This document shows, one piece after another, positions 1 through 64,000 of a DNA stretch of 64,000 nt. The notes below the pieces were generated by a model. The model did no database searches, was not told where the DNA came from, and saw only the letters and a list, made by a program, of their open reading frames with translations. The translations under genes and the position numbers were made by a program. Position 1 is the stretch's first letter, and the number at the start of each line of letters is the position of its first letter. Source of the DNA: Patescibacteria group bacterium UBA926 (GTDB taxonomy: Bacteria; Patescibacteriota; Doudnabacteria; UBA920); NCBI GenBank assembly GCA_002293685.1, contig DBDS01000004.1, forward strand, positions 34,479-98,478. The letters are read 5' to 3'.

Positions 1-189
1 AGAATCCTGTTAAAACGAATTGGTTTTGTAAAGTTGCAAGCAAGCGTGTTTATTTCCCCGTTTCCAATTTCCAAAGAGGTAGTAGAGTATTTACAGATAG
101 GTGGTTTGATTAATCATATAAGGATTTTAAGAGTAGATCAGTTGGATAATGAAACAGAATTGCTAAAAAAGTATTGTTTAAAAAAGTAG
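1..189 (+). CDS. 3' fragment of PaaX-like (PaaX_C/Cas2-fold) regulator paralog
   Basis: Open frame from the window start to TAG at 187-189. The translation ...GFVKLQASVFISPFP... shares the LGF-x-x-Q-S-(W/F)-ISP motif with the C-terminus of the ORF at 284-763. Confidence 0.35.
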   Translation, partial: RILLKRIGFVKLQASVFISPFPISKEVVEYLQIGGLINHIRILRVDQLDNETELLKKYCLKK

Positions 190-191
190 TA

Positions 192-227
192 CTACCCCGA
201 TTTGTGCGGCCGCACAAATCGGGGTAG
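192..227. repeat. 36-bp perfect palindrome CTACCCCGATTTGTGCGG|CCGCACAAATCGGGGTAG with a GCGGCCGC core
   Basis: Read directly from the sequence. An identical copy lies at 21768-21803 (42-bp perfect palindrome 21765-21806). It sits between convergent genes. Confidence 0.9.
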
Positions 228-255
228 GGGCGTGTGAGAAATTTTGAAAAATTAA

Positions 256-286
256 AGCGATGAGGTTTAGCCCATCGCTATTTTTA
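256..286. terminator. intrinsic terminator hairpin (AGCGATG-N10-CATCGCT) plus T-run, between convergent genes
   Basis: GC stem 256-279 followed by a TTTTTATT run. A T-rich run also follows the hairpin on the reverse strand. Confidence 0.55.
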
Positions 287-763
287 TTCTTTAAACATTT
301 TTTCTAAATCTTCTGTAACATTGATATCTGTAGTTTTGATTAGTCTTATAAAATAATGTTTAGCTAGTTCATTTAATTCTTCTTCGATTTCTGGTGCCAT
401 TGTGTATGGAGATATCCAAATACTATTTTGCCATTTCATGAATCCTAAAGAAACTAATTTAGCACGAATTACATTTCTAACTTGACGTTGCTTCTCGGGG
501 ATATCGAAGATCACTAATTTCCAAATTCCATCCCGTTCTTTTGCTAAAGTGTGCATTAAGATATTGGCATCAGAACTGATTTCATAGCGGTCGTTTTTTA
601 ATTTGACTACACCTTGGGTGGTGAGTCGAAACATCGTATCGTAAATTTTCTTCTTATTAGCGCGGTCTTCAAACGCTTCGTAAAGTTGATGGAGCATCTG
701 AGGCCCTTTATTATTTAAAAGAAGAAGAATGTCTTGTGAAAATTTTGCTAATGGTCGAGGCAT
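284..763 (-). CDS. PaaX-like transcriptional regulator (winged-helix N-terminus, PaaX_C/Cas2-like C-terminus)
   Basis: 159-aa ORF. The motif FDIPE...R...R..L...GF...QNSIWISP is typical of the PaaX C-terminal domain. Confidence 0.5.
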   Translation of the reverse strand: MPRPLAKFSQDILLLLNNKGPQMLHQLYEAFEDRANKKKIYDTMFRLTTQGVVKLKNDRYEISSDANILMHTLAKERDGIWKLVIFDIPEKQRQVRNVIRAKLVSLGFMKWQNSIWISPYTMAPEIEEELNELAKHYFIRLIKTTDINVTEDLEKMFKE

Positions 764-975
764 AAGTACAAATTTAAGAACGTAAATTCATCATACATTT
801 TAACTCTCTGTCTCGTCAAGTATAAAAAGTTTATATGGTTCCGAAACAGTCTTGTTAAGTTATGTAAAAAAATGTTGTATTTTGTCGTAGGCCTTGACAG
901 TAAAATGTGTTATAATAATTTCAATGAACTTTTGCAAAAACCGCAGAATTCGCTGGTAGAAATAAAGATAAACGA

Positions 976-1953
976 TTGAATACACAAACTTTAGACAATC
1001 AATTCCCACATCGAATTTCGCTGTCTCAAGCGGCGGAATTAAGTGGTTATCATCAAGATTATCTTGGTCAGCTTTGCCGTCTTGGTAAGATTAAAGCTGC
1101 GAAAATTGGAAGGAATTGGTATACCACACAAAGTGAGTTACAAAACCTTTTAAATTTCACCGATGCTATTGAAGAAGAGCGTGGTCAAACTTCTGATTTT
1201 ATGGATAGCGAAGAAGACAAAGGTCTGTTCGATTTTTCTGAACCACAAGTTTCAGATGAAAGCATTGCTATGCCTTCAATGGACGCTGTTCGTCCAGCAA
1301 CCCATGCTGAATTAGCTGAGGTGTTAATCAAACAAGCTGACGCTAGGCAAGTTGAGCCAACTACAAACTCAGTTTCCATGAACGCTATCTCGCCAACACC
1401 AGTTATTGCTGATAATTATGTAATCAGTGAAGTCTCCGGAATTCCAATCAAACTCAGGGCAGATGTTGCATCAAGACAGCATCATACCATTCAGACCTTA
1501 ATTACAAAAATGAAACTTGATGCATTGCGGGGCGAAGTCCTTCAGTTATCAGATTTTATGCAAGGCGTCTCTAACGAACTTTCTGAGGTAAAGCAAATTG
1601 TTGCTCGTCACGAAGAAATTCTAAAGCATAAAAAAGATTTGGCAACAGCTTATGCAGCAAGCATTGATGTCGCTCCAAAGCTCGAGCAAGAAAAAATGAT
1701 TCTCACTTTATCAGATGACAGAGAAGAGCCAGTTCAATCTGTAATTACTGTATGGTATGCACCTGCAGTAGCATTGGCCATCGTGGTTATTGCAACCGGT
1801 TGGTTGTTATTGAGTAATCTACCAGGTACCGGTCCTCAAACCAATACTTTGGTTTATCCGGTTAATAATAGTGTAGGTCAAGTAGCGGGTGAGCAAGACT
1901 CAAACTTACCAGTTGAACAGCAGATTATTTTAAATTCAGAAATCCAGCCATAA
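976..1953 (+). CDS. hypothetical protein with N-terminal HTH (excisionase/MerR-like) and a C-terminal transmembrane helix
   Basis: TTG start. The N-terminus SLSQAAELSGYHQDYLGQLCRLGKIKAAKIGRNWY looks like a helix-turn-helix. A hydrophobic helix VWYAPAVALAIVVIATGWLLL lies near the C-terminus. Confidence 0.45.
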   Translation: MNTQTLDNQFPHRISLSQAAELSGYHQDYLGQLCRLGKIKAAKIGRNWYTTQSELQNLLNFTDAIEEERGQTSDFMDSEEDKGLFDFSEPQVSDESIAMPSMDAVRPATHAELAEVLIKQADARQVEPTTNSVSMNAISPTPVIADNYVISEVSGIPIKLRADVASRQHHTIQTLITKMKLDALRGEVLQLSDFMQGVSNELSEVKQIVARHEEILKHKKDLATAYAASIDVAPKLEQEKMILTLSDDREEPVQSVITVWYAPAVALAIVVIATGWLLLSNLPGTGPQTNTLVYPVNNSVGQVAGEQDSNLPVEQQIILNSEIQP

Positions 1954-2492
1954 TGAACAAGTTATTAAAAATTATTTTTGTCTTCGCGATTGTTTTTGGA
2001 ACAATAGGAGTTCAAAATGGAACAGTCGAAGATGTTTTCGTAGATACAACTAAACATACACCAACTACTAATCGAACAGAATTGGCTGTTGCAACAGTAG
2101 AATCAACATCTGATATTGTAGTATCAAGCTCTCCTAATAGTTGTATTTTTTCCGATTCATTTTCTCACAGACTAGATTTGTTACTCTGGAAGCCGTGTAA
2201 TTTTGATTTACAAATCGTTCAACTTGAAACACCGGAACTTATAGTAATCGATGATCCAAATCCAGATGTAACGGTTAGTGTAGCTAATCCTGCGGCAGTA
2301 AAGTTTGCTAAGCACTCAGAAATTAGCCCAAGCTATTCTATCAAGCATTTGGCTTACCAGAGCGGTCTAGTAAATGAATTAATTCAATACCAATTTAGCC
2401 ACTCAAGGCAAGAAAACCATTCAGCACTCAGCCCAGATATAATTAAGCAAAGCATGGACAATAGTCAGGCCTCTATAGTACTATTGTGCTAG
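1953..2492 (+). CDS. hypothetical secreted/membrane protein
   Basis: 179-aa ORF with an N-terminal hydrophobic segment. It overlaps the upstream stop codon (translationally coupled). Confidence 0.4.
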   Translation: MNKLLKIIFVFAIVFGTIGVQNGTVEDVFVDTTKHTPTTNRTELAVATVESTSDIVVSSSPNSCIFSDSFSHRLDLLLWKPCNFDLQIVQLETPELIVIDDPNPDVTVSVANPAAVKFAKHSEISPSYSIKHLAYQSGLVNELIQYQFSHSRQENHSALSPDIIKQSMDNSQASIVLLC

Positions 2493-2540
2493 ACTGAAAA
2501 TCAGTCACTCAATGTTTAATTAATTAATAAAAATAATCTT

Positions 2541-3191
2541 ATGTCAGAAGAAATTCGAGTTGGCCGTCCTCCAGAACGCGTCGAAGGTATGGGTATGAAC
2601 ATGTCATCACGAGCTCCACAAGGTGGACGCAACAACATGCCATGGATCATCCTAGCAGTTGTAGTTCTATTATTAGTTGTTGGTGCAGTATTGTTCCGAG
2701 ACAAATTATTTACTGGTCAGAGTGGTGACACAGCACAGCAAGTAGAAGAAAAGTTATCAGGATATCAAGCAGTTTTCCTTTCAAATGGTCAGGTATATTT
2801 TGGTAAACTTTCGGATGTGACCGCAAGCTATTCTACTTTAGTAGATATTTATTATCTTCAGGTAACACAACCTCCTTTGCAAGGATCACAGCAAGAAGAC
2901 CAGGTTTCACAACAACAGCAACCACAACTTTCTTTGGTTAAATTAGGGCAAGAATTGCACGGTCCAGTTGATGAAATGAAAATTAATCGTGAACACATTT
3001 TGTTTTACGAAGATCTTAAAGAAGATGGTCGTGTAGTACAAGCTATTCGTGACTATCAAGCTAATCCAAATGCTGGAACTCAACAGCAACAAGCACCAGC
3101 TGGACAACAGCAGGCACCAGCGGGTCAGCAACAAGCACCAGCGGGTCAGCAACAAGCACCAGCTGGACAACAGCTACAACAGAATCAATAA
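2541..3191 (+). CDS. hypothetical single-pass membrane protein with C-terminal (QQQAPAG)x4 repeat
   Basis: 216-aa ORF with a transmembrane helix WIILAVVVLLLVVGAVLF. The C-terminus is Q/P-rich and is encoded by a 21-bp tandem repeat. Confidence 0.5.
   Translation: MSEEIRVGRPPERVEGMGMNMSSRAPQGGRNNMPWIILAVVVLLLVVGAVLFRDKLFTGQSGDTAQQVEEKLSGYQAVFLSNGQVYFGKLSDVTASYSTLVDIYYLQVTQPPLQGSQQEDQVSQQQQPQLSLVKLGQELHGPVDEMKINREHILFYEDLKEDGRVVQAIRDYQANPNAGTQQQQAPAGQQQAPAGQQQAPAGQQQAPAGQQLQQNQ
3081..3164 (+). repeat. 21-bp tandem repeat (about 4 units) encoding QQQAPAG
   Basis: The unit cagcaacaagcaccagcgggt and its variants are repeated head to tail inside the ORF. Confidence 0.85.
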
Positions 3192-3206
3192 TCCTAAGTT
3201 AAATCA

Positions 3207-3236
3207 AAACTCCCTCACTTCGAGGGAGTTTTTTTG
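3207..3236 (+). terminator. intrinsic terminator AAACTCCCTC-ACTTC-GAGGGAGTTT plus T7
   Basis: Perfect GC-containing stem followed by TTTTTTT, just after the stop of the ORF at 2541-3191. Confidence 0.85.
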
Positions 3237-3244
3237 ATAAATTT

Positions 3245-3268
3245 TAAACCCGCATGATGCGGGTTTAA
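3245..3268 (-). terminator. hairpin AAACCCGCAT-GATGCGGGTTT downstream of rplT
   Basis: Perfect stem. The flanking T-run is weak in both directions. Confidence 0.5.
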
Positions 3269-3269
3269 A

Positions 3270-3617
3270 TTATTTGGAAAGATCTTTTACCATTTTATCG
3301 AAACCGGTTGGGGCTTTGATAGCCATCTCGGACAACATTTTTCGATTAACAGTAATGCCCTCAGTTTTTAGGACAGCTGCGAATTTGCTCCAAGTGGTGC
3401 CGTTTTCGCGAAGAGCTGCTCCCAAGCGCACTAGCCAAAGTGCTCGTTGATCACGCTTTTTGTTGCGTCGATCGCGGTAAGCGTAAGTTTCAGCTTTGAG
3501 TAAAGCTTCTTTAGCTTGGCGAAGGTTGGTAGAACGGCGGTTATCAAAACCTTTCGTTCGCTTTAATACATTTTTACGGCGCTTATTTCCGGAAACGCCT
3601 CGTTTGATTCTTGTCAT
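3270..3617 (-). CDS. rplT: 50S ribosomal protein L20
   Basis: 115-aa protein MTRIKRGVSGNKRRKNVLKRTKGF...RDRRNKKRDQRALWLVRLGAA, the conserved L20 sequence. Confidence 0.95.
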   Translation of the reverse strand: MTRIKRGVSGNKRRKNVLKRTKGFDNRRSTNLRQAKEALLKAETYAYRDRRNKKRDQRALWLVRLGAALRENGTTWSKFAAVLKTEGITVNRKMLSEMAIKAPTGFDKMVKDLSK

Positions 3618-3637
3618 ATATAGATAGTTAGATTAGT

Positions 3638-3673
3638 TGTCATCCTGAGTCCGCCAAAGGCGGACGAAGGATC
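3638..3673. repeat. GC-rich palindromic mini-element copy E1 (TGTCATCCTGAG-TCCGCCAAAGGCGGA-CGAAGGATC)
   Basis: TGTCATCC terminus with an internal perfect palindrome, set in AT-rich intergenic DNA between rplT and rpmI. Confidence 0.8.
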
Positions 3674-3737
3674 TAGGTTAAAGTCATGGGTTTAGAGATC
3701 CCTCGATAAGCTCTGGATAAAATTTGCTTTGCAAATT

Positions 3738-3932
3738 TTACTTGTGAACAATAAGAGCTTTGATACGGTTGTTAGCAGGGCTAAGTTTAGAATCACGGCG
3801 CTTATTTTTAACGACTTTACCGGTTTCTCTTGTGTTGAAATGATCTTGTCCGCTTGTGCGATGCATGATCTTACCAGTTTTGGTCTTGCGGAAGCGCTTG
3901 GCGGTTCCTTGATGAGTTTTTAATTTGGGCAT
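3738..3932 (-). CDS. rpmI: 50S ribosomal protein L35
   Basis: 64-aa protein MPKLKTHQGTAKRFRKTKTGKIMHR..., the conserved L35 sequence. Confidence 0.95.
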   Translation of the reverse strand: MPKLKTHQGTAKRFRKTKTGKIMHRTSGQDHFNTRETGKVVKNKRRDSKLSPANNRIKALIVHK

Positions 3933-3940
3933 AGTATTGT

Positions 3941-4008
3941 TGTCATCCCAATAGAATTAGGATTTGGTTTAATGAAAGATGGATCCCGGGTCGAGCCCGG
4001 GATGACAA
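3941..4008. repeat. GC-rich palindromic mini-element copy E2 with termini TGTCATCCC / GGGATGACA
   Basis: TGTCATCCC at 3941-3949 and GGGATGACAA at 4001-4008. An internal GGATCCCGGGTCGAGCCCGGGAT palindrome is present. Confidence 0.85.
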
Positions 4009-4024
4009 TTTGCTGCGCAAATTA

Positions 4025-4606
4025 TCACTTAGTAGGGGCGATGGTCATGCCGATTGTGTTTCCAGCTTTCTTCGGCGGTACTTCAATCCGATAGGGGGCG
4101 GTTAAAGCTGCTTTGAAAGATTCCAGTTGCTGATGAGCAACATCGAGGAACGCTTGTTCGCGACCACGCATTCTTAGTTCCAGTTTAACCCAATCGCCGT
4201 CCAATAGGAATTCGTCGGCGCGCTTTGCTTTTGTAGCAATATCGTGGGCAGCAATTTTAGCACTTAAGCGAATCGTTTTGACTTCAACTTTCTTTACGCG
4301 CTTCTTTTGTTGCTGTTCCATTTTCTTTTGCTGATACCTGAACTTGTCGAAACTAATGATTTTGACAACAGGAGGCTTAGCCTGCGGAGATACTTCTACG
4401 AGGTCTAGTCCATGCTCTTCAGCTAAAGCAATAGCTTCTTTGATTGGCAAAATGCCCAATTGTTCACCTACATCATTGAGTAGTCGAACTTCTGGTGCAG
4501 TTATTTGCCGATTGATTCGGGTTTTTTGCAAAGTCTTTTCTAATAAATTTACCTGTAACTGAGCTAAATTATAGCTTTTCTTTAAGATTTTGTCAAAGAA
4601 GGTCAA
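4025..4606 (-). CDS. infC: translation initiation factor IF-3 (true start probably internal or non-AUG)
   Basis: Contains ITAPEVRLLNDVGEQLGI...LDLVEVSPQAKPPVVKIISFDKFRYQQKK. infC-rpmI-rplT gene order is conserved. The N-terminal ~30 aa of the called ORF are probably not translated. Confidence 0.9.
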   Translation of the reverse strand: MTFFDKILKKSYNLAQLQVNLLEKTLQKTRINRQITAPEVRLLNDVGEQLGILPIKEAIALAEEHGLDLVEVSPQAKPPVVKIISFDKFRYQQKKMEQQQKKRVKKVEVKTIRLSAKIAAHDIATKAKRADEFLLDGDWVKLELRMRGREQAFLDVAHQQLESFKAALTAPYRIEVPPKKAGNTIGMTIAPTK

Positions 4607-4646
4607 AATGTGAGATAATATAGTAAAGAAATTCTAAAGAAACAAA

Positions 4647-6011
4647 ATGAAACCAAAAGACATAGTGACTCAAGTTGCAGAAGCCCCTGCGAAAGCTTTG
4701 GAGACAGCTGTTTTGGAAAGTCAGCACGCACTTCGGAGTATTAATAAACCTTGGCGTGAAGCAGAGGATTATTGGTATGCTCTGGGCCCAGGATTAACCA
4801 CTGGAGCATCGGATGACGATCCTTCTGGTATTGCCACTTATTCTCAGGCCGGAGCTTTGTACGGTTTTACTTTGCTTTGGATGGCGCCCTTAACTTTTCC
4901 GTTGATGTCGGTTGTTCAAGAGATGTGCGCTCGCATTGGCTTGGCAACCGGCCGTGGTTTGGCGAGTAATATTCGTGAACGATACTCAGTAAAAGTTTTG
5001 TATGCGCTTACTGCAATATTATTTTTCACAAATGTGATTAATATCGGAGCTGATTTAGGTGCGATGGCCGCGGCTGGCCAAATGCTGTTTCCAGCTTTTA
5101 ATTTTTATACTTTCTTAGGAATATTCACCGTGGTCAGTTTGGGTCTGCAAATTTTTATTACGTATTCTCAGTACGCTCGGTTTTTAAAGTATCTTACTTT
5201 AGTTTTGTTTTTGTATATCATCACCGCGCTGACTTTAGATAATTTACCGTGGCGAGAGATTTGGCAGAATACGATTTGGCCAAATATTACTTGGTCTAAG
5301 GGAACGATTATTATGATTTGTGCGATTCTTGGTACAACGATTTCACCGTATCTGTTTTTTTGGCAGACTGCCCAAGAAGTTGAGTCCAGAAGAGAAGAAG
5401 GCCGAATTAATCCAAAACTCAGACATCAACTTGTAACCAAACGAGAAGTTAGGCGAATGCGTTTTGATGTAATCGCAGGAATGTTCATTTCAAATTTAGT
5501 GATGTTTTTTATCATCGTGACATGTGGAGCGGTTTTATTCCCAGCTGGAATTGAAATTGAAACTGCCGAGCAGGCTGCGTTAGCATTGCAACCATTAGCG
5601 GGTGATCAAGCATATATTTTATTCGCCCTGGGAATTATTGGAACTGGTTTACTGGCGATTCCGGTTTTGGCAGGTAGTGCAGCGTATGCGTTAGCCGAAA
5701 CTTTCAAATGGTCTTCTGGTTTAAATAAAGGACTTAGTCACGCGCGTGCTTTCTACGGCGTGATAATTATCGGAATGTTCCTCGGTCTGGGTATCAACTT
5801 CCTCGGAATAAATCCCATTAAGGCATTAATTTATTCAGCTGTTTTAAATGGAATTACAGCACCAATTATTTTGTACTTCATTGTTAAGCTTAGTAGCGAT
5901 AAAGATTTGATGGGCAAATGGGTTAGTGGCAAGTTTGCGAAATCGGTTGGTTATTCGGTGATTGTGTTAATGACTGTGGCCGCAATTGGCGCTATCATCG
6001 CTTTCTTTTAG
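4647..6011 (+). CDS. NRAMP-family divalent metal cation transporter
   Basis: 454-aa polytopic membrane protein. The motif GPGLTTGASDDDPSGIATYSQAGA is typical of NRAMP/MntH-related transporters. Confidence 0.7.
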   Translation: MKPKDIVTQVAEAPAKALETAVLESQHALRSINKPWREAEDYWYALGPGLTTGASDDDPSGIATYSQAGALYGFTLLWMAPLTFPLMSVVQEMCARIGLATGRGLASNIRERYSVKVLYALTAILFFTNVINIGADLGAMAAAGQMLFPAFNFYTFLGIFTVVSLGLQIFITYSQYARFLKYLTLVLFLYIITALTLDNLPWREIWQNTIWPNITWSKGTIIMICAILGTTISPYLFFWQTAQEVESRREEGRINPKLRHQLVTKREVRRMRFDVIAGMFISNLVMFFIIVTCGAVLFPAGIEIETAEQAALALQPLAGDQAYILFALGIIGTGLLAIPVLAGSAAYALAETFKWSSGLNKGLSHARAFYGVIIIGMFLGLGINFLGINPIKALIYSAVLNGITAPIILYFIVKLSSDKDLMGKWVSGKFAKSVGYSVIVLMTVAAIGAIIAFF

Positions 6012-6066
6012 TTTTGACTTTTTTTTAGCTCAGCGGTAATATTTTCTTATCACACAGGAGGTAAAT

Positions 6067-6453
6067 ATGACTATTGCTCAAGAGTTTGAAGCTATGGGGA
6101 ATGCTGCTTCAGTATTTCGAGACATTACAGCACATCTAGAAAGATTTTTTCTTAGGGCTGGGAATAACCAATCGTTTTGGAACTACCCCATCGAAATTGT
6201 TTTTGATGACCCGCTTCAACTGAAGTTAAACCTACTCACTTCAGATGAACAAGACTATCTTGATAACATTTTAGAAGCAGTGGGTGAAAAGAGGGGAAAG
6301 AGTTTGGTGTTACATTTTCGGGGCAACTCCGACTGGTATTTAGAAATAACACCAATCTTTCCAGATAATAATCTCGATGATGGTGATGACGACACTTCCC
6401 CTAAACCATCTTTTGAAAAACCGGCACTTGTAATGGCGGCCGGCGCAAGATAG
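6067..6453 (+). CDS. hypothetical protein
   Basis: 128-aa ORF with a strong RBS AGGAGGTAAATATG. No recognisable motif. Confidence 0.45.
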   Translation: MTIAQEFEAMGNAASVFRDITAHLERFFLRAGNNQSFWNYPIEIVFDDPLQLKLNLLTSDEQDYLDNILEAVGEKRGKSLVLHFRGNSDWYLEITPIFPDNNLDDGDDDTSPKPSFEKPALVMAAGAR

Positions 6454-6458
6454 AAATA

Positions 6459-6489
6459 ACCCAACGCTTCCACGTTGGGTATCTTTTTT
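6459..6489 (+). terminator. intrinsic terminator ACCCAACG-CTTCCA-CGTTGGGT plus TCTTTTTT
   Basis: Perfect 8-bp stem plus T-run immediately after the stop at 6453. Confidence 0.8.
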
Positions 6490-6525
6490 GATGTTTCTCT
6501 TGGCGAGTAGGCGATCTTGAATGTA

Positions 6526-7554
6526 TTAATTTAAATTTGCATTAAAAAAATCAATTGTTCTTTGCATTACTGTGCCCCAATCAGGTCCGAACTCGTGACC
6601 TTCACCGGGGTATTGATGAAATACAACTTCTTTATTTGCGGCGAGGAGTGCGTTGTAGGTATCTTGGCTCCACTCAATCGGCACATCGGCGTCATTTGTT
6701 CCATGATTAATCATAATTGGAGCTGTAACTTTATCCAAAAAATTTATTGGTGACATATTATCCCAAAATTCGGGATTCGATTCTGGACTGCCGTGAGTAG
6801 CGGCGATTTGGGCAACTGCCTCGGGTCGGCTCTTTGTCCATCTATAATAACTCTCGCGAACATCCGTGGAGACCGCGGCATAGAGCATGTACGCTTGTAC
6901 TAAATCAGGCTGCGTGACCATAATTGTTTGCGCTATTCCACCACCCATTGAGTGACCAATCATCGCAATCCGATTGGTGTCAGCGTAGGGGAGGTTGGCG
7001 GCTTTTAGTGCATAAATAGAATTGATAACATCTTCAGCGTAACCTAGGCGAATGTTCTGCTCAACGTTGGGATCATTGTCTGATTGCGCGTGATTGCGGT
7101 AATCAGGGTGAATCACAATGTAACCGCGATTGGCAAAGTAATCTTGTTCGCGGCGAAGCCCGCGACCGTTTGTGTAAATCGCAGGATCAATGTAGCCGTG
7201 GTTCATTATTACAACAGGGAATGGACCGTCGCCCCTAGGCACATTCATGATTCCAGAAATTGTGAGTTCACCACTTTTGTATGTGATGAAATAGCGAGTG
7301 TAGTTAGCTGACTGGGACTGAACATCTCCAAGAACTAAATCTCGGCCGTCAAATTGTTTTTGCGAGAACGCTTGCAGTGAAACTGGGTAGACTTCTTCAG
7401 TGGAAGTTTCCTGCTCTTTGGTGGTTGAAGATGTGCTCGGAGCAGAATCCGTATTTGGATTACAACCAATCATTAGCAGAGTAGTGGTAAAAACTAAGAT
7501 AAATATATTTTTCATACTATAAATATAACATGGAATTGCGCTTATCTGTTTCAA
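6526..7554 (-). CDS. alpha/beta hydrolase (S9 peptidase/esterase-like) lipoprotein
   Basis: 342-aa ORF with a GHSMGGG nucleophile-elbow motif. The signal peptide carries a lipobox (LLMIGC). Confidence 0.75.
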   Translation of the reverse strand: MKQISAIPCYIYSMKNIFILVFTTTLLMIGCNPNTDSAPSTSSTTKEQETSTEEVYPVSLQAFSQKQFDGRDLVLGDVQSQSANYTRYFITYKSGELTISGIMNVPRGDGPFPVVIMNHGYIDPAIYTNGRGLRREQDYFANRGYIVIHPDYRNHAQSDNDPNVEQNIRLGYAEDVINSIYALKAANLPYADTNRIAMIGHSMGGGIAQTIMVTQPDLVQAYMLYAAVSTDVRESYYRWTKSRPEAVAQIAATHGSPESNPEFWDNMSPINFLDKVTAPIMINHGTNDADVPIEWSQDTYNALLAANKEVVFHQYPGEGHEFGPDWGTVMQRTIDFFNANLN

Positions 7555-7570
7555 CGAAAAAATCCCAATA

Positions 7571-7693
7571 TGTCATCCCCGCCGCTAGATATTTCCTATG
7601 TCATCCCCGCGAAGGCGGGGATCCATTAGGGCACTTATAGATTCCGGATTTCCCGCGTTCACCTTCGGTGAACTTGTAGAATCCGGAATGACG
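7571..7693. repeat. composite GC-rich palindromic element E3 (two TGTCATCCCC starts, ATCCCCGCGAAGGCGGGGAT palindrome, GTTCACC-TTC-GGTGAAC palindrome, end CCGGAATGAC)
   Basis: Read directly from the sequence. It lies between the hydrolase start and the csp terminator. Confidence 0.8.
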
Positions 7694-7699
7694 TAGCCA

Positions 7700-7727
7700 A
7701 CAAAAAAACAGCCCGGTTGAGCTGTTT
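7700..7727 (-). terminator. intrinsic terminator for the csp gene (AAACAGC-TCAACCGGG-GCTGTTT plus T7 on the minus strand)
   Basis: The stem at 7707-7727 is followed on the reverse strand by TTTTTTT (CAAAAAAA on the plus strand). Confidence 0.85.
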
Positions 7728-7735
7728 AATTTTGA

Positions 7736-7933
7736 CTAAACGCGTTGGACGTTAGTCGCGTTCTTTCCTTTAGGGGAATCCTCTTCTTCGAAAGTAACGT
7801 TGTCACCTTCTTGAATTTCGTCAAAGGTAACTCCAACGAGAGAATTGCTATGGAAGAACAGGTCTTTGTCAGAACCTTCAGGGGAGATGAATCCAAATCC
7901 CTTGTCGGTCTTTTTCTTTACTACACCGTTCAT
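7736..7933 (-). CDS. cspA: cold-shock protein, CspA family
   Basis: 65-aa protein MNGVVKKKTDKGFGFISPEGSDKDLFFH, carrying the RNP1/RNP2 motifs. Confidence 0.9.
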   Translation of the reverse strand: MNGVVKKKTDKGFGFISPEGSDKDLFFHSNSLVGVTFDEIQEGDNVTFEEEDSPKGKNATNVQRV

Positions 7934-8121
7934 GATTGCAAACTTATTGATAAAGCAAATTTATAGATTTTAGAACTTGCTTTACGCAACTGTTCTAGAT
8001 GGAGCTCGACGATTTTTCCTAAAGATAAACTTGATAACCTAAGTATGGCATGTCTGATGGATTTTGTCCAGTGTGTTAATGGGAAATAGGGTTAGGAGGG
8101 AGAGGAAATAAATAGATTCTA

Positions 8122-9390
8122 TTAGTTTGATTTAGCCGCATTTTCTCCCGCGAGATAGCCGGTAGTCCAGCAGATTTGCAAACTATACCCGCCGGAGGGT
8201 CTATCGAAGTTTAAGATATCGCCGGCGAGGTAAAGATTGCTGTAGAGTTTGGATTGCATAGTTTTGAAATCAATTTCATTTAAAACAACACCGCCAGAAG
8301 TTACCACCGCTTTTTCTTCTCCTAAGAATCCGCTCACAGACATGGGTAGTACTTTTATTAACCTAACTATTTTCATGCGGTCAGTTTTGGTTAAATTGTT
8401 AGTAGTGATTTCAGGGTTGATTCTTGTGAACTGCAAAATGGTTGAAATCATTTTAGGAGGCACGATTGAACCTAAGTTGTTTTTCACTTGTTTGTTTAAA
8501 GCTTTACCGAGGAGCTCTAGAAAATGTTTATCCAAAGTTCCCAAATCCATATCGGGGTAAAGGTCGAGTTCTAGATTTACAGGCGCGTATTTAAATAGCT
8601 CAGAGATTCCTTTGCTCATGTTCAAAACTAACGGGCCACTGATTCCAAAATGGGTAAGCAAAATTTTACCAGTGCGTGATTCTTGTTTTTCTTTGCCTTG
8701 AAAAACTGTCAGTTTGGCATTTTTAAAACTCACTCCAGAAAGTTTCTTTACCCAATCATCATGTAGCCTGATAGGAACTAAAGCCGGATCAGATTCTTCA
8801 ACTGTATGACCAAGCTCTTTCATCCATTCCATGCCTTCACCTGTGGAGCCGGTTTCTGGGCGAGACTTTCCGCCTGTTGCGATTACGTAATGCTTTGCGG
8901 TGTAAGTTTGTTTTGAGGTTTTGATTCCAGTGATTAAATTTGTCTCCTTGTTGAACAAGACTTTCTTAACAGGGGAGTCGGAGATAATTGTAACGCCTGA
9001 ATCTTTTAAGTATTTAACTAATACCTTCCAAACGTCTTCGGCTTTATTACTGACAGGGAAAGCTCGCTTTTCGGCTTCAACTTTTGTTGGCAGATTCTTA
9101 ACGTGAAAGAAGTCGAGTGTATCTTCCACACCGAAACGCGCAAAAGCGCTATACAAGGATTTGCCTTTGACGCCGTACTTTGCGATTAATTTTTTCACAT
9201 CAAATTCCGCGTTGGTGATGTTACATCGACCACCGCCAGTGATAAGTAATTTTTTGCCAAGCTTATTGTTCTTTTCGATTATGGCAACTTTTGCGCCAAG
9301 CTCAGCCGCGCGACCAGCCGCCATCATTCCTGCCGGACCGCCACCTACGACAATTACATCAAAATCGGATTTTGAAACTTTCTGATTCAT
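8122..9390 (-). CDS. HI0933-family NAD(P)/FAD-dependent flavoprotein (BaiN-like)
   Basis: Contains DVIVVGGGPAGMMAA and TGGGRCNITN signatures. Confidence 0.85.
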   Translation of the reverse strand: MNQKVSKSDFDVIVVGGGPAGMMAAGRAAELGAKVAIIEKNNKLGKKLLITGGGRCNITNAEFDVKKLIAKYGVKGKSLYSAFARFGVEDTLDFFHVKNLPTKVEAEKRAFPVSNKAEDVWKVLVKYLKDSGVTIISDSPVKKVLFNKETNLITGIKTSKQTYTAKHYVIATGGKSRPETGSTGEGMEWMKELGHTVEESDPALVPIRLHDDWVKKLSGVSFKNAKLTVFQGKEKQESRTGKILLTHFGISGPLVLNMSKGISELFKYAPVNLELDLYPDMDLGTLDKHFLELLGKALNKQVKNNLGSIVPPKMISTILQFTRINPEITTNNLTKTDRMKIVRLIKVLPMSVSGFLGEEKAVVTSGGVVLNEIDFKTMQSKLYSNLYLAGDILNFDRPSGGYSLQICWTTGYLAGENAAKSN

Positions 9391-9474
9391 GCCTATATTA
9401 TAGCCCGCCTAAGCGGTTAGTGCTAAGTGCTGAAATATCTATGCAAATTAAAAAACACCATAGAGGTGTTTTTC

Positions 9475-9860
9475 TGGTGGAGATGGCGGGAGTTAAACCC
9501 GCGTCCAAAACTAAGCAATCGAATCATTGGTCACAAGATTAGTCCGTTAAAATACCGACAGCCTCACAACGGACAACTAAGCAGTCGGGCGATATACTTA
9601 ATTTCGGTTGAATGATGTATATCAGACCATTCAACTATAGCTCCAAATAAACCAGCTGATCTACGGTCAGAGCGGACAGTAGGGCTGGGCGTTGCCTAAA
9701 GGTTAGGCGAACGCAGGTGCAAGTTGCTTGCTATTGAAAGCAGCAACGACCTTGTTCCATGCGTTTTCACGTATGATTGCTTGTAAGATTTACGAGCTTG
9801 CAAGCTGGCTCGTCTTGTATATAAAACGATTTTAAAGTCCTGTCAAAATCCGGCATCCCC
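9475..9860 (-). ncRNA. ssrA: transfer-messenger RNA (tmRNA, ssrA)
   Basis: The minus strand begins GGGGATGCCGGATTTTGAC and ends GGACGCGGGTTTAACTCCCGCCATCTCCACCA. The acceptor stem has a G3:U70 wobble pair. The candidate tag frame ...AWNKVVAAFNSKQLAPAFA ends with UAA inside a hairpin. smpB lies 2 kb away. Confidence 0.85.
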
Positions 9861-10034
9861 GACTAAATATTCCTATGATATTCACAAACCAATTGGTTCA
9901 TAAATATAACCTTTTGGCTAAGAAAATTTGGACGAACATCCCAGGTTACCCAGAAAAGGGTAGCATAATTGTACTGTATATATTGACTTTTGTCAAGATA
10001 TCGGCTAAGATTAGTATCCAAAAGGAGGAAATTA

Positions 10035-10336
10035 TGCCCAGATTGAATATGCAAGACCAGATTTCGGCAATGCTTTTCGTAGCCGGATTTTTTATTCCTT
10101 ATGATGCTTCTCAGCATCAATTGATGGTAGGAGATTTAGTTGTGGTAGATTCTCCTGAGTATGGAATCTCCTACCAGTTATTTAAGGGATTTACTCAAGA
10201 TGATTTGCTGGAGATTGGAAGCATTCAAGTCCATCCAACTCATTCGAATATACTGAAGGTGCTTGAGCCACAACTTGCACCAATCGTGACAAAGATTTTG
10301 GATGACCCATCAGTGCTGAAAACTTTGAAAGTTTAA
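10035..10336 (+). CDS. hypothetical protein (start chosen at RBS-supported internal Met)
   Basis: RBS AAAAGGAGGAAATTATG at 10021-10037. The longer upstream extension of the ORF lacks an RBS. Confidence 0.4.
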
Positions 10337-10395
10337 CATGGTAAAAATCCCTCGAATTAATTTTCTAGGGATTTTTTTAAATCTTTTGCACTACC

Positions 10396-10857
10396 TTAGC
10401 GGCGCTTGACTGTTTTTTTAACAACTTTCTTAGCTGCTTTCTTTGCAGCCTTCTTTGCCTTTGAGCCATTCACTTTAACTTTCTTAGCAACTGATTTAAC
10501 AGTTTTTGGAACAACCTTGCGGACACTGCTACTTGCAGCAGAAATTTCTTTGTTGATTACATCCCAATGTTGTTTCAGTTCACCAGCTAGGGAAGTTAAA
10601 TCTTTACTACTTACATCTTTGATGCCTTTGTAGTTCTTTGCTACTTGGTCAACAACTTTGTTGTAATGAGCTTTGGTTAACTTACTTGCTTTACCAACTT
10701 CTTTAGCAACGTCTGATTGCATATCCCTAGCCCACTTAGCAATTTTGGTACGATTCTTTGCATTCTTTCCAGTTAGGAAATATGCTGCGGTTGCAGCGGC
10801 TGCGATGGCGGCAACGCCCGCGCCAACTGCTACAGCTTTTTTTGATGATTTTTTCAT
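10396..10857 (-). CDS. hypothetical Lys/Ala-rich protein with N-terminal TM helix (YtxH-like)
   Basis: 153-aa low-complexity protein with a KKAAKK-rich C-terminus. Confidence 0.45.
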   Translation of the reverse strand: MKKSSKKAVAVGAGVAAIAAAATAAYFLTGKNAKNRTKIAKWARDMQSDVAKEVGKASKLTKAHYNKVVDQVAKNYKGIKDVSSKDLTSLAGELKQHWDVINKEISAASSSVRKVVPKTVKSVAKKVKVNGSKAKKAAKKAAKKVVKKTVKRR

Positions 10858-10858
10858 A

Positions 10859-11131
10859 TTATTTTTTCTTTCTTGTTTGCTTCGGTTTCATCCCTAGCAC
10901 AAACTTAATGAACGAACCGATTTTGAAACCCTCTGACTTTATATTTTTACTAAACTCACTAAGGTCTTCGGTAACTAATTTTACCCCACGTGTAGCTTGA
11001 TCGGCAACCATCTTTAATGCTCGCAGGAACATTATAAAATAGATGAGTGCGATAACTAAAAACGCAGTGACAAAAATAATTGCGATGCCTGTGATAATAA
11101 AAAATAAATCGACTAATGATATCATTTCCAT
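10859..11131 (-). CDS. DUF948-like small membrane protein
   Basis: 90-aa protein with an N-terminal TM helix followed by an amphipathic helix. It is adjacent to the YtxH-like gene. Confidence 0.45.
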   Translation of the reverse strand: MEMISLVDLFFIITGIAIIFVTAFLVIALIYFIMFLRALKMVADQATRGVKLVTEDLSEFSKNIKSEGFKIGSFIKFVLGMKPKQTRKKK

Positions 11132-11162
11132 GTGTTAATTATATCACATTTAACTCTCTGGA

Positions 11163-11720
11163 TTATAACGAGTATTTATAAAGGAGTGTTTCAATCACGT
11201 TTTGGTGTTTTAATCGGAGTTCCTCGTCGCGACCAATCTCGATGATTTCATCGTTGCGGTCTGTACCGCTTGCTGTCCAGTTGAAAGAACCAGTGAAATA
11301 AGATTTTTCGGTGACCAAAGTTTTCAAATGCATAATCGAACTATGATCGTTGAAGGCGATTGGGATTCCTGCTTGTTGTAAATCTTTTACAATTGATTCT
11401 TGGATATCTAAGGTGGTTGATTGTTTCTTATCCATGACCCTGCGCACTTCAACACCTCTATATTTAGCACCAATGAGAGCGTCTTTGATGTCTTGTCTGG
11501 TGAAAGTATAAATCGCGAAATACACAAACCGTTCGGCTTCGTTTATTTCGTTGATTAATAACTCGTTGCTAGCCACTTCTTTGTTGTAATACACTTCCAC
11601 TTGGCGTGCTGCACGTTCTTGCCACGCCGGTTCAACATGAAAAGAATAATAGAACTGCGCGCTCACGGCGATAAGCCCTGCTATTATAGTGACGTAGATT
11701 AAGTCTCTGTTGATTTTCAC
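11163..11720 (-). CDS. phospholipase D-family (HKD-motif) protein, Nuc-like
   Basis: HLKTLVTEKSYFTGSFNWT matches HxK(x)4D(x)6GSxN. An N-terminal TM helix is present. The GTG start lies inside the inverted-repeat module. Confidence 0.65.
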   Translation of the reverse strand: MKINRDLIYVTIIAGLIAVSAQFYYSFHVEPAWQERAARQVEVYYNKEVASNELLINEINEAERFVYFAIYTFTRQDIKDALIGAKYRGVEVRRVMDKKQSTTLDIQESIVKDLQQAGIPIAFNDHSSIMHLKTLVTEKSYFTGSFNWTASGTDRNDEIIEIGRDEELRLKHQNVIETLLYKYSL

Positions 11721-11816
11721 CCTGTTAAATTATTAATATTGATTTAGATGCTCAGATTTATGAACAACTATTCAACCTGTTGAATCTGAAAGTTAAAATG
11801 TATTTAACAGGGTGAA
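11716..11816. repeat. ORF-less inverted-repeat module TTCACCCTGTTAAAT ... ATTTAACAGGGTGAA (15-bp perfect inverted repeat, ~70-bp spacer)
   Basis: Read directly from the sequence. The repeats match the terminal repeats of the GIY-YIG cassette at 18104-18382. One repeat overlaps the start codon of the PLD-like gene. Confidence 0.8.
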
Positions 11817-11877
11817 TATTTATATTATAAAACAGGACGTTCAAACCCTGTTTAAGAAAAACTCAATTTTGATGTAA

Positions 11878-12315
11878 TTATTTGTCTGTGTGTTTTGTAG
11901 TTTCGCGTTTGTCGTCTCTGGTTTTGATGTATTCGCGCTTGTCTTGTTTCTTGCGACCACGGCCAACACCGATTTTTAGTTTCACTAAATTTTTTGGACC
12001 AATGAAAATTTCCATTGGCACAATGATAGTTCCTTTTTCTTTGCCGAGCAGTTGGTTCAACTCTTTTTTGTTTAACAAGACTTGTCGGTCTTTGGTTGGG
12101 TTGTAGTCTTCAGTTGGCGCATACTTGTAAGGTCCGATGTGCGCGTTTACAAGGGTTGCTCCTCGGGCGGAGATTTTGACGTAGCTACCCGCTAGCGAGA
12201 CGTTGCCAGTTTTGGCTGATTTAACTTCGCGACCTTCCAATACCAAACCAGCATCAAAGGTGTCTGTGATGTCGTAATCAAATTTCGCTCGTTTGTTGAA
12301 AGCTAAAGATTTCAT
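11878..12315 (-). CDS. smpB: SsrA-binding protein SmpB
   Basis: Contains KFDYDITDTFDAGLVLEGREVKS...LLNKKELNQLLGKEKGTIIVP, the conserved SmpB sequence. Confidence 0.9.
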   Translation of the reverse strand: MKSLAFNKRAKFDYDITDTFDAGLVLEGREVKSAKTGNVSLAGSYVKISARGATLVNAHIGPYKYAPTEDYNPTKDRQVLLNKKELNQLLGKEKGTIIVPMEIFIGPKNLVKLKIGVGRGRKKQDKREYIKTRDDKRETTKHTDK

Positions 12316-12386
12316 ATTGTTGTCCCTTATATTTTACCTGTAATAGACTAATAAAAAAAGCCGGAGTGGGGAGTACTCAGGCTAAG

Positions 12387-12635
12387 TTATTCTTTCCATT
12401 CTTCGAGCCAGGATTTGTCGAATAAATCATCTCCGTCGAGAATGAACAGTGGTTTATCAGTTTGACGATTGCCAAGCATGACCTTAGGGTTTTCATAAAG
12501 ACCCATTTCAGCATGGACAACCTCAAATGGTCCAGGTCCGAACTTTTTTTCCATGAGGTCTATCCAACTGCTCCGATTTTTGGAGCGCCAAGTTACTTTT
12601 GTTCCAATTTGGAAGTTCTCTGGCGTATTCTTCAT
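12387..12635 (-). CDS. hypothetical protein
   Basis: 82-aa ORF. No motif recognised. Confidence 0.35.
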   Translation of the reverse strand: MKNTPENFQIGTKVTWRSKNRSSWIDLMEKKFGPGPFEVVHAEMGLYENPKVMLGNRQTDKPLFILDGDDLFDKSWLEEWKE

Positions 12636-12733
12636 AATTAAATGCCTCCGTTTTGTTGACTTACTATAAAGTAAAACAGTGGAATTGTCAAGATTACTGC
12701 TTTCGATTTTGTGTTATAATTAAACCCATGAAC

Positions 12734-12825
12734 CCTGTTAAATATGCTAATTTCTTGAACAACAGGGAACAATTAGATTGGCTTACCAGTCTATTTTTAC
12801 TCATTAAATATTTAACAGGGTGAAA
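12734..12825. repeat. ORF-less inverted-repeat module CCCTGTTAAATAT ... ATATTTAACAGGGTGAAA overlapping the argS GTG start
   Basis: The repeats are 13/13 complementary with a ~62-bp spacer. GTG at 12820 is inside the right-hand repeat. Confidence 0.8.
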
Positions 12826-14556
12826 GCTTATATTTCCGGCTTAATTAGCGATGCTGTAAGGCAAATTTCTCCTTCCGAAGCGGAGGAGGTTTTAGGTTCG
12901 GGCAATTTCGATATCAGCTATCCAAAGAGCGGCTTTGGTGACTACGCAACCAATGTCGCGATGATGCTGTTTAAGAAGTTCAATGTTGTTCCGGCAGAAA
13001 ACCCAGTTGATTTTGCAAAACAATTAGCAGAAAAATTAGTCGAACTTGATGGTGGTTATACTTTTTCGAATATCGAAGCTCAGAACGGATTTATTAATTT
13101 CACAATTTCACCAAGAGTTTTGTTAAATACTTTGTCGGAGATAATTGAAGCCAAAGAAAATTACGGCAAAGTGGATTTAGGACAAGGTCAAAAAGTTTTG
13201 GTTGAATATTTTCAGCCGAACATCGCTAAGCCTCTTCATCTTGGTCATTTGCGCACTGCTATTATTGGTGATAGCTTATTCAAAATTTTGGGCTTTTCAA
13301 ATTATCAAACCGAGAGCGATACTCACTTAGGTGACTGGGGAACTCAATTTGGTTTGCTCATGCTTGCTTACAAAAAATGGGGCGATGCAGAAACAGTGAA
13401 GCAAGATCCAATTACAGAATTGAATAAACTTTATGTTCGTATCAATACAGAAATGGAAGCCGACCCAGAATTACGCGAACAAGGTAAGGCAGAGTTTGTG
13501 AAACTAGAACAGGGTGATTCCGAAAACGAAGAACTTTGGAAACAGTTTAAAGAATGGAGCTGGCAAGAATTTGGGATCATCTATGATGATTTAGGTGTGC
13601 GCAAAGCCGATAATGATTGGCCGGAAAGTTTTTACATGGATAAAATGCCAGCTGTTATTGAACAACTAAAGGCTAAGAATTTATTAGTTGAATCTCAGGG
13701 CGCGCAGATTGTGAATTTAGAAGATTACGGTTTAGGTGTTGCTGTGGTTGTAAAAAGCGATGGTGGAACAACATATTTGCTTCGTGATTTAGCAACTTAT
13801 ATTTTCCGAAAACAACAAGGCTTTGAAAAACAAATTTATGTTGTCGATAATCGCCAGTCTCACGCATTAGCGCAAACTTTTAAAATCTTAGAATTACTAG
13901 GAGTGATTACTTCGCCAACCGAAGCTGTTCACATTGCTTACGGTGTGTTGAGTTTGCCGGAAGGTCAGATGAGTACCCGAAAAGGCACAATGGTTGGAGC
14001 GAAAGAGTTGATTCAAAAAGCGCAAGAGAAAGCTTTAGAGATTATCAATGAAAAGAATCCTGGATTACAGAATAAAGAAGCTGTTTCCAAACAAGTAATG
14101 CAAGCGGCCTTAAAGTATTTCGATCTTTCCCATAATTACAAAAGCGATATCGTGTTCACTTGGGACAAAGCGCTTTCGTTTGAGGGGAACACCGGTCCTT
14201 ACTTGCAATACACCCATGCTCGAATCAATGGAATTTTACGAAAAACCCAAGGTATCGCAGTCGAACAAATTGATCAGAACATTGCACTCGAAGACATAGA
14301 GCAACTACTACTTCGTAAGTTGCAAAAGTTCCCGGAAATAATTACTCAAACAGCAGAAAACTTTTCACCGAATATTATTAGCAACTATCTTTTCGAACTT
14401 TCTCAGATATTCAATTCGTTCTATGAAGCCGTGCCGATTCTAAAAGAAACAGATAGCGCGAAACAAAATATTCGAATTAAAATTATTATCGGAACCGCAC
14501 AAGTATTAAAAAATGGTCTTAATCTTTTAGGCATCCCAGCACCAGAGGAAATGTGA
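12820..14556 (+). CDS. argS: arginine--tRNA ligase
   Basis: 578-aa protein with a class I HIGH motif (PLHLGHLRTA) and an MSTRKG motif. It matches ArgRS along its full length. Confidence 0.95.
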   Translation: MKAYISGLISDAVRQISPSEAEEVLGSGNFDISYPKSGFGDYATNVAMMLFKKFNVVPAENPVDFAKQLAEKLVELDGGYTFSNIEAQNGFINFTISPRVLLNTLSEIIEAKENYGKVDLGQGQKVLVEYFQPNIAKPLHLGHLRTAIIGDSLFKILGFSNYQTESDTHLGDWGTQFGLLMLAYKKWGDAETVKQDPITELNKLYVRINTEMEADPELREQGKAEFVKLEQGDSENEELWKQFKEWSWQEFGIIYDDLGVRKADNDWPESFYMDKMPAVIEQLKAKNLLVESQGAQIVNLEDYGLGVAVVVKSDGGTTYLLRDLATYIFRKQQGFEKQIYVVDNRQSHALAQTFKILELLGVITSPTEAVHIAYGVLSLPEGQMSTRKGTMVGAKELIQKAQEKALEIINEKNPGLQNKEAVSKQVMQAALKYFDLSHNYKSDIVFTWDKALSFEGNTGPYLQYTHARINGILRKTQGIAVEQIDQNIALEDIEQLLLRKLQKFPEIITQTAENFSPNIISNYLFELSQIFNSFYEAVPILKETDSAKQNIRIKIIIGTAQVLKNGLNLLGIPAPEEM

Positions 14557-14582
14557 CATCATAAACCAGAATTTGTTTATGA

Positions 14583-14740
14583 TGTCATCCCGGCAGCTAC
14601 AAGTGGTCCCCGCTTTCGCGGGGATAAACTCCGCGAGGACGAGGGCTAGCCGGGATCCATACCCTTTAAACTAATGGATTCCCACCTTCGAGCTCGCGAT
14701 GCTCGGGCTCTGCCCGAGCAAGCTCGTGTGGGAATGACAA
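14583..14740. repeat. composite GC-rich palindromic element E4 (TGTCATCCCGGCAGCTACAAG...CTAGCCGGGATCC followed by GGATTCCCAC...GTGGGAATGACAA)
   Basis: The first half is the reverse-complement homolog of elements at 26060-26150 and 57601-57679. It lies between argS and ileS and ends 9 bp before the ileS start. Confidence 0.85.
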
Positions 14741-14749
14741 CGGAAAATT

Positions 14750-17700
14750 ATGACAGAACAAACTAACAAACCACAATCAAATACTCCAAATTTTAACGAA
14801 CAAGAACTAGAAGTTTTAAAGTTTTGGGCCGAGCAAAATATTTTTGAGAAGAGCTTAGAGCAAACTAAAGATGCTAAACCTTTTGTTTTTTATGATGGAC
14901 CACCGTTTGCAACAGGAGTTCCTCACTACGGACACATTTTAATTTCGGCCGTTAAGGATGCATTCGGTCGTTATCAAACCATGAAGGGCAATTCTGTGCG
15001 TCGTGTTTGGGGATGGGATTGTCATGGGTTGCCTATTGAAAATATTGTTGAAGCCAAGCTTGGTATTTCTGGAAAGAAGCAAATTGAAGAAGTCGGTGTC
15101 GAAAAGTTCAACGCAGCTTGTCGTGAAAACGTCCTTACCTATGTAGACGAATGGGGTCGTACCATTGAGCGATTAGCACGCTGGGTTAACTTCAAGGACT
15201 CCTATAAAACTATGGACACCACCTACATGGAAAGTGTCTGGTGGGGTGTAAAGCAAGTGTGGGATAAAGATTTAATTTACCCTGACCATAAAGTTTTGCT
15301 TTACTGCAGTCGCTGTGAAACGCCATTGTCGAATTTTGAAGTGGCGATGGACAACAGTTATAAAGATGTCACAGAAGCTTCTGTTTTCGTCAAGTTCAAG
15401 TTAAATAGTGGTCAGCGAATTTTGGATTTCATGACCGACGATAAAACTTATGCTTTGGCGTGGACCACAACACCGTGGACATTACCTGGTAATACTGCGC
15501 TAAACATTGGCCCAGAAATCACTTACGTTATTGTTGAGCAAAACGGCGATAACTATATTTTAGCTAAGGACAGATTGGAAATTTTAGAAGGGCAATACGA
15601 AGTTAAGACAGAAATCAGTGCACGTTCTTTGGAGGGCTTAGCTTACGAACCATTGTATCCTGGCGTAATTTCCGATGAATCTGGTACTGCTCACAAGATA
15701 TATATAGAGGATTATGTCACAACTACTGATGGAACAGGGATAGTTCATAATGCTGCGATGTATGGGGAAGAAGATTTCGCGGCTGCCAAGGCACGCAATT
15801 TACCTCGTCAACATATGTTGGATGCGAAGGGTGAGTATCTACCATCTGCGCCTGAGAGCTTGCGCGGCGTGTTCTTTAAAGATGCTGATAAAATTGTTCT
15901 CGATGAATTGACTAGCAAAAATTTGGTTTATAAAACTCTTAACTACACTCACAGTTATCCTCACTGTTGGCGTTGTGGTACAGCGTTGTACTACTCAGCG
16001 TTACCAGCTTGGTTTATCAATATTCAAAAAGTGAAAGCGCGAATGCTCGAACTTAACGAAGGAATCAATTGGTATCCTGAACATCTTAAACACGGTCGCT
16101 TCGCGCAAGGAATTGAAAATGCGCCTGATTGGAACATTTCACGTAACCGTTATTGGGCAACGCCTTTGCCATTTTGGTTGTGTGAGAGCGAAGATTGCGA
16201 TAACAAAGTTTGTATAGGCTCAATTGATGAACTAAAAACCAGAGCTTCAAATTTCGATGAAGTTTATCCAAACTACGATCCGAACCCCTCCCTACCCTCC
16301 CCTCAGGAGGGGAGGGATAGGGAGGGGTCAATTGATTTGCATAAACCATTCATTGATAGAATCAAACTGCCTTGTGAAAAATGTAGCGGTGTAATGGCTC
16401 GCGTTCCTGAAGTAATTGATTGCTGGGTTGAATCTGCGAGCATGCCGTTTGCAGAACTCCATGCCCCGTTTGAAAACCAAGATTTGTTAGAACAGCGCTT
16501 ACCAGCAGATTTTGTATCTGAATATATTCCGCAGACCCGGGCTTGGTTCTACGTGTCGCATGTAATGAGCACGATCATTTTCGACAAAGCTCCGTTTAAA
16601 AATGTGATTACAACCGGAACAGTTTTAGCAGAAGACGGTACAAAGATGTCGAAATCAAAAAATAATTTCCCTGACCCAAATCTTGTTATTGATCAATACG
16701 GCGCAGATCCACTTCGTTTTTATCTTTTGACGAGTTCGATTGTAACCGGTGAAGACTTGAATTTCTCTGAAGCTGGCGTTTCTGAAGTAAACCGAAAGTT
16801 AAGTTTAATTCTTTGGAACACATTCCAGTTTTATAGAATGTATAGCCACGACACAATTGGCACCGAAGCGCCTCACGTAACTCACAGCCTAGATGTTTGG
16901 ATGCTGTCTAGATTGTTTGCAACACATGCTGAAGTTACAAAACAATTAGATGGTTTTAACACAGTGAAGGCAGGACGTGCTATTTCTGAATTAGTTACCG
17001 AACTTTCAACTTGGTTTGTTCGTCGCAGCCGCGATAGAATTAAATCCGGTGGGGAAGACGCTCGCACCGCGCTTCAAGTATTAGGTTTCAGTCTTGTTGA
17101 AATCAGCAAGATGCTTGCGCCATTTATGCCGTATCTCAGTGAAAAGATTTACAAAGAACTTACCGGTGAAGAATCAGTGCACTTAGCTTCTTGGAGTGAA
17201 GTTCGTGAGTATCGTCAAAGTAGTTTGGATGAAATGTCGGCTTTACGTTCAATAGTTGAAATCGGTCTAAGTCTTCGTAAAGAACACAACTTAAAAGTTC
17301 GCCAACCACTCGCAGAATTACAGTACCAAATTGCTAACGAAGAATTGAATCTAGACGAATCACTCGAGCAAATCATTGCCGAAGAAATGAATGTGAAGAA
17401 AGTGACAAACACCGAAGTAATCTCTCGCACCAACTGGGTCTCGAAAGCGGATAATGGTTTTATAGTTGCACTAAATACAGAGTTATCACAAGAATTAAAA
17501 GATGAAGGTTTGGCTCGTGATATCGAACGCGCCGTTCAAGATTTGCGAAAGAAGAGTGGTCTAAAAGTCGGACAAATTGTTGATTTGTATTTCACAACTA
17601 AGGACGACAACCTTGCCGAGATTCTTACATCATTAGTTGATCGAAAAAAGACTTTTATCAATCAAATTAAAACTAGCTTAGAGATTGAAGCTGATTACGA

Positions 17701-17755
17701 GACCCAGGCAACGATTAATGGCTCTGTGGTTTGGCTCGGCTTAGTTTTGGTGTAA
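14750..17755 (+). CDS. ileS: isoleucine--tRNA ligase
   Basis: 1001-aa protein with HYGH and KMSKS motifs. It matches IleRS throughout and carries a 45-bp palindromic in-frame insert. Confidence 0.95.
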   Translation: MTEQTNKPQSNTPNFNEQELEVLKFWAEQNIFEKSLEQTKDAKPFVFYDGPPFATGVPHYGHILISAVKDAFGRYQTMKGNSVRRVWGWDCHGLPIENIVEAKLGISGKKQIEEVGVEKFNAACRENVLTYVDEWGRTIERLARWVNFKDSYKTMDTTYMESVWWGVKQVWDKDLIYPDHKVLLYCSRCETPLSNFEVAMDNSYKDVTEASVFVKFKLNSGQRILDFMTDDKTYALAWTTTPWTLPGNTALNIGPEITYVIVEQNGDNYILAKDRLEILEGQYEVKTEISARSLEGLAYEPLYPGVISDESGTAHKIYIEDYVTTTDGTGIVHNAAMYGEEDFAAAKARNLPRQHMLDAKGEYLPSAPESLRGVFFKDADKIVLDELTSKNLVYKTLNYTHSYPHCWRCGTALYYSALPAWFINIQKVKARMLELNEGINWYPEHLKHGRFAQGIENAPDWNISRNRYWATPLPFWLCESEDCDNKVCIGSIDELKTRASNFDEVYPNYDPNPSLPSPQEGRDREGSIDLHKPFIDRIKLPCEKCSGVMARVPEVIDCWVESASMPFAELHAPFENQDLLEQRLPADFVSEYIPQTRAWFYVSHVMSTIIFDKAPFKNVITTGTVLAEDGTKMSKSKNNFPDPNLVIDQYGADPLRFYLLTSSIVTGEDLNFSEAGVSEVNRKLSLILWNTFQFYRMYSHDTIGTEAPHVTHSLDVWMLSRLFATHAEVTKQLDGFNTVKAGRAISELVTELSTWFVRRSRDRIKSGGEDARTALQVLGFSLVEISKMLAPFMPYLSEKIYKELTGEESVHLASWSEVREYRQSSLDEMSALRSIVEIGLSLRKEHNLKVRQPLAELQYQIANEELNLDESLEQIIAEEMNVKKVTNTEVISRTNWVSKADNGFIVALNTELSQELKDEGLARDIERAVQDLRKKSGLKVGQIVDLYFTTKDDNLAEILTSLVDRKKTFINQIKTSLEIEADYETQATINGSVVWLGLVLV
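16284..16328. repeat. in-frame palindromic insert in ileS: ACCCCTCCCTACCCTCCCCT|CAGGAGGGGAGGGATAGGGAGGGGT
   Basis: Near-perfect 45-bp palindrome, GC-rich, encoding PSLPSPQEGRDREGS (15 codons). Confidence 0.85.
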
Positions 17756-17773
17756 TCGTGGTATAATAATTCT

Positions 17774-18028
17774 ATGGATGCAATCTCAGGATTAAAATAC
17801 GCTTTAGTACTTGTTCTAATCGTTAGTGCTGCCTTGCTTGGCTGGACTACTTATTTAGAACGCAAAACTAATAGTCAAATTGAAGCATTTTCATCAGCCA
17901 TTAGCCAAGCTCAAAATGAAGCTCAAGCCAGACAGGTAATTCAAAACTTCCTTATTGATACCGAAAAGTTTAATCCGGCTTTATCAGCTTCAGCCGATAG
18001 CCAGCCCTGTAGTTGGCTCTGTGAGTAA
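17774..18028 (+). CDS. hypothetical small membrane protein
   Basis: 84-aa ORF with one TM helix. Confidence 0.4.
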   Translation: MDAISGLKYALVLVLIVSAALLGWTTYLERKTNSQIEAFSSAISQAQNEAQARQVIQNFLIDTEKFNPALSASADSQPCSWLCE

Positions 18029-18035
18029 ATCTTAA

Positions 18036-18072
18036 ACCTCCGTCTACATAATAGTATGACGGAGGTTTTTTC
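18036..18072 (+). terminator. intrinsic terminator ACCTCCGTC-loop-GACGGAGGT plus TTTTTT
   Basis: Perfect 9-bp stem plus a T6 run. Confidence 0.85.
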
Positions 18073-18103
18073 ATATTAATCACAGCTTGTTTGATATAAT
18101 TAA

Positions 18104-18382
18104 CCCTGTTAAATAATTTCAAATTTAAACATGCACTATGTTTATGTACTGTGTTCAGAGAAGGATAAAAAATGGTATACTGGTTATACTAGAAATTTGA
18201 AATTAAGATTTGAGCAACATAGGTTAGGTAAAGTAGTTTCTACTAAGCATCGCAGGCCTTTGAAGCTAATTTATTATGAAGCCTGTTTGAACCAACAAGA
18301 TGCAACTCACCGAGAAAAGTATTTAAAAACTTTTCATAGTAAAGTATTTATCAAACGTAGGCTCAAATCTTATTTAACAGGG
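18104..18382 (+). mobile_element. minimal GIY-YIG cassette: 84-aa nuclease gene bounded by inverted repeats CCCTGTTAAATAA / TATTTAACAGGG
   Basis: The inverted repeats abut the ORF, whose last codons YLTG* are encoded by the right-hand repeat. ORF-less repeat pairs occur at 11716-11816, 12734-12825 and 57209-57313. Confidence 0.6.
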
Positions 18383-18385
18383 TAA
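18131..18385 (+). CDS. GIY-YIG nuclease family protein (COG2827-like)
   Basis: MHYVYVLCSEKDKKWYTGYTRNLKLRFEQHRLG, carrying the GIY...YIG motif. Confidence 0.8.
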   Translation: MHYVYVLCSEKDKKWYTGYTRNLKLRFEQHRLGKVVSTKHRRPLKLIYYEACLNQQDATHREKYLKTFHSKVFIKRRLKSYLTG

Positions 18386-18387
18386 AC

Positions 18388-19095
18388 ATGCTAGCTAGAG
18401 ATTTAATGACAAAAAAGGTAATCACTGTTACTCCCGAAACACTCGTAAGTGAGGTAGCGGATCTTCTTCATAAGTATCATTTCACTGGCGTCCCTGTTGT
18501 AAATGATGAAGGTCGTGTTTTGGGTACTATTTCGGAACGAGATTTCATTACCGCCGATTCAAACTTGTATTTACCTACATATATTCATATGCTTTCGAAT
18601 CTAGATTATGTGAGAGGTTCGAACAAGCAACTTCCTCATGTGGTTGAGCAAGTGGTGAATGCAAAAGCAAAAGATATTATGAACCAAACCATTCCTTTTG
18701 CCCGACCTGATACTTCGATTGAAGAAATTGCCCGCATGTTCGCAGAGCAACGCGTGAACCCAGTGCCTGTCACCGACAGCACAAATAAATTACTAGGCGT
18801 AATTGCTCGTAGTGATTTAATTAAATTCTTTTCTCCTGGAATGGTTCGCTCTTCATATATTCCCCAGCAGGAAACTGTGCCTCGTGCACGGATGATTGAT
18901 TCTCAAGTTGCATACACACAATCCCATTTCTCTTCGACTTTTGCTTATGTTGCAAAAGCTAGGGCAAATATTTGGATAACCACAGCTGTTGTATTATTTT
19001 TGGTAGGTTTTATCGGGGGAATAATTTATGTTGCTGACCCGAATGTGTTTCGTGGTAAAATGAGCCCACAGTATTTACCAACTCAGGAAGAATAA
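18388..19095 (+). CDS. CBS-domain pair protein with C-terminal TM helix
   Basis: Two CBS-like segments (VITVTPETLVSEVADLL... and GVIARSDLIKF). Confidence 0.75.
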   Translation: MLARDLMTKKVITVTPETLVSEVADLLHKYHFTGVPVVNDEGRVLGTISERDFITADSNLYLPTYIHMLSNLDYVRGSNKQLPHVVEQVVNAKAKDIMNQTIPFARPDTSIEEIARMFAEQRVNPVPVTDSTNKLLGVIARSDLIKFFSPGMVRSSYIPQQETVPRARMIDSQVAYTQSHFSSTFAYVAKARANIWITTAVVLFLVGFIGGIIYVADPNVFRGKMSPQYLPTQEE

Positions 19096-19098
19096 TCA

Positions 19099-19821
19099 AT
19101 GTCTCGAGAATATAAATTAACAGGTTTCGTAATCAAGTCACAAGACTTAGGTGAGGCAGATTTGCTCCTCACTTTTTTTTCATTGTCGGAAGGAAAAATT
19201 CGCGCAGTTGTGAAATCGGCAAAAAAACTCACAAGTAGATTAGCAGGGAGAATTCAACCTGCTGCAGAAATCGAAATTAATTTGGCAGGAAATAATAGTT
19301 TACCAAAGTTGATTGGCGCGCAGGTTATGAATGCTTATTCTTCAGTTTTGGATTTTGAGGATAGCATGGCCACGCTTGTTGCCATGCAGGAATTTGTCAA
19401 TCGATCACTTCCTGATGGACAGCCAAACGAACAATTATTTGAGATCTATAGATCTTCACTCATAGAACTGGCAAAACATTCCGAATTATCCGGGTTGATA
19501 CTGGCAAGATTTTTTGCTCAAGGTTTGTCTGCACTGGGATTCGCGCCAATGGAACTAGATAAAAATTCAGAACTTGAATCCGAAATCTATTTTAGTAAAC
19601 AGGAAGGAAGATTTTCCAAAAATTCAATTAGTACTGATGATGTAAAAATATCTCCGGAGCTCCATAAATTATACATTCATCTACTATCTGGCGATTCTTT
19701 TAATGAAGCAATTGAACTAGGCTTGCAAAAACAAATTCTTTTCTTTTTGAATAATTTTATTAGCTACCAACTAGAAAGACCACTCCATGGTGCACAATAC
19801 TTTTTTAGCCAAAAGCCGTGA
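19099..19821 (+). CDS. recO: DNA repair protein RecO
   Basis: 240-aa protein with the RecO N-terminal OB-fold pattern (LTGFVIKSQDLGEADLLLTFFSLSEGKIRAVVKSAKK). Confidence 0.7.
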   Translation: MSREYKLTGFVIKSQDLGEADLLLTFFSLSEGKIRAVVKSAKKLTSRLAGRIQPAAEIEINLAGNNSLPKLIGAQVMNAYSSVLDFEDSMATLVAMQEFVNRSLPDGQPNEQLFEIYRSSLIELAKHSELSGLILARFFAQGLSALGFAPMELDKNSELESEIYFSKQEGRFSKNSISTDDVKISPELHKLYIHLLSGDSFNEAIELGLQKQILFFLNNFISYQLERPLHGAQYFFSQKP

Positions 19822-19836
19822 TATAATTAAGTTATT

Positions 19837-21663
19837 ATGGAAGATTTTAAACCTCAAGAAGTTAAAGGTCCGGATAAAAATGGACCATTAGAACCGCAAA
19901 GCATTCCTCCCGAAAACGTTTTAGTACCAGAACAACCTCCAGAATCAGGCGGAATTATGAACTTTTTATCAAACAATAAATGGTATGTAATTGCCATTGT
20001 TGCAGGATTGTTCATTATCGGCGCTTTGGCGGCGTTTGCATTCTGGCCACGATCCGAGCCGAGAACTCAAGAGGCGAAAGTACAACTTAGTATTGAAGCT
20101 CCTCAAACCACTCAAGCAGGAGGGGAGGTGATTTACAGAATTCAAGTTTTGAATGAAGACTCAGCTTCACTCACTGGAATGAATTTGGAATTGGTATATG
20201 ATGACGGAATGTCTTATGTTTCTAGCTCTCCTAAGGCAGAAAATATTTCTGGAACAAGTTTTAGCGTTCCAGATTTAGCTCCAGGTCAAAATGCAATACT
20301 TTTAGTAAAAACACTTGCTCAAGGAAATGTCAATGATAATAAGCGATTAGTTGCTAGACTTCGATATAAATTCGACAATTTTAGTTCTACGTTTACTGCT
20401 GAAACTAATCACACGACTAGGTTGATTGCCGCAAATGTTATTTTAGATATTAGTGGTAAGCAGCAAGTTAATAGTGGTGAATCATTGACTTATAACATTT
20501 CTTATAGAAACACCTCAACACGCCCTATTGATAATGGACGTATTCAGGTCAAATATCCAGAAGGATTTGAGTTTTCTAACAGCAGCCCAGCTACTTCATT
20601 AGCGAATAATATTTGGAATCTAAGTAGTTTAACTCCAAATCAATCGGGGCAGATTAGTTTCCAAGGAACTATGGGCTCAGCGAGGGTGGGGCAAAGTCAA
20701 AGTTTTATAGTTGAATTTTTGGTACCAGACGACTCAGGAAATTACTTCACCCAATCCAGTGTAACTTATGATATTGAAATTGCAACTCAGCCGCTGTCCG
20801 TGGATGCTAGGGTGACTTCTGGTGGAGTTGCAGGGGGAATCGTTCGACCAGGAAGTCAAGTTGCTATTGAGATCCGATATCAAAACAACACTCAAGTGGT
20901 GAATACTGGTTTACAACTTTTGGCGGAAATTGATTCTAGTAGTATTGTGAATGGTTCTATTCAGACCGAAGCAGGTTTTGTTCAAGATCAAGTTGTAAAT
21001 TGGAATGCTTCGTCGCGGCCTACACTCGAGCAATTGAACGTAGGGCAGTCAGGCACAGTCACTGTTCGATTCACAATCGCTAATCCTGCAACTACATCTG
21101 AAAACAAAGATTTAACAGTTGTGATTAGGCCGCGAATAAAATCCAATCAAAACGCACAATTTTTGAGCGGTGGTGAAGTGGTTCTAAAAATCGCTAGCCC
21201 TTCCGAATTAACTGGTGGAGTTACTCATGCCGGTGGTTCGCTACCTCCAAAAGTTGGTACTCAGAGTAGTTTCAGAGTACGATTAGCCCTGAAGAACAGC
21301 TCTAATGATTATCGAGAAGGTGTTCTCATCGGCTATGTTCCTGTGGGGGTCAATCTAGATACTAACAGTATTACTCAGTTAGAACGTAGTTCGGTACAGT
21401 TTGATGTATCTACTGGAAAGTTAACTTGGAGTGTTGGTCAACTGGTGGCACACGCGGGAAGATTAAGGCCAGAGCGGGTGCTGGAGTTCACAGTAAGCAC
21501 TACACCAGGAGCTTCTCAGGTCGGACAAGCTATTAGTTTGTTCCGCGATATAGATTTCACAGCAACAGATAGCTTTACTTCAGAAAGCATTCAATTAGAT
21601 ACCTCCGACCTTTCATCTGCTAACCTTCCTGAAGGCAGTAATCAAGGAAGAGTAACGCCATAA
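19837..21663 (+). CDS. membrane-anchored surface protein with DUF11-like repeats
   Basis: 608-aa ORF with an N-terminal TM helix and Ser/Thr/Asn/Gln-rich beta-type repeats. Confidence 0.45.
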   Translation: MEDFKPQEVKGPDKNGPLEPQSIPPENVLVPEQPPESGGIMNFLSNNKWYVIAIVAGLFIIGALAAFAFWPRSEPRTQEAKVQLSIEAPQTTQAGGEVIYRIQVLNEDSASLTGMNLELVYDDGMSYVSSSPKAENISGTSFSVPDLAPGQNAILLVKTLAQGNVNDNKRLVARLRYKFDNFSSTFTAETNHTTRLIAANVILDISGKQQVNSGESLTYNISYRNTSTRPIDNGRIQVKYPEGFEFSNSSPATSLANNIWNLSSLTPNQSGQISFQGTMGSARVGQSQSFIVEFLVPDDSGNYFTQSSVTYDIEIATQPLSVDARVTSGGVAGGIVRPGSQVAIEIRYQNNTQVVNTGLQLLAEIDSSSIVNGSIQTEAGFVQDQVVNWNASSRPTLEQLNVGQSGTVTVRFTIANPATTSENKDLTVVIRPRIKSNQNAQFLSGGEVVLKIASPSELTGGVTHAGGSLPPKVGTQSSFRVRLALKNSSNDYREGVLIGYVPVGVNLDTNSITQLERSSVQFDVSTGKLTWSVGQLVAHAGRLRPERVLEFTVSTTPGASQVGQAISLFRDIDFTATDSFTSESIQLDTSDLSSANLPEGSNQGRVTP

Positions 21664-21764
21664 ATTTTAGTTACTCAAGCTAGTTTAAAAGTAGTAAATA
21701 AATAATTTGAGATGGTTGCCCAAGTTTATCTAGGAAAACCATCTTTTTATTTTTGCATTTAACA

Positions 21765-21806
21765 ACTCTACCCCGATTTGTGCGGCCGCACAAATCGGGG
21801 TAGAGT
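21765..21806. repeat. 42-bp perfect palindrome (second copy of the GCGGCCGC-core hairpin) between convergent genes
   Basis: ACTCTACCCCGATTTGTGCGG|CCGCACAAATCGGGGTAGAGT. Its 36-bp core is identical to 192-227. Confidence 0.9.
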
Positions 21807-21853
21807 AAGTGACAATACAAAAACCACCAGTTTTACACTGGTGGCTAGTTTAC

Positions 21854-22888
21854 TTATGGGTGAATGATTGCTAATACTTTAGGATCACTCATATCTAGAG
21901 TTCGAACTGTACGGACTCCTAGTCCAGCATAATTGTGTTCGCTGAAAGTGACTTTGGTACCTTCAACTTTTTCAATGTAACCAACGTGTCCATAGCGACT
22001 GTTTTCACTAGTTTGGATAATTGATCCAACTTTTGGTGTTTTGTTAACTGTCGCTCCTGCGCTCCTTGCGTTTTTAGCCCACATATTTGCGTTACCTCGC
22101 CAGTAGACTTTTACCTTACTCGCAACGTAGGCTGTACAATGCCCACGAGCAAACTTGTTACTACCAACGAATGCAGCTCTTGGTACAGATGGAGTGATTG
22201 CAGCAACTCTAGTTGAATTAGTCGGTGCTGGTTTAGGTGGTTCAGGAAGCTGACCACCTGGAACGATTAGGTAGCTACCTTTTTCCAGCACTGCATCAGG
22301 ACCATCTAGTCCGTTGTATGCAATCATTTTTTCTAGACTTGCCTGGTACTTACCAGCAACGTCATCAAGGGAAAGATCTGGGTTGCTAACATGGATTACA
22401 ATACCATCTACTGGTGGAATAATTAGATCCCAACCTGCTAGTAGAGCATTGTTTGGTAAACTATTTGTTTCGCGAATCGTTTTTGTTGAAACACCAAATT
22501 TTTCGGAAACAGTGTAAACTGTATCAAATGGCTGGGTCTTATAGATAGTAACTTGTCGCTCTACTAAACTTTTAACACTGTCCGGATTAGATTTGGTGAT
22601 ACCTGTATCATCAATTTGAATTTCTTCAGAATTAGGCAGATCTGTCTGGTCCCCAAGAACGCGAGGAGTCAATTGATCGAAGCTATTGGCATTAGCTTGA
22701 GAGAAAATACTATTATTAGCCACTTTAGTGCTAATGGTATTTTGTCGATCAGCTAACTGTGGGTTTAGATTGCTGTGATTGCGAAGTAATTGACTAGCTA
22801 AGCTACCGTCTTTGTGCTTGTAATCTGCTGATAAGGGATTAAAGATTATTACATTAATCGCTGCCGCTGTAATTACCACAATTCCCAC
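21854..22888 (-). CDS. CHAP-domain peptidoglycan hydrolase with LysM-like region and N-terminal TM helix
   Basis: The C-terminus ...ARGHCTAYVASKV...GHVGYIEKV shows a CHAP Cys/His arrangement. Confidence 0.65.
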   Translation of the reverse strand: MGIVVITAAAINVIIFNPLSADYKHKDGSLASQLLRNHSNLNPQLADRQNTISTKVANNSIFSQANANSFDQLTPRVLGDQTDLPNSEEIQIDDTGITKSNPDSVKSLVERQVTIYKTQPFDTVYTVSEKFGVSTKTIRETNSLPNNALLAGWDLIIPPVDGIVIHVSNPDLSLDDVAGKYQASLEKMIAYNGLDGPDAVLEKGSYLIVPGGQLPEPPKPAPTNSTRVAAITPSVPRAAFVGSNKFARGHCTAYVASKVKVYWRGNANMWAKNARSAGATVNKTPKVGSIIQTSENSRYGHVGYIEKVEGTKVTFSEHNYAGLGVRTVRTLDMSDPKVLAIIHP

Positions 22889-23476
22889 TAAAATTTCACT
22901 TGAGAAATTAACACTATATTGCCAACCATTCAGTTTCTGGTTTAGTTGAACTGAAGGGTGGTGGTCAGTGTAGTGCTTGGATAGGTGAGGGTATTGAGCC
23001 TTTAAGCTGTGAAGTAATTTTTTAAAGAAGTATTGGCTAATGAACCAATATCTTTTTAGTTTTTTAAGTAAATATTGCGTTAAATGCGAAGCGGGTATAT
23101 GAGTGCCTTTGGCAGAATGCCAACACCAAATTTCCGATCAGCCCCAGTTCAGACGTTTGTATTCCAAACTTCCCTCCAGAAGCCACCAAAAACTTGGGTT
23201 AATTGTTTTTAAATAGTGTAATTTATTGGGATTTTTCTCCAAAATCGACTGATTGGAGTGATTACTTAGCAAGTTTAACAAGGGTCTGAACTGAATACAA
23301 GTCAGGTTGGGGATTAGTGATAAATTGACCACAATTTAAGCCATTTTTTTTCCACAACCCGCATAAATAAAAGGAAAATCACGACTAAATCACAATATTT
23401 TTAGGGCCTCTATTTTTGGGTTGTATTCAACACAAATCAGATTGGAAATTATAATAATGCTATAATTTCTGTAGAT

Positions 23477-25606
23477 ATGGAACTTAATCATCTCAATCAA
23501 GCACAACGTACAGCCGTGACCGCTCCGCTCGGTCCGGTTTTGGTTTTGGCCGGTGCAGGAAGCGGGAAGACTCGCGTTTTAACTTACCGAATCGCTCATA
23601 TTATAGAGCAGGGGCTTTACCGCCCTGATCAAATATTGGCAGTGACTTTTACAAATAAAGCGGCTAAGGAAATGCAAAGTCGTATTGCGAAATTACTTGC
23701 CGAAGGTGGCAACCAGAAGTTGGTGAGTCAGCCAGTTCTTGGAACTTTCCATTCCATTGGTGTTCGAATTCTCAGAAAATATATTTCTAAGCTCGGTTAT
23801 AACCCAAGTTTCTCGATTGCCGACAGCGACGATCAGTTAAAAATTATTAAGGATATTTTAAAAGATTTAGCTGTGCCGAAGCAGTTCGGAGCACCGTTAT
23901 TTAGAGCTTACATCTCTTCGGCGAAGAACTTGTTGCAAACCCCTGCCCAAATGGACTTAGGTTTGGATGGTCATATCCGTGATTTAGCGGCTCAGGTCTA
24001 CGGGCGTTATCAAGACTTTCTATTTAAGCAGAACAATGTTGATTTTGATGATTTGTTAATGCTACCAATCATTTTGTTTCAGAATTTCCCTGAAGTACTA
24101 AGATCTTTCCAAGAGCGATGGCAGTATATATTAGTAGACGAGTATCAGGACACCAACCAAGCTCAGTATATGTTCCTTCATTTATTGGCAAAATCAGGAA
24201 ATATTTTTGTGGTTGGTGACGACGCTCAAAGTATTTATGGTTTTCGTGGTAGTAATATTGCTAATATCTTAAATTTTGAAAAGGACTTTCCAAACGCCCA
24301 AGTGATTAAACTTGAACAAAATTATCGTTCTACTAAGAATATTTTAGCGGCTGCACAAAAAGTTATTGAGTTGAATAGTGAGCAAAAACCAAAAACGTTA
24401 TGGACCGATAATGATGATGGCGATAAGGTTATGATTAAAGAGGTTTATGATGGTCACACTGAAGCTGTGTTTGTCGCCAAAAAGATTGTTAGTCTTTCCT
24501 CAGGGGTAGAAGACGAATGGGAATATGAACTAGATGATGATGAACAACCTCAAACCTTCTCTATATTAGATACTTTTTTAGCACAGCAAAAGCGACGAGG
24601 CGGTTCTGGTAAATCATGGTCTGGAGCAATTGGCATTCCGCAGCTGCCAAAAAACCATGGACCATTAAATGAGTTTGCTGTTTTGTATCGCACTCATGCG
24701 CAGAGTCGTCAGATTGAAGAAGTTTTCATAACAGCAGGAATCCCATATCACATTGTTGGCGGTGTGAAGTTCTATGAACGAAAAGAAATCAAAGATGTTT
24801 TAGCATATCTTAGATTGTTGATTAATCCGCTCGATATCTTAGCTTTAGATAGAGTTATTAATTTGCCACCACGAGGAATTGGTGAAAAATCATTCGAGCA
24901 AATCCGAAAGTATGTACTTGCTTTGCCAAAAGGTTTGTCGGTTGAGGAAGTCGCTACAAAATTAGGACAATTAGCATTACCCCCAAAGCAGCGAGCTGGT
25001 TTAAATCAGTTCTGGGGAATTTTGAAAAAAGCTGCTTTGGTTCCGGAAGAAGTGACTCTTTCGGAATTACTTAAAGTTGTTGTCAAGCTTTCGGGAATCG
25101 ATGATTTGTTAAATGATGGTACTGACATAGGTGAAGTTCGTCGCGAAAACGTTCGTGAATTGTTTAACGTGACTGCAAAATTTGATAACACGGCTTGGCA
25201 TGAAGGCCTTCAGTTGTTTTTAGAGGAAGTCGCCTTAATCACTGATTTAGACAACTTAACTGATGAACGCAACTCTGTAACATTGATGACACTTCATGCT
25301 GCAAAAGGTTTGGAGTTCGATACTGTGTTTTTTGTAGGCTTAGAAGAAGGGATTTTGCCTCATACTAATAGTTTGTTTGATCCAAAAGAATTGGCAGAAG
25401 AGGTTAGATTGGCCTACGTTGGCTTGACTCGTGCCCGTAAGAGATTATTTTTATTATATGCGCAAGGCCGTCAGATGTACGGCAGTTTTCAGAATAATGC
25501 TCCTTCACGTATTTTACACGCGCTACCTAAAGAAGTTATTAATGCAGCAGCGGGTACTAAGCTCGCAGCTCAGGATGGCGATTATTCCTACGAACCATTT
25601 GAGTAA
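23477..25606 (+). CDS. pcrA: ATP-dependent DNA helicase, UvrD/PcrA family
   Basis: 709-aa protein with Walker A VLAGAGSGKTRVLTYR and helicase motifs (DEYQDTN, VGDDAQSIYGFRG). Confidence 0.9.
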   Translation: MELNHLNQAQRTAVTAPLGPVLVLAGAGSGKTRVLTYRIAHIIEQGLYRPDQILAVTFTNKAAKEMQSRIAKLLAEGGNQKLVSQPVLGTFHSIGVRILRKYISKLGYNPSFSIADSDDQLKIIKDILKDLAVPKQFGAPLFRAYISSAKNLLQTPAQMDLGLDGHIRDLAAQVYGRYQDFLFKQNNVDFDDLLMLPIILFQNFPEVLRSFQERWQYILVDEYQDTNQAQYMFLHLLAKSGNIFVVGDDAQSIYGFRGSNIANILNFEKDFPNAQVIKLEQNYRSTKNILAAAQKVIELNSEQKPKTLWTDNDDGDKVMIKEVYDGHTEAVFVAKKIVSLSSGVEDEWEYELDDDEQPQTFSILDTFLAQQKRRGGSGKSWSGAIGIPQLPKNHGPLNEFAVLYRTHAQSRQIEEVFITAGIPYHIVGGVKFYERKEIKDVLAYLRLLINPLDILALDRVINLPPRGIGEKSFEQIRKYVLALPKGLSVEEVATKLGQLALPPKQRAGLNQFWGILKKAALVPEEVTLSELLKVVVKLSGIDDLLNDGTDIGEVRRENVRELFNVTAKFDNTAWHEGLQLFLEEVALITDLDNLTDERNSVTLMTLHAAKGLEFDTVFFVGLEEGILPHTNSLFDPKELAEEVRLAYVGLTRARKRLFLLYAQGRQMYGSFQNNAPSRILHALPKEVINAAAGTKLAAQDGDYSYEPFE

Positions 25607-25614
25607 GGAATAAA

Positions 25615-25693
25615 CAGTAATCAGTAAGAAGTAAATAGTAGTAAGTAAGAAGGGTAAATACATTTTACTTATTACTCTTTACTTTCTACTTAA
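25615..25693. repeat. AT-rich GTAAG/CTTAC imperfect long hairpin just upstream of rsmA
   Basis: AGTAAGAAGTAAATAGTAGTAAGTAAGAAGG...CATTTTACTTATTACTCTTTACTTTCTACTT. A similar element lies at 35795-35888. Confidence 0.6.
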
Positions 25694-25700
25694 TAATAAA

Positions 25701-26654
25701 ATGACAATAGATACTCTTAAAAGTTTATTAAAACACTATGGTCTAAATCCTAACAAGACATACGGTCAGCATTTTTTAATGGACGAAACAATTCTTGAAG
25801 ACATGGCTGATGTTGCTGATGTTAAAGCGGGGGATATGGTTGTAGAAATCGGACCAGGGATTGGTAACTTGACTGAAATTTTGTTAAAGCGAGAAGCAAC
25901 TGTTTTATCAATTGAAAAAGATGAACAGTTTATAAGAGTTCTTCGCACGCTTTCAAAGCAATACAAAAATTTTGAGTATGAGTTAATTGATGCATTGAAA
26001 TTTAATTTCTCCTCTTTCCTGTCATCCCCGGGCGAGCGTAGTGAGAACCGGGGATCCACTAGTGGGTCCCGGCTAGCCCGCGCGACTTCGTCCGCCAAAA
26101 TCTCTACGAGATTTAGGCGGACTTCGTCGCTTGTAGCTGCCGGGAAGACACCACAGTATAAAGTTGTCGCCAACATTCCTTACTACATCACTGGGAAAAT
26201 TGTTCAATTGTTTTTGAAGCAGGAGCATAAACCAAAAAGCATGACATTGCTTATGCAGAAAGAAGTTGCTAACAATATTGTTGCGAAAGTTGGACAACTA
26301 AACTTGTTAGCAATTTCTGTACAACTATATGGCGACGCAAAATTAGTTACAAAAGTTCCTGCTTTTAAATTTCATCCGGCTCCAAAAGTTGAGAGCGCAG
26401 TTATTCATATCGAATTATTTTCCAAACCAAAATATAAATTGAAAGACGAGCAAAAGTTTTTTCGAGTGTTGCGCGCTTGCTTTGCAGGGAAGCGAAAGCA
26501 AATCCATAACACACTGACAAATAATTTAGGACTAGAAAAAACTGTTGCATTGCAAAGTTTGGAAAATATAAATGTTGACCCAACGGCAAGACCACAGCAA
26601 CTAACAATCGAACAATGGATTAAGTTAGTAGACTCAATTGAATTGCCAAATTAA
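25701..26654 (+). CDS. rsmA: 16S rRNA (adenine1518/1519-N6)-dimethyltransferase RsmA/KsgA with ~44-codon in-frame GC-rich insert
   Basis: Contains GQHFLMDE, VVEIGPGIGNLT and YKVVANIPYYITG motifs. It is 317 aa versus ~270 for typical KsgA. The insert lies between FNF and YKVVANIPY. Confidence 0.9.
   Translation: MTIDTLKSLLKHYGLNPNKTYGQHFLMDETILEDMADVADVKAGDMVVEIGPGIGNLTEILLKREATVLSIEKDEQFIRVLRTLSKQYKNFEYELIDALKFNFSSFLSSPGERSENRGSTSGSRLARATSSAKISTRFRRTSSLVAAGKTPQYKVVANIPYYITGKIVQLFLKQEHKPKSMTLLMQKEVANNIVAKVGQLNLLAISVQLYGDAKLVTKVPAFKFHPAPKVESAVIHIELFSKPKYKLKDEQKFFRVLRACFAGKRKQIHNTLTNNLGLEKTVALQSLENINVDPTARPQQLTIEQWIKLVDSIELPN
26019..26150. repeat. GC-rich palindromic element E6 inserted in frame in rsmA
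   Basis: TGTCATCCCCGGGCGAGCGTAGTGAGAACCGGGGATCCACTAGTGGGTCCCGGCTAGCCCGCGCGACTTCGTCCGCCAAAATCTCTACGAGATTTAGGCGGACTTCGTCGCTTGTAGCTGCCGGGAAGACA. It is homologous to 53002-53039, 57601-57679 and 14583-14657. Confidence 0.9.
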
Positions 26655-26667
26655 AATTTATTCCTGT

Positions 26668-26782
26668 TGTCATCCTGAGCGTAGCGAATGATCTAGTTCC
26701 GAGATTCTTCGGCTTTGCCTCAGAATGACATTTGGCACTCCGCATTTGAGTTAAAAATGATCCCGGGTCTCAGCCCGGGATT
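26668..26782. repeat. GC-rich palindromic element E7 (12-bp termini TGTCATCCTGAG / CTCAGAATGACA) plus GATCCCGGGTCTCAGCCCGGGATTT hairpin
   Basis: The element sits in the convergent intergenic region and probably doubles as a bidirectional terminator. Its reverse complement is homologous to the gatB insert at 60733-60822. Confidence 0.85.
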
Positions 26783-26797
26783 TCTTTATGTTTTGTT

Positions 26798-27286
26798 TTA
26801 GAACTGAATCGTGTCACCAACTTTAATTTGATTTCTTTGCGACCAACCAGCAATAACTTCTAGAACGTGAGTGATATCACCTGGCGGAGGATAAGATGGA
26901 AGGCTCTCGTTAGAAGTCGGTGCTGGAACATTCGGTGTAATCCCAATTATTTTATTGTCAGCGATCCAAATTATGTCGATATTGAATTTCATATCCTTCA
27001 TCCAAAAACTTGGTTGTCTGATAGTTGTGTTTGTAAAATCAAAAAGCATTCCTTGTTGTTCTGTTAATGGATCTCGTCCAGATAATCCCTGGGCACGAGT
27101 TTCATCAGTCGCTACAACTTCAACTAATAAACTTGCGTCGCCAACAGTAATCGGAATATCGTATGCAGTTGAAATTGTGGATTCACTTTGAACATTTGGA
27201 CGCTGTGGTTCTGCGAAAGTTGGCTCATTACAACCTGCAAATAGGAACAGGGGAGAGAGTAATAAAATATAAATCTGAATCCGTTT
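26798..27286 (-). CDS. DUF192-family lipoprotein
   Basis: Start taken at MKRIQIY with lipobox LFAGC. The called ORF extends further upstream without support. Confidence 0.55.
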   Translation of the reverse strand, partial: KRIQIYILLLSPLFLFAGCNEPTFAEPQRPNVQSESTISTAYDIPITVGDASLLVEVVATDETRAQGLSGRDPLTEQQGMLFDFTNTTIRQPSFWMKDMKFNIDIIWIADNKIIGITPNVPAPTSNESLPSYPPPGDITHVLEVIAGWSQRNQIKVGDTIQF

Positions 27287-27373
27287 CATAGCTATTGCCA
27301 AAATGGTTAATTTCTGATATAATAATAACAAAGTTACTGAATTTCCGAAACAAAAATCAAAATAAAACTTAAT

Positions 27374-27739
27374 ATGTCTAATCAATTTGTACAAAAAATC
27401 GCTTCGGTGGTTTTAATTCTTGGGATATTTGTGAGCCTTTTTATGGCAGCGCAAACCGCGCGTGCACAAACCCAATCGCTGCCAATCACTCAACCATTTG
27501 GTGGAGCAATTTTATTTTCTGTTCCTCCATCACCTACTTGTGGAACAGCGCATACAATTATCTTTGATTTTAGATCAATGTCAGTTAGAGCAGTGGCACC
27601 TGTACCTTCTAGTAGAATTTATGAAAATCGGAATTTAACCACTCCTGGGACTTTTGTTTTGGGAAATTATACGAACACCCCGATACCTTGCTTGCTTCCA
27701 TATCCAATTTTTCCAATTTCTCAAGTAGGTACATCATAA
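27374..27739 (+). CDS. hypothetical secreted protein (signal peptide), first gene of the T4SS-like region
   Basis: 121-aa ORF with an N-terminal hydrophobic segment and AQTARA cleavage-like site. Confidence 0.4.
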   Translation: MSNQFVQKIASVVLILGIFVSLFMAAQTARAQTQSLPITQPFGGAILFSVPPSPTCGTAHTIIFDFRSMSVRAVAPVPSSRIYENRNLTTPGTFVLGNYTNTPIPCLLPYPIFPISQVGTS

Positions 27740-27740
27740 A

Positions 27741-28442
27741 ATGAAATTCGTTAAAACAAAAATACAACAGTACGGATTTACTGTTAACCACATCGCGTTA
27801 TTGGCTGTGGCTGTTTTGATTTTTGGAGCATTAGTCATTCCAAAGACAGGGCTTTCAATCACATCTGTATTCGGGAATGATGAACAACAACCGATGCTTA
27901 CTTACGATCAGATTCGTGGCGAGGTCTATGCTCAGATGGGCGTTGGTTCAGAAGATGCTTATATCCAAGAACTAGAAAACCAATTTGCATTATTAGATCG
28001 TGGTAGTACTGATGGTGCGGTGCTTGGAGAGATTATTGGTGTTGGTGAATTACCTGATCCCAACTCGTTGCATTTACCTGAGGTTGATGCCAAGTATCCA
28101 GCTCGTGTAATCAACGACAACTCTCCAACTTCCATCAGTGATTACCAAGATGCTGTAGCAGCTATCGAAACTCGAAATGGAGGAGCTCGTTTGTTCGCAC
28201 AACTTAGCACAGCAGATACAAACTTGCTAAATCAAAGCGTAGCTGGATTCAGCACAATCCTAAGTGAGATTTCACAATTGAACGTCCCAAGTAGCCAGCT
28301 TGAGATGCACAAGGTTCACTTATCTTATTATTACTCAATCATGAAGATGGCAGAAATTTACGCAGGTAGTGGAGATGAATCACAGCTACAGTTTTTCCTA
28401 ACTGTGATGATGAGCACTGGTAATAAGTTAAATTCATTTTAA
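27741..28442 (+). CDS. hypothetical membrane-anchored protein
   Basis: 233-aa ORF with an N-terminal TM helix, translationally coupled to the upstream gene. Confidence 0.4.
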   Translation: MKFVKTKIQQYGFTVNHIALLAVAVLIFGALVIPKTGLSITSVFGNDEQQPMLTYDQIRGEVYAQMGVGSEDAYIQELENQFALLDRGSTDGAVLGEIIGVGELPDPNSLHLPEVDAKYPARVINDNSPTSISDYQDAVAAIETRNGGARLFAQLSTADTNLLNQSVAGFSTILSEISQLNVPSSQLEMHKVHLSYYYSIMKMAEIYAGSGDESQLQFFLTVMMSTGNKLNSF

Positions 28443-28445
28443 AGT

Positions 28446-30422
28446 ATGAAATCTTTTTTTCTAAAAATTTCATCAGGAATTACTTTAACGGCGTTAATCG
28501 CTGCTTCTTTAATTTCTCCACAAACAGCTATTGCACAATTCTCTGGCACGGGACCAACCGTTCCTGTGAATGATTCACAGGTACTTGATTCTCTGGGATA
28601 CAACACTTCTTTATCGATCACAGGGGTGGTTTCGGAAGTGCAAACTGCGATCGCAGAAATCGCATCCTTGTGTAATGACATACTAGATACAGTTGAAGAC
28701 ACAGAAAATATTGCAAATTCCGTGAGTCGTTTTGAACAAGTGCTCAATGTAGCTATGAGCGTTATCGGCGGTAGTCCGGTAGAAGCAACAAAAGCATCTG
28801 TTCAGGCAGAACTCACACAAAGAAAGATCGATTGTGGTTATGCCTACCTCGAGGCATTAAATGAAATTGAACCAACCAGTTTAAATGATGCCAACCAATT
28901 GCAAAAAGCTGTGACTGAGGTTGCTACAGAATTAAATGCTCTTGAAACAAATTTAAAAAATCTGCAAGCACAGGCTAATGCAGGATGGAAAGATGTTGCA
29001 AAAGCGGTGATGGTAAGAACTTTACTTACAGTAAATAAGAACATCACCACAAAATTAGCCAATGAGTTAATCAATCGATATAAAATTGATGATTACTTGG
29101 CTTATGGCGATGCCGTGGCAACGCAAATTTATGCGATGAAGTATATCGATCAGAATTATCAGGGTGATGCTCGTACGCAAATGATGATGCGCTCGTTAAT
29201 TCAAAGCCCAAAAGCTCCAGAAAAAGCTCGGATAGCAGCGAACTTTGCAAATCAGCAAGCTAGAGAGTATATCGCTAATAGTTGTGGTAGTGCTGGGTCT
29301 TTAGATTCATCAAACAGAACTTCGCTAAATTGTTTAGCTGCTTATGGCGATGTTCAAGCTAGTCCAATGTTCAAGTATATGAACGCTTTGGACACAGCTA
29401 GTCAGATTAAGCTGCAAGCAGATAAAACAGCTCAAGCTGAGATAGCACAAAGCGCTGGTTATGCTCCGCCTCGTGACTGTAGTGGTTCTTTGTCTCAGCA
29501 ACAACAATTAGATTCGAGAATTCAAGCTGTATCGGCAGAGCGCGATGCTGCCGAAGCAGTACTAGTGAGATTACAACAAGCCTTGAAGCAAGGTCAGACA
29601 ACTCAAGCTGAAGTCGATAAAGCAGAAGCAGCTTTCTTTGCGGCAGACACAAAGTTAGTAGAATTACCGCAAGAGGTAAACTCCCCGGTAATTGATATTT
29701 GTAAAGCTATTGATTCACCGGCGTCATATTTGGGAAATCAGGTGAATGAATGGGTAAGTAATTTAACCAAACAATCTACAGACTTAAAGCAGGACAACTT
29801 ACCTTTCTACGCGAACTTTATCAGTGACATAGCAAGTAACTTCTTAACAAATTTATTGACTGGTGGTAAAAGTACTTCCCAAGTGTTTAAAGAAGCAGGG
29901 CTTCAAGCGATGGGTGCGGGGGTTGTCAGCTTGGGAAGTTTAACAAATAATAATAGCTCAGGCGGTGGACCTCTTACTTCACAAAGTTTAAGTGAGGGCG
30001 ATGTTCAAATTTATGCTCGTAGTGCAAACAGCACAGAGCGCATTAACGTGTTAATGAGCGGACAGTCTTATGTGTTAGTGATAGACTTCGCTGGGTTGAT
30101 AGCACGACCTGGTACAAATGAAGATCCTGTGTTCAATCCAGTGCGAGCAGTGGTTTCGGGTGGTAACTTTGAGGGAAGTAATAACTTCCAATTATCTCCA
30201 GCCGAATTAGCAGCTGGTCGCATTGAGTTAGATCTCACGAATGTAACGCAGTCATTTTCTATCAATGCTCAATTCTATGCTCGCGTGCAAGGTTCTGACA
30301 CCCCGTTGCGTGGTGGTGGGTGGACTCAATCGTTTGTAGTTGGAACGGTAGGTGGTGCAAAGACAGTGTTCTTCAATCCTCGAGGGGAAATGCCGAACAC
30401 AAGCACGTTCCGCATCCGATAA
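28446..30422 (+). CDS. hypothetical large secreted protein
   Basis: 658-aa ORF with a signal peptide and Ala/Gln-rich coiled-coil-like segments. Confidence 0.45.
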   Translation: MKSFFLKISSGITLTALIAASLISPQTAIAQFSGTGPTVPVNDSQVLDSLGYNTSLSITGVVSEVQTAIAEIASLCNDILDTVEDTENIANSVSRFEQVLNVAMSVIGGSPVEATKASVQAELTQRKIDCGYAYLEALNEIEPTSLNDANQLQKAVTEVATELNALETNLKNLQAQANAGWKDVAKAVMVRTLLTVNKNITTKLANELINRYKIDDYLAYGDAVATQIYAMKYIDQNYQGDARTQMMMRSLIQSPKAPEKARIAANFANQQAREYIANSCGSAGSLDSSNRTSLNCLAAYGDVQASPMFKYMNALDTASQIKLQADKTAQAEIAQSAGYAPPRDCSGSLSQQQQLDSRIQAVSAERDAAEAVLVRLQQALKQGQTTQAEVDKAEAAFFAADTKLVELPQEVNSPVIDICKAIDSPASYLGNQVNEWVSNLTKQSTDLKQDNLPFYANFISDIASNFLTNLLTGGKSTSQVFKEAGLQAMGAGVVSLGSLTNNNSSGGGPLTSQSLSEGDVQIYARSANSTERINVLMSGQSYVLVIDFAGLIARPGTNEDPVFNPVRAVVSGGNFEGSNNFQLSPAELAAGRIELDLTNVTQSFSINAQFYARVQGSDTPLRGGGWTQSFVVGTVGGAKTVFFNPRGEMPNTSTFRIR

Positions 30423-30546
30423 AAATTTAAAAATACCGTCGTTCGAAGCAATTCGGGCGGCGGTTTTTTGTTCACAGATTTAGCTTGGAGTTTGAGATGT
30501 GTATGTGGTATAATATTTACAAGATTTAGCGGTTAAAACACATTCT

Positions 30547-33500
30547 GTGACCACGAAACAAACATCAAATTTCCTCAATTTTTTGCTTAAATTTTTGAAA
30601 CAAAACCTACATAAAAGAAGCAAGCGGATTGTTCTCGCTTTCGACAAGTTGAGGCGGATTGTTCTAGCATCCCTCGTTGCTTTTTTGTTTGTTCCGGTCG
30701 TTGGTTATGCTCAAGGACCCTTACCACCATCACAAACACCTCCAATCAATCCAACTCCAACCAATAGTTCTACTTGTGATTTGACCAGATTATCTGATGC
30801 GAATGCCAAGGCTGATTATGTGTTTGCGCCATCTGAAAACACTCCAATCAATCCAGAACAGGTTTTTCAAATTGGTGTGAAAATTAGCAATATTACAGAC
30901 CAACAACTAGCAGCAGCTTGTTACCAGAGCCAAAATTTAAAAATTTCAGCTAAATTTTATTTGTATCAATGTCTTCCTCTTCTTGATTATATAGCCTGCA
31001 GTCAAGCTACTGGTCCTGCTCTATCTGAAGGGATTTTAGAAGGAACTGGAAAGGTGATCAAAGACTCGAGCGGTACAGCTATTGGAATCGGTGGTGTTTT
31101 TGCTCCCATGAAGCTTACGGACATAATGAAAACCAGAATTACTGGCGCTCCTTTTGATTTTTCTATCACCAATACCATTCTGAATAATTATTATGTATAT
31201 GTATATCCAGAAGTTTTAATTTCGGATATGAATAAGGTTGAAGTTCCGTTCAATGATACTTATGCATTTTGGAGACAAGTGACTGTGAGTGCACCAGTTG
31301 GTTCACCGGGCGCAGTTCCCCCGGAGTTTGCACCTGAGACTGAGAATACAGCAAATCCTGGAGCAGCTGGCACACTTTTCAACTTCATCCGAAGTGTAAT
31401 CGCTTACATTGTTTTATTATTGACCAGCTTTATTTATTACATATTTTCAATTATTTTAGTTCCGGTTTTGGTCGCACTGTTGCAGATTCAGGCGTACAAA
31501 GATAACTTTGTAAACTTTATTTACCCAGGTTGGGTTATCATCAGAAACATCTCGAATATCTTGTTCATAATCGCGCTGTTATGGATTGGGCTTCGTACTC
31601 TTTTCCAAGTTGATGACGCAAGCAAGAGTCGTAGCTTTATAGTTCGATTAATTTTAATGGCGTTGCTCGTTAACTTCAGTTTGGTAATTGGTCAAGCCAT
31701 TGTTGGTATAGCTGATACTGTTCAAGCCCAGTTTTTACCGAAAGATAGTAGGGTTGTTGAAGCTTTGGGTCATAAGTTGATGGTTGACCCGATTATCACT
31801 TTCCGTGGTGGTGCAGATCTTGATGCAAGCGGCAACTTCACCAGCAACTCGTTCGCAAGTGATTTACCAAAAGCAATTATCTTACTTGTTCTTGCGGTTG
31901 CAGCATTTTTTGCTTTCGTTGCACTAATAGCATTTATTTTTGTGCGACTAGGAATGTTATGGCTTTTATATATGTTGTCGCCGCTGGCGTATGTGGCGCA
32001 AATATTACCTGAAACTAAAGAGTATGGTAAAAAATGGTTTACCGAGTTTCTTCGCTATGCATTTGTTGTACCTATTTTAGCGTTTTTCTTAAATATGACC
32101 GCTCTAATAGCAGTTACTTTTTCTAGAACAAGTGGTGATCAGGTTCAAGTTGAAGGCTCTGGTACGACTGCGCTGGGAGGGTTAGTTCCTACGGGCGATG
32201 CGGCAGCGGGAATAGTAGAGTTTGCAGTCACTGTAATGTCTCACTTCATCGTTCTAGTTTTCTTGTTTGGCGGAATGGCCTTCGCTCAAAAATTTGGTGG
32301 TGTTGGTTCAAAACAAATTGTTTCATTCGCGAAGAAGGGCTTTGATGCTGTTACTAAGAGACCAGCAATGTGGGCAGCGCGAGGCGCTGGGAATTTGGCT
32401 AAAAGTTATGGAAAAGAACAGTATGAACGAAAAATTGCTGGTGGATTGTTAGATCCAAAAGCATGGAAAGAGGGTTGGAAAGGTAGAATTAGTACAGAGA
32501 CTAACACTCAGAAATCTAATCGTTTACTTAAGAAAGATGGTAAACTGAATCCCGGTATTGCGACCCAGTATATGGGAACTTCCTTAAAATATTTGTTTCA
32601 TAAAATGACCTTCGGTGCACCTCATCGATTACTCTCAGAAGCTGATAGACTAAAAGAGCAGGCAAGTATTTTTACTGAGAACGAGAGATTAGCCAAGGAA
32701 GTCAAGTTGGGAGAAAATCAATCTGTTAAGCAAATTTATGATGCATTTAAAACTGGAATACCGGAAACAGGGCCAATCAATGTTGCTGGATTATTGGGTA
32801 GTTTAGGAACCCAAATAACTGATTTTGAAAATCAAGGCAATTTAAAAGCAGATAATCTAGAGATAGAAGCCAATACCTTGGAGGCGAATGGAAATATGTC
32901 TGGAGCTGCAGCAAAAAGAGCAGAAGCAGCTTCAGTTTTACAAGAATATGAGGATAAAGTAAAAGAGTTAAATAAAGTTAAAGATAAACTTGATCCTGCG
33001 ACTAATGGTGGGGTAGATGTAAACTCTGATCCAGGTTTGCGTAAACAAATTTCCAATGACTTGGAAAAAAGTATTGAGGAGCTTGCAAAAAATATTGAGG
33101 ATTCTCAGAAACAAATTAAGGACAATAATGTTCTTAAGCAAAAGTACGGCGTAACGGGTGATTTACCTGAGTCAGAAAGAGAGAGATTAAGGAAACAGGC
33201 CGAGTCGTTAGAACAAAAAGCCAGTGAACGAAAACTTCCAGAATCTCTGGCAATAAGGGCTTTATTGAGAGAAGGGCAAAAGAAGGAAATGGAAAAATAT
33301 GATGGTGTTGATGACCCAGATGAACTAATTGCTATTCATAAAAAGGCTATGAAAGATAATAATCTTTTGTTAGCAACGGCAATTCAAAAAAAGTTAGCTA
33401 AGGAAGGCTTCTTTAAAGATCTTCTACAAAGTGAAGGTGGGCGAAATAATATTGAATCGATGCAGGCATTCTTTGCGAAGAATTTAAAGGGAATGGCTCC

Positions 33501-33930
33501 TAATGTTCGCATGCAGGTTATGTCAGAGGTAAGTTATCTTAATAAACAAAGCAATAACTTGGCGTTATCCAATGCCACCAAAATGGATGCTGAAACAGGT
33601 AGTCTGAGATTAGCCACCTTAGAAGAACAAGCCAAAAAGGTAAATGGATTCTTAGAGTCAAGAAATCCTAATGATTTATCAAATCTTAAAGCTGATCAGG
33701 TAGTTAGGGAAAGAGAAGATGGTAAGAATGAAATTTTTGGTGGTTATGTAAATGCAATGAAAAAGCATATGGAAAGTTTGTCTGCCATAGAATTCGATAA
33801 ATATGTTCCTAAAATTCCTACCAATGTAGCAAAAAAGGTGGCTAATGCTACTAACTTTGGAGATTTTAATCCACAAGGCACTGCGATAGGAAATAAGATT
33901 CAACAAGCTTTTAAGGATCGTGGGAAATAA
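30547..33930 (+). CDS. giant polytopic membrane protein, VirB6/TrbL-like candidate with long charged C-terminal tail
   Basis: 1127-aa ORF with about 7 TM helices in residues 280-560 and a K/E-rich coiled-coil C-terminus. It lies next to the VirB3/VirB4-like genes. Confidence 0.4.
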   Translation: MTTKQTSNFLNFLLKFLKQNLHKRSKRIVLAFDKLRRIVLASLVAFLFVPVVGYAQGPLPPSQTPPINPTPTNSSTCDLTRLSDANAKADYVFAPSENTPINPEQVFQIGVKISNITDQQLAAACYQSQNLKISAKFYLYQCLPLLDYIACSQATGPALSEGILEGTGKVIKDSSGTAIGIGGVFAPMKLTDIMKTRITGAPFDFSITNTILNNYYVYVYPEVLISDMNKVEVPFNDTYAFWRQVTVSAPVGSPGAVPPEFAPETENTANPGAAGTLFNFIRSVIAYIVLLLTSFIYYIFSIILVPVLVALLQIQAYKDNFVNFIYPGWVIIRNISNILFIIALLWIGLRTLFQVDDASKSRSFIVRLILMALLVNFSLVIGQAIVGIADTVQAQFLPKDSRVVEALGHKLMVDPIITFRGGADLDASGNFTSNSFASDLPKAIILLVLAVAAFFAFVALIAFIFVRLGMLWLLYMLSPLAYVAQILPETKEYGKKWFTEFLRYAFVVPILAFFLNMTALIAVTFSRTSGDQVQVEGSGTTALGGLVPTGDAAAGIVEFAVTVMSHFIVLVFLFGGMAFAQKFGGVGSKQIVSFAKKGFDAVTKRPAMWAARGAGNLAKSYGKEQYERKIAGGLLDPKAWKEGWKGRISTETNTQKSNRLLKKDGKLNPGIATQYMGTSLKYLFHKMTFGAPHRLLSEADRLKEQASIFTENERLAKEVKLGENQSVKQIYDAFKTGIPETGPINVAGLLGSLGTQITDFENQGNLKADNLEIEANTLEANGNMSGAAAKRAEAASVLQEYEDKVKELNKVKDKLDPATNGGVDVNSDPGLRKQISNDLEKSIEELAKNIEDSQKQIKDNNVLKQKYGVTGDLPESERERLRKQAESLEQKASERKLPESLAIRALLREGQKKEMEKYDGVDDPDELIAIHKKAMKDNNLLLATAIQKKLAKEGFFKDLLQSEGGRNNIESMQAFFAKNLKGMAPNVRMQVMSEVSYLNKQSNNLALSNATKMDAETGSLRLATLEEQAKKVNGFLESRNPNDLSNLKADQVVREREDGKNEIFGGYVNAMKKHMESLSAIEFDKYVPKIPTNVAKKVANATNFGDFNPQGTAIGNKIQQAFKDRGK

Positions 33931-34972
33931 AAACCTTATGCAATCAATAGATATGAGCACAATCAAAGATATTATCGCAACAAATGATGTCAGGGAGGCT
34001 GTCAGATTGTTGGTATTTTTAAAAAAATCTCCAAAGATTGAAATTGATCAAAATTTATTGATGCAACTTCAGTATGTACGAATGAATAGCTTAACCCCAT
34101 CTCGCCTATTAGATTTATTAAGAGCATCTGTATTAGCTTGTTATTCAATCCCAAATTCATTGCTTAGTGAGAAATTGAAGGAATACTTAATTCAACTTGA
34201 TAGTGTTCCAGAAGAAATTGATTTTTTTGAAAAATTTATAAAGTTATTGGAAACTGACGAAGAGTTGATTGCTAATTCAAAACTGGTTGTAAAAGGTCAG
34301 CCATTTATACCGTCAATTAAGAATTTTATTGCGGACTTTAATTCTTCTACAAATGATTTTTCAAATAAAGATGCTTTGGTGGAAATTCGATACTTCTCTA
34401 ATTCTCCTTATATCAATTCTTTGCCTGAGGAAAGAAAGTTCATAGCAAGGGATATTATAAAAAGTTATAATTATGCTAAATCATCATTGCAAGAGTGGAA
34501 TAGTATTCCTGAAATAAAATCTCCCGAAGAGAAAGCCAATATATTAAAGAACTTTGATTTATACAAGGCAATTCCGTGGTTAGAAGAATATTTAGAGGAA
34601 GAGATAGAAAATGAATCACAGACAGTCGCTCCGAAAACAATTTTTCAAACATCTCAGCCTACACAATCAACTCAAGTTACTCAACCTGTACAATCACAGC
34701 GGGTTATCCGAAATAACACACCACCTGTGGGGACAGACACTCAACAAGCAAAAATCGACCGTAATTTACAAGTGGGTTCAGATGAGAATGAATTTAAAAT
34801 CCCGCAACAACGAGATTTAGACTTGTCCCGTCAAGCAAAACGAGGATTAGTGTTTGATGAGCCAACTAATGTCGATTTAACGGAAGTCGCGAAACGTCGA
34901 GAAGAGGAACTAAAAAAACAAAGAGCTATCGATGAAAAATTAAACGCTCTTAAACAGCGTAAGCAGAAATAA
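33920..34972 (+). CDS. hypothetical protein
   Basis: 350-aa ORF overlapping the upstream stop. No motif recognised. Confidence 0.4.
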   Translation: MGNKNLMQSIDMSTIKDIIATNDVREAVRLLVFLKKSPKIEIDQNLLMQLQYVRMNSLTPSRLLDLLRASVLACYSIPNSLLSEKLKEYLIQLDSVPEEIDFFEKFIKLLETDEELIANSKLVVKGQPFIPSIKNFIADFNSSTNDFSNKDALVEIRYFSNSPYINSLPEERKFIARDIIKSYNYAKSSLQEWNSIPEIKSPEEKANILKNFDLYKAIPWLEEYLEEEIENESQTVAPKTIFQTSQPTQSTQVTQPVQSQRVIRNNTPPVGTDTQQAKIDRNLQVGSDENEFKIPQQRDLDLSRQAKRGLVFDEPTNVDLTEVAKRREEELKKQRAIDEKLNALKQRKQK

Positions 34973-34973
34973 T

Positions 34974-35780
34974 ATGTCAGATCCAGTAAAAATTCAAAAG
35001 CTTACAAACTTGGTGGAAACCTCTACTATACTAAATGCTCAGGAAAAATCCGAGTGGCTTGCTTTGATGCAACTGATGAACGATAAGCAACTCTCAGAGC
35101 TTGAAGAAATTTTGAAGCCTGCCGCACCGAGCGTTACACCTGTTAGTAACAATAATCAAACTCAAGGTGTGAGCACACCTCCTTTGTCGCACATTAGCAA
35201 TCTACCTAGTCAGATGGTCGACCCGAGAATTAAGGCACGGCCTTTGGAGATGTTTCATTCCTCACAACCGGCTAAGCCAGCTGTGAAAACTCCAGTTCAA
35301 TCACCTCGCGTTCCTGAGCCACGACCACAGCCTAGAGTTCAAGCACCATCTCCTGTTATCTCTAAAGCTCAACCAATTACTCAACCAGTGCCTGTTGTTA
35401 GCTCACCTCAGAAACCACTTCAGACAGTTGCACCAAAGCCTGCATTTAACCCGGAGCCTGTAACCCCACCTACTCATGGACAAGTCAAAGTGGCACCGAC
35501 AATTCAATTAAGCTCGCTGGATGAAGCAAGTACATTAACATCCGCCGCGCTTCACGAGCAAACCAGGGAAGGTTTTTATAAGGCCATTATTGGTCTGGCA
35601 GAACAATTCGGTTATTTTCAAGTTTTATCCCAATTAGAACTAAGTCCTCTATATAAAGATTATTTGGTTTATGGAAAAGTAAGATTAAATGGTGGTCCGG
35701 ATGATAATTTACCTCTTTCACAAGAGGAGTTTGAGTTTGTTGCAGATTTGTTGACGGCGTTAAAAATTAACCGCGTTTAG
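34974..35780 (+). CDS. hypothetical proline-rich protein
   Basis: 268-aa ORF with a P/Q/V-rich central region. Confidence 0.4.
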   Translation: MSDPVKIQKLTNLVETSTILNAQEKSEWLALMQLMNDKQLSELEEILKPAAPSVTPVSNNNQTQGVSTPPLSHISNLPSQMVDPRIKARPLEMFHSSQPAKPAVKTPVQSPRVPEPRPQPRVQAPSPVISKAQPITQPVPVVSSPQKPLQTVAPKPAFNPEPVTPPTHGQVKVAPTIQLSSLDEASTLTSAALHEQTREGFYKAIIGLAEQFGYFQVLSQLELSPLYKDYLVYGKVRLNGGPDDNLPLSQEEFEFVADLLTALKINRV

Positions 35781-35794
35781 TTTGGTATAATTTG

Positions 35795-35888
35795 AGTTAG
35801 GAAGTAAGCAGTAGAAAGTAGTGAGTAAGACTCTACTGATCCGAACCTGGCTAAAATTACTTCTTACTTCTTACTATTTATTTCTTAG
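35795..35888. repeat. AT-rich GTAAG/CTTAC imperfect hairpin upstream of the VirB3-like gene
   Basis: GGAAGTAAGCAGTAGAAAGTAGTGAGTAAG...TTACTTCTTACTTCTTACTATTT. An extended -10 TGGTATAAT at 35782-35790 precedes it. Confidence 0.55.
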
Positions 35889-35893
35889 TTTCA

Positions 35894-36349
35894 ATGCAAT
35901 TTCCTGTCCCACAATTTACCGACGTCGAAGATAAAATTATCGCAGGTCTAACCTTTAAACAATTCGCGATAGTTTTTGGGGCAGCTGTTTTCACTTTCAT
36001 AATTTATACAATCAGCAAAAACTTACCAATTACTATCGGAGTAGCAGTTTTTACAGGCATACCAGCACTCGCATTAGTGTTTGGAAAGTTGAATGGCCGC
36101 CCTTTATACTCTAGTGCTGGAAATTTTGTTCAATATCTTTTTGGCCCCAAAGTTTATATTTACCATAAAGAGGGAAAAGATTTTGGCTCAGAGTATACTC
36201 CAATTATAGTTGAGGAAAAAGTTGCACCTAAAGACTTGAAACAAACTGCTGTGAAAATCAAAGAACTAAATTATGTTTTGCAACAACAACAATCTGAGCA
36301 ATCAAAGTTAATAGATATGATTAAGCAAAACCGCGAACAATCTAAATAA
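35894..36349 (+). CDS. small two-TM membrane protein, PrgI/VirB3-like candidate
   Basis: 151-aa ORF with two adjacent TM helices, immediately upstream of the VirB4 N-domain gene. Confidence 0.4.
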   Translation: MQFPVPQFTDVEDKIIAGLTFKQFAIVFGAAVFTFIIYTISKNLPITIGVAVFTGIPALALVFGKLNGRPLYSSAGNFVQYLFGPKVYIYHKEGKDFGSEYTPIIVEEKVAPKDLKQTAVKIKELNYVLQQQQSEQSKLIDMIKQNREQSK

Positions 36350-36357
36350 ATAGTTCC

Positions 36358-37041
36358 ATGGAAACCAAAAGCAAAAAAACAGTCGGCTCACCAACTCAGC
36401 AATTTCTAAAGCTCTCAGAGATTAGAGATGATTTAATCGTGATGAACGATGGAACATTGCGCGCGGTACTCGCTGTTTCTTCAACGAACTTTGACTTGAA
36501 GAGCGAAGAAGAACAGAACGCTCTAATCTATAGTTATCAAAGATTTTTGAATTCTTTAGAGTTTCATATTCAAATTGTTGTTCAATCTAGAAAAATGGAT
36601 ATTGCCGAGTACATGAGCAAGCTAAAAGTTTTAGCCGAAAAGCAAACCAATGAGTTACTTCGAATGCAAACCCAGGAGTACATCGAGTTCATTGATCGTT
36701 TGGTTGAATCGGCCAACGTAATGAACAAAGATTTCTACGTAATCGTTCCTTATACTACCAGCATTACCCCAGCGTCCACTGGAATATTTGGAAAGTTATT
36801 TGGTACAGGCCAATCTAAGCAAGTAGCCGATAGGGAAGCTAATCTAGCAAACGGTCGCAAGCAACTTGATGAGCGAGCAAATACTGTAGCCGCATCCTTA
36901 TCTAGTAGCGGTTTGCGCGTGGTTAGACTGGGAACTGATCAATTAATCGAACTTGTTTATAATTCTTATAATTTTGCAGCTGGCCCAAGCATAGATGCTA
37001 GTCAATTAGAAAAAGTTACTATTAAAGACTTACGAAATTAA
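36358..37041 (+). CDS. VirB4/TrbE/CagE N-terminal domain protein (first part of a split VirB4)
   Basis: The pattern LSEIRDDLIVMNDGTLRAVLAVSSTNFDLKSEEEQ resembles the VirB4 N-terminal domain. The stop at 37041 is followed 2 nt later by the ATG of the ATPase ORF. Confidence 0.5.
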   Translation: METKSKKTVGSPTQQFLKLSEIRDDLIVMNDGTLRAVLAVSSTNFDLKSEEEQNALIYSYQRFLNSLEFHIQIVVQSRKMDIAEYMSKLKVLAEKQTNELLRMQTQEYIEFIDRLVESANVMNKDFYVIVPYTTSITPASTGIFGKLFGTGQSKQVADREANLANGRKQLDERANTVAASLSSSGLRVVRLGTDQLIELVYNSYNFAAGPSIDASQLEKVTIKDLRN

Positions 37042-37043
37042 TT

Positions 37044-38891
37044 ATGTCTTTATTTTCAATCAATAAATCAGAATTAGATAAGAAAAAGTCCGAACTCGAG
37101 CATCTTAAAGGTCAAATTTCTGCTGACAGTAAGCTAGTTGAAGTTGAAAAGCAGTACCGTGAAGGTGTTACAACTCTGCGTGATTTACTCGCACCTGCTT
37201 CACTAAAATTTACTAATTCTTATTTCGAACTTAACGGCAAATTTGGTCGTAGCTTTTTTGTACTCGCATATCCACGATTCCTATCCTCAAACTGGCTTTC
37301 ATTTATTATCAATTCCGAGAGTGCTTTAGACGTTTCGATGTACATTTATCCAATTGATTCTGGGATGGTACTAAAAAAGCTTAAGAGTAAGATTGGAGAA
37401 ATTGGTTCACAGATTACGATTGAGCAAGAAAAAGGCCTTGCTCGAAATCCACTTTTAGAAACTGCTTATCACGACGTAGAAGAACTTCGAGATGAACTTC
37501 AGCAAGGCACAGAGCACTTCTTCCGTTTTGCATTGTACTTCACTTTGTATTCAGATTCTTTGGATGAGTTAGATAAAAACTCGAAAATTTTAGAAAGCGC
37601 ATTGGGTGCAAAGTTAGTTGTGACTAAACGCGCATTGTTAGCTGTTGAAGCAGGATTTAATTCTACTTTACCTTTAGGTGTAGACGAATTAGATGTGGCG
37701 AGTAATTTAAACACCAGTCCGTTGTCGAGCACTTTTCCATTCGTGTCTTCAGATTTAACTGGAAACGACGGAATCCTTTATGGAATCAATCGTCATAACA
37801 ACAGTTTGATTTTGTTTGATAGATTCCAAATGGAGAATGCTAATTTTGTGATTTTTGCAAAATCTGGAGCAGGAAAATCTTATGCTGTTAAATTAGAAAT
37901 CCTTCGTTCGTTGATGGTCGGCATTGATGTAATAGTCATTGATCCAGAAAATGAGTATCAGCATTTGGCAGAAGCTGTTGGGGGTACTTATATTAATATT
38001 TCTCTTAACTCAGATTTCCGAATTAATCCTTTTGATTTACCGATTGGCATGGAAGATGAAGACAAAGCAGATATTTTACGCAGCGCCGTTATTAATTTAG
38101 TGGGTTTGATGGGATTGGTTTTAGGTAAACTCGATCCAACCGAAGAAGCGATACTAGACAAAGCTCTCTGGGCAACATATGCCAAAAAAGATATCACTGA
38201 AAATTCTGATTACGCCACCGTTGAAATGCCAATTATGAGTGATCTAATCGAAGTTTTAGCAGGAATGGTTGGGGGTGAGAGCTTGGCGCAACGCTTAGGT
38301 AAATTTACCGAAGGAACTTTTGCAGGATTGCTTAACAATCAAACCAACGTAGTTTTAAAAAATCAATTGTTAGTATTTTCGATTCGAGATTTAGAAGATT
38401 CGCTTCGCCCAATCGCGATGTATATTATCCTTGGTCATATATGGAATGTGGTTCGTAGTGAACTTAAAAAACGAATTATGGTTTTGGACGAAGCTTGGAT
38501 CATGATGCAACATGAAGACTCAGCTCGTTTCGTATTTGGTATCGCTAAGCGTGCGCGTAAGTATTACTTGGGTCTTACCACAATCACTCAGGACGTCGCT
38601 GATTTTATGGCCAGTCCATATGGAAAACCAATTGTGACTAATTCTTCAATTCAATTGCTTCTTAAACAAAGCCCTGCCGCAATTGAAATTGTGCAAGAAA
38701 CTTTTTTCCTTACTGAAGGAGAAAAATATTTGTTGCTCGAAAGTGATGTGGGAGAAGGAATTTTCTTCGCTGGATTAAAGCACGCTGCAATAAAAATTTA
38801 TGCATCGTATGTTGAAGACCAAATTATTACAACCGACCCGAAACAATTATTAGAAATCGAACAAAGTAAGGAAGAATTATCTGAGCAGTAA
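37044..38891 (+). CDS. virB4: VirB4-family type IV secretion ATPase (C-terminal/ATPase part)
   Basis: Walker A FAKSGAGKSY, Walker B VLDEAW, and VirB4-specific regions. Confidence 0.8.
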   Translation: MSLFSINKSELDKKKSELEHLKGQISADSKLVEVEKQYREGVTTLRDLLAPASLKFTNSYFELNGKFGRSFFVLAYPRFLSSNWLSFIINSESALDVSMYIYPIDSGMVLKKLKSKIGEIGSQITIEQEKGLARNPLLETAYHDVEELRDELQQGTEHFFRFALYFTLYSDSLDELDKNSKILESALGAKLVVTKRALLAVEAGFNSTLPLGVDELDVASNLNTSPLSSTFPFVSSDLTGNDGILYGINRHNNSLILFDRFQMENANFVIFAKSGAGKSYAVKLEILRSLMVGIDVIVIDPENEYQHLAEAVGGTYINISLNSDFRINPFDLPIGMEDEDKADILRSAVINLVGLMGLVLGKLDPTEEAILDKALWATYAKKDITENSDYATVEMPIMSDLIEVLAGMVGGESLAQRLGKFTEGTFAGLLNNQTNVVLKNQLLVFSIRDLEDSLRPIAMYIILGHIWNVVRSELKKRIMVLDEAWIMMQHEDSARFVFGIAKRARKYYLGLTTITQDVADFMASPYGKPIVTNSSIQLLLKQSPAAIEIVQETFFLTEGEKYLLLESDVGEGIFFAGLKHAAIKIYASYVEDQIITTDPKQLLEIEQSKEELSEQ

Positions 38892-38898
38892 AACCTTA

Positions 38899-39055
38899 GT
38901 CATTCTGAACAAAGCAACTTCATCATTCTGAGCTCTTCGAAGAATCTACCTCTGTCATTCTGAAGCCGTAGGCTGAAGAATCCAATAATTAGAGATCCTT
39001 CGCTTCGCCCGCCAAAATCCCTTTGAGATTTAGGCGGATTACGCTCAGGATGGCA
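38899..39055. repeat. GC-rich element E8: three tandem GTCATTCTGA(A/G) sub-units plus a CGCCAAAATCCCTTTGAGATTTAGGCGGA module
   Basis: Read directly from the sequence. The CGCCAAAATC...GAGATTTAGGCGGA module also occurs inside the rsmA insert at 26085-26125. Confidence 0.85.
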
Positions 39056-40015
39056 TCTCCTAACATGTTACTTCTAGACTCCACAAACTTTAATGCATCC
39101 GATTCAAACGAATCTCTCTCAGACGAGAGAGATTCTTTTGTTGGTAATGATCAAGAACAAGACGGGGATCGTGAAGAGTTAAAAGCAAAAGCTAAGCAAA
39201 ATGCACTGTCCCGGTTGAGCGCACCTAAACCATTAAATTTGAATCAGCGTGTGCCAGGTTCGCAAGGTTCAAGTAGTTCGATGGGTGGCGTTGGTAAACC
39301 AGGAATTGCTAAACAAAAACTTGGCCGTGACCCACAGAAACTTTCTGGATATGGTGGAGCTGGAGGCCCTTCTGCAATGAAATCTTCAGGAGTAGGTAAT
39401 ACCAAGTCTTCGATGGGAAAAGCAAAGACTTCATCTGTGAAAAAGGGTGGTAAGGGTGATGCAGTCAATGCTGTTAAAGATGTGGCAAATCAGGTGCCTG
39501 TTATTGGTCAAAAAGTTTCTGCAAAAATTGCAAGCTTGCAAGAAGACGAGGGACGCTTGATAGGATTTTTGCTCTGGGTTATTTGGGGATTGCTATCAAT
39601 TGCTGGATTGATTGTTTCCATTAGTATAGTTGGGATAGTTATTGCGGCCCCAGTCATTTTAATCTTTAATTTATTATTGATTTCACCTCGGCTAGTTTAT
39701 AGACTCACGGTCTGGATATTAGATTTATTTGGGATTGGTGAATTCCTGCAAGGAGCTGAAAAGTCAGGAATTATTGATAAACATACAATTAGAATCGGTG
39801 GTTTCGAAAAAACCACTATAATTTTATTTGATATCTTGCTCTTCATCGGAATTGTCCTGATGTTGGTGATGTTTGTTTACTTCTCATGTTGGTTAGGTGA
39901 GCAGACAGGAGTATTGGGTACAGGTTTTGCAAAGGTGGTATTAACCGGTTATGACTGGTGGAATGGAACTGAATACGCATCTATAGTAGATCAAGTCTGC
40001 GGGCTTGTAAATTAA
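39023..40015 (+). CDS. hypothetical membrane protein (G/S/K-rich N-terminus, 4-5 TM helices at C-terminus); start uncertain
   Basis: The called TTG start lies inside element E8. Alternative ATG starts are at 39048 and 39066. Confidence 0.4.
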   Translation: MRFRRITLRMASPNMLLLDSTNFNASDSNESLSDERDSFVGNDQEQDGDREELKAKAKQNALSRLSAPKPLNLNQRVPGSQGSSSSMGGVGKPGIAKQKLGRDPQKLSGYGGAGGPSAMKSSGVGNTKSSMGKAKTSSVKKGGKGDAVNAVKDVANQVPVIGQKVSAKIASLQEDEGRLIGFLLWVIWGLLSIAGLIVSISIVGIVIAAPVILIFNLLLISPRLVYRLTVWILDLFGIGEFLQGAEKSGIIDKHTIRIGGFEKTTIILFDILLFIGIVLMLVMFVYFSCWLGEQTGVLGTGFAKVVLTGYDWWNGTEYASIVDQVCGLVN

Positions 40016-40074
40016 CGCAAAATATGATATTATTAAATTAATAAAAGTCTTCTTAGATACAAAAATATAAATTA

Positions 40075-41238
40075 ATGAATAAAAAAGCAATTGCGATATT
40101 AGGTGGGATATTTATCCTTATTGTCGGTACTTTAGGGGTAATTATTTATTTACGCTCAACAGGTGATGATGAGCCAACTACTCCAGTGGAAACTCCACCT
40201 GTGGTTATTCAAGAACCTGTGATAGATTTTCCGGATTTTGAAGAACCGGAGCCAACTCCAGTTACAGGTTCTGGGGCTACTCGATTAACAGATGAAGCAG
40301 TGATTACGCCTGCCTTGTTTTTCCAAGGAAATGGCATCGCTTATTTTAACAGACAGGGTCAGTTATTCAGAACTGATATGGCCATTTCAGGTTCCACTGT
40401 CTTACTAAGTAATAAAACTGAGATCACCATTCCTCCTAAAAGTGGTATTTCAAAAATATTATGGCCTCTAGTTGGACAAAGTTTTATAGCTGAATCTGGA
40501 GTCGGTTTGGCACGTCAGTGGAGTTACTATAACCCAGAAACTGGGGTGTACGTTGAATTGCCAAGACAGGTGAAAAGTCTAAGCTGGATGCCTGATGGTA
40601 CAAAAATTGTGTTCGTGTGGGTAGACGATAATGGAAATGCTACTTTAAATCTGGCTAACCCAGACACGACTGGGTACCAATTACTGTCTGAGCTATATGA
40701 TAGTGATATTGAAATTATGGTTTCCCCTGATGGGCGGACCATTGCTTATTACAGAAATCAAAACACCAATTTAAGTGAGAATGGTTTGTTTACAGTATCA
40801 GCAGATGGCCAGACATGGGGGACAATCACTCGTGAAGGTTATAACCGCGGAGTATTATGGAGTCCAGATAGCCGTAAGTTGTTATTCAGTAAGCGGGATA
40901 GTTCAGGTTCATCAACTCTTTGGATGGCCGATCTTACAACTTCGCAAGTGAAAAGTCTGGGCGTGAGCTCAAGTGAAACCAAAGCTGTGTGGAGTCGCGA
41001 CAGTCAAAGCGTTGTTGTTGCGGTGCCAAGTTCGGGTGGTGTCGGCAGTGGTTTAACATCTGATTCAATTGCTAAAATAGATGTGATGTCTGGTTCTAAA
41101 ACCGATTTCAGCTTAGGAAGCGGTGTGGATGCGCAAGAATTATTCTTGAACCTTGAAGAAAATATATTATTCTTCCGTAACGCTCAAGACGGATCTCTTT
41201 ACTATTTGTTCCTATCCTCACCTAGTTCTTCGTTTTAA
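40075..41238 (+). CDS. membrane-anchored beta-propeller protein (TolB/PD40-like repeats)
   Basis: N-terminal TM helix plus repeated WxPDG / SPDGR motifs. Confidence 0.5.
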   Translation: MNKKAIAILGGIFILIVGTLGVIIYLRSTGDDEPTTPVETPPVVIQEPVIDFPDFEEPEPTPVTGSGATRLTDEAVITPALFFQGNGIAYFNRQGQLFRTDMAISGSTVLLSNKTEITIPPKSGISKILWPLVGQSFIAESGVGLARQWSYYNPETGVYVELPRQVKSLSWMPDGTKIVFVWVDDNGNATLNLANPDTTGYQLLSELYDSDIEIMVSPDGRTIAYYRNQNTNLSENGLFTVSADGQTWGTITREGYNRGVLWSPDSRKLLFSKRDSSGSSTLWMADLTTSQVKSLGVSSSETKAVWSRDSQSVVVAVPSSGGVGSGLTSDSIAKIDVMSGSKTDFSLGSGVDAQELFLNLEENILFFRNAQDGSLYYLFLSSPSSSF

Positions 41239-41283
41239 AAATACTATACACAAAATTTTATATTATCCTTGGCTTAACTAAGT

Positions 41284-41376
41284 ATCCCCGGCGAAGGCCG
41301 GGGCCTACATCACAGATCCCGGATCGCCTTTGGCGTCCGGGAATACTTTTTTTGTCATCTCAGCGTCTGGGAATAC
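41284..41376. repeat. GC-rich palindromic element E9 (ATCCCCGGCGAAGGCCGGGG ... ATCCCGGATCGCCTTTGGCGTCCGGGAAT ... TGTCATCTCAGCGTCTGGGAAT)
   Basis: Homologous to the segment at 62717-62790 inside miaA. Confidence 0.85.
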
Positions 41377-41491
41377 TTCTCATATCAACCCGCAAATAAT
41401 TTAATCTGCCGGGTTTTTAATTTTCAAAATCTTATTGCAACTTTGAGATTTTCTTAATCTGGATTTTAAAGCAATAAGGTATAATATCTTT

Positions 41492-42787
41492 ATGGCCATA
41501 AAAACAGTTTATACATGTGAAAATTGTGCTTTTCAAAGCCCTCGCTGGCAAGGAAAATGTCCATCCTGCGGGGAATGGAATTCATTTCAGGAGCAAACTA
41601 TTCAAACTACCAAAAAGAGCGTTGGTTCTATTTCTTTCGGATCAGCGGTTAAGCCTGTTCAATTATCAGAGGTAAGGCAGAACAAGGTACCGCGAATTCT
41701 TACTGGAATAGGTGAGTTGGACTTGGTATTAGGCGGAGGTATAGTACCGGGTTCTGTAATTCTTCTTGGTGGCGATCCAGGGATTGGTAAATCGACTTTA
41801 GCACTACAGTTAGCCAATCTTCTGGAAAAGGCCAATCAGAGCGTTTTATACGTGTCTGGTGAGGAATCTGCCCAGCAAATCGCGATGCGAAACCAACGCC
41901 TGACCTTAAAAGAGGATATTTTAGTTTTAGCAGAAACAGATTTGGAATTAGCTATCGCAACAATCGAGCAATTTAAACCTACAGCTGTAATTATCGACTC
42001 CATCCAGACGATGAGTTCGTCAGAAGCAGGTGGTGTTACCGGTGGTGTAGCTCAGTTATCTTATGTTACGAATCAACTTATTCGTTTAGCTAAACGACTT
42101 CATGTAGCAATTATTTTAATTGGTCACGTTACTAAAGAAGGAATGTTGGCTGGTCCAAAAACTATTGAACATATGGTGGATTGTGTTTTATATTTAGAAG
42201 GTGAGCGTCTTGGTAATTTGCGAATTTTACGTAGTTCCAAGAATCGTTTCGGAAGCATCGGCGAAGTTGGAGTTTTCGAAATGCACGACACAGGTTTAGT
42301 AGAGGTTGCGAACGCTTCCAGTATGTTTTTGGAAAATACCGAAACCCCGATGTCGGGGAGTTGTGTGACAGCGTTAATGGAAGGTAATAAAACTTTACTT
42401 ATAGAAATTCAAGCCTTAACAAACACTTCCAGCGCAAGTTACCCAAGGCGCGTTGCTTCTGGGTTTGATGCAAACCGACTTCAGTTACTATTAGCTATTA
42501 TGCAAAAGACTTTAGGAATCAATCTTGGTAATCAAGATGTGTACGTAAACGTAGCAGGTGGTTTTAAAGTTAGCGAACGGGCCGCTGATTTACCAGTCGT
42601 GATGGCGATTTTATCTTCTTACTATGGAAAGGCTTGGCCAAAAGGAACTATTGCGTATGGTGAAGTTGGTTTGCTAGGCGAAGTTAGGCTAGTTTCTCAG
42701 GCACAGAAACGGGACAAAGAGGCCAAGAAATTAGGTTTCAATAATTTAGTCAAAGTGAAATCGATTAAGAATTTGAATTTAAAATAA
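41492..42787 (+). CDS. radA: DNA repair protein RadA/Sms
   Basis: Zn-finger CENCAFQSPRWQGKCPSCGEW, Walker A GGDPGIGKST, and KNRFG motif. Confidence 0.9.
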   Translation: MAIKTVYTCENCAFQSPRWQGKCPSCGEWNSFQEQTIQTTKKSVGSISFGSAVKPVQLSEVRQNKVPRILTGIGELDLVLGGGIVPGSVILLGGDPGIGKSTLALQLANLLEKANQSVLYVSGEESAQQIAMRNQRLTLKEDILVLAETDLELAIATIEQFKPTAVIIDSIQTMSSSEAGGVTGGVAQLSYVTNQLIRLAKRLHVAIILIGHVTKEGMLAGPKTIEHMVDCVLYLEGERLGNLRILRSSKNRFGSIGEVGVFEMHDTGLVEVANASSMFLENTETPMSGSCVTALMEGNKTLLIEIQALTNTSSASYPRRVASGFDANRLQLLLAIMQKTLGINLGNQDVYVNVAGGFKVSERAADLPVVMAILSSYYGKAWPKGTIAYGEVGLLGEVRLVSQAQKRDKEAKKLGFNNLVKVKSIKNLNLK

Positions 42788-42827
42788 AAAACCATGGTTA
42801 GTATGTTGGTTTTTAGCGAAATGAAAA

Positions 42828-42859
42828 CCTGCAAGTGGGAGACTTGCAGGGTGTTTTTT
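42828..42859 (+). terminator. intrinsic terminator CCTGCAAGT-GGGAG-ACTTGCAGG plus GTGTTTTTT
   Basis: Perfect 9-bp stem plus T-run after radA. Confidence 0.8.
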
Positions 42860-43070
42860 AATGCTTGCGACTTCTTCGGGAGACCCGTTCGTGTCGATGG
42901 CGAATGACCTCCCCGTAAGGAAACCATTTTTTTCCGTCTTGACTTACTTCGGTGATGGTTACATTGTAACCATTAATGACTTCTCTCCGAATTCTCCGCA
43001 CATGATTGACTTCTATGTCTGTCATTTCTCTCTCCTCTAGATTTTTGTATTTGTACCACTGGACGTTCAT
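42858..43070 (-). CDS. hypothetical small basic protein
   Basis: 70-aa ORF. No motif recognised. Confidence 0.3.
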   Translation of the reverse strand: MNVQWYKYKNLEEREMTDIEVNHVRRIRREVINGYNVTITEVSQDGKKWFPYGEVIRHRHERVSRRSRKH

Positions 43071-43123
43071 CTCATCGAGTGAATACTAAGTCTTTATACC
43101 AAATTTAAGGTAATTTGTCAATT

Positions 43124-45178
43124 TTACTCAATATGGAGAGTTTCTAGGTAGCTAGTTGATAGTGATTTTAAGTGTTGGTGATTCGCTAGGTTTTCATCGT
43201 TGCTCAAAATCTCTCCTGCAATTTGGTTAGCAGTTTTCAAAGCTTCGAGAGTTATGAATTTTGGGAATTTAAAATTGAAACCTGATTGATTTTCACCAAA
43301 CAAATCTCCATAACCACGTTGTTCTAAATCGTGCTCTGCAAGAATAAATCCGTCAGAAATTTTCTCAAACACTTTTAGTCGCTCAGACTCGGTATGGTTA
43401 TCATTGGTTGTGAATAGGTAACAGTAGCTTGGATGTTCACCACGACCGACTCGGCCTCGAAGTTGATGCAACTGGGCTAATCCAAAGTTTTCCGCCCCTT
43501 CGATTAAAATTACGGTTGCGTTTGGGATGTCTATACCGATTTCAATGACAGTGGTCGCTACTAAAATATCAAATTTATGAGCGGCGAAGTCATTCATGAC
43601 TTGTTCTTTTTCAGCGCTTTTCAACCCACCATAAATTAGTCCAATTCGAAAATTTGGAAACAGTTTTTTTAATCTATCGAACTCTGCCTTTACAGATTTT
43701 GTTTCAGACTCACTTTCTTCAACTTTTGGTGTGATAATGAAAACTTGTCTGCCTGCCGTAATTTCGGATGAGATTTTTTGATAAGCAATTTTTCTTTCTG
43801 ATTCGGAACAGAGTTTAGTTGTAATCGGGAGACGATTCTTTGGCATTGATTTGAGTTGAGAAATTTTCAAACTCCCGAATAAAGACAAAGCTAAGGTTCT
43901 AGGAATCGGTGTGGCAGACATCGATAAGAAGTGTGGAACTAGATCTTGTTGGTGAGCTTTTGATAGGAACGCCCTTTGTCCTACACCAAACCTATGTTGT
44001 TCATCGATTATGATCAATCCTAAATCTCCTAGTTCAACTGAACCGGAAAGAACGGCATGAGTGCCGATAAGGATTTTAATTTTATTATTTGCGACTTGGG
44101 TCAAAAACTTTGCTTTAGATACCTGTTCTCCTTCTATTGTCGAGAAACTTTTAGTAAGTAATCCGATTTCTGAATCATGGTCCTTAGCAAACTTTCGAAA
44201 AGATTCATAATGTTGCTGCGCAAGAATTTCTGTTGGGGCAAGCACAACCGTTTGATAATTAGATTTGGCAGTCATCAATGATGCGAGAATCGCCACAATA
44301 GTTTTACCACTACCCACATCTCCTTCAAGTAAACGATTCATCGGTTTTCCTGTTTCTAAGTCTTGTAGAATATCCCAAGTTGCCCGTTTCTGGCTGTTAG
44401 TTAAATCAAATGGAAGTAGGGAGAGTTGTTTCTTAACATATTCAATGTCGGTTGCGATTTTCGGAGACGAACTATTTTCTAGCTGTTTTTGCTTAATTTG
44501 TGCAGCTAATTGTTGCGGCAATACATCATCAATTGCAACTCTAAATCGAGCTGAGTTTATTGCCTGAGTATTTTCAGGAAAATGCAAAGTCGTAATTGCC
44601 TTTTCGATTGGGAGTAATTTGAACTTGGATAGAACCTCCTTACTTAAAAACTCAGTGAACTTTTTTTCGGTTCCTTCCCATGCAATTTTTATCAACTTAG
44701 CTAAACGCAGATTGGTGATTCCCGAAGTAAGGGGATAGACTGGCAAGATTTTCCCAGAAGCAACTGCGTCATCACTTAGGATTTCAAAGTAAGGATTAGT
44801 AAGTTGGTTTTGCCGGTAAAATTCTACTTTACCTGCTACTATTATTCTTGAGCCTTCGGTTAGCTGTTTTGCGATGTATGGCTGGTTAAACCACATCAGA
44901 CGAATTTCTCCCGAACTATCTTCTAAAGTAGCCTCAGTGAAAGCCAAGCGACTGCGGAAAGATCGTCGCGCTTTGATATCGATGATCTGACCTTCTAGTG
45001 TAACTAGTTGTCCAACTTCAGTTTCTCCAATTGGAATCTTCTGAGAAAAATCTATGTATCTAAACGGAAGATGATAGAACAAATCGAGAATATAAAAAAT
45101 CCCCAATTTGTTTAGGGTTTTTTTTAAAGCAGGCCCAACACTAGATAGCCTTTCAATTTTGGTGTTAAGTGTCAGCAT
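43124..45178 (-). CDS. recG: ATP-dependent DNA helicase RecG
   Basis: Wedge domain, Walker A GDVGSGKT, and DEQHRFGV motif. Confidence 0.9.
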   Translation of the reverse strand: MLTLNTKIERLSSVGPALKKTLNKLGIFYILDLFYHLPFRYIDFSQKIPIGETEVGQLVTLEGQIIDIKARRSFRSRLAFTEATLEDSSGEIRLMWFNQPYIAKQLTEGSRIIVAGKVEFYRQNQLTNPYFEILSDDAVASGKILPVYPLTSGITNLRLAKLIKIAWEGTEKKFTEFLSKEVLSKFKLLPIEKAITTLHFPENTQAINSARFRVAIDDVLPQQLAAQIKQKQLENSSSPKIATDIEYVKKQLSLLPFDLTNSQKRATWDILQDLETGKPMNRLLEGDVGSGKTIVAILASLMTAKSNYQTVVLAPTEILAQQHYESFRKFAKDHDSEIGLLTKSFSTIEGEQVSKAKFLTQVANNKIKILIGTHAVLSGSVELGDLGLIIIDEQHRFGVGQRAFLSKAHQQDLVPHFLSMSATPIPRTLALSLFGSLKISQLKSMPKNRLPITTKLCSESERKIAYQKISSEITAGRQVFIITPKVEESESETKSVKAEFDRLKKLFPNFRIGLIYGGLKSAEKEQVMNDFAAHKFDILVATTVIEIGIDIPNATVILIEGAENFGLAQLHQLRGRVGRGEHPSYCYLFTTNDNHTESERLKVFEKISDGFILAEHDLEQRGYGDLFGENQSGFNFKFPKFITLEALKTANQIAGEILSNDENLANHQHLKSLSTSYLETLHIE

Positions 45179-45204
45179 GAGCGGGTGATTCTGGAAAAGT
45201 GACT

Positions 45205-45678
45205 CTAAAACTTAAACCGGTGAGCGATTTTTTGCGCACTGGTTGGTTCGATTTCTGAGTGCTCAGGTAGAATGTCGATTAAGAATTCACGAATTTCATC
45301 TGCATCTTCATCTTCTAATTCAATTGCAAGTTGATGATTAAGATATGCAGTTGTTTCAATATTTAAAACTTTATGTTCATGATCATCGATAATCCAAAAA
45401 TGTTTGATTCTATTGTAAGGAATTAAATCGCCACTAATATGAATTCCTTGATCAGAAATTTCCATTTCGACATGCTTGGGGGTTTGTCGGGCAAAGAAAG
45501 AAATAATAATACCAAGTATGATTAACGAAACAGCTCCAAACCAGTCACCTAAAATAATTTGATAGGCGATTAGCAATCCAACAACAATGAACATAGTGAT
45601 GTACCAAGCTGGGTTTTTTGGGTAGTGACGGAATTCCGGCGCTTCCCATTTAAAAACTGATAGAGGTGCTTTTGCCAT
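45205..45678 (-). CDS. hypothetical two-TM membrane protein
   Basis: 157-aa ORF. Confidence 0.4.
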   Translation of the reverse strand: MAKAPLSVFKWEAPEFRHYPKNPAWYITMFIVVGLLIAYQIILGDWFGAVSLIILGIIISFFARQTPKHVEMEISDQGIHISGDLIPYNRIKHFWIIDDHEHKVLNIETTAYLNHQLAIELEDEDADEIREFLIDILPEHSEIEPTSAQKIAHRFKF

Positions 45679-45915
45679 TTAAATTAGATGTCTGTTTCTA
45701 AACCCTTGTCCAGAACCAGACTTTAAGTATTTTTCAAAATTAAGAGCATCTTGCCTCTTAGAGAATGCACAGTACCATATTAATTTAACTGGTAGAAAAT
45801 TTTTAGTAGCATTCACTGACCCTTCGGTGTGTCGGTTCAATCTTTCTTTTACGTCTTTACTACTACCTGTATAGATTTTACCATTTATTAGTTTTAGTAG
45901 ATACACGTAATGCAT
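45679..45915 (-). CDS. GIY-YIG nuclease family protein (second copy), adjacent to tRNA-Ser
   Basis: MHYVYLLKLINGKIYTGSSKDVKERLNRH. The start is taken at the internal Met. The upstream extension of the called ORF overlaps a hairpin. Confidence 0.7.
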   Translation of the reverse strand: MHYVYLLKLINGKIYTGSSKDVKERLNRHTEGSVNATKNFLPVKLIWYCAFSKRQDALNFEKYLKSGSGQGFRNRHLI

Positions 45916-46023
45916 GTTTATTTTGCAACCCTTCGCTAAAGCTATGGGTTGCACACTTCGCTATTGTGATTTATTGGCTTGCCACACGAAGCCTTCTTGC
46001 CATCCGAAGGATGGGGCGAAGTG

Positions 46024-46111
<88 letters not shown>

Positions 46112-46550
46112 ACGTCGTACTTGTCTCCGAGCTTTCGGTACAGGCTAAAGCCTGTCCCTTACGCTCTCCATCAAGTACTCCTCTCACATTCACGCTTAAC
46201 CTCGCTATCGCTCGGCCCAAGTGTGAATGTGGTAAACTCACTTTCTTGGTCGCGGATACGGCAAGCCGTCCCGCTCCTTGTTCGCACTGGCGAAGCCAGA
46301 CGCTCACATGCTAAAGAATATTGTTGCCCTACGGGCATCTAAGATAAATCTAAATTGTGGATACTGTAAGTAGGACCTCCCTAACTACACTGTCTAAATG
46401 ACTCTACTATTATAACATTTTACCAAACTAAATCAAAAACGAGCCGTACTCTAGAATTGGCTCGTTTTTTGTTGGGTTTCGATTTCTGGTAGTACTATCA
46501 TTTCTGGATGGACGCCCACTTGGACTCAACTGGGCGTAGACCAAAAAGGA

Positions 46551-47708
46551 TTATTGAGGATATTGGCTTTCGGCTGGTTCAACTATGAAACCAGTAGTAG
46601 CTTGGCTTGGTTTTTGAACTGATGTATCTTCAGGTTCTGGGGTTACTGGTTCGGTTGGGGTGGTTGGTTGAGCTGGTGTTGTAGTTGTGGAAGTGGTAGC
46701 TCCTTGAACGCTCGCAGTTGTAGGTGCGATTGGGGTAGGCAATACCGCCAATGGGTCAAGTACAATTATCTTTTTCGCAATAAGGGAATTGTTTTCACGA
46801 GTTCCGATTACAGCAATTTTTCCGTTTAGACTATCCAGCTCGGTGATAGGCTCACCGTCCTGACTCATCATAATGGTCTCAGGATTGATTATAAAGGCAT
46901 TTTTTTCTACAGTGACTGTGGTTCTACTGCGATTACTAATAATTCCTGTGACAGAAATTTTGTTTGGAAGATCGAGCAAACTTTGTTCATTTACCGCGGC
47001 AATAAGTCTGGCTAAGTTCTTGTCAGTTTCTTTGATTGTGTCGAGAGCTTTAGCAAGTTTTTCACCATCTGGTAATTTCGCAGCACTCTCTATAACAGTT
47101 TTCTTTTCTTTATTTAAAGCAACTAAGTTATTTAATAAACTGGAATCATTTTGTGAAGCTTTCGTTGCAGCTAACTGAGAAGTTACTTCAAAAGTTTTTT
47201 CAGTTTGCTTTGCGAGAGCATCCAAAGCGATTGCTTCCTGGTCCGGGTTACTTAGTGCGATAACTAACTTAGTTTCCGAGAGTCGCTTCTTTGCTAATTC
47301 TAAGTGAATTTCTGCCTTCTTTTCGTTATCTAAAGCAAGTTTTAAGCGAAGTTGTTCCTTAGAGATTTTCACTCCGTATAGACGATCGCCAGGAAGGCTG
47401 TCTTCGGAAGCTTGAATTGTTCCGTACCCACCAACTAATAACATCGCTAGTGCCAAAGGGATAGTTGCAAGTTTGTAAGTTTGAAAAGTATTAACCAGCT
47501 TTTGCCAAACTCCGACTTTCTGAGCATATGCGTGACGCATGGTAGGGGAAGGAGCTTTACTAACCGGGATTGAGTTTAAAGTTTGTGCCAACTTTAACAT
47601 CTCCACCAATTCTTCAGATTGGAAGTGCTGAGCGATTGATTCAATACTTTCGCCTTGATTTAGTCTGGCAAGAGCTTGATCTAAGATGTCGTCTGAACTT
47701 AATTTCAT
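46551..47708 (-). CDS. putative anti-sigma factor (membrane-anchored)
   Basis: Its start lies 4 nt after the ECF sigma stop. One TM helix is followed by an extracytoplasmic Thr/Pro-rich tail. Confidence 0.5.
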   Translation of the reverse strand: MKLSSDDILDQALARLNQGESIESIAQHFQSEELVEMLKLAQTLNSIPVSKAPSPTMRHAYAQKVGVWQKLVNTFQTYKLATIPLALAMLLVGGYGTIQASEDSLPGDRLYGVKISKEQLRLKLALDNEKKAEIHLELAKKRLSETKLVIALSNPDQEAIALDALAKQTEKTFEVTSQLAATKASQNDSSLLNNLVALNKEKKTVIESAAKLPDGEKLAKALDTIKETDKNLARLIAAVNEQSLLDLPNKISVTGIISNRSRTTVTVEKNAFIINPETIMMSQDGEPITELDSLNGKIAVIGTRENNSLIAKKIIVLDPLAVLPTPIAPTTASVQGATTSTTTTPAQPTTPTEPVTPEPEDTSVQKPSQATTGFIVEPAESQYPQ

Positions 47709-47712
47709 TGAT

Positions 47713-48297
47713 TTATAATTTTCTGATGTTGTTGTCGAACAGTTCTTTAAGTTTACTGATAGCACGGTGTTGGATAACTCTGATCGCGCCTTCGGTCTTG
47801 TTTAAGATTTGAGCAATAGTTGAGTTGTCGAGTTCTTCGAGGAACTTCATTTTGATTACCGTTTGCTGTTCATCATTTAACTCTTTGAGAAGTTTAATTA
47901 AGATACTTTGTTCAATTTGTAGATTTATGATTTCTACAACATTAGTTTCGTATTCAAGGGTATTCTCTATTGCATCCAACGGAACCAATTGCTTTTTTTT
48001 GCGGTAATAATCAATTACTAGGTTTCTGGCTATTTGGAATAACCAACCTTCGAAAGCTTCAATCTTTTCTAAGTTTTTTAAACTATTGAAAGCTTTTATG
48101 AAAGTGTCTTCCGTGATGTCTTCAGCGGTTTCTCTATGAGAAACACGATAGTAAACAAAGCGATAAACTCTCATAAAGTAAGCCTCGTAAATATCCGAAA
48201 GAGCTTCTTGCTTACCAGCCTGGGCTTGTGTGATGAGTCTTGTGAGACTGCCAGCTGGCAAATCCGTCATATTACTGATGTTGGTTTGAGAGTTCAT
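47713..48297 (-). CDS. ECF-type RNA polymerase sigma-70 family factor
   Basis: Region 2 (YRFVYYRVSHRETAEDITEDTFIKAF) and region 4 HTH (LNDEQQTVIKMKFLEELDNSTIAQIL). Confidence 0.85.
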   Translation of the reverse strand: MNSQTNISNMTDLPAGSLTRLITQAQAGKQEALSDIYEAYFMRVYRFVYYRVSHRETAEDITEDTFIKAFNSLKNLEKIEAFEGWLFQIARNLVIDYYRKKKQLVPLDAIENTLEYETNVVEIINLQIEQSILIKLLKELNDEQQTVIKMKFLEELDNSTIAQILNKTEGAIRVIQHRAISKLKELFDNNIRKL

Positions 48298-48505
48298 GAT
48301 TATAGACGTGGGTTTAGTTGTTTTGTTACAGAAGGTCCTGAAACACTGCTGATTATGTATATTTTATCACAAAGCAGTAGTATTTAGGCAAAATAAAAAC
48401 CCTTTTGGGATTGTTTTAGATTTCTGGATTTAAAGCGAAGGATTCTTTGAATCCCTCTACAAAACCGAAAGAGGTTTTTCATCCACAAAGTGAATAAAAA
48501 ACCTC

Positions 48506-48598
<93 letters not shown>

Positions 48599-48810
48599 TC
48601 GTCGCAACAACCTCCATCCGTTCAAATTTGGCTAAAGCCAAATTTTCACTAGTTCCGGTGTTGCTCCTCTCACATTCACGCTTAACCTCACTACGCTCGG
48701 CCCAAGTGTGAATGTGTCAAATTATTAATACAGTCGCGGATGCTGCAAGCGGCCCCGCAGATATGTATCAATAACTCACTCATTTTACTGCAAAAGTGGT
48801 CATTGGTCAA

Positions 48811-49497
48811 TTAGTCTTGAGCAATAGCGATACACCAAACAGATTTTACGCCTGCGCGCTTTAAAACAATAGTTGCTTCTAAAAAAGTTGAGCCTGTGGT
48901 TGTGATGTCATCAACCAAAATCACTTGCTTTGGGATTGGTCCCAAACTGACACTGAAAGCACTTCTCAAATTGGAAGCCCTTTGTTCTTTATTTAATTCT
49001 TTTTGTTGGCGAGTGGCTTTGGGTTTTACCAGAATATTATCTACAGCTAAACTGAAATGTTTGGATAACACTCTGGCGATTAACTCAGCTTGATTGAAAC
49101 CTCGCCATCTAGCTTTACTTTTAGTTTGGGGAATAGGGCATAGTATGTATTTCCAAATCTGCTCATCACGTATTTTTATTTTACGAGCTGCTATAAAAGC
49201 CAAATCAGAAAAAATTTCAGGAACCAAACCAGACTTCCCGGTGTTGATTAAGCTACTTACCACTTTGGAGTGGTAATCAAAAATTGAAATTAAGCGTTCA
49301 GGTGCATACCTCTTTTTGCATTTTGGATGAGTCCATCCACTTAAACTAGGTTTTTGGCACACAATACATCTTTGAAAAGTTTGAACTTTCAAACCACTTT
49401 CACACTCACTACAGATAAAATTCCCCCAAGTTCTGCAACTGAAGCATTGTTTTGGGAATATTAAATCCTTAATCATGATTTCAATTTCATCAAACAT
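48811..49497 (-). CDS. comFC: ComF-family protein (double zinc-ribbon plus phosphoribosyltransferase domain)
   Basis: N-terminal Cys clusters, and VILVDDITTTGSTFLEA PRT motif. Confidence 0.75.
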   Translation of the reverse strand: MFDEIEIMIKDLIFPKQCFSCRTWGNFICSECESGLKVQTFQRCIVCQKPSLSGWTHPKCKKRYAPERLISIFDYHSKVVSSLINTGKSGLVPEIFSDLAFIAARKIKIRDEQIWKYILCPIPQTKSKARWRGFNQAELIARVLSKHFSLAVDNILVKPKATRQQKELNKEQRASNLRSAFSVSLGPIPKQVILVDDITTTGSTFLEATIVLKRAGVKSVWCIAIAQD

Positions 49498-49565
49498 GAT
49501 TAATTATAATCTAACCTTGATAAAATCACGTTTAAGTTTTTTTCAAAGTTGAACTAAGTTTTGGA

Positions 49566-49673
49566 TGTCATTCCTGGGCGCGAGCGGAGTGGGCGAACCG
49601 GGAATCTATTAAAGTGACAAGCTGATTTAGTGGATCCCCGGTTCTCACCCTACGGGTGAGCCCAGGGATGACA
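49566..49673. repeat. GC-rich palindromic element E10 with 13-bp termini TGTCATTCCTGGG / CCCAGGGATGACA
   Basis: 108-bp unit in AT-rich intergenic DNA, with internal palindromes CCGGTTCTCACCCTACGGGTGAGCCCAGG. Confidence 0.9.
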
Positions 49674-49723
49674 AAAAGTAAAACCCTCCTACGTCAACCT
49701 AGCGGTGGACTTCGCAGGGCAAG

Positions 49724-49750
49724 TAAAACCCCGCCTTTAAGCGGGGTTTG
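49724..49750 (-). terminator. terminator hairpin AAACCCCGC-TTAAAG-GCGGGGTTT plus T-run, downstream of clpC
   Basis: Perfect 9-bp stem followed by TTTT on the minus strand. Confidence 0.7.
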
Positions 49751-49760
49751 AACTTATAGA

Positions 49761-52301
49761 TTATGCAGGAACAGGAGCAGGTTTTTTATTATCGGATTTG
49801 AATGTAACCTTGTCTGCTTCAAGACCTATAGTTATAGTCGTACCTTCTTTTAAGCCGTCACTGATAATCTGTTCAGCCAAAGGGTCGCTGATGTAATCCT
49901 GAATGTTCTTACGAATATAGCGAGCTCCTTGCAGAGGATCGTAACTCTTTTCGGTTATAAATTTAATAACCGCTGGAGTAATCTTTAAGGTGGTTTTTTG
50001 TGGTTCTAGTCGTGATTGAAGATCTGCGAATTGAAGTTGCGTGATCTTTTTTAGTTCCGCAGCTGCAAGCGGTCGGAAGATAATTACTTTGTCGATACGG
50101 TTTAAGAATTCCGGTCGCAAATCCTTTTTTAGTTTTTCTACCAAACCTTCTTTGATGCGGTCGTATTCTTTATCGAGCTTAACTTTTTCCGAATCGTTTT
50201 CGTCTCTATCGGTGAATCCCATTTTCACGCTTGCCGCATTAAGTTCTTGCATACCTAAGTTGGAAGTCATGATGATTACCGTGTTGGCAAAGTTTACTTT
50301 TTTACCTTGCGCGTCTGTTAGTTGACCATCTTCTAAAATCTGCAGAAGAATGTTGAATACTTCAGGATGAGCTTTTTCGATCTCATCGAACAGAACAACT
50401 GAATACGGTTTGCGGCGAACAGCTTCGGTAAGACGACCACCTTCTTCGTAGCCAACATATCCTGCAGGAGCACCGATTAATCTAGCAACATTATGACGTT
50501 CCATAAACTCCGACATATCTACGCGAATTAAAGCATCGATGTCTTCGAATACTTCTTGAGCAATCATTTTAGCTGTTTCTGTTTTACCAACTCCTGTTGG
50601 TCCAAGGAACATGAAAGAACCGATTGGACGCTTTGGATCTGCTAAGCCTGCGCGAGAACGGCGAATAGTCTTTGCGATTTCTGAAAGTGCTTCGTCTTGA
50701 CCGACGATTCTGGTCTTCAGAGTTTTTTCTAGATTGGTAAGTTTGCCAATTTCGCTTTGTGCTAATTTTTTGAGAGGGATTTTGGTCATTAAAGAAACAG
50801 TGTGTGCGATATCTTCAGCTGTTAGGGAATAAACAGGACCAGTATCTTCCTTCGCCATGGATTCTAATTCTTTTTTCTGAGCGAGCAACCTTTCTTCTTG
50901 GCTGCGCAAATGCAAAGCAGTGGTGAAATCCTGAGACATCACAGCTTTAGTTTTTTCTTCTTCTAATTGTTCGAGCTCTAATTCGACTTTGCGCTTTGTT
51001 TTCGCAAGTTTAGAGTTGCTGTGAATACTTCGAAGAAAAGCAGCAGTTTCATCTACTAAATCGACAGCTTTGTCGGGAAGGAAGTGGTCTTGAATATAAC
51101 GGTCGGATAGATCTACAGCAGCTTGAATGGCCTCATCAGTAATCTGAACGTTGTGATGTTTTTCGTAATTAGGGCGAATACCTTTAAGAATGGCAACGGA
51201 TTCTTCTTTGCTTGGTTCTTCAACTAAAATTGGTTGAAAACGTCGTTCGAGGGCCGCGTCGTGTTCGATGTGCTTTTTGTATTCTGCTAAAGTTGTCGCG
51301 CCGATTGTGCTTAACTCACCGCGCGCTAACGCTGGTTTGAAAATATTTGCAGCATCAAGACTTCCAGTGGTTGCTCCCGCACCCATCATGGTGTGAAGTT
51401 CATCGATGAACAAGATAATATTTGGATTAGCTTTCACTTCGTCGATGATTTGCTTTAAGCGGTTTTCAAATTCACCTCGGAACATCGAACCTGCTACTAC
51501 CAAAGCTAAATCTAAAGATAAAATCTTTTTATCTAATAGAGTGTCTGGTACTTCGCGGTTAGCGATAGCAAGAGCGAGACCTTCAACGATAGCAGTTTTA
51601 CCGACACCTGCTTCGCCAATTAACACAGGATTATTTTTGGTACGACGGCCTAGAATGCTGACTAGCCGTTCAATTTCTTTTTTACGGCCAATAACAGGAT
51701 CGATGCCGCCTTGCGCAGCTTTCTTAGTTAAGTCAGTTGTAAAGTATTCCAATGGATTTCCTTTTTGGGCGTTTGGGTTAGGGGATTGATGAGAGTGATT
51801 TTCTGGTCCCATGTTTCCTGGTTGATCTTGAGGCATGTCTGGGAATTTAGAAATGTTTTCGAATACGGTAACAAGATTATGTTCAAGTTCACCGATGTCG
51901 ACCCCAATCTTAGAAAGAATGACGCGAGCTTTATTGTGTTCGGTTGTAATTAGTCCGTATAGAAAATGTTCGGTGCCGATAAACTGATAACCGTACTGGC
52001 TGGCAATAATGGCAGATTTTTCGATAGCGGTTTTTAAGTTTGCGGATAGAATTGGTTTCCAAACAGCGACTTCGTTGTTTTGATTAACCATGGTTAATTC
52101 AGCTTTCACGAGTTCGGAGGAAATTTTTGCTTTATTTAATATTTCGCCTGCAAAGCTGGATTTCTCGGCAACAACGCCAAACAATAAATGCTCCGTCCCG
52201 ATGTGATCGTGGTGGAGTTCTTCAGAAACCATTTGTGCTGCGATGAGAGCGTTTTTTGCTCTACTCGACAGGCGTTCTAATATAAAGGCGAAGTTGTTCA
52301 T
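49761..52301 (-). CDS. clpC: Clp/Hsp100 ATPase, ClpC-like (two Clp-N repeats, two AAA+ modules, short M-domain)
   Basis: 846-aa protein with GEAGVGKTAIVEGLA, GPTGVGKTETAK and sensor motifs. Confidence 0.85.
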   Translation of the reverse strand: MNNFAFILERLSSRAKNALIAAQMVSEELHHDHIGTEHLLFGVVAEKSSFAGEILNKAKISSELVKAELTMVNQNNEVAVWKPILSANLKTAIEKSAIIASQYGYQFIGTEHFLYGLITTEHNKARVILSKIGVDIGELEHNLVTVFENISKFPDMPQDQPGNMGPENHSHQSPNPNAQKGNPLEYFTTDLTKKAAQGGIDPVIGRKKEIERLVSILGRRTKNNPVLIGEAGVGKTAIVEGLALAIANREVPDTLLDKKILSLDLALVVAGSMFRGEFENRLKQIIDEVKANPNIILFIDELHTMMGAGATTGSLDAANIFKPALARGELSTIGATTLAEYKKHIEHDAALERRFQPILVEEPSKEESVAILKGIRPNYEKHHNVQITDEAIQAAVDLSDRYIQDHFLPDKAVDLVDETAAFLRSIHSNSKLAKTKRKVELELEQLEEEKTKAVMSQDFTTALHLRSQEERLLAQKKELESMAKEDTGPVYSLTAEDIAHTVSLMTKIPLKKLAQSEIGKLTNLEKTLKTRIVGQDEALSEIAKTIRRSRAGLADPKRPIGSFMFLGPTGVGKTETAKMIAQEVFEDIDALIRVDMSEFMERHNVARLIGAPAGYVGYEEGGRLTEAVRRKPYSVVLFDEIEKAHPEVFNILLQILEDGQLTDAQGKKVNFANTVIIMTSNLGMQELNAASVKMGFTDRDENDSEKVKLDKEYDRIKEGLVEKLKKDLRPEFLNRIDKVIIFRPLAAAELKKITQLQFADLQSRLEPQKTTLKITPAVIKFITEKSYDPLQGARYIRKNIQDYISDPLAEQIISDGLKEGTTITIGLEADKVTFKSDNKKPAPVPA

Positions 52302-52495
52302 TTAGTGACTTTCTAGACCGCCATCTGGCAGTCTGGAGCAAGTCCAGACTTGAGATGGCTTAGACCAATTTCTTTGTCGCCAGCTCCACTCCTTGCTCAG
52401 CGTACCTTTAGTACGCTTCGCTCGGTGCTCGCTGGCTTCTCGAACTTGGTCAATCTAGGAAGCCACTCAATTGGATTGCTATTGCTGTGTATTAT

Positions 52496-52522
52496 TTAGC
52501 ACTCTCAAAGTTAGACTGCTAA
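52496..52522. promoter_or_regulatory. CIRCE-like inverted repeat TTAGCACTC-N9-GACTGCTAA (HrcA operator candidate)
   Basis: Matches the consensus TTAGCACTC-N9-GAGTGCTAA with one mismatch. It lies ~195 bp upstream of clpC and ~110 bp upstream of the divergent recX-like gene. Confidence 0.55.
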
Positions 52523-52631
52523 TTATTTTATATCGGATTTATGAGTGAATGTCAACTCTATATATAACTACCGATATCTATTATAATTGTAACACGCATC
52601 GAAATTTTGTTATCTATTATTTCTCAAAGTT

Positions 52632-53144
52632 ATGTTTAAGAAAGCTCGACCACTGAAAGATCCTTCCGATTACGACCACGGCTATCAATATGCCTTATTC
52701 TTGCTCAATTTAAGCATGCGGACTGTTGGCGAAGTAAGAGACAAAATGACTAGTCGCGGATACACTTCTACTGTAATAAACGAAGTTATAAACAATCTGT
52801 TACAAGAAAAATACTTGAACGACTCAAATTATGCCGAAGTTTTTATAAATAGTATGAAAAACTATAAAACTTGGGGTCGGTTCATGATGAAAAAGAAGAT
52901 GTATGAGAAAAAATTACCGAAAGAATTAATTGACGAAAGCTTAAATGAATTTTTAAGTACCAAAGAAGAGAAGGAAATTGCTATGAGGTATCTATCTTCC
53001 ATGTCATCCTCGGTCGAGCGAAGCGAGAACCGGGGATCCATTGAATGGATTAAATCCCTGCCTTACGACGAAAAACAAAAACTAATGAGAAAGTTATTAT
53101 CACGCGGGTTTGGGATGGACATAGTAACAAAACTAATAAAATAA
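52632..53144 (+). CDS. recX: RecX-family regulatory protein with short in-frame GC-rich insert
   Basis: 170-aa ORF with a three-helical-repeat pattern (YALFLLNLSMRTVGEVRDKM...). Confidence 0.6.
   Translation: MFKKARPLKDPSDYDHGYQYALFLLNLSMRTVGEVRDKMTSRGYTSTVINEVINNLLQEKYLNDSNYAEVFINSMKNYKTWGRFMMKKKMYEKKLPKELIDESLNEFLSTKEEKEIAMRYLSSMSSSVERSENRGSIEWIKSLPYDEKQKLMRKLLSRGFGMDIVTKLIK
53002..53039. repeat. truncated copy of the rsmA-type GC-rich element inside recX (TGTCATCCTCGGTCGAGCGAAGCGAGAACCGGGGATCC)
   Basis: ~85% identical to 26021-26055. It is translated in the same frame (ERSENRGS). Confidence 0.85.
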
Positions 53145-53188
53145 AAAACTGCAGGACGGGGAGCCCTGCAGGTGATCTCGGATAGAGA

Positions 53189-53737
53189 TCATTTTTTGGT
53201 GTTTGCGTTTGCCGCCGCTTTGGGTGCGGTCGGTGGTGACGCAACTGTTTCATTGGTTGGTGAGATCGGCGGCGAAGTTTCCGCTGGGGGCATAGCCTTA
53301 CCGTCAATCTGATTTTTCATTAAAATCGCCATCTTGTCAGCTGCCTTGGGCAGCAAGCCGATCCCTACTGTATCTGGGACGCCAGTTTCCGTGCTAGACA
53401 CAGACACACACCCTCCGGGGAGTAGACTGTCTGATTTGTCCAATGACCTGTAGTCCTCAGCCGTGACACAGAGCGTTACGGATCGTTTGTCCTCCGACCA
53501 TTTTGCTTTGGCTTCGTACCTGATCCAGCTTTCGGAGCTGTTGGTGAAGCCATTAGCTGCCATCGCTTGCTGCAGGGTGGCTTGAACCTGGTGGCTCAAG
53601 TTTTCTGCGTTTATATGACCACTACCAGAAAGGCTCCGGTAGTTTAGCGCTGCTTTACCAGTAGCGCTTGCGTCATTGCATGCCATCGAAGCAAAGCCTA
53701 AACCGATAACTACCATCAAAACTAGTAACTTTTTCAT
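53189..53737 (-). CDS. hypothetical lipoprotein
   Basis: Start taken at MKKLLVLMVVIGLGFASMAC (lipobox). Confidence 0.4.
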   Translation of the reverse strand: MKKLLVLMVVIGLGFASMACNDASATGKAALNYRSLSGSGHINAENLSHQVQATLQQAMAANGFTNSSESWIRYEAKAKWSEDKRSVTLCVTAEDYRSLDKSDSLLPGGCVSVSSTETGVPDTVGIGLLPKAADKMAILMKNQIDGKAMPPAETSPPISPTNETVASPPTAPKAAANANTKK

Positions 53738-53825
53738 AATATATTGTCCCTCACTATCAGATTTTCGAACTTGCCCAGTATACCAAAAACAGGCACTTTT
53801 GTCAATACCTGTTTTATGAATTATA

Positions 53826-54146
53826 TTAGTGTATTCTTTCACCAGTATTGATGACACCATCATCATCTGGCAAACCTTCTTTACTAGTTCTGATGTATCT
53901 ATTCAACTCTCTTGCTATGTTGTTCAAAGTTTGGATTTCTTCTAATTGCTTGCCTGTCGGTGCTGGGTGCTCATCTAATTTAGTCGAGAGCTCTTCTTGA
54001 ATTGTTCGGTAAAGAGACTCAACTTCTGTTGCTGATAATTCTTTTTCTGATATTTTTTGATAAATTTTCGAAACTATTTCATCGTTAAAATACCATTCTT
54101 GAGGAAGTGAAGATTCAAAATTGAAATTTGGTTTATATTTTTCCAT
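53826..54146 (-). CDS. hypothetical protein
   Basis: 106-aa acidic ORF. Confidence 0.35.
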   Translation of the reverse strand: MEKYKPNFNFESSLPQEWYFNDEIVSKIYQKISEKELSATEVESLYRTIQEELSTKLDEHPAPTGKQLEEIQTLNNIARELNRYIRTSKEGLPDDDGVINTGERIH

Positions 54147-54147
54147 T

Positions 54148-55053
54148 TTATTTATCCATCCCTCTAAGGCGCTTGATACGTTCTTCTATTGGTGGGTGAG
54201 TGTTGAATAATCCTGCAAACCAACTTTGTCCGTCGCCTTCGTGATCTTTGAGCGGATTGGAAATATATAAGTGAGCAGTTGCTTTATTGGCAGTTTCCAG
54301 TGGTTCATGATCGGCTGCAATTTTTTCTAAAGCAGAAGCTAAACCTTCAGGGTAACGAGTCATCAATGCGCCGGTTGCATCGGCAAGATACTCGCGTTGT
54401 CTGGAGACAGCTAACTGAATTAACATTCCAACTATTGGTGAAAGAATTGCTAAGCCAATTCCAATAAGCAGGAATACTCCGTTATTCCCACCGCCTTCAC
54501 TATTCTTTCTATTGCCACCAAAAAATGACATTCTTAACATCCAATCGGCGAGAAGTGTAATGATTCCAACTAAGACAACCACTAAAGCCATGAAGCGGAT
54601 ATCGTAGTTGCCGATATGTGAAAGTTCGTGAGCGAGAACACCTTCGAGTTCGGTTTTATCTAGTTTTTGAAGTAAACCTGTAGTTACAGCAATGACGGCA
54701 TTGTCGGGATTACGACCGGTTGCGAAAGCATTTAAGGCTGAGTCTTCTATTATATAGACACGTGGCATCGGGAGACCTGCAGCAATTGAAAGATTTTCAA
54801 CAATTCTATAGAGTTCAGGATTAGCATTCAAATCAATTTGGGTTGCTCCAGACATTGAAAGTGCAATTTGATCGGAGAAAAAATATGAAATAATAGCTGA
54901 TACAGAACTAAACACAACTGCTAGCAGTAAAATTTCTGGTGCTCCGTACGCTTGCGAGAATACAAAACCAAGCCCGATGATTACGAGAAGGAATACCATT
55001 ATGAGCAAAACCGAATAGGTTTTATTTTTACTAATTTGGGTGTATGTAAGCAT
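54148..55053 (-). CDS. htpX: M48-family zinc metalloprotease HtpX
   Basis: HELSH motif inside HAHELSHIGN, with TM helices flanking. Confidence 0.85.
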   Translation of the reverse strand: MLTYTQISKNKTYSVLLIMVFLLVIIGLGFVFSQAYGAPEILLLAVVFSSVSAIISYFFSDQIALSMSGATQIDLNANPELYRIVENLSIAAGLPMPRVYIIEDSALNAFATGRNPDNAVIAVTTGLLQKLDKTELEGVLAHELSHIGNYDIRFMALVVVLVGIITLLADWMLRMSFFGGNRKNSEGGGNNGVFLLIGIGLAILSPIVGMLIQLAVSRQREYLADATGALMTRYPEGLASALEKIAADHEPLETANKATAHLYISNPLKDHEGDGQSWFAGLFNTHPPIEERIKRLRGMDK

Positions 55054-55055
55054 GA

Positions 55056-55571
55056 TTAACTAACAGGTCCACATTTAGCTGGTTCAATAATTCTATCCAC
55101 TTTTTCCAACCGAACTGAACCGCCGCCAGTGTTGTAATAACCTTCTTTGAAGCTTGAGTAAACTATAGAAGCTTTTCCTGAAATTTGTTCGCACTTATCT
55201 CCATCTAATTTGCCAGCACTGTTAGTGTTGAGCATTAGTTTAGCCTCAGCTTGGTTTTCAAAACAGTAGGTTGGATTTCCTGCATCAGGGGTAAAGCATA
55301 ATGTGTCTGGTGCGATTCCAATAGCATACATACTAAATGTTCCAGAAATTCGAGTGTGTCCTGTAGGTAGTACTGCTTCTGTGTTATCGGGTTTTGCTTG
55401 CTCTGGTTCAGGTGTGGTGCTCTCATTTTCGTTGTCCGGAGTTTTGTCTTGCACTGTTTCGTTAGACGAGTTGATTTCGCTTTGGTTTTTATCTTTTAAA
55501 ACTAGTGACCACACCAGTAATATTGAAAGAGCGACAACTGCAATTATTGCAACAATGATTTTTGTATTCAT
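55056..55571 (-). CDS. hypothetical secreted protein
   Basis: 171-aa ORF with an N-terminal TM/signal segment. Confidence 0.4.
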   Translation of the reverse strand: MNTKIIVAIIAVVALSILLVWSLVLKDKNQSEINSSNETVQDKTPDNENESTTPEPEQAKPDNTEAVLPTGHTRISGTFSMYAIGIAPDTLCFTPDAGNPTYCFENQAEAKLMLNTNSAGKLDGDKCEQISGKASIVYSSFKEGYYNTGGGSVRLEKVDRIIEPAKCGPVS

Positions 55572-55575
55572 ATTA

Positions 55576-56124
55576 TTAGAACTTTACTTCAACTGGTTGC
55601 TGCTCTGGCCCATTATCATCAATATCGAAGAATGCCCGCTTAGTGAAACCGAGCATCTGAGCAAATAAGTTAGTCGGGAACACTTCAATTTTAGTGTTGA
55701 AGTCACGAACATTACCATTATAGAAACGACGTGCGGCCTGAATCTTGTTTTCTGTATCCGTTAAATCATTTTGCAATTGCAAAAAGTTTTGGTTGGACTT
55801 TAAGTCTGGGTAGTTTTCAGCAACAGCAAACAAACTTTTCAAAGTTCCTGAAAGCATGTTTTCATCTTGCTGATGTTCTTGCACAGTCTGTGCGCCCATG
55901 GCTCGAGTACGAGCCTCAGTGACGCGTTCCAAAACACCAGATTCTTGTGCCGCGAAACCTTTAACAGTGTTTACAAGGTTTGGGATTAAGTCATAGCGAC
56001 GTTTAAGTTGAACCTCAATGTCTGCCCATGCTTCTTCCACACGATTGCGAGAACGAATTAAAGAGTTGTATACACCAACACCTATAATAAGTACCGCTAC
56101 GATAATTATTACAAAAATTAACAT
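55576..56124 (-). CDS. lemA: LemA family protein
   Basis: N-terminal TM helix and the conserved LemA core (YNSLIRSRNRVEEAWADIEVQLKRRYDLIPNLV). Confidence 0.85.
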   Translation of the reverse strand: MLIFVIIIVAVLIIGVGVYNSLIRSRNRVEEAWADIEVQLKRRYDLIPNLVNTVKGFAAQESGVLERVTEARTRAMGAQTVQEHQQDENMLSGTLKSLFAVAENYPDLKSNQNFLQLQNDLTDTENKIQAARRFYNGNVRDFNTKIEVFPTNLFAQMLGFTKRAFFDIDDNGPEQQPVEVKF

Positions 56125-56296
56125 AATTTCCTTTCTATTATTTATTACCGAAATTGGTTTGATAGTAACATTAGTATAGCAAAACCACTAGCTCAATTCT
56201 AGTTAAAATAGCACCTACTTTAATATGCTTTCGTCTGATAAGGTGCCTGCACTGCGAAGTCCACCAGTGGCGGACGTAGGGGTGTGGATAGCTGGA

Positions 56297-56325
56297 TTGA
56301 CACAGAGCGAGAAATTCAATATAAT
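56297..56325 (+). promoter_or_regulatory. consensus sigma70-type promoter TTGACA-N17-TATAAT
   Basis: Exact -35 and -10 hexamers with a 17-bp spacer. Confidence 0.55.
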
Positions 56326-56445
56326 TGCTCATATGAATTTATATCTGCACACAACCTGCGCAAACATTACTAAGGCGATTCGTTTTGCCTTTTTGCCTTT
56401 TGCGTTTTCAGGCGTCAGATATAGAGCATAATTTTTCTAGGAATT

Positions 56446-56482
56446 AACTCGCTATCTGGTCCGCCGGGTAGCGAGTTTTAAT
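56446..56482 (+). terminator. leader hairpin AACTCGCTA-loop-TAGCGAGTT plus TTTAATTTT (attenuator-like), 25 nt upstream of a strong RBS
   Basis: Read directly from the sequence. It sits ~120 nt downstream of the consensus promoter. Confidence 0.45.
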
Positions 56483-56505
56483 TTTAATTAGCAACGGAGG
56501 AAAAA

Positions 56506-56709
56506 ATGAAAAAGGATGAAGTTGAAAATTCTGACCCAAAAGTAGGTTTGGTTCAAACGATCAATTCCCACGGGTTTTTGGATAAAGGTGACGACTGTGA
56601 TCGCGCCATGATACTACAAGGCATCAGAGAACGCACATCCCAGCGTTTAGTGAGGAGATTCGCGGGCAAAGGGTTAAGACGAAGAATTCACACTCAGGAG
56701 GGTCAGTAA
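56506..56709 (+). CDS. hypothetical small protein 1 of a GC-rich three-gene cluster
   Basis: RBS AACGGAGGAAAAAATG. Local GC is ~50% versus ~38% in the flanks. Confidence 0.4.
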   Translation: MKKDEVENSDPKVGLVQTINSHGFLDKGDDCDRAMILQGIRERTSQRLVRRFAGKGLRRRIHTQEGQ

Positions 56710-56921
56710 TGGAAGGTAATTCTTGCGGCAAGGGCCATGTTGGCAATTCACGCTTACGCTTTACTAAGGAGCAGGCGGAGTCGGAAGCTGTTAAGCATCC
56801 AGCGGTCAATGATCATGGATTGTTAACAAAGCGATATCGGTTACAGAGTCGCTATGGGTTAGAGGTTGGAAAGAACAGCAAACAGGAGGTTGAAAATGAG
56901 CATTCGTCGAGAGAGTGGTAG
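56709..56921 (+). CDS. hypothetical small protein 2
   Basis: RBS AGGAGGGTCAGTAATG overlapping the upstream stop. Confidence 0.4.
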   Translation: MEGNSCGKGHVGNSRLRFTKEQAESEAVKHPAVNDHGLLTKRYRLQSRYGLEVGKNSKQEVENEHSSREW

Positions 56922-57135
56922 GCCGGGATTTGTTCGAAGTTCTGGCATGGAAGACTTGGTTGCCAAACCTGCCCAAGGTGTGGTCGGTATTGGTATCGAA
57001 GGATTAAGTCCGAGCGAAGTACAGGACATAGTAAATAGTCCAAATCGGATCGGACCGGATGAAGTGCGTCGTTACACCGATGAAGAAATACACCAATCAT
57101 GGGGTGCGGAGCGCAACTTCGGGGCATTGAAGTGA
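56896..57135 (+). CDS. hypothetical small protein 3
   Basis: RBS ACAGGAGGTTGAAAATG. It overlaps the 3' end of protein 2 in another frame. Confidence 0.4.
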   Translation: MSIRRESGRPGFVRSSGMEDLVAKPAQGVVGIGIEGLSPSEVQDIVNSPNRIGPDEVRRYTDEEIHQSWGAERNFGALK

Positions 57136-57155
57136 ACTTATGTTCATTGCATTAT

Positions 57156-57186
57156 AGCGCAGACTTTGTTCTGCGCTTTTCTATTT
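57156..57186 (+). terminator. intrinsic terminator AGCGCAG-ACTTTGTT-CTGCGCT plus TTTCTATTTT
   Basis: Perfect 7-bp stem plus T-run after the small-ORF cluster. Confidence 0.8.
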
Positions 57187-57208
57187 TATTTATTCCCTCT
57201 ATAATTTA

Positions 57209-57313
57209 CCCTGTTAAATATAGCTGAAATTAGCTAGTTTAGAAGACGTGTTTTGGTTTCGTAAAAGTGTTATAATTAACACATAAATCATAAATAATTT
57301 AACAAGGTAAATG
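57209..57313. repeat. ORF-less inverted-repeat module CCCTGTTAAATA ... ATTTAACAAGGTAAATG abutting the gatC start, with internal extended -10 TGTTATAAT
   Basis: Same half-sites as the GIY-YIG cassette. The right-hand half-site is degenerate by one base. TATAAT at 57271-57276. Confidence 0.7.
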
Positions 57314-57592
57314 TTAACCCCTGAAGAAGTAAGAAAAATCGCTCAATTAGCCCGAATTGAACTCCGTGAAGGAGAAGTTGAAAAGTTTCAGAAGGACTTG
57401 TCGTCAATTTTGGATTATGTTGAAGAGTTGAAAGCGGTTGATACCGACGGTTTGGATATTGTTTCCTCGGTGACAGGTTTAGAAAACGTTCAGCGACCAG
57501 ATAAAGCAGTGTTAATCGATTATCAAGAAGGCATTATGACAAATGCCCCTGAGCGAAAAGATCGTTATTATAAAGTGAAATCAATTTTGTAA
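57311..57592 (+). CDS. gatC: Asp/Glu-tRNA amidotransferase subunit C
   Basis: MLTPEEVRKIAQLARIELREGEVEKFQKDLSSILDYVEEL. Confidence 0.9.
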   Translation: MLTPEEVRKIAQLARIELREGEVEKFQKDLSSILDYVEELKAVDTDGLDIVSSVTGLENVQRPDKAVLIDYQEGIMTNAPERKDRYYKVKSIL

Positions 57593-57600
57593 TCTTAAGT

Positions 57601-57679
57601 ATCCTCGGGCAAAGACCCGGGGTCTGGATCCCGGCTAGCTCGCGCCCCGCTTCACGGGACTTGTAGCTGCCGGGATGAC
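57601..57679. repeat. GC-rich element E12 ending CCGGGATGAC, which overlaps the gatA ATG
   Basis: GGATCCCGGCTAGCTCGCGCCCCGCTTCACGGGACTTGTAGCTGCCGGGATGAC. It is homologous to 26060-26150 and to the reverse complement of 14583-14657. Confidence 0.85.
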
Positions 57680-59195
57680 TTATAGCATGAACTACGAAGA
57701 ATTATCTCTCGCTGAGTTGCGGGAAAAATTGGATAACAAAGAAGTTTCGTCAGTCGAACTGACGAACTATTTTTTGGCGCGAATCAAAGAGCAGAATCCG
57801 GAGCTCAATGCGTTCATTACAATTACTGAACAAGAAGCGTTAGAACAAGCAAAAGAAGCTGATGAATTTATAAACTCACCAGGCGACAACTTTCCACTAA
57901 CAGGAATTCCTTTTGCAGCGAAAGATTTATTTTTAACTAAGGGTATTCGTACAACAGCAGCTTCAAAAATTTTAGATAACTATATCCCGCCGTACGACGC
58001 AACTGTAATTGCAAAACTGAAAGAGCAGAAAGCAGTGTTGCTTGGTAAAGCGAACATGGATCAGTTTGCGCATGGCTCATCGGGTGAAACATCTGCTTAT
58101 GGCGCAACCAAAAATCCGTGGGACAAAACTCGTATGCCTGGCGGTTCTTCTTCGGGTAGTGCTGCTGCAGTGGCTGCGGGGCTTGCTCCTTGGGCTTTAG
58201 CTACAGAAACAGGCGGCAGTATTCGCCAACCTGCTTCGTTAACCGGCGTAAGTGGTTGGAAACCAACTTATGGCCGTGTTTCGCGATATGGAGTAGCGGC
58301 GATGGCTTCAAGTTTGGACAGCATGGGCGCTATGGCTACAAGCGTAAAAGATTTGGCAATGATTGCCGAAAGTATTTCTGGTCATGATCCAAAAGATGGC
58401 ACAACTGGAGAGCGTGAAGTTCCTGCTTACTCAAAATTACTGGACGCAAATATCAAAGGAATGAAAATCGGTGTGCCTAAAGAATATTTTGTTGATGGAA
58501 TGGAAGCAGGGGTGCGGGAAGCTGTCGAGAAGGCAATTGAAGAAATAAAAAACTTAGGTGCAGAAATTGTTGAGGTTAGTTTACCAAACACAAAGTACGG
58601 TTCGCTTGTTTACGCAATCGTATGTCCAAGCGAAGTATCTTCAAACCTAGCTCGTTACGATGGAATTCGTTACGGCCATTCCACATCTGAAGGCGGCAGT
58701 TTATTAGATGTGTACCAGAAAAGCCGCGCGGAGGGCTTTGGTGACGAAGCCAAACGCAGAATTATGACAGGTACTTACGTTCTTAGCGCGGGCTATTACG
58801 ATGCTTATTACAAAAAAGCGCAGCGCGTGCGTCGTAAGATTTTAAATGAATTCGAAGAAGTTTTTAAGCGGGTAGATATTTTACTTGCACCATCAAGTCC
58901 GAATGTTGCTCAGCCTTTGGGGAACGCCGCGAGTGATCCATTGTTTGGATATATCGCCGATCAATTAAACATCCCAGCTTCATTGGCAGGTTTGCCTGCA
59001 TTGTCGTTGCCGTGTGGTTTTGCTTCCCCTCCTTTCCAAGGAGGGGTGGCCGAGTCCGCGACAGCGGGCGAGGACGGGGTGCTACTTCCAGTTGGACTTC
59101 AAATCATCGGTCCGCAATGGGGCGAACAAAAAGTTTTTAATGTTGGATACGCTTATCAGCAAGCAACTGATTGGCATACTAAGAAAGCAAAATAA
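57675..59195 (+). CDS. gatA: Glu-tRNA(Gln) amidotransferase subunit A with ~18-codon in-frame hairpin insert
   Basis: Amidase signature GGSSSGSAAAVAAGL, with catalytic Ser/Lys context. The true start may be Met at 57687. Confidence 0.95.
   Translation: MTYSMNYEELSLAELREKLDNKEVSSVELTNYFLARIKEQNPELNAFITITEQEALEQAKEADEFINSPGDNFPLTGIPFAAKDLFLTKGIRTTAASKILDNYIPPYDATVIAKLKEQKAVLLGKANMDQFAHGSSGETSAYGATKNPWDKTRMPGGSSSGSAAAVAAGLAPWALATETGGSIRQPASLTGVSGWKPTYGRVSRYGVAAMASSLDSMGAMATSVKDLAMIAESISGHDPKDGTTGEREVPAYSKLLDANIKGMKIGVPKEYFVDGMEAGVREAVEKAIEEIKNLGAEIVEVSLPNTKYGSLVYAIVCPSEVSSNLARYDGIRYGHSTSEGGSLLDVYQKSRAEGFGDEAKRRIMTGTYVLSAGYYDAYYKKAQRVRRKILNEFEEVFKRVDILLAPSSPNVAQPLGNAASDPLFGYIADQLNIPASLAGLPALSLPCGFASPPFQGGVAESATAGEDGVLLPVGLQIIGPQWGEQKVFNVGYAYQQATDWHTKKAK
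59037..59090. repeat. in-frame CCCCTCCTTTCCAAGGAGGGG hairpin element in gatA
   Basis: Perfect 8-bp stem. The insert encodes ASPPFQGGVAESATAGEDG between the conserved CGF and LPVGLQIIG. It is homologous to 62155-62215 in miaA. Confidence 0.85.
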
Positions 59196-59669
59196 ATGAA
59201 CAAGCCTTCAGCGATTACTAAAGGTATATTTATAATCTTAATGCTACTAATTGCAGCGTTTGCTTTATTGCCTTTATACTTGATTAAGCAAAACGTAACT
59301 GCTTTGGTTGATGGTCGTCAAATAGTAGGCGAAGTCATGAATGTTCAGACCCAGATTACTGGCAGTTGTTTTTCAGAAGTTGACTGCCGTTCAGATGTGA
59401 TTAAGCAGATAAAGTATTTTGATGATAATGGGAATGAACAGTTTTTTACAACTTCAGCTTATAGTAGTGTTTCTTTTCTGGGATTGTTTGATGAGGGTGA
59501 TAAAGTGAATTTAGTGGTGATTAATGAGGATTTTAGTAGTATTCAAGTGTATCTACCTTTTGTAACATGGGCTTACATTTTTCTACTTCTTGTGATTGTT
59601 GCTCTGGCTGTTAAAGGAGCAATTGCATTTTTACATCACAACAAGAACATACAAGGTAATCAAATATGA
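59196..59669 (+). CDS. hypothetical two-TM membrane protein inserted between gatA and gatB
   Basis: Overlapping stop/start codons on both sides (translationally coupled). Confidence 0.45.
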   Translation: MNKPSAITKGIFIILMLLIAAFALLPLYLIKQNVTALVDGRQIVGEVMNVQTQITGSCFSEVDCRSDVIKQIKYFDDNGNEQFFTTSAYSSVSFLGLFDEGDKVNLVVINEDFSSIQVYLPFVTWAYIFLLLVIVALAVKGAIAFLHHNKNIQGNQI

Positions 59670-61252
59670 ACTTAAACGGATACAAACCAGTTATCGGACT
59701 CGAAATCCACGTACAGCTTGCAACCAAAAGCAAGATGTTTTCTAGCGCGCCTAATAATCCTGACGAAAAACAGCCAAATACTAATATAGACGAAGTCGTT
59801 ACGGCGGAACCGGGAACTTTGCCGGTGCTTAATAAAGAAGCGGTTCGTCTTGGGGTGATGGTGGGTTTGGCTTTAAATTGCGAAATTCCTGAATACTCAA
59901 AATTTGATCGGAAACATTATTTCTATCCAGATTTACCGAAAGGTTATCAGATTTCTCAGTACGATGAACCAATTGCCTTAAACGGTTGGGTAGAAATTTT
60001 GGTACCAACAAATGGGGAACGCGATGCTTACACTAAACGCATCCGCATCACCCGCGCACACTTGGAAGAAGATGCTGGTAAAAACATGCACCCAGAAGGT
60101 TTGCCATATTCGCTCGTTGATTACAATCGAGCCGGTAGTCCGCTTTTAGAAATTGTCACCGAACCAGATATAGAAACTGCCGAAGAGGCGCGCATCTTCT
60201 TGCAGGAATTACAAAGAATTGTTCGCTATGTCGGAGCGAGCTCTGCTGATATGGAAAAAGGCACAATGCGTTGTGAGCCAAACATTTCAGTTCGCAAACC
60301 CGGAGAAGAAAGCTTGCCAAAATACAAGGTTGAAGTGAAAAACATCAACAGTTTTAAATTTGCGGAAGCAGCAATCAATTACGAAATTCCTCGTCACATC
60401 GAAATGCTTGAAGCAGGTGGCATGCCAAAGCAAGTCACGATGGGTTGGAATGAGAAAACTAACAAGACTGTTGAACAACGCAGTAAGGAAGAAGCAAATG
60501 ATTATCGCTATTTCCCCGAACCAGATTTAGCGCCAATGCGTTTTACAAAAGAATTTCTTGATGAACTGCGGGGAGATTTACCTGAATTGCCATCACAAAA
60601 GCGCGTGCGTTTCAAACAAGAGTTTGCTCTTGATGAATCTGTAATCGAAACTTTACTAAATTGGAAAGACCTCAATGAATATTTTGAGGATGTTGTTAGT
60701 GAGATTGACGCTTGGATAATTACTGACTCCAGTGTCATTCTGAGTGATAGCGAAGAATCTCAATCATCAGATCCTTCGGCTTCGCCTCAGGATGACGGGA
60801 AAGAGATCTCTCAGGATGACGGAAAAAGAGCGAGATTAATCAAAGCGGCGGCGAATTGGTGCATTCAAGAATTTTCAGCTTTACTAAATGCCGACTTGGC
60901 AAACCCAAGTGACTCAAAAGTTTCAGCAGAAAATATGGCTGAACTTGTAAAGCTAATTGACGCTGGAAAAATTTCTGGTTCAGCAGCGAAGCAAGTATTT
61001 AAAAAGATGTATGAAACTGGCGGTGAGCCAGACCATATAGTAGAAGAACTTGGCTTGTCACAGGTTAGTGATGAAGGAGCAATTGAAACTGCAGTAGACG
61101 AAATCATCGCTGCAAATCCGAAAGCCGTAGAGGATTACAAAGCTGGTCAACAAAAATCGTTCGGCTTCTTGGTAGGGCAAGTGATGGCGGCCATGAAAGG
61201 AAAAGCTAATCCACAAGTGGTTAACGAAATTTTAAAAGAGAAATTATCATAA
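59666..61252 (+). CDS. gatB: Asp/Glu-tRNA amidotransferase subunit B with ~30-codon in-frame insert before the C-terminal YqeY-like domain
   Basis: Conserved N-terminus MNLNGYKPVIGLEIHVQL and the GatB/GatE catalytic core. Confidence 0.95.
   Translation: MNLNGYKPVIGLEIHVQLATKSKMFSSAPNNPDEKQPNTNIDEVVTAEPGTLPVLNKEAVRLGVMVGLALNCEIPEYSKFDRKHYFYPDLPKGYQISQYDEPIALNGWVEILVPTNGERDAYTKRIRITRAHLEEDAGKNMHPEGLPYSLVDYNRAGSPLLEIVTEPDIETAEEARIFLQELQRIVRYVGASSADMEKGTMRCEPNISVRKPGEESLPKYKVEVKNINSFKFAEAAINYEIPRHIEMLEAGGMPKQVTMGWNEKTNKTVEQRSKEEANDYRYFPEPDLAPMRFTKEFLDELRGDLPELPSQKRVRFKQEFALDESVIETLLNWKDLNEYFEDVVSEIDAWIITDSSVILSDSEESQSSDPSASPQDDGKEISQDDGKRARLIKAAANWCIQEFSALLNADLANPSDSKVSAENMAELVKLIDAGKISGSAAKQVFKKMYETGGEPDHIVEELGLSQVSDEGAIETAVDEIIAANPKAVEDYKAGQQKSFGFLVGQVMAAMKGKANPQVVNEILKEKLS
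60733..60822. repeat. GC-rich element E14 inside gatB (TGTCATTCTGAG...CCTCAGGATGACGG...CTCAGGATGACGG)
   Basis: Homologous to the reverse complement of the intergenic element at 26668-26730. It encodes SVILSDSEESQSSDPSASPQDDGKEISQDDG. Confidence 0.85.
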
Positions 61253-61258
61253 AATAAA

Positions 61259-61295
61259 GACGCGACAGCTAGGAGGGCTGTCGCGTTTTTTTTTG
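61259..61295. terminator. bidirectional intrinsic terminator GACGCGACAGC-TAGGAGG-GCTGTCGCGT plus T9
   Basis: Perfect 11-bp stem plus TTTTTTTTT. It lies between convergent gatB and the minus-strand ORF. Confidence 0.9.
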
Positions 61296-61307
61296 TCTTG
61301 AACTTAG

Positions 61308-61760
61308 CTAAGCAGATTTCACTACTGATCGTGCCAAGCTGAACTTGTAAGTCAGTTCATAGGGTTTCCCCCAAAACTCGGTCGTCTGATAATCAGTCAC
61401 AGGCTTTGTTTCTTCTTTCATCCTTTCAAATTTTTGTGGGCCGCACATTACGGCTTTATCAAAGATCTTCGCCTGGAGTTCTTCATTAATACGCTTAGGG
61501 TACTCACTAAGCTTCATTCCGCTTGAAATGATTGGCGACGCTTCGCAGGAAAATTGGACGGTTTCACCTTGGTGAGGGAAGCTACCTTCGCTGTAAAGCG
61601 GAGTGACGATGTGTAACTGGTAACCTTCACCCTTGTTCGGTGGGTCGAGTTTCATGAACTGGCCACTGCCAAGTTCCAGTAGTATCAAGGCGCTGCTTGG
61701 AATGGAAGTGGAAAAACTTGTTCCTCCAATTCCGTTTTGGGGTGTAGAAAGTTCTGACAT
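61308..61760 (-). CDS. hypothetical protein
   Basis: 150-aa ORF. No motif recognised. Confidence 0.4.
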   Translation of the reverse strand: MSELSTPQNGIGGTSFSTSIPSSALILLELGSGQFMKLDPPNKGEGYQLHIVTPLYSEGSFPHQGETVQFSCEASPIISSGMKLSEYPKRINEELQAKIFDKAVMCGPQKFERMKEETKPVTDYQTTEFWGKPYELTYKFSLARSVVKSA

Positions 61761-61814
61761 TAATTATTTTCTCCTTCAAGTTGTATTTTCGTTTTTCAAC
61801 GAAAAATTATTCTA

Positions 61815-62975
61815 TCACCTTAGGAGCTTTTTGGCAAGGGTGATTAACTCGTCTGGTGAATCGGACCAATGAATATCTTTATTCCGTTTCCACCAAGTTA
61901 GTTGACGTTTGGCGTATTGTCTAATGGATATCACTGACAGTTCCTGCATTTGTTTGGCAGTAATTTTATTCTGCAAAAACTGAGCTGTATATTTATATTC
62001 TAATCCGAAGCTTTCAAATCTTTTCCAAGATACACCATTTTTGTGAAGCGAACTTACTTCATCGATCATACCGCGCTTTAACCAAGACTTCATTCGTTTA
62101 CTGATTTTACCTTCTAATACTTCCATGGATGGGTTTATTCCTAACCAAAGTGTCGACCACCCCGTCTTCGCCTTCGGCGAATCCACCCCTCCTTGAAAAG
62201 GAGGGGAGAGCAAAGGCACAGGTTTGCCAGTTGATTTAACAATTTCAATTGCTCGTATCAGACGGTGAGGATTTTTTTCATCAATAGTTTTTGCACGTTC
62301 CGGGTCTAGCTTCATAAGCATCTTAAACATCTCAGTAGTGCTGAGTTTAGATAATTTTGCTCGGAGTTTCAAATCAGGTTTGACTTTTGGAAATTGTTGA
62401 TTGAATGCAACTGAATCAATCCAGTGCATAGTGCCGCCGCAGAGGATTGGTAGCTTACCGCGTTTTAAAATATCCGAAATTATTTTATGTGCCTTTCGCT
62501 GAAATTTCTCTGCGGAATATTGTAGCTTTGGATTAGCTTCATCAATTAAGTAGTGGGGAATTGATTTGTAAATAAAGACTTTTTTGGAAATAGATCCTTC
62601 GACTCGCTTCGCTCGCTCAGGATGACGTGGAGTAGATCCTTCGACTCGCTTCGCTCGCTCAGGATGACGTGGAGTAGATCCTTCGACTCGCTTCGCTCGT
62701 CCGTGAATACTAGATGGGATAGCAGTATCCCCGGCGAATGCCGGGGTCTGTAATGTAGATCCCGGATAGCCCTGCGGGCTTCCGGGATGACTGGAAAATG
62801 GAACTGTCATCCATTTTCCAGTCACTTTCCCGCTTCCAATATCTAGCCCACGATAAATTTGTCGGCTGTCTGCCGAAATAATTTCACCATTAAATTTCTT
62901 GGCTAATTTAACAGCCAATTCACTTTTTCCACTAGCTGTTGGACCGACAACAATTACGAGCTTTGGTTTGTTCAT
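61815..62975 (-). CDS. miaA: tRNA dimethylallyltransferase MiaA carrying two in-frame GC-rich inserts (~85 extra codons)
   Basis: P-loop VIVVGPTASGKSELAVKLA and ISADSRQIYRGLDIGSGK, then a long insert before the conserved SIPHYLID. It is 386 aa versus ~300 aa for typical MiaA. Confidence 0.9.
   Translation of the reverse strand: MNKPKLVIVVGPTASGKSELAVKLAKKFNGEIISADSRQIYRGLDIGSGKVTGKWMTVPFSSHPGSPQGYPGSTLQTPAFAGDTAIPSSIHGRAKRVEGSTPRHPERAKRVEGSTPRHPERAKRVEGSISKKVFIYKSIPHYLIDEANPKLQYSAEKFQRKAHKIISDILKRGKLPILCGGTMHWIDSVAFNQQFPKVKPDLKLRAKLSKLSTTEMFKMLMKLDPERAKTIDEKNPHRLIRAIEIVKSTGKPVPLLSPPFQGGVDSPKAKTGWSTLWLGINPSMEVLEGKISKRMKSWLKRGMIDEVSSLHKNGVSWKRFESFGLEYKYTAQFLQNKITAKQMQELSVISIRQYAKRQLTWWKRNKDIHWSDSPDELITLAKKLLR
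62155..62215. repeat. in-frame CCCCTCCTTGAAAAGGAGGGG hairpin element in miaA (homolog of the gatA insert)
   Basis: Its reverse complement CCCCTCCTTTTCAAGGAGGGGTGG...GACGGGGTGG aligns with 59037-59090. It encodes LSPPFQGGVDSPKAKTG. Confidence 0.85.
62591..62823. repeat. complex GC-rich insert in miaA: 42-bp tandem repeat x2.4, a homolog of intergenic E9, and a GACTGGAAAATGG...CCATTTTCCAGTC hairpin
   Basis: TAGATCCTTCGACTCGCTTCGCTCGCTCAGGATGACGTGGAG is repeated head to tail (62591-62700). The next segment, 62717-62790, is ~80% identical to 41284-41344. Confidence 0.9.
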
Positions 62976-62996
62976 ATATTCATATGATACAATAGA

Positions 62997-63554
62997 ATGA
63001 AGAAAATTAAACTATATATTATGAGTAAACAAGCAATGTACGGCATTATTGCCTTAGTAGTTCTGCTAATTGTTGGTGGAATTATCTACGCACAGTCAAA
63101 CAACTCTACGACAGACGAAGCTAACACAACCGAATCACAGCTTCAACAAGACACAGAATCTGATACTAATAATGGATCAGATTTACTCCCAGTTGATGGA
63201 GAGCCATCAACTCCTGCCACCCCGGGTGCTCAAATGGAAGGTCGATTTAGCGGTGAAGGAGATATTATGGCTCCTGACGTGACCGTTCATGAGATTAACT
63301 TCAGTGGTTCTGCTTTTTCACCATCAAATCTTACAATTAAGAACGGTGATATCGTTGTATTCAAAAATAACAGTAATAAAGATTTCTGGCCAGCATCGGC
63401 TCCTCATCCACAGCATACAGATTATCCCGAGTTTGATTCAAAGCAAGGCTTAGCACCAGGTGAAACTTTTCAGTTCAAGTTCACAAAAACAGGTTCCTGG
63501 GGTTTTCATGACCACATCACACCAAGTGCGTTCGGTCGAATTATTGTAGAATAA
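62997..63554 (+). CDS. hypothetical membrane-anchored protein, possible cupredoxin-like fold
   Basis: N-terminal TM helix, a Ser/Thr/Asp-rich linker, and a C-terminal beta-rich domain with several His residues. Confidence 0.35.
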   Translation: MKKIKLYIMSKQAMYGIIALVVLLIVGGIIYAQSNNSTTDEANTTESQLQQDTESDTNNGSDLLPVDGEPSTPATPGAQMEGRFSGEGDIMAPDVTVHEINFSGSAFSPSNLTIKNGDIVVFKNNSNKDFWPASAPHPQHTDYPEFDSKQGLAPGETFQFKFTKTGSWGFHDHITPSAFGRIIVE

Positions 63555-63639
63555 GTGCTAATTGAACATATATCTGAAGATTTTTAAAGAACCTCCAAGA
63601 GAGGTTCTTTTCATCTATAATATGATATAATTTATCTGT

Positions 63640-64000
63640 GAAAGCCACTGAAAAAACGGCAAATTTGGATATTTGGAACACTTCTGGACAGTTTGGTGCG
63701 AAACGCCTGTTGTCTAGCTTTTTGACTTTCCCAGATGCATCTACATTGCCTCATGCGTTCATTTTTTTAGGACCGAGTGGTGTTGGAAAATTTAAACTAG
63801 CTCAAGAGTTCGCTGTTAAGATAGCCGAAACATGGAATAATCAATCCGAGAAATATGTGTTCGACTTTTTGGAAGACAATGGCTTAGATGAACTTCGAGA
63901 GTTAATAAAATTATCTAGCTTAACTTCAGTGGGAGATGGGAGAAAAATTTTCATACTTAAGAATTTTGAACTCGCTCCAAATAGTAGTTTAAATGCTTTG
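63640..64000 (+). CDS. holB: DNA polymerase III delta-prime subunit (5' partial; runs off the window end)
   Basis: GTG start. AAA+ Walker A PHAFIFLGPSGVGKFKLA. No stop before the window end. Confidence 0.55.

What the first reader, a model, noticed from the sequence alone, without database searches (positions are those of the whole stretch)
56297..57186. Perfect consensus promoter, a ~175-nt leader ending in a terminator-like hairpin, then three small overlapping ORFs with canonical AGGAGG sites, in a GC-rich (~50%) patch
Seen in sequence:
- TTGACA-N17-TATAAT lies at 56297-56325. Such an exact match is rare.
- The leader contains the hairpin AACTCGCTA...TAGCGAGTT plus a T-rich run (56446-56482), directly before the RBS of a 67-aa ORF.
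- Two more small ORFs (70 and 79 aa) follow. Each has AGGAGG. The third overlaps the second out of frame.
- A strong terminator lies at 57156-57186.
- Base composition differs from the flanks.

Inference: a horizontally acquired small-protein operon under riboswitch or attenuator control, or an sRNA followed by small proteins.
Basis: partly seen in the sequence, partly recalled or inferred. Interest (0 to 1): 0.6.

Follow-up and report, generated by a model that had tools for sequence, protein, structure and literature searches.

The report
Leaderless attenuator controlling a small-protein operon
In this Saccharibacteria (CPR) genome the "leader" is a tiny 32-codon gene that starts at the very first base of the transcript and folds, with the terminator after it, into a classic stall-sensing switch; this switch appears to gate three fast-evolving orphan small proteins that were recently swapped between two species.

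Summary

Comparison with five other Saccharibacteria lineages at the same LemA–GatC slot shows what it is. The conserved unit is an upstream TGTGGATA box, the perfect promoter, and a 30-32-codon ORF whose ATG lies 6-8 nt after the -10 box (leaderless) and always ends ...RA-TAA. This ORF folds into a long hairpin. A strong intrinsic terminator follows 16-26 nt later.

The hairpin's 3' strand can instead pair with the terminator's 5' strand, and this pairing covaries across lineages. That is the 1:2 / 2:3 / 3:4 logic of a leader-peptide transcription attenuator. It matches no Rfam family and does not look like a riboswitch.

The cargo is variable: 3, 2 or 1 ORFs, or no cassette at all. ORF1-3 are real, fast-evolving orphan proteins. 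A ~470-nt cargo core is 99.6% identical between two species whose housekeeping genes are only 74-82% identical, which indicates recent exchange.

Verdict: a new variant of a known regulatory kind, with cargo function unknown and no expression data.

The parts
56283..56290 (+). Conserved upstream box TGTGGATA, 6-7 nt upstream of the -35 hexamer. Read on the other strand it is (C/T/A)TATCCACA, which resembles a DnaA box. Presumed operator for an unknown factor.
   Evidence: Present at the same position in all six lineages. The box-plus--35 combination is unique in the window, 0 expected. DnaA-box-like 9-mers as such occur at chance frequency, 21 found against 16.9 expected, so the factor's identity is open.
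56297..56325 (+). Sigma-70-type promoter, perfect TTGACA-17-TATAAT.
   Evidence: Both hexamers and the 17-nt spacing are kept in all six lineages (one lineage has TTGACT) while the spacer sequence is free to vary.
56333..56431 (+). Leaderless uORF (leader peptide) of 32 codons plus TAA: MNLYLHTTCANITKAIRFAFLPFAFSGVRYRA. The ATG begins 7 nt after the end of the -10 box.
   Evidence: Open in all six lineages at 30-32 codons. The ATG is 6-8 nt after the -10 box (11 nt in L042). The peptide always ends RA-TAA. Indels inside the ORF are in-frame. No other frame stays open in all six lineages; the two other sense frames carry 1-4 stops in every lineage. The chance of staying open is 0.12-0.20 per lineage. 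Indels of 1 and 4 nt appear immediately after the stop codon.
56332..56350 (+). Region 1: 5' strand of the long hairpin. It includes the start codon.
   Evidence: Pairs with 56414-56430 in the MFE fold. The helix is kept with compensatory changes across lineages.
56372..56400 (+). Apical hairpin AAGGCGA-UUCGUU-UUGCCUU followed by a U-run. Candidate RNA-polymerase pause hairpin. It encodes the K-A...F-A-F-L part of the peptide.
   Evidence: 7 pairs, 97.6% of cells paired. In L036 a double compensatory change (GGC/GCC to GAC/GUC) alters two amino acids, which points to selection at the RNA level.
56414..56430 (+). Region 2: 3' strand of the long hairpin, covering the last codons and the stop codon. 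It is also the 5' half of the antiterminator.
   Evidence: Pairs with region 1. Alternatively, 56415-56421 pairs with 56453-56459 and 56424-56426 pairs with 56448-56450.
56440..56487 (+). Intrinsic terminator (regions 3 and 4). The stem is 56447-56459 with 56464-56476, extended by A/U pairs, followed by UUUUAAUUUU.
   Evidence: -23.5 kcal/mol. Kept in all six lineages with 5 doubly compensated pairs and 98.5% of cells paired.
56506..56709 (+). ORF1, 67 aa. The C-terminal half is a basic helix. It is an optional member of the cargo.
   Evidence: 4 of 4 substitutions against strain L001 are synonymous. A homolog in L032 is 46% identical at the amino-acid level. ORF1 is absent in L034 and L036. 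AF2 predicts a single helix at residues 30-52 with mean pLDDT 65. No family match.
56709..56921 (+). ORF2, 70 aa, family motif MEG...G.GH.G...R....Q....Y..Q...G.
   Evidence: Synonymous third-position changes shift phase exactly at the ORF1/ORF2 junction. Homologs exist in L032, L036 and L034. No Pfam, NCBIfam, PHROG, PADLOC or PDB match.
56896..57135 (+). ORF3, 79 aa, family motif GFV.. G...GL(S/T)..(D/E)(V/I)..I(V/I).S..R..P(D/E)...EIH(Q/R)SFG.
   Evidence: Outside the identical core, the comparison with species 2 shows 7 synonymous and 4 non-synonymous codon changes, and the stop codon is kept. Only 4 cluster representatives exist among 1.84 billion proteins. AF2 gives pLDDT 56, mostly coil.
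56565..57038 (+). Recently exchanged cargo core. It is about 99.6% identical to species 2 (GCA_964597895.1).
   Evidence: 2-3 differences in about 474 nt, while LemA, GatC and GatA are 78, 82 and 74% identical and the leader is 67% identical. The closer strain L001 has 18 differences inside this core.
57156..57186 (+). Operon terminator: AGCGCAGA-CTTTGT-TCTGCGCT followed by TTTTCTATTTT.
   Evidence: A hairpin plus CTTTTCTTTTT is kept in every cassette, with different stem sequences.

Best explanation
This is a ribosome-mediated (leader-peptide) transcription attenuator built on a leaderless mRNA. It gates a small operon of orphan proteins.

Proposed sequence of events. Transcription starts from a consensus promoter at or within about 2 nt of the AUG of a 32-codon uORF (56333-56431). 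The whole uORF can fold into a long hairpin, region 1:2, that buries its own start codon. A strong intrinsic terminator, region 3:4, follows 16 nt after the stop codon and lies 18 nt before the ORF1 ribosome-binding site.

Three outcomes follow:
- If no ribosome loads, 1:2 and 3:4 form and transcription ends as a ~150-nt RNA.
- If a ribosome loads and runs to the stop codon, it covers region 2, 3:4 forms, and transcription again ends.
- If a ribosome loads but is slowed in the first two-thirds of the uORF, region 1 is masked. Region 2 then pairs with region 3 (CAGAUAU:AUAUCUG plus GAG:CUC), the terminator cannot form, and ORF1-3 are transcribed.

The output is therefore 'translation elongation is limiting', for example when aminoacyl-tRNA is scarce in an epibiont that depends on its host for amino acids.

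What is shown: the conserved uORF, the conserved structures, the alternative pairing, and the coding status of the cargo.

What is inferred: the transcription start site, translation of the uORF, stalling as the signal, the apical hairpin plus U-run acting as a pause site, and the Phe-rich centre (FAFLPF) holding the control codons.

Cargo function is unknown. My best guess is starvation- or stress-induced small proteins that act as a complex, because the ORFs are translationally coupled.
For: The regulatory module is conserved in six lineages at the same locus although the cargo differs. The module is the TGTGGATA box, TTGACA/T-17-TATAAT, the uORF and the terminator.

The uORF stays open in 6 of 6 lineages. 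Its ATG is 6-8 nt after the -10 box (11 nt in one lineage), so there is no room for a Shine-Dalgarno sequence. It ends in the same RA-TAA everywhere. Indels inside it are in-frame, whereas indels just after the stop are not.

Each lineage folds into the same long hairpin plus terminator (z = -5.0 and -3.9).

RNAalifold on four lineages predicts 46 pairs, 10 of them compensated.

A covariance model built from four lineages finds the two left-out lineages at the expected place: L034 at 82 bits and L042 at 26 bits, E 0.005. It finds nothing in the cassette-less loci.

On the six-lineage alignment, 92.3% of cells are paired against 37-49% when partners are slid. 20 of 46 pairs change on both sides. 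0 of 500 shuffles reach the observed values.

The antiterminator 2:3 is predicted in the window, L019, L032 and L034 (z = -1.8 to -4.4) and is weaker in L036. It covaries with the terminator stem (coordinates).

Precedent exists in Actinobacteria. In C. diphtheriae the ilvB leader peptide has its TSS at the start codon (PMC5784534). In C. glutamicum ilvBNC, hairpin H1 blocks leaderless initiation and acts as an anti-antiterminator (PMC11857589). Mycobacterial leaderless poly-Cys sORFs attenuate downstream genes (10.1101/834739).

The cargo is coding. Synonymous-biased substitutions are in phase with each ORF, and homologs exist in other lineages.
Against: There are no transcript, TSS or ribosome-profiling data.

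Only six lineages are available, and two of them (L019 and L032) are 82% identical in this segment.

The pair-count alignment was fitted to the model, which biases it towards the structure.

The uORF has no tandem run of one amino acid's codons. Its Phe richness (3-5 Phe in 5 of 6 lineages, 1 in L042) could simply be a by-product of the U-run that follows the apical hairpin.

The peptide is poorly conserved outside residues encoded by helix nucleotides, so its being an open frame could in principle be incidental.

The cargo is not an amino-acid biosynthesis operon, so the physiological logic is conjecture.

The L036 antiterminator is weak (z = -1.0), and L042's antiterminator was judged by eye only.

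In L042 the ATG is 11 nt from the -10 box, so that transcript may have a short leader.
Confidence: 0.6

Rival explanations
1. The 5' unit is a gene in its own right. A very strongly expressed ~150-nt RNA would encode a functional 32-aa peptide and/or act in trans as an sRNA, and would end at its own terminator. The downstream small ORFs would be expressed only by leaky read-through, with no regulated decision.
For: The promoter is perfect and the terminator is strong. The unit is conserved whatever the cargo, including the unrelated 145-aa cargo in L042. Attenuator-derived RNAs and leader peptides with trans functions are documented in Sinorhizobium (rnTrpL and peTrpL; PMC6614838 and PMC7298713, listed).
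Against: The unit is never found without downstream cargo; loci lacking cargo also lack the unit. The covarying 2:3 alternative pairing has no role in a plain terminator. The peptide sequence is weakly conserved, and a compensatory RNA change overrides two amino acids in L036.
Confidence: 0.2
2. The leader is a ligand-binding riboswitch. The long hairpin would be an aptamer whose P1 stem is stabilised by a metabolite, which would favour the terminator.
For: The layout is a structured ~100-nt domain followed by a terminator, with a P1 3' strand that can switch to an antiterminator. The structure covaries.
Against: There is no Rfam hit at gathering score or at E<=10. The fold is an unbranched irregular hairpin. 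Its internal loops are not conserved in sequence; the invariant columns lie in the helices, the ATG and the TAA. The reading frame is preserved with in-frame indels in 6 of 6 lineages, which a riboswitch does not require.
Confidence: 0.07
3. The uORF encodes a type I-toxin-like small hydrophobic peptide, and its mRNA is kept inert by 5'-3' pairing.
For: The peptide is ~30 aa with a hydrophobic centre and a basic C-terminus. The start codon is sequestered in a long-range helix.
Against: The hydrophobic stretch is short and is interrupted by a conserved Lys/Arg, so there is no clean 18-20-residue TM segment. No conserved antisense promoter or antisense RNA was seen. A consensus promoter on an unopposed toxin is implausible. 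The peptide sequence is poorly conserved.
Confidence: 0.05
4. The GC-rich region is one large structured non-coding RNA, and the three ORFs are spurious.
For: The patch is GC-rich in an AT-rich genome. The core is almost invariant between two species, including at synonymous sites. AF2 confidence for ORF1 and ORF3 is low.
Against: No Rfam family matches. Substitutions in strain L001 fall on third codon positions and change phase at the ORF1/ORF2 junction. In L032 the same three ORFs exist at only 57-62% nt identity, with their starts, stops, RBSs and overlaps kept. The ORF3 family is recovered at 37-57% amino-acid identity. The near-identity is confined to one pair of lineages, so it reflects recent transfer rather than constraint.
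Confidence: 0.02

Closest known systems
Leaderless leader-peptide attenuators of Corynebacterium (ilvBNC, also trp and leu leaders)
   Same: The transcript starts at the leader peptide's start codon. The first hairpin includes the start region and acts as an anti-antiterminator. The logic is three hairpins, and an intrinsic terminator lies ahead of the structural genes (PMC5784534, PMC11857589).
   Different: The Corynebacterium leaders are 13-16 codons long with runs of the cognate amino acid, and they control that amino acid's biosynthesis genes. Here the uORF is 30-32 codons with no clean codon run, and the entire ORF forms the 1:2 hairpin. The cargo is orphan small proteins. The host is a Saccharibacterium, a group generally described as lacking amino-acid biosynthesis (my own knowledge, not tested here).
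Classical enterobacterial attenuators (trpL, pheL, ilvL, hisL, thrL)
   Same: Mutually exclusive 1:2, 2:3 and 3:4 pairings. Region 2 mimics region 4. There is a pause-hairpin-like element, and the stop codon lies shortly before the terminator. E. coli ilvL is also 32 codons (from memory).
   Different: Those leaders use a Shine-Dalgarno-led uORF and 2-7 tandem control codons placed in region 1. The Rfam leader families (Trp, Phe, Leu, His, Thr) do not match this sequence.
Mycobacterial polycysteine leaderless short ORFs ('Cys ribulon')
   Same: A leaderless short ORF is the first cistron of an operon, and ribosome stalling within it remodels downstream RNA structure to switch on the 3' genes (10.1101/834739).
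   Different: [quoted passage not shown] Here a canonical intrinsic terminator sits between the uORF and the cargo, and the ORF1 RBS is not sequestered. The mycobacterial sORFs carry Cys runs and regulate Cys metabolism.
Sinorhizobium trpL attenuator with trans-acting products (rnTrpL sRNA, peTrpL peptide)
   Same: The terminated attenuator RNA and its peptide can be abundant stable products of a strong promoter. This could equally apply to the ~150-nt RNA and the 32-aa peptide here.
   Different: There is no evidence here for any trans target, and there is no sequence similarity.

Membership tests
Ribosome-mediated (leader-peptide) transcription attenuator | A short ORF lies in the 5' leader, upstream of the regulated genes. 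| tested here: met
   A 30-32-codon ORF is conserved and open in 6 of 6 lineages, with in-frame indels only.
Ribosome-mediated (leader-peptide) transcription attenuator | An intrinsic terminator lies between the short ORF and the first structural gene. | tested here: met
   A 13-14-bp G+C-rich stem plus a U-tract begins 16-26 nt after the uORF stop in all lineages.
Ribosome-mediated (leader-peptide) transcription attenuator | Mutually exclusive pairings 1:2, 2:3 (antiterminator) and 3:4 (terminator). | tested here: met
   1:2 and 3:4 appear in the MFE folds. 2:3 is predicted with z = -1.8 to -4.4 in four lineages and covaries with the terminator stem. It is weak in L036 and was judged by eye in L042.
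Ribosome-mediated (leader-peptide) transcription attenuator | Tandem control codons for the sensed amino acid, placed so that a stalled ribosome masks region 1. | tested here: not met
   There is no codon run in region 1. The only enrichment is Phe at 3-5 per peptide in 5 of 6 lineages, located in the centre (codons 18-25) and confounded with the U-run. L042 has 1 Phe.
Ribosome-mediated (leader-peptide) transcription attenuator | The regulated genes belong to the pathway of the sensed amino acid. | tested here: not met
   The cargo is orphan small proteins with no Pfam, NCBIfam, PHROG, PADLOC or PDB match. gatCAB downstream has its own promoter, located after a terminator.
Ribosome-mediated (leader-peptide) transcription attenuator | Read-through depends on translation of the leader peptide. 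| not testable with these tools
   Needs reporter fusions, uORF start-codon mutants, and RNA-seq or term-seq.
Leaderless mRNA | The transcription start site is at the start codon, or within a few nt of it. | tested here: inconclusive
   The gap between the end of the -10 box and the ATG is 7, 7, 7, 8 and 6 nt in five lineages and 11 nt in L042. This is consistent with a 5'-terminal AUG, but no TSS data exist.
Riboswitch | A match to a described aptamer class. | tested here: not met
   Rfam 15 gives no hit in 56100-57320 at gathering score, and only two chance-level hits on the opposite strand at E 4.5 and 9.5.
Riboswitch | Conserved unpaired nucleotides that form a ligand pocket. | tested here: not met
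   The loop and junction sequences differ between lineages. The invariant columns lie in the helices, the ATG and the TAA.
Rfam amino-acid leader families (Trp, Phe, Leu, His, Thr leaders) | A covariance-model match. | tested here: not met
   Not listed even at E<=10.
Type I toxin-antitoxin | A small hydrophobic toxin with a full TM segment plus a cis- or trans-encoded antisense RNA. | tested here: not met
   The hydrophobic core is about 12-14 residues and is interrupted by K/R. No conserved antisense promoter was found in the scan. The antisense covariance-model hit only reflects the palindromic hairpin.
DnaA-box-regulated promoter | A TTATCCACA-type box conserved next to the promoter. | tested here: inconclusive
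   (C/A/T)TATCCACA is present in 6 of 6 lineages and is an exact consensus in L042. Such 9-mers with one mismatch are no more frequent than chance in the window. DnaA binding was not tested.

The most novel reading that the evidence does not exclude
Saccharibacteria, which rely on a host bacterium for amino acids, use a long leaderless uORF as a general sensor of translation elongation rate rather than of one amino acid. This sensor switches on a plug-in slot of fast-evolving, horizontally exchanged small proteins. The slot holds 3, 2 or 1 ORFs, or unrelated cargo, depending on the lineage. These proteins would act in starvation, dormancy or host interaction. This would be the first ribosome-mediated attenuator described in the Candidate Phyla Radiation, and an attenuator uncoupled from biosynthetic genes.
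Probability: 0.25. Interest if true: 0.7.

Novelty: new variant of a known kind. Interest (0 to 1): 0.55.

Why it matters
Gene regulation in CPR/Patescibacteria is almost unexplored, and most of their small ORFs are unannotated or wrongly annotated. Here, gene callers either miss the uORF or over-extend it to a 68-aa ORF that starts upstream of the promoter.

A conserved, structurally well-supported attenuator gives three things:
- a concrete and testable cis-regulatory element in this group;
- evidence that leaderless translation may be used for regulation outside Actinobacteria, Deinococcus and archaea;
- a marker (the covariance model) for finding condition-specific cargo genes.

The cargo itself is of interest. 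It is a clade-restricted family of orphan small proteins that evolves much faster than its neighbours, yet was recently exchanged almost intact between two species. That pattern suggests selection acting on the cargo, of a kind more often seen with conflict or host-interaction genes.

Tried and rejected
- Rfam at gathering score and at E<=10 gave nothing in the region.
- Pfam, NCBIfam, PHROGs and PADLOC on ORF1-3 gave only noise. The HTH_29 hit on ORF1 had E 0.05. AF2 then showed a single helix in ORF1, not an HTH.
- Profile searches of the ORF2 and ORF3 families against PDB sequences gave nothing; the best E-value was 0.17.
- AF2 on ORF3 gave pLDDT 56, so I ran no fold search because it would be meaningless.
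- ORF2 and ORF3 are not paralogs of each other (hhalign probability 0.2%).
- I suspected hypervariability because all 10 'mismatches' of L011 fell inside the region. They turned out to be a masked run of N.
- A mobile-element or phage origin for the core is not supported. Viral contigs gave no protein or DNA match. The two metagenome scans were empty. The genome scan returned only species 2.
- RNAalifold on plain MAFFT alignments of all six leaders recovered only the apical hairpin, because the outer helices shift register. I solved this by building a covariance model from four lineages.
- The DnaA-box reading of TGTGGATA is kept only as a lead, because the motif is not enriched in the window.
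- A second promoter between the uORF and ORF1 was considered. The only candidate is a 9/12 match at 56405-56432, and it lies upstream of the terminator, so it would not bypass it.
- Polymorphisms in near-duplicate contigs were too few to be informative.
Full report
**1. The observation**

- TTGACA-17-TATAAT lies at 56297-56325. Exact matches occur twice in the 64-kb window against 0.05 expected.
- A 13-14-bp G+C-rich hairpin followed by TTTTAATTTT lies at 56446-56487.
- ORF1 (56506-56709, 67 aa), ORF2 (56709-56921, 70 aa) and ORF3 (56896-57135, 79 aa) each have GGAGG or AGGAGG 5-7 nt before the ATG. ORF2 starts in the TAATG that ends ORF1. ORF3 overlaps ORF2 by 26 nt.
- A terminator lies at 57156-57177.
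- The cargo ORFs are 47.8% GC, in the top 0.9% of 630-nt windows of a 40.1% GC window. The leader is ordinary at 39.4%.

**2. Context**

The window comes from a small-genome Patescibacteria/Saccharibacteria organism. Identical sequence occurs in GCA_002293775.1 and in many metagenome contigs, and a strain variant occurs on an 852-kb contig of GCA_022842405.1. The element lies between lemA (55576-56124, minus strand, followed by an HtpX-like M48 peptidase) and gatC-gatA-gatB (from 57311).

**3. Not a known RNA, not a known protein**

Rfam 15 reports nothing here at gathering thresholds. At E<=10 it gives only two chance hits on the opposite strand. ORF1-3 have no significant match in Pfam, NCBIfam, PHROGs or PADLOC. 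Profiles of ORF2 and ORF3 have no PDB relative.

**4. The ORFs are genes**

Against the strain variant L001 there are 26 substitutions in 1186 nt:
- ORF1: 4 substitutions, all synonymous third-position changes.
- ORF2: 6 synonymous and 7 non-synonymous codon changes.
- ORF3: no changes.

The phase of the third-position changes shifts exactly at the ORF1/ORF2 junction.

A second species (GCA_964597895.1 and Logan contigs, L018-L031) has the same 67/70/79-aa arrangement. Outside the identical core its ORF3 3' end shows 7 synonymous and 4 non-synonymous codon changes, with the same stop.

A third lineage (L032) has clear homologs of all three ORFs at 46-52% amino-acid identity, with the same TAATG junction and an overlapping ORF3 start.

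An exhaustive phmmer search of 1.84 billion representatives finds only four ORF3-family clusters, all 77-83 aa long, at 95, 57, 40 and 37% identity. ORF2 and ORF3 are unrelated to each other. AF2 without a deep alignment gives low confidence: ORF3 has pLDDT 56 and is mostly coil, and ORF1 has pLDDT 65 with a single helix at residues 30-52. These are therefore clade-restricted orphan small proteins.

**5. The slot is variable; the regulatory module is the constant**

I used LemA, which is 80-95% identical across many Saccharibacteria, to fetch syntenic loci.

| Locus | What lies between LemA and GatC |
|---|---|
| L032 | ORF1, ORF2 and ORF3 homologs |
| L036 | ORF2- and ORF3-like only |
| L034 | an ORF2-like ORF plus a Cys-rich 66-aa ORF |
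| L042 | a single unrelated 145-aa ORF |
| L038 (complete 943-kb genome) | no cassette; lemA and gatC are 116 bp apart |
| L041 | no cassette; lemA and gatC are 67 bp apart |
| L040 | different neighbour upstream of lemA; no gatC |

Every cassette, whatever its cargo, begins with the same module:
- TGTGGATA, 6-7 nt upstream of the -35 hexamer;
- TTGACA(T)-17-TATAAT with a free spacer sequence;
- a leader of about 180-210 nt with the blocks (C/T)ATATGA, AAGGCRA-loop-TTGCCTTTTT, AGAGCATAA, and ACTCGC...GCGAGTTTT;
- then GGAGG and the first cargo ORF.

**6. The 'leader' contains a leaderless short ORF**

The invariant ATG lies 7, 7, 7, 8 and 6 nt after the -10 hexamer in five lineages and 11 nt after it in L042. 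This is where transcription should start and leaves no room for a Shine-Dalgarno sequence.

From that ATG a frame of 30-32 codons is open in all six lineages and always ends ...RA-TAA within the invariant AGAGCATAA:
- window: MNLYLHTTCANITKAIRFAFLPFAFSGVRYRA (56333-56431)
- L019: MIQSWHAIYTLVIKATCFAFLTFVVAPARVRA
- L032: MNLSWHVIYTTIMKATCFAFLAFVIAPARVRA
- L034: MNFASLHQICANMIKAILFAFLPFEVSKIRA
- L036: MNFTWHQITNICTKTTSFVFFLFDNARISVRA
- L042: MRTNWYQIRILCTKAIFMVILPLRLEAVRA

The two other sense frames carry 1-4 stops in every lineage, and no reverse frame stays open in all six. The chance of the frame staying open is 0.12-0.20 per lineage. Length differences inside the ORF are multiples of three. 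Immediately after the stop codon, indels of 1 and 4 nt appear. Gene callers sometimes report a 68-aa ORF at 56225-56431; this is the same frame over-extended upstream past the promoter.

**7. RNA structure**

In each lineage the whole uORF folds into one long irregular hairpin whose base pairs the start-codon region with the stop-codon region. A strong terminator follows 16-26 nt after the stop (z = -5.0 and -3.9 against shuffles).
- RNAalifold on four lineages gives 46 pairs, 10 of which keep pairing through changes on both sides.
- A covariance model built from those four lineages finds the two lineages not used to build it (L034 at 82 bits, L042 at 26 bits, E about 0.005) at the expected positions. 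It finds no hit in the cassette-less loci and no second copy in the window.
- On the six-lineage alignment, 92.3% of cells pair, against 37-49% with slid partners. 20 of 46 pairs show double changes. None of 500 shuffles reaches the observed values. The caveat is that this alignment was fitted to the model.
- In L036 a compensatory change in the apical hairpin (GGC/GCC to GAC/GUC) changes two amino acids. The RNA structure is therefore selected in its own right.

**8. Alternative pairing**

The 3' strand of the long hairpin is region 2 (56414-56430). It can instead pair with the 5' strand of the terminator, region 3. In the window, 56415-56421 pairs with 56453-56459 and 56424-56426 pairs with 56448-56450, at -17.2 kcal/mol for the local fold.

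This antiterminator is predicted in the window, L019, L032 and L034 (z = -1.8, -2.7, -2.6 and -4.4) and is weaker in L036. It tracks lineage-specific changes in the terminator stem:
- window: CAGAUA:UAUCUG
- L019: GCCAG:CUGGC plus GAGC:GCUC
- L034: UCCAAGAU:AUCUUGGA
- L042 (by eye): CAGU:ACUG plus GAG:CUC

So region 2 mimics region 4 and region 1 mimics region 3. This is the signature of a 1:2 / 2:3 / 3:4 attenuator.

**9. Mechanism proposed**

What is shown is the anatomy. The rest is inferred.
- A 70S ribosome must load on the 5'-terminal AUG before region 2 is transcribed and buries it. The apical hairpin plus U-run (56372-56400) is a plausible pause site that gives time for this.
- With no ribosome, or with a ribosome that runs to the stop codon and covers region 2, the terminator forms and a ~150-nt RNA is released.
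- With a ribosome slowed in the first two-thirds of the uORF, region 1 is masked and region 2 captures region 3. Polymerase then reads into ORF1-3.

The terminator lies 18 nt before the ORF1 RBS. No promoter candidate lies downstream of the terminator, so the cargo depends on read-through.

There is no run of one codon. The Phe-rich centre (FAFLPF, 3-5 Phe in five of six lineages) is a candidate control segment but is confounded with the U-run. A general elongation-rate sensor is equally possible.

**10. Comparison with known systems**

Leaderless leader-peptide attenuators are documented in Actinobacteria:
- C. diphtheriae ilvB leader, with its TSS at the start codon (PMC5784534);
- C. glutamicum ilvBNC, a three-hairpin model in which H1 blocks leaderless initiation and acts as an anti-antiterminator (PMC11857589);
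- mycobacterial leaderless poly-Cys sORFs, which act on downstream RBS structure (10.1101/834739).

The present element shares the architecture but fails two classical criteria: tandem control codons and a biosynthetic cargo. It is in a phylum for which my two literature searches turned up no such element. I therefore say it works like a leader-peptide attenuator and call it a new variant, not a member of a described family.

**11. The near-identical core**

By flanking genes, species 2 (L019) and L032 are about equally distant from the window, yet the cargo tells a different story.

| Segment | window vs L019 (nt identity) | window vs L032 (nt identity) |
|---|---|---|
| LemA | 78% | 85% |
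| GatC | 82% | 80% |
| GatA | 74% | 76% |
| uORF + terminator | 67% | 74% |
| ORF1 | 91% | 62% |
| ORF2 | 99% | 57% |
| ORF3 | 95% | 60% |

Positions 56565-57038 differ from L019 at only 2-3 sites. The closer strain L001 has 18 differences inside that core, so this is not nucleotide-level constraint. It is a recent homologous replacement between lineages.

The cargo's GC3 (0.42-0.49) fits L019's genes (0.44-0.45) better than the window's flanking genes (0.33-0.36). This hints at import into the window lineage, although the cargo is somewhat GC-rich in every lineage. The core was not found in viral contigs or elsewhere.

**12. Upstream box**

TGTGGATA (56283-56290) is conserved in position in 6 of 6 lineages. 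On the other strand it reads as a DnaA-box-like (C/A/T)TATCCACA, which is exact in L042. Such 9-mers occur at chance frequency in the window, so the binding factor is unknown.

**13. Verdict**

It is best explained as a leaderless uORF-dependent transcription attenuator (confidence about 0.6) in front of a variable, fast-evolving and recently exchanged small-protein cassette of unknown function. No expression data were available, so the transcription start site, uORF translation and regulated read-through remain to be shown.

Noticed in passing
window 4568-4596 (- strand), genes 4025-4606, 3738-3932, 3270-3617 (-): The only other perfect TTGACA-17-TATAAT in the window drives infC (IF3, apparently with a non-ATG start), rpmI (L35) and rplT (L20). 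Perfect-consensus promoters in this genome therefore mark very highly expressed units.
   Followed up: partly
window 9475-9860 (-); 46024-46111 (-); 48506-48598 (-): tmRNA (112 bits) and two tRNA-Ser genes (anticodons TGA and GCT).
   Followed up: no
window 53343-53772, compared with L001/L007: The strain variant GCA_022842405.1 is a recombination mosaic relative to the window. One stretch, inside a gene of 184 versus 225 aa, is only about 62% identical, while neighbouring segments are 99-100% identical.
   Followed up: no
window 59196-59669 (+), between gatA and gatB: A small hydrophobic ORF (157 aa) is wedged between gatA and gatB, and it is highly variable across lineages. Depending on the lineage it is 100, 102, 140, 157, 178 or 219 aa, 663 aa in L001, or absent.
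   Followed up: no
window 56225-56431 (+): Gene callers in several assemblies annotate a 68-aa ORF here. It is the 32-codon uORF frame over-extended upstream through the promoter, and it is not conserved in other lineages.
   Followed up: yes
L011/L016, equivalent to window 57047-57056: A 10-nt run of N in a JGI contig looked like a cluster of mismatches confined to this region. It is a masking artefact, not variation.
   Followed up: yes
window 56811-56815 (ORF2 codons 35-36, around a GATC site): Three adjacent positions are polymorphic among species 2 contigs from different samples, inside the otherwise invariant core. This is a small mutational or selective hot spot.
   Followed up: no
L038 3885-4000 and L041 3934-4000 (cassette-less lemA-gatC gaps): L038 keeps a TTTTCTTTTT tract just upstream of the gatC promoter. 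It resembles the U-tract of the cassette's final terminator, which suggests the cassette was lost by deletion rather than never acquired.
   Followed up: no

What the first reader, a model, noticed from the sequence alone, without database searches (positions are those of the whole stretch)
59037..59090. A second element family (CCCCTCC-loop-GGAGGGG hairpin) is inserted in frame in gatA, miaA and ileS and encodes an 'SPPFQGGV' patch
Seen in sequence:
- gatA 59037-59090 (CCCCTCCTTTCCAAGGAGGGGTGGCCGAGTCCGCGACAGCGGGCGAGGACGGGGTG) and the reverse complement of miaA 62155-62215 (CCCCTCCTTTTCAAGGAGGGGTGGATTCGCCGAAGGCGAAGACGGGGTGG) are clearly homologous.
- Both translate to SPPFQGGV...
- ileS 16284-16328 carries a related 45-bp near-perfect palindrome (CCCCTCCCTACCCTCCCCTCAGGAGGGGAGGGATAGGGAGGGG).

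This is a distinct sub-family from the TGTCATCC-type elements.
Basis: seen in the sequence. Interest (0 to 1): 0.6.

Follow-up and report, generated by a model that had tools for sequence, protein, structure and literature searches.

The report
Triplex-motif DNA repeats inside essential genes
Three housekeeping genes of this candidate-phyla-radiation bacterium carry short G/C-rich DNA repeats of the known BoxC / intrastrand-triplex kind, inserted in frame into tolerant protein loops; the same repeat family occurs in many bacterial phyla and on phage contigs, where it mostly sits between genes.

Summary
The coordinates are a few bases off: gatA 59025-59084 (+), miaA 62155-62207 (-), ileS 16285-16327. 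All three are lineage-specific in-frame insertions, because close Doudnabacteria relatives have empty sites.

The full unit is pyrimidine arm, loop, purine arm, connector, then a G-rich tail. The tail is the mirror image of the purine arm (AAGGAGGGG, then GGGGTGGTT). This is the layout of a class II purine-motif intrastrand triplex, known as BoxC / PIT / TMECO. In gatA and miaA the connector holds a second, variable hairpin.

Viral contigs gave 40 more stretches. Tails covary with stems. Identical 44-50-nt units sit at unrelated loci in different phyla.

The constraint is on the DNA, not the peptide:
- Copies are read in all three frames and in both orientations.
- The gatA copy is 56/57 nt identical between two genomes whose gatA synonymous sites are about 44% diverged.

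In-frame copies are enriched in CPR genomes. I found no transposase, no terminator signature and no Rfam membership.

Verdict: a new variant of a known kind. It is a dispersed triplex-motif repeat tolerated inside genes, much as palindromic elements are in Rickettsia.

The parts
57675..59195 (+). gatA (Asp/Glu-tRNA amidotransferase subunit A), host gene of copy 1
   Evidence: E = 5.7e-152 to solved GatA 4wj3_A. Homologues carry Pfam Amidase.
59025..59084 (+). Copy 1, whole unit. Read in frame as SPPFQGGVAESATAGEDGVL. Net +54 nt relative to the empty site in L003.
59026..59034 (+). Copy 1 pyrimidine arm, CCCCTCCTT (preceded by T at 59025)
   Evidence: Position -1 is T in 77% of oriented copies elsewhere.
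59038..59046 (+). Copy 1 purine arm, AAGGAGGGG. It pairs with the pyrimidine arm across the 3-nt loop TCC (59035-59037).
   Evidence: DNA fold gives a 9-bp stem. The whole unit folds at -16.9 kcal/mol, z = -2.4.
59047..59075 (+). Copy 1 connector, TGG + irregular GC-rich hairpin + AC (second hairpin, H2)
   Evidence: This particular H2 is a weak hairpin: 17 of 100 shuffles fold as well.
59076..59084 (+). Copy 1 mirror tail, GGGGTGCTA. It matches 8 of 9 positions of the rule GGGG[AT]GG[AT][AT], the mirror of the purine arm.
   Evidence: The L001 orthologue has GGGGTGGTG.
61815..62975 (-). miaA (tRNA dimethylallyltransferase), host gene of copy 2
   Evidence: E = 9.5e-50 to solved MiaA 3d3q_A.
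62155..62207 (-). Copy 2, whole unit. Read in frame as SPPFQGGVDSPKAKTGW. On the minus strand: pyrimidine arm 62198-62206, loop 62195-62197, purine arm 62186-62194, connector TGG + hairpin TTCGCC-GAA-GGCGAA + GAC at 62164-62185, tail GGGGTGGTC at 62155-62163 (8/9).
   Evidence: (-16.5 kcal/mol, z = -3.6).
14750..17755 (+). ileS (isoleucyl-tRNA synthetase), host gene of copy 3
16285..16327 (.). Copy 3, a palindromic double unit read as PSLPSPQEGRDREG. Segments: CCCCTCCC (16285-92), TA, CCCTCCCCTC (16295-304), AG, GAGGGGAGGG (16307-16), ATA, GGGAGGGG (16320-27). The mirror tail is perfect on both strands.
   Evidence: (-23.4 kcal/mol, z = -6.1).

Best explanation
The three sequences are copies of a dispersed, structured DNA repeat of the class II intrastrand-triplex-motif kind. 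This is the kind described in E. coli as BoxC / PIT / TMECO.

A unit runs: T, 9-nt pyrimidine arm, 2-3-nt loop, complementary purine arm, connector, 9-nt G-rich tail. The connector is either 2-5 nt or a variable hairpin. The tail is the mirror of the purine arm, with G opposite G and A or T opposite A. As single-stranded DNA, such a strand can fold into a hairpin with the tail lying in the major groove (G.GC, A.AT and T.AT triplets).

Inferred mechanism: the repeat spreads and is maintained at the DNA level. It moves between loci, between genomes, and probably on phages. The enzyme responsible is unknown.

In the gene-dense CPR genome, copies survive only under three conditions. They must land in length-tolerant surface loops. 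They must change the length by a multiple of three. They must contain no stop codon. The third condition is almost automatic, because the core is stop-free in all six frames.

The encoded peptide (SPPFQGGV...) is a passenger, not a selected protein module.

Shown here: architecture, covariation, dispersal, insertion polymorphism, and DNA-level rather than peptide-level conservation. Inferred: triplex formation in vivo, the mobility mechanism, and neutrality for the proteins.

The confidence of 0.7 is for the whole statement. For identity as a dispersed class II triplex-motif repeat alone I would say about 0.85. For the inferred steps, about 0.5.
For: **1. Architecture**
- Of 147 CCCCTCCTT-NNN-AAGGAGGGG hairpins, 95 have the full mirror tail GGGG[AT]GG[AT][AT] within 45 nt on at least one side (92 on one side only). 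A direct-repeat control matches 17.
- In viral contigs the figures are 40 of 50 against 3.
- After GGGGWGG, the next base is T in 98% of copies and the one after is T in 69%. This fits T.AT triplets over the AA/TT end of the stem.

**2. Covariation**
- There are 61 hairpins with other purine arms, scored on both strands (122 views). A zero-mismatch mirror tail appears in 43 views. The two controls give 17 and 5.
- Tails follow the stem: GGGAGAGGG gives GGGTGAGGG, AAGGGGGAGA gives AGAGGGGGTT, AAGGGGAGGG gives GGGTGGGGTA.

**3. Second hairpin**
- 30 of 33 distinct long connectors fold into a hairpin of at least 4 bp, with very different sequences. 24 of 33 beat at least 95% of shuffles.

**4. 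Dispersal**
- Identical 44-nt and 50-nt units occur at loci whose flanks are only 12-45% identical. The hosts are a betaproteobacterium, Contendobacter, Acidobacteria, Chloracidobacterium and two viral contigs.
- The genome scan hit its 120-locus limit across many phyla.

**5. Insertion polymorphism in the window's own lineage**
- gatA, miaA and ileS sites are empty in close relatives.
- The same gatA site carries five structural variants in different relatives. Their arm changes are compensatory: TT/AA, TC/GA, AC/GT.
- The same miaA site holds another variant in L126. L128 has a perfect two-hairpin copy elsewhere in miaA.

**6. Constraint on the DNA rather than the peptide**
- In-frame copies in eight other Pfam-verified genes use all three frames and both orientations.
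- Window and L001 gatA are 77% identical in nucleotides, and 232 of 417 third positions match. Inside the element, 56 of 57 nt and 18 of 19 third positions match (Fisher p = 5e-4).

**7. Tolerance**
- The consensus has no stop codon in any of six frames outside loop 1.
- The short variants at the gatA site are 33 nt, exactly 11 codons.

**8. Literature**
- This class forms a stable triplex in vitro as single-stranded DNA and is polymorphic among E. coli strains (PMC4666352).
Against: - No triplex was detected in vivo for the E. coli motif. Its function and mobility are unknown (PMC4666352).
- No target-site duplication or terminal inverted repeats are visible. At each site the element replaces 1-9 native codons rather than inserting cleanly.
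- No recurrent neighbouring gene or transposase was found in 160 loci.
- The window copies have 8/9 tails, not 9/9. The gatA second hairpin is irregular.
- The connectors in gatA and miaA (29 and 22 nt) exceed the loop limits used to define the class in the literature (at most 6 or 10 nt).
- The near-identity between the window and L001 copies could reflect a recent patch transfer rather than constraint.
- The GatA tree is too poorly resolved to count gains and losses.
- Only 64 kb of this genome was available.
Confidence: 0.7

Rival explanations
1. The element is RNA-level. It would be a structured RNA or an mRNA hairpin, either a relative of the Rfam whalefall-1 motif or a hairpin that sequesters the Shine-Dalgarno-like AAGGAGG. 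Its role would be in translation or mRNA stability.
For: - Both hairpins would also form in RNA.
- The best Rfam hit, though below threshold, is whalefall-1: full-length model match, E = 0.011-0.023, same layout of hairpin 1, hairpin 2 and tail.
- That motif was rated a certain RNA by its authors (PMC2864571).
- Both window copies, and most in-frame copies, lie in the sense strand.
- AAGGAGG is the Shine-Dalgarno consensus (my own knowledge).
Against: - The score is 17.8 bits against a gathering score of 37. No copy in 18 loci reached the gathering score.
- The covarying mirror tail cannot be explained by Watson-Crick pairing.
- Purine-motif triplexes are reported not to form in RNA (PMC4666352).
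- Copies occur in both orientations relative to genes (L041 and L053 are antisense).
- No flanking terminator or promoter signature is seen.
Confidence: 0.1
2. The loops arose or diversified in place. They would be ancestral or self-generated low-complexity linkers at mutation-prone loops (slippage, templated repair), not copies of a dispersed element.
For: - The same gatA and miaA sites carry different variants in different lineages.
- The elements replace native codons without target duplications.
- The loops vary in length across CPR, for example the KPSDGG-type loops in GatA.
Against: - The same 9-nt triad plus tail occurs in at least 120 loci of other phyla and on viral contigs.
- Identical 44-50-nt units occur at unrelated loci.
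- Empty sites exist in the nearest relatives.
- Mirror symmetry cannot be produced by template switching, which makes inverted repeats (inference).
- Two unrelated genes in one window share 24 of 25 nt of hairpin 1 plus TGG (pair I9).
Confidence: 0.1
3. The peptide is the selected product. SPPFQGGV... would be a functional protein module, such as a binding or flexible-linker patch, recruited into several enzymes.
For: - The same octapeptide appears in GatA and MiaA.
- All 19 residues are conserved between the window and P0002.
- The insert lies in a loop between two strands.
Against: - The same DNA unit is read as PLLxKEG, PSLxRRG or SPPxxGG in different genes, and in both orientations.
- Conservation extends to synonymous positions (18 of 19).
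- Most copies in other phyla appear to be intergenic: only 3 of 132 non-CPR copies were verified as lying inside a gene.
- Variants at the gatA site keep the DNA architecture while the peptide changes: SPPLVEGQGEV, SPPLEKGLGEV, SPPREEGLGEV.
Confidence: 0.04
4. The G-rich half (purine arm plus tail) forms a G-quadruplex, and that is the selected structure.
For: GG-A-GGGG ... GGGG-T-GG supplies four G-runs.
Against: - A quadruplex needs neither the complementary C-rich arm nor position-by-position mirror covariation of the A/T positions. Both are observed.
- The tail ends in TT in most copies (T at 98% and 69% of the two positions), matching the AA of the arm.
Confidence: 0.04

Closest known systems
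BoxC / PIT elements / TMECO of E. coli and other Proteobacteria: class II purine-motif intrastrand triplex motifs (Hoyne et al. 2000; Holder et al. 2015, PMC4666352)
   Same: - Same order of parts: pyrimidine arm, loop, purine arm, loop, mirror tail.
- 9-nt G/C-rich stems, with A or T opposite A in the tail.
- Dispersed, multicopy, and present or absent among close relatives.
- Palindromic double units exist, like the ileS copy.
- No terminator activity and no linked transposase.
   Different: - Different stem sequence: CCCCTCCTT or CCCTCCCC, against CCCTCNCCC.
- In gatA and miaA the second loop is 22-29 nt and holds its own hairpin.
- The copies here lie inside essential genes and are translated. 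TMECO is always intergenic in E. coli.
- The host is a CPR bacterium. This sequence family spans many phyla and viral contigs.
Rickettsia palindromic elements (RPE), and intragenic MITEs such as Coxiella QMITE1 (review PMC10969869)
   Same: - Small repeats inserted in frame into unrelated housekeeping genes of a reduced genome.
- Tolerated as extra peptide segments.
- Insertion polymorphism among relatives.
   Different: - RPEs are about 150 bp and each family encodes a conserved peptide. Here the units are 33-60 nt and are read in different frames.
- RPEs have no mirror-repeat tail.
- RPEs are restricted to Rickettsia. This family is found across phyla.
Rfam whalefall-1 motif (RF01762; Weinberg et al. 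2010, PMC2864571)
   Same: - Two hairpins followed by a conserved G-rich 3' segment.
- In the consensus shown by cmscan, the segment GgGuGAGG mirrors the purine arm GGaGaG. It may therefore be the same kind of element.
   Different: - The score is below threshold (17.8 against 37 bits).
- Different stem sequence.
- It is annotated as a non-coding RNA and known only from whale-fall metagenomes.
REP/BIME elements mobilised by RAYT transposases
   Same: Short G/C-rich dispersed palindromes with hairpin potential, for which mobilisation through single-stranded DNA is plausible.
   Different: - No conserved GTAG-type head.
- No RAYT or IS200-like gene recurs near copies.
- REPs are extragenic and lack the mirror tail.
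H-DNA-forming homopurine/homopyrimidine mirror repeats
   Same: The ileS copy is a perfect palindrome of mirror repeats. In duplex DNA it could form H-DNA of either isomer.
   Different: Classical H-DNA tracts are long simple mirror repeats, not dispersed units with a defined hairpin and tail.

Membership tests
Class II intrastrand triplex motif (BoxC/PIT/TM class) | A homopyrimidine arm and a complementary homopurine arm form a hairpin of at least 6-9 bp | tested here: met
   9-bp perfect stems in gatA and miaA, a 10-bp central stem in ileS.
Class II intrastrand triplex motif (BoxC/PIT/TM class) | A third segment 3' of the purine arm is its mirror image, with G opposite G and A or T opposite A | tested here: met
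   gatA 8/9, miaA 8/9, ileS 8/8 on both strands. Across the family, 95 of 147 hairpins have a perfect tail against 17 for the control. Tails covary with stems.
Class II intrastrand triplex motif (BoxC/PIT/TM class) | Short loops (1-6 nt in ITxF, 0-10 nt in Hoyne et al.) | tested here: not met
   Loop 1 is 3 nt. Loop 2 is 29 nt in gatA and 22 nt in miaA, with an internal hairpin. ileS (loops of 2-3 nt) and the short variants at the gatA site in relatives meet the limit. The limit is a search setting rather than a structural requirement.
Class II intrastrand triplex motif (BoxC/PIT/TM class) | The single strand actually folds into a triplex (CD, NMR, polymerase stop) | not testable with these tools
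   Shown in vitro only for the E. coli sequence (PMC4666352).
TMECO proper (E. coli BoxC sequence family) | Consensus CCCTCNCCC N3-6 GGGNGAGGG N3 GGGNGAGGG | tested here: not met
   The window stems are CCCCTCCTT and CCCTCCCC. Same class, different sequence family.
TMECO proper (E. coli BoxC sequence family) | Intergenic location | tested here: not met
   All three window copies are inside ORFs and in frame.
Rfam whalefall-1 (RF01762) | Covariance-model score at or above the gathering score of 37 bits | tested here: not met
   17.8 bits for the gatA copy. No hit at the gathering score in the window or in 18 other loci.
Rickettsia palindromic elements / intragenic MITEs | In-frame insertion into unrelated housekeeping genes, absent from orthologues | tested here: met
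   Eight further Pfam-verified genes in other genomes.
Rickettsia palindromic elements / intragenic MITEs | Size of about 100-150 bp, terminal inverted repeats, target-site duplication, family-specific conserved peptide | tested here: not met
   Units are 33-60 nt. No terminal inverted repeats or duplications appear at filled versus empty sites. The peptide differs with reading frame.
REP/RAYT | An associated RAYT (IS200-like tyrosine transposase) gene and a conserved tetranucleotide head | tested here: inconclusive
   No recurrent protein family other than common sensor kinases and phage structural genes near 160 loci. The window's own ORFs were not all scanned, and only 64 kb of the genome was seen.

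The most novel reading that the evidence does not exclude
This hairpin-plus-mirror-tail unit is a new type of mobile DNA. Its recognition or transposition intermediate would be an intrastrand triplex in single-stranded DNA. It would be moved in trans by a still unidentified enzyme and carried between phyla by phages. The Rfam whalefall-1 'RNA' and E. coli BoxC would be members of the same superfamily. The base-precise filled and empty sites inside CPR genes would then be the first material from which its insertion rules can be read.
Probability: 0.15. Interest if true: 0.85.

Novelty: new variant of a known kind. Interest (0 to 1): 0.55.

Why it matters
BoxC / PIT / triplex-motif repeats have been known since the 1990s. 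No function or mobility mechanism has been found for them, and they were described as strictly intergenic.

Four things here go beyond that picture:
- One sequence family of this class is spread over many bacterial phyla and viral contigs.
- It has a two-hairpin version that published triplex searches would miss, because their loop limits are too short.
- In gene-dense CPR genomes it sits, translated, inside essential genes such as gatA, miaA and ileS.
- Inside a gene, filled and empty sites can be compared codon by codon, and DNA-level constraint can be separated from peptide-level constraint. The gatA copy shows the former.

This gives a concrete way to study how these repeats move and whether the triplex matters.

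There are also two practical points. Odd Pro/Gly-rich loops in CPR protein predictions may be repeat-derived. An Rfam 'RNA' motif may in fact be a DNA element.

Tried and rejected
- **Terminator role.** No intergenic copies occur in the window. There is no A- or T-run enrichment next to 136 oriented copies. PIT elements are reported to lack terminator activity.
- **Known RNA family.** Nothing reached the gathering score in the window or in 18 loci. Only a sub-threshold whalefall-1 hit appeared.
- **Linked transposase.** All-against-all BLAST of 1551 ORFs from 160 loci gave only sensor kinases, Lgt, an ABC ATPase and phage terminase, portal and head genes as recurrent families.
- **Literature search by sequence strings.** It returned only irrelevant papers. 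A search for CPR in-frame repeats found none.
- **Exact gatA second hairpin in JGI metagenomes.** No hits, so there is no evidence that this exact variant sits at other loci.
- **AlphaFold model of GatA.** Poor overall (mean pLDDT 57 from a shallow alignment). I used it only to note that residues 451-470 form a low-confidence loop between two strands.
- **GatA phylogeny to count gains and losses.** The tree is unresolved. Window + P0002 are sisters in 4 of 200 bootstraps, yet the window is closer (p-distance 0.098-0.104) to proteins that lack this two-hairpin element (no insert, a short triplex-motif variant, or an unrelated insert) than to P0002 (0.136), which shares it. This is suggestive of lateral spread or repeated loss, but not decisive.
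- **G-quadruplex and simple-palindrome readings.** Rejected because of the arm-to-tail mirror covariation.
- **Assembly artefact.** Rejected because the same element is in an independent assembly (L001, Logan DRR438464).
Full report
**Observation**

The quoted sequences are all present.
- The gatA string lies at 59026-59081. The finding's label 59037-59090 is about 11 nt off.
- The miaA copy is on the minus strand at 62155-62207.
- The ileS palindrome is 43 nt, at 16285-16327.

Both the gatA and miaA copies read SPPFQGGV in the gene's frame.

The pattern is far from chance:
- CCCCTCC-N2-12-GGAGGGG occurs twice, against 0.00 expected.
- Seven of the eight CCCCTCC heptamers in the window fall in the three elements.
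- A relaxed structural finder returns only these three loci in 64 kb, and none in 20 shuffles.

**Host and insertion status**

GatA homologues place the window in the candidate phyla radiation, close to Candidatus Doudnabacteria. The window is about 40% G+C.

- *gatA.* Every solved GatA has a 16-18-residue gap at the site. Among close relatives the site is empty in L003/L004 (PCGFSD-SLPVG), holds the same element in L001, and holds shorter variants in L002, L125, L126 and L127.
- *miaA.* MiaA is 299-302 aa in L002-L004 and 386 aa here, with a net gain of 11 residues at the SPPFQGGV site.
- *ileS.* The closest IleRS fragment (P0125, 85-89% identical) has ANLNT where the window has NPSLPSPQEGRDREGS.

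All three are therefore lineage-specific in-frame insertions into loops of variable length.

**What the unit really is**

Hits came from Chlamydiota, Bacteroidota, Acidobacteriota, Nitrospirota, Planctomycetota, Gamma- and Betaproteobacteria, Verrucomicrobiota, Chloroflexota, Nitrospinota, several CPR groups and others.

The flanks were not part of the search pattern, yet they are conserved. On one side the hairpin is followed, after 2-5 nt or after a longer connector, by GGGG(T/A)GGTT. That is the purine arm AAGGAGGGG read backwards, with A replaced by A or T.

- The full 9-nt mirror tail is present next to 95 of 147 hairpins. A direct-repeat control of the same composition matches 17.
- After GGGGWGG, the next base is T in 98% of copies and the following base is T in 69%.
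- Hairpins with other purine arms have tails that follow their own arm. Scored on both strands (61 hairpins, 122 views), 43 views have a zero-mismatch mirror tail. The controls give 17 and 5.

Mirror symmetry with G opposite G and A or T opposite A is the rule for an antiparallel purine-motif triple helix. The order pyrimidine arm, purine arm, third strand is class II in the published classification (PMC4666352).

In the window, the tails match 8/9 (gatA), 8/9 (miaA) and 8/8 on both strands (ileS).

**The two-hairpin version**

In gatA and miaA the connector between purine arm and tail is 29 and 22 nt and contains a second hairpin.

The same arrangement, T(GG) + hairpin + (A)C + GGGGTGGTT, occurs in about 30 loci from many phyla. 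Of 33 distinct connectors, 30 fold into a hairpin of at least 4 bp, with unrelated sequences. 24 beat at least 95% of shuffles.

The gatA second hairpin itself is irregular: 17 of 100 shuffles fold as well.

**The ileS copy**

This copy is a palindrome of mirror repeats: CCCCTCCC-TA-CCCTCCCCTC-AG-GAGGGGAGGG-ATA-GGGAGGGG. It is a double unit that is valid on both strands.

It is preceded by the matching CCCTCCCC arm in 83 of 124 cases. At least two palindromic doubles like the ileS copy occur among them.

It shares the architecture with the gatA and miaA copies but belongs to a different sequence family.

**Dispersal**

Identical whole units occur at unrelated loci.
- A 44-nt unit is shared by a betaproteobacterium, Contendobacter and an acidobacterium.
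- A 50-nt unit is shared by Pyrinomonadaceae, Chloracidobacterium and two viral contigs.
- Flank identity in these cases is 12-45%, which I take as unrelated.

Viral contigs hold 50 hairpins in 40 stretches. Of these, 40 have perfect tails, against 3 for the control.

**The constraint is on the DNA, not the peptide**

Eight further Pfam-verified genes carry the unit in frame:
- Lgt, a beta-CASP RNase, TsaE, UDP-glucose dehydrogenase and MgsA/RarA in CPR genomes;
- an Orn/DAP decarboxylase and a spermidine synthase in Chloracidobacterium;
- a GT2 glycosyltransferase in a Nitrospinota genome.

They use all three frames (SPPxxGG, PLLxKEG, PSLxRRG) and both orientations.

Between the window and L001, gatA is 77% identical in nucleotides. 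Only 232 of 417 third positions of conserved residues match. Inside the element, 56 of 57 nt and 18 of 19 third positions match (Fisher p = 5e-4). This means either purifying selection on the DNA itself or a recent patch transfer.

Distances favour non-vertical history but do not prove it.
- The window's GatA is closer to proteins that lack this two-hairpin element — no insert, a short triplex-motif variant, or an unrelated insert — (p-distance 0.098-0.104) than to P0002 (0.136), which shares the element.
- Window + P0002 are sisters in only 4 of 200 bootstraps of a poorly resolved tree.

**Why genes tolerate it**

- The core has no stop codon in any of six frames outside the 3-nt loop.
- The short variants at the gatA site are exactly 33 nt.
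- The gatA insert lies between two strands, in a loop that is absent from solved structures (the model is poor).

Verified in-frame copies make up 5 of 13 copies in CPR loci. In other phyla they make up 3, or up to 7 counting unverified cases, of 132 (Fisher p = 1e-4 to 1.4e-3). This is what one expects when a repeat that usually sits between genes enters genomes with little intergenic space.

**Hot spots**

- The gatA site holds five variants whose loop-proximal arm positions change in a compensatory way: TT/AA, TC/GA, AC/GT.
- The miaA site holds a different, decaying variant in L126.
- L128 has a perfect two-hairpin copy at another miaA position.
- At each site the element replaces 1-9 native codons, and there is no target duplication.

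I cannot tell from these data whether this reflects one old insertion evolving under structural constraint with repeated precise losses, or repeated targeting of the same sites.

**Comparison with what is known**

The class is known. BoxC (1990s), PIT elements (Hoyne et al. 2000) and TMECO (Holder et al. 2015) are class II motifs with 9-nt G/C-rich stems. According to PMC4666352:
- they form a stable triplex in vitro as single strands, but this was not detected in vivo;
- they have no promoter or terminator activity;
- they are not linked to mobile elements;
- they are polymorphic between strains;
- they are always intergenic in E. coli.

The window's copies differ in four ways: sequence family, the long structured second loop, the host phylum, and being intragenic and translated.

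In-frame tolerance of small repeats is known from Rickettsia palindromic elements (PMC10969869). Those are larger, keep a family-specific peptide, and lack the mirror tail.

The nearest Rfam model is whalefall-1. It scores 17.8 bits against a gathering score of 37, so the window copy is not a member. Its consensus tail also mirrors its purine arm, which suggests the motif may be a DNA element of this kind. This is an inference and I did not test it on the seed alignment.

**Negative results**

- No terminator signature.
- No recurrent neighbouring gene or transposase.
- No Rfam family at the gathering score.
- No copy of the exact gatA second hairpin in JGI metagenomes.
- No paper on in-frame repeats in CPR in the searchable library.

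**Verdict**

The elements are dispersed triplex-motif repeats. They are a new variant of a known kind, riding as translated passengers in essential CPR genes. The mobility mechanism and any role of the triplex remain inferred.

Noticed in passing
window 62570-62810 (miaA residues ~55-135), with 42-nt tandem repeats at 62591-62716: An insertion of about 80 residues in MiaA right after GKW. It is built from other G/C-rich repeats (HPERAKRVEGSTPR, 2.5 copies: the TGTCATCC-type family) plus a copy of repeat D6. It is absent from L002-L004. L126 has a different repeat-derived insert at the same site, so this is a second insertion hot spot in the same gene.
   Followed up: partly
window ~60730-60820 (gatB, 59666-61252): gatB carries a 29-residue in-frame insert (VILSDSEESQSSDPSASPQDDGKEISQDDG) of the TGTCATCC-type family. 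It is shared with L126 and absent from L002 and L003.
   Followed up: partly
window 192-227 and 21768-21803: Two identical copies of a perfect 36-nt palindrome, CTACCCCGATTTGTGCGGCCGCACAAATCGGGGTAG. This is a third small-repeat family.
   Followed up: no
window 26013-26153, 52995-53040, 14580-14664, 57620-57679, 41281-41328, 39003-39043: Further G/C-rich repeat families (D6, D7, D10, D13, I7, I20). Some lie inside ORFs and some just upstream of ileS and gatA. The window is unusually rich in small structured repeats.
   Followed up: no
window 46024-46236 and 48506-48721: Two tRNA-Ser genes (anticodons TGA and GCT) share about 200 nt of conserved sequence extending beyond the tRNA.
   Followed up: no
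window 59196-59669: A 157-aa ORF sits between gatA and gatB. Relatives have unrelated ORFs of 74-343 aa at this position, one of them with DUF5674.
   Followed up: no
L152 (viral contig IMGVR_UViG_3300001580_000190), ORF at minus-strand offset 66: A phage protein, apparently a head-morphogenesis protein (judged by eye), contains two adjacent in-frame copies of the unit (PPPYTSEGGGAKAPLLTKEGMGVV).
   Followed up: no
L073 7048-7312 (Thiomargarita MAG): A head-to-tail array of the short unit with a 41-nt period. It has at least five perfect copies, plus degenerate ones.
   Followed up: no
Rfam RF01762 consensus as printed: The conserved unpaired 3' segment of whalefall-1 (GgGuGAGG) is the mirror of its first hairpin's purine arm (GGaGaG). 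The motif may be a DNA triplex-motif repeat rather than an RNA.
   Followed up: partly
IleRS homologues: Many CPR IleRS hits are fragments or appear split. Several are fused to a His_Phos_1 (PF00300) domain.
   Followed up: no
L025, L043, L045, L073: The lipoprotein diacylglyceryl transferase gene lgt lies within 8 kb of a copy in four unrelated genomes. In L045 the copy is inside the gene. This may be chance.
   Followed up: no
L128 6001-7527 (gatA of a more distant relative): A different, longer insert (SPSPFDHSALSSWPKRGRAGEG) occupies the same GatA loop. It is built from a CTCCCTCTCC ... GAGGGGGAGGG-C-GGGGGAGGGG arrangement, with the long hairpin in the first loop.
   Followed up: no

What the first reader, a model, noticed from the sequence alone, without database searches (positions are those of the whole stretch)
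60733..60822. The gatB insert is the reverse complement of an intergenic element (26668-26730)
Seen in sequence:
- gatB carries TGTCATTCTGAGTGATAGCGAAGAATCTCAATCATCAGATCCTTCGGCTTCGCCTCAGGATGACGG.
- The reverse complement of the intergenic copy is TGTCATTCTGAGGCAAAGCCGAAGAATCTCGGAACTAGATCATTCGCTACGCTCAGGATGACAA.
- They share termini and an internal GAAGAATCTC block.

This shows the same element can reside both between genes and, in the opposite orientation, inside a coding frame. The insert sits at the linker before the GatB C-terminal domain.
Basis: seen in the sequence. Interest (0 to 1): 0.55.

Follow-up and report, generated by a model that had tools for sequence, protein, structure and literature searches.

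The report
REP-like palindrome inserted inside gatB
A short hairpin-forming DNA repeat that normally sits between genes is inserted in frame in the essential gatB gene of a tiny-genome (CPR/Patescibacteria) bacterium. It is translated as a floppy 29-residue loop, much like the 'palindromic elements' found inside Rickettsia genes.

Summary
gatB carries an 87-nt in-frame insert (60734-60820) that most orthologues lack. Its 63-nt core resembles the intergenic element at 26668-26730 along its whole length, not only at the termini.

The 'reverse complement' claim cannot be decided. Both orientations align equally well because the element is a quasi-palindrome.

The element is a dimer of two inverted REP-type hairpin units. 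Each unit has a (T/C)GTC tag, a stem that starts A-T/T-A, a GA/GA internal loop, a GCGNAGC-type mini-hairpin tip and a short tail. This fits most features of the published 'CGTC-tagged REP' superfamily, which includes Rickettsia RPE-4 and RPE-6. It differs in having an interrupted stem.

Identical sequence blocks occur in more than 15 bacterial phyla and in viral contigs. A base pair inside each unit covaries, while pairing between the two units is often broken.

In GatB the insert forms a low-confidence coil between two helices. Related repeats also sit in frame in gatA, miaA, rsmA, recX and ileS. The blocks are conserved far beyond the gene's synonymous divergence.

How the element moves is unknown: there are no target-site duplications and no transposase nearby. 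I rate it a new variant of a known kind, of moderate interest.

The parts
59666..61252 (+). gatB (528 aa), the host gene
   Evidence: ORF. Pfam GatB_N covers residues 9-298 and GatB_Yqey covers 392-527. Homologues are named GatB.
60734..60820 (+). 87-nt (29-codon) in-frame insert, V357-D385: VILSDSEESQSSDPSASPQDDGKEISQDD
   Evidence: Absent from about 112 of the 120 closest homologues and from the syntenic locus L003. Only the frame in use is open, out of six. pLDDT is below 50.
60733..60759 (+). Left REP-type unit: TGTC tag, stem ATTCT/AGAAT, GA/GA internal loop, tip GTGATAGC, tail C
   Evidence: Read from the sequence. The unit alone folds as ....(((((..((....))..)))))...
60760..60769 (.). 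Variable spacer between the two units (TCAATCATCA)
   Evidence: Differs among the orthologous copies in L001 and L002 while the blocks stay identical.
60770..60797 (-). Right REP-type unit. Read on the minus strand: CGTC tag, stem ATCCT/AGGAT, GA/GA loop, tip GGCGAAGCC
   Evidence: Folds as ....(((((..(((...)))..))))).. with -10.3 kcal/mol.
60798..60821 (-). Extra 24 nt: a 12-nt spacer plus a head-only fragment (CTCAGGATGAC at 60810-60820, tag at 60821)
   Evidence: Present in the window and in L002 and absent from L001. Similar 'stuttered heads' occur at 38899-38932 and in L142 and L180.
26668..26730 (.). Intergenic dimer of the same family. Left unit 26668-26693, spacer 26694-26702, right unit 26703-26730. 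It starts 14 nt after the rsmA stop, between convergent ORFs, and is followed by a terminator-like hairpin at 26759-26782
62591..62716 (-). Three tandem 42-nt family units inside miaA, read as (R)HPERAKRVEGSTP x3
   Evidence: D2. The miaA orthologues in L001, L003 and L006 have no insert here. The arm sequence GACTCGCTTCGCTCG...CTCAGGATGAC is identical to arms in a Clostridia MAG and in a Bifidobacterium.
38898..39055 (.). Composite intergenic copy: two head-only fragments plus a complete dimer whose right unit has a long tip hairpin
3638..3673 (+). Single intergenic unit of the family (tip TCCGCC-AAA-GGCGGA). Its partner has decayed
7599..7625 (+). Sibling unit with the canonical published architecture: TGTC, 8-bp stem ATCCCCGC, loop GAAG, tail CCA
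   Evidence: Features compared with PMC3733652.
26020..26058 (+). Sibling TGTC-tagged unit (stem ATCCCCGG/CCGGGGAT, tail CCA) at the start of a ~150-nt in-frame insert in rsmA/ksgA
53002..53040 (+). Sibling TGTC-tagged unit in frame in recX. It is absent from the orthologues in L003, L005 and L006

Best explanation
The gatB segment is a copy of a non-coding, hairpin-forming interspersed repeat of the REP type.

Anatomy. It is a dimer of two inverted units. Each unit is built as follows:
- a 5' tag (T/C)GTC;
- a stem whose first two pairs are A-T and T-A (ATYCT/AGRAT);
- a symmetric GA/GA internal loop (probably tandem sheared G.A pairs; inferred);
- a GCGNAGC/GCGNNAGC-type mini-hairpin tip;
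- a 1-2-nt tail.

This matches most defining features of the published CGTC-tagged REP superfamily, to which Rickettsia RPE-4 and RPE-6 belong.

History. A copy became fixed in a surface connector between two helices of GatB, in the ancestor of at least three sampled lineages. It survived because its length is a multiple of three, the frame in use has no stop codon, and the 21-29 extra Ser/Asp/Glu-rich residues form a disordered loop that does not disturb the enzyme. It is therefore transcribed and translated with the gene. The shared insertion and the disordered loop rest on data. Neutrality for the enzyme is inferred.

Still constrained. The invariant blocks are kept at the nucleotide level, either by selection on the hairpin or its recognition sequence, or by gene conversion from other copies. 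Which of these applies is not resolved.

Spread. Most likely a nuclease or transposase supplied in trans acts on the single-stranded hairpin and its tag, as RAYT does on GTAG REPs. This is inferred. No enzyme was identified, and the literature says CGTC REPs lack a dedicated transposase.
For: - Insert versus empty site. About 112 of 120 close homologues lack the segment. Syntenic L003 is empty, and L001 and L002 carry the same element at the same codon.
- Family membership in the window. There are 13 head blocks against 1.6 expected, and there are further copies and sibling units.
- Unit architecture. Single units fold as tag + 5-bp stem + 2x2 loop + tip + tail.
- Covariation inside the unit. 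Position Y of GTCATYC and position R of GAAGRATC are T-A in 73 cases, C-G in 105 and mismatched in 5. T/A-type left units often face C/G-type right units.
- Other stems in the same loci. Sibling families use ATTGC/GCAAT, ATTCC/GGAAT and ATCCCCGG/CCGGGGAT, and hybrid dimers exist.
- Distribution. Most complete dimers among the genome hits carry the fourth block, which was not in the search pattern.
- Literature definition of CGTC REPs. This covers the tag CGTC/TGTC, A/T in stem positions 1 and 2, the tail, dimers, intragenic copies encoding 20-30 aa, the identity of RPE-4 and RPE-6, and the lack of a dedicated transposase (PMC3733652).
- No target-site duplication. Flanking direct repeats occur at about chance frequency in 165 dimers.
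- Selection filter. Dimer lengths mod 3 are uniform (58/59/48) in other genomes, and one frame per strand always holds TGA. The gatB copy is 63/87 nt and open only in the frame in use.
- Structure. pLDDT is below 50 for residues 356-383, between confident helices. The region replaces about 5 residues of Aquifex GatB.
- Nucleotide-level conservation. Third-position identity is 0.86-0.90 inside the insert and 0.51-0.53 outside (P = 8e-5 to 1e-3). The spacer has diverged while the blocks are identical.
- Not an assembly artefact. Seven independent assemblies were shown; the four compared over the region match the window at 99.9-100%.
Against: - No mobilising enzyme was found in the window or near copies in 120 loci.
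- No strain-level presence/absence polymorphism was seen, so recent mobility is unproven.
- The units do not have the uninterrupted 8-9-bp stem and 4-5-nt loop of the four published CGTC families, and the tail is CT rather than CCA.
- Strong nucleotide conservation inside a coding region could mean the copy has a function, rather than being a tolerated passenger.
- Carriers of an insert at this codon are scattered in a poorly resolved tree. A single ancestral insertion cannot be told apart from repeated insertions.
Confidence: 0.8

Rival explanations
1. It is a classical MITE: a deleted insertion sequence with terminal inverted repeats (TGTCATYCTGAG...), moved by a DDE transposase by cut-and-paste.
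For: The element has 12-nt inverted termini and is short, non-coding and dispersed.
Against: Flanking direct repeats of 2-9 bp occur at about chance frequency in 165 complete dimers. Single units and tandem same-orientation units exist. Units from different families form hybrid dimers. The covariation is inside each unit, not between the termini. No transposase lies in the window or next to copies.
Confidence: 0.07
2. The gatB copy is a functional nucleic-acid or protein module kept by selection. Examples would be an mRNA hairpin acting as a processing, stability or ribosome-pausing signal between GatB domains, or a useful acidic linker.
For: The blocks show no synonymous change among three lineages whose gatB third positions are only ~52% identical. 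The same codon position is occupied in five lineages, and a different palindrome sits there in a sixth. The same blocks occur across phyla and next to phage capsid genes.
Against: Most close relatives do without any insert. The insert's length and spacer vary freely. The encoded residues are predicted to be disordered. Conservation limited to the blocks shared with other copies is also what gene conversion among copies would give. Related repeats sit in unrelated loops of six genes.
Confidence: 0.1
3. The segment is an intervening sequence that is removed: an intron, an intein or a translational bypass element.
For: It interrupts a conserved gene at a discrete point and is strongly structured.
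Against: It is always in frame and free of stop codons in five gatB lineages, with lengths of 54, 63, 87, 87 and about 99 nt. No Rfam intron or ribozyme family matches, even at E<=10. At 29 aa it is far too short for an intein (established knowledge).
Confidence: 0.02
4. The similarity is chance, low-complexity sequence or an assembly artefact.
For: None beyond the short length.
Against: The alignment lies about 10 sd above shuffles. The four independent assemblies compared match the window at 99.9-100%. Orthologous copies exist in L001 and L002.
Confidence: 0.01

Closest known systems
CGTC-tagged REPs (Di Nocera, De Gregorio & Rocco 2013, BMC Genomics 14:522; PMC3733652)
   Same: The 5' tag is CGTC or TGTC. 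The first two stem pairs are A-T and T-A. There is a short 3' tail. Units are mostly paired in inverted orientation and can fold separately or as one long hairpin. Copies lie close behind ORFs between convergent genes. Some copies are intragenic, with dimers encoding 20-30 aa. No dedicated transposase is known. A canonical-looking unit (8-bp stem, GAAG loop, CCA tail) is present in this window at 7599-7625.
   Different: The gatB units have a 5-bp stem, a GA/GA internal loop and a mini-hairpin tip, in place of an uninterrupted 8-9-bp stem with a 4-5-nt loop. The tail is CT, not CCA. The host is a CPR/Patescibacteria genome, whereas the paper lists 5 phyla, mostly alpha-proteobacteria. The same blocks recur in more than 15 phyla and in viral contigs. 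I could not compare with the paper's consensus sequences because the figure is not held.
Rickettsia palindromic elements (RPE; Ogata et al. 2000, 2002, as summarised in PMC10969869 and PMC3733652)
   Same: Palindromic repeats are inserted in frame in housekeeping genes of a reduced genome and translated as extra surface segments. Several unrelated genes are affected. RPE-4 and RPE-6 are themselves CGTC-tagged REPs.
   Different: The classic RPE-1 elements are ~100-150 bp with a conserved peptide, and they are confined to Rickettsia. Here the units are 25-35 nt (dimers ~55-100 nt). The host is unrelated. The family is not lineage-specific.
REPIN/RAYT systems (Nunvar et al. 2010, PMC2817692; Bertels & Rainey 2011, PMC3116915)
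   Same: There is a conserved 5' tetranucleotide at the foot of a GC-rich imperfect hairpin. Inverted doublets are separated by a spacer. Copies form clusters and tandem arrays. There are no target duplications. Enterobacterial REP loops (TAAGCGNAGCGCA) resemble the unit loop here (TGAGCGNAGCGAA).
   Different: The tag is GTC rather than GT(A/G)G. No RAYT gene flanked by the units was found. REPIN families are usually lineage-specific and co-evolve with their RAYT.
Bacterial MITEs (review PMC10969869)
   Same: They are small, non-coding, structured and dispersed, and they occasionally make in-frame fusions with host ORFs.
   Different: There are no target-site duplications. Single hairpin units are the repeating module, rather than one element bounded by terminal inverted repeats.

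Membership tests
CGTC-tagged REP superfamily (PMC3733652) | [quoted passage not shown] | tested here: met
   The gatB units carry TGTC (60733-60736) and CGTC (minus strand, 60797-60794). In 244 family units from other genomes the base before GTC is T in 192 and C in 42. The tag is left unpaired when single units are folded.
CGTC-tagged REP superfamily (PMC3733652) | Stem begins with complementary A and T residues in positions 1 and 2 | tested here: met
   All units have GTC|AT...AT|C.
CGTC-tagged REP superfamily (PMC3733652) | Stem of 8-9 bp with a loop of 4-5 nt (families CGTC-1 to -4) | tested here: not met
   The gatB and intergenic units have a 5-bp stem, a 2x2 GA/GA internal loop, a 2-3-bp tip stem and a 3-4-nt loop. 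Sibling units in the same window do meet the feature: 7599-7625 has a stem of 8 and a loop of 4, and the unit ending at 4007 has a stem of 8 and a loop of 5.
CGTC-tagged REP superfamily (PMC3733652) | Short unpaired 3' tail, mostly CCA | tested here: inconclusive
   A tail is present, but it is C+T in 81% of family units. Sibling units at 7599, 26020 and 53002 end in CCA.
CGTC-tagged REP superfamily (PMC3733652) | Units mostly organised as inverted dimers; many copies per genome | tested here: met
   About 70% of the genome pattern matches are complete dimers, 134 of 184. The window holds 13 head blocks against 1.6 expected. Whether these are the paper's 'HH' or 'TT' dimers could not be settled. 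A whole-genome count was not possible.
CGTC-tagged REP superfamily (PMC3733652) | No transposase gene flanked by the units | tested here: inconclusive
   None was found in the 64-kb window, and no gene family recurs near copies in 120 loci. The rest of the genome was not available.
Rickettsia palindromic elements (RPE) | Palindromic repeat inserted in frame in protein-coding genes, compatible with the protein fold | tested here: met
   gatB, gatA, miaA (two sites), rsmA, recX and ileS carry in-frame GC-rich palindromes. The gatB insert is a low-confidence coil between helices.
Rickettsia palindromic elements (RPE) | Member of one of the named RPE families of the genus Rickettsia (~100-150 bp, conserved peptide) | tested here: not met
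   The host is Patescibacteria/Doudnabacteria-like.
REPIN/RAYT system | 5' GT(A/G)G head on the REP | tested here: not met
   The head is (T/C)GTC.
REPIN/RAYT system | A single-copy RAYT (Y1/HUH transposase) gene flanked by the cognate REPs | not testable with these tools
   Only 64 kb of the genome is available, and there is none in it.
MITE | Terminal inverted repeats plus target-site duplication | tested here: not met
   Inverted termini are present, but flanking direct repeats occur at about chance frequency in 165 dimers.

The most novel reading that the evidence does not exclude
The TGTC/CGTC-tagged hairpin with GA/GA loop and GCGNAGC tip may be an ancient nucleic-acid module shared across bacteria, carried by phages as well as by more than 15 phyla. 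On this reading a still unknown, widely conserved protein (a nuclease, primase or other single-strand-binding factor) recognises it. Its sequence would then be under purifying selection even when embedded in essential coding regions. The gatB, miaA and other intragenic copies in CPR bacteria would be working signals, for example for mRNA processing or stability, or for replication priming, and not tolerated junk.
Probability: 0.12. Interest if true: 0.75.

Novelty: new variant of a known kind. Interest (0 to 1): 0.5.

Why it matters
In-frame 'protein-coding palindromes' have been regarded as a Rickettsia speciality. Here the same phenomenon appears at high density in an unrelated reduced-genome lineage: at least seven in-frame sites in six genes, mostly translation-related (gatA, gatB, miaA, ileS, rsmA) plus recX, within 64 kb. 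This suggests that gene-dense genomes with little intergenic space push REP-type repeats into permissive protein loops.

It also has a practical side. These inserts lengthen proteins, create false start codons and break assemblies, so CPR annotation and alignment should expect them.

The same 11-nt and 8-nt blocks recur in more than 15 phyla and in viral contigs, and the covariation points to the single unit as the conserved structure. This extends the CGTC-REP superfamily well beyond alpha-proteobacteria. It also sharpens an open question: what recognises and spreads these elements, given that no dedicated transposase is known?

Tried and rejected
- **Rfam.** The gathering scan of the window, a permissive scan of 60680-60860, and a gathering scan of seven loci with canonical copies found no family covering the element.
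- **Literature searches.** Searches for the exact sequence strings returned only unrelated primer hits. Searches for CPR/Patescibacteria plus MITE or palindromic elements found nothing relevant. RepRanger (PMC12306157) does not mention CPR or this motif. The supplements of PMC3733652 hold none of the strings I searched.
- **BLAST against plasmids.** A canonical dimer gave no match against PLSDB. The query is short, so this says little.
- **Recurrent neighbouring genes.** All-against-all BLAST of 2014 ORFs from 120 loci found no family in more than 6 loci. ORFs around dense clusters (L049, L020, L045) and around ~1.3-kb-spaced pairs in viral contigs (L137, L131) are ordinary genes, such as capsid genes and transporters. 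None is a transposase.
- **Strain-level polymorphism.** The four assemblies compared match the window at 99.9-100%. The apparent miaA length differences in L186 and L190 are runs of N in the tandem repeat.
- **Phylogeny of 120 GatB proteins.** The neighbour-joining tree is too star-like (85-92% identity all round) to count insertion events.
- **Hammerhead or other ribozyme reading.** I rejected this for the CUGA...GAA core. The core residues do not fit, and there is no Rfam hit.
- **CRISPR-like reading of tandem arrays (L145).** I rejected this. The arrays are tandem copies of whole dimers with A-rich linkers.
Full report
**1. What is in the sequence**

gatB is the ORF 59666-61252 (+), 528 aa. 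The intergenic element is at 26668-26730. It starts 14 nt after the stop of rsmA/ksgA, lies between convergent ORFs, and is followed by a terminator-like hairpin at 26759-26782. The window has 40% G+C. It comes from a Patescibacteria (CPR) bacterium whose closest named GatB relatives are Candidatus Doudnabacteria.

**2. Is the similarity more than chance, and more than the termini?**

- The global alignment of the two copies scores 33 in either orientation (50/65 identities forward, 53/67 reverse-complement).
- 5000 shuffles give -9.0 +/- 4.3, with a maximum of 11.
- With the 12-nt termini removed the score is 12 (forward) or 13 (reverse), against -7.4 +/- 3.5. The fraction of shuffles reaching it is <=0.0002.
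- The head block GTCATYCTGAG (<=1 mismatch) occurs 13 times in the window, against 1.6 expected.
- Further copies lie at 3638 (single unit), at 38898-39055 (composite), and as three tandem 42-nt units inside miaA at 62591-62716.

**3. Orientation**

Each copy is a quasi-palindrome, so 'reverse complement' is not a well-posed statement. Two criteria disagree.
- The stems come in a T/A state (GTCATTC...GAAGAATC) and a C/G state (GTCATCC...GAAGGATC). The gatB copy is T/A on the left and C/G on the right.
- The unit tips match in the forward orientation: GTGATAGC (GCGAYAGC in L001/L002) vs GCGTAGC on the left, and GGCTTCGCC vs GGCTTTGCC on the right.
- The gatB copy of relative L004 sits at the same site and in the same orientation, with related tips, and it has the stem states of the intergenic copy read forward.

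I therefore treat the orientation as undecidable.

**4. It is an insert**

- Of the 120 closest GatB homologues, about 112 have a 23-27-aa connector between DAW and NWC.
- The window protein (P0001), P0002 (L001), P0003 (L002), P0030 (L004) and P0094 (L005) carry VIL[SN][DE]... at the same codon position.
- P0043 (L006) carries a different GC-rich palindrome at that position.
- L003 is syntenic (gatC-gatA-x-gatB, with miaA opposite) and empty.
- L001 has the plain 63-nt dimer. The window and L002 have 24 more bases, consisting of a 12-nt spacer and a second head-only block.
- A neighbour-joining tree is too poorly resolved to count events, but P0094 (76% identity) is clearly distant from the others.

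**5. Where the insert lies in the protein**

- Pfam places GatB_N at residues 9-298 and GatB_Yqey at 392-527.
- Against Aquifex GatB (3H0L_B), residues 5-345 and 393-526 align. Query residues 346-392 therefore stand where the solved chain has only residues 336-340.
- In an AlphaFold2 model (25-sequence alignment, mean pLDDT 73.8), residues 356-383 have pLDDT below 50 and no secondary structure. They lie between helices 334-354 and 383-410, whose pLDDT is about 90.

**6. Anatomy of the element**

Folded whole, a copy forms one long hairpin. The comparative data say that the conserved structure is the single arm.

The hits span Acidobacteriota, Chloroflexota, Firmicutes, Bacteroidota, Omnitrophota, Planctomycetota, Cyanobacteria, Gemmatimonadota, Nitrospirota, Verrucomicrobiota, Synergistota, Actinobacteriota (Bifidobacterium), Gamma-, Alpha- and Deltaproteobacteria, Saccharibacteria and Parcubacteria. 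My own rough estimate, not a tool result, is that about 3 matches would be expected by chance in 596 Gb.

Of 184 matches, 134 also carry the fourth block CTCAGGATGAC, which was not in the pattern.

In the left arm the pattern left Y and R free. They are T-A in 73 cases, C-G in 105 and mismatched in only 5. Meanwhile T/A left arms face C/G right arms, so pairing between the arms is broken at those positions.

The tips vary but stay self-complementary. Examples are CGAAGC, CGCAGC, TGAAAC, GGCAAAGCCC, GAGCGAAGCGAC and CCGCGAAGACGGC.

Single units fold as ....(((((..((...))..))))).. That is a 4-nt unpaired tag, a 5-bp stem, a 2x2 GA/GA loop, a tip hairpin and a tail. The tips are of the GCGNAGC/GCGNNAGC type, known as extraordinarily stable mini-hairpins (PMC13037366). 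That the GA/GA loops form tandem sheared pairs is my inference.

Sibling families in the same loci keep GTC|AT...AT|C but use other stems: ATTGC/GCAAT (38 hits in 22 of 183 loci; my own estimate is that ~0.7 would be expected by chance), ATTCC/GGAAT, and ATCCCCGG/CCGGGGAT. Dimers built from arms of different families exist, as in L183 and L182.

The base before GTC is T in 192 and C in 42 of 244 units. The base after ...ATC is T in 198.

Flanking direct repeats of 2-9 bp occur at about chance frequency in 165 dimers, so there is no target-site duplication.

**7. What it is called**

The architecture matches most defining features of the CGTC-tagged REP superfamily of Di Nocera et al. 2013 (PMC3733652). 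That paper describes:
[quoted passage not shown] - short tails and predominant dimers;
- a location close behind ORFs;
- intragenic copies, most numerous in Rickettsia conorii, where they correspond to RPE-4 and RPE-6;
- dimers encoding 20-30 aa;

A unit with the canonical 8-bp stem, GAAG loop and CCA tail is in this window at 7599-7625.

The gatB units differ in three ways. The stem is interrupted, where the published families have 8-9 bp plus a 4-5-nt loop. The tail is CT. The host phylum is new. I could not compare with the paper's consensus sequences because the figure is not held. I found no paper in the held library that reports such repeats in CPR bacteria, and Rfam has no model.

**8. 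Why it is tolerated, and signs that it is still constrained**

In other genomes, dimer lengths mod 3 are uniform (58/59/48). One frame per strand always contains TGA, and the other frames are each open in about 45% of dimers. Only about 9 of 106 dimers are spanned by long open frames.

The gatB copy is 63 or 87 nt long and open only in the frame in use. This is what survival under selection for an intact essential gene predicts.

Among the window, L001 and L002:
- gatB third-codon positions are 51-53% identical outside the insert and 86-90% identical inside it;
- for identical amino acids, the same codon is used in 53-54% of cases outside and 89-95% inside;
- the binomial probabilities are 8e-5 to 1.4e-3.

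The 10-nt spacer has diverged (TCAATCATCA, TCAAACCAAA, TAAAACTAAA), while the blocks are identical. The alignable spacers argue that the three copies descend from one insertion. The frozen blocks mean either selection on the hairpin and tag, or gene conversion from other copies. These data cannot separate the two.

**9. The wider pattern in this genome**

GC-rich palindromes lie in frame at these sites:
- ileS, 16267-16341;
- rsmA, 26009-26159;
- recX, 52995-53051, absent from three orthologues;
- gatA, 59009-59106;
- miaA, 62139-62228 and 62593-62813.

In miaA the same site holds family units in the window, L002, L004 (a single unit, RHPERSEGS) and L005. It holds none in L001, L003 or L006.

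This is the Rickettsia RPE phenomenon (PMC10969869) in an unrelated reduced genome.

**10. Mechanism of spread (inferred)**

The features point to an enzyme that acts on a single-stranded hairpin, as RAYTs do on GTAG REPs (PMC2817692), and not to a DDE transposase. These features are:
- a conserved tag at the foot of a hairpin;
- the absence of target duplications;
- inverted doublets, tandem arrays (L145) and stuttered head fragments.

I found no such enzyme in the window, near clusters, or as a recurrent neighbour in 120 loci.

The element is also present in 57 IMG/VR viral contigs, in intergenic positions such as either side of a capsid gene. Phages are therefore a possible vehicle between hosts.

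The four assemblies of this strain that I compared match the window at 99.9-100%, so recent movement could not be observed.

**11. Verdict**

The orientation claim cannot be decided. The element is best filed as a new, structurally variant family of the known CGTC/TGTC-tagged REP superfamily, behaving like Rickettsia RPEs in a CPR genome. Interest is moderate. Two features lift it above routine: the unusually broad distribution across phyla, and the nucleotide-level conservation inside an essential gene.

Noticed in passing
window 18103-18383; also 11719-11813, 12732-12821, 57208-57308: The 12-mer ACCCTGTTAAAT occurs 8 times (0.38 expected), always as inverted pairs. One pair brackets a GIY-YIG nuclease gene (18131-18385, Pfam E=3.7e-15), and its right repeat overlaps the gene's last codons. 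Three pairs are ~80-90 nt apart with no gene between them. This looks like a tiny nuclease-carrying element bounded by inverted repeats, plus MITE-like derivatives.
   Followed up: partly
window 45679-45954 (-): A second stand-alone GIY-YIG gene (E=1.8e-16) lies next to a tRNA gene and is not bracketed by that repeat.
   Followed up: no
window 16267-16341, 26009-26159, 52995-53051, 59009-59106, 62139-62228, 62593-62813: Other GC-rich palindromic repeats are inserted in frame in ileS, rsmA/ksgA (~45 aa), recX, gatA and miaA (two sites). Those in recX, gatA and miaA are absent or different in close orthologues.
   Followed up: partly
window 57675 and 39023: The first ATG of the gatA ORF lies inside a repeat head (GGGATGAC). 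Orthologues start at MNYEEL (ATG at 57687). The ORF starting at 39023 also begins inside the element at 38898-39055. Repeat heads supply false start codons.
   Followed up: partly
window 192-227 and 21768-21803: A perfect 36-nt palindrome, CTACCCCGATTTGTGCGGCCGCACAAATCGGGGTAG, is present twice and identically, 21.5 kb apart.
   Followed up: no
window 46024-46236 and 48506-48721: Two tRNA genes (46027-46111 and 48509-48598, minus strand) lie in segments that share several near-identical blocks about 2.49 kb apart, which suggests a local duplication.
   Followed up: no
window 3084-3188: A tandem 21-nt coding repeat (QQQAPAG x4-5) lies at the C-terminus of the ORF 2541-3191.
   Followed up: no
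L186 and L190, miaA region (equivalent to window 62591-62716): Two other public assemblies of the same strain have runs of N exactly at the three tandem 42-nt repeat units in miaA, so these repeats break short-read assemblies. At least three other assemblies (L184, L185, L188) agree with the window.
   Followed up: yes
window 25569-25579: A lone head-like block (CTCAGGATGGC) sits in the last codons of the UvrD/PcrA-like helicase gene (23477-25606). It may be a remnant of a unit or may be chance.
   Followed up: no
window 9475-9860 (-): A full-length tmRNA gene (Rfam RF00023, 112 bits).
   Followed up: no
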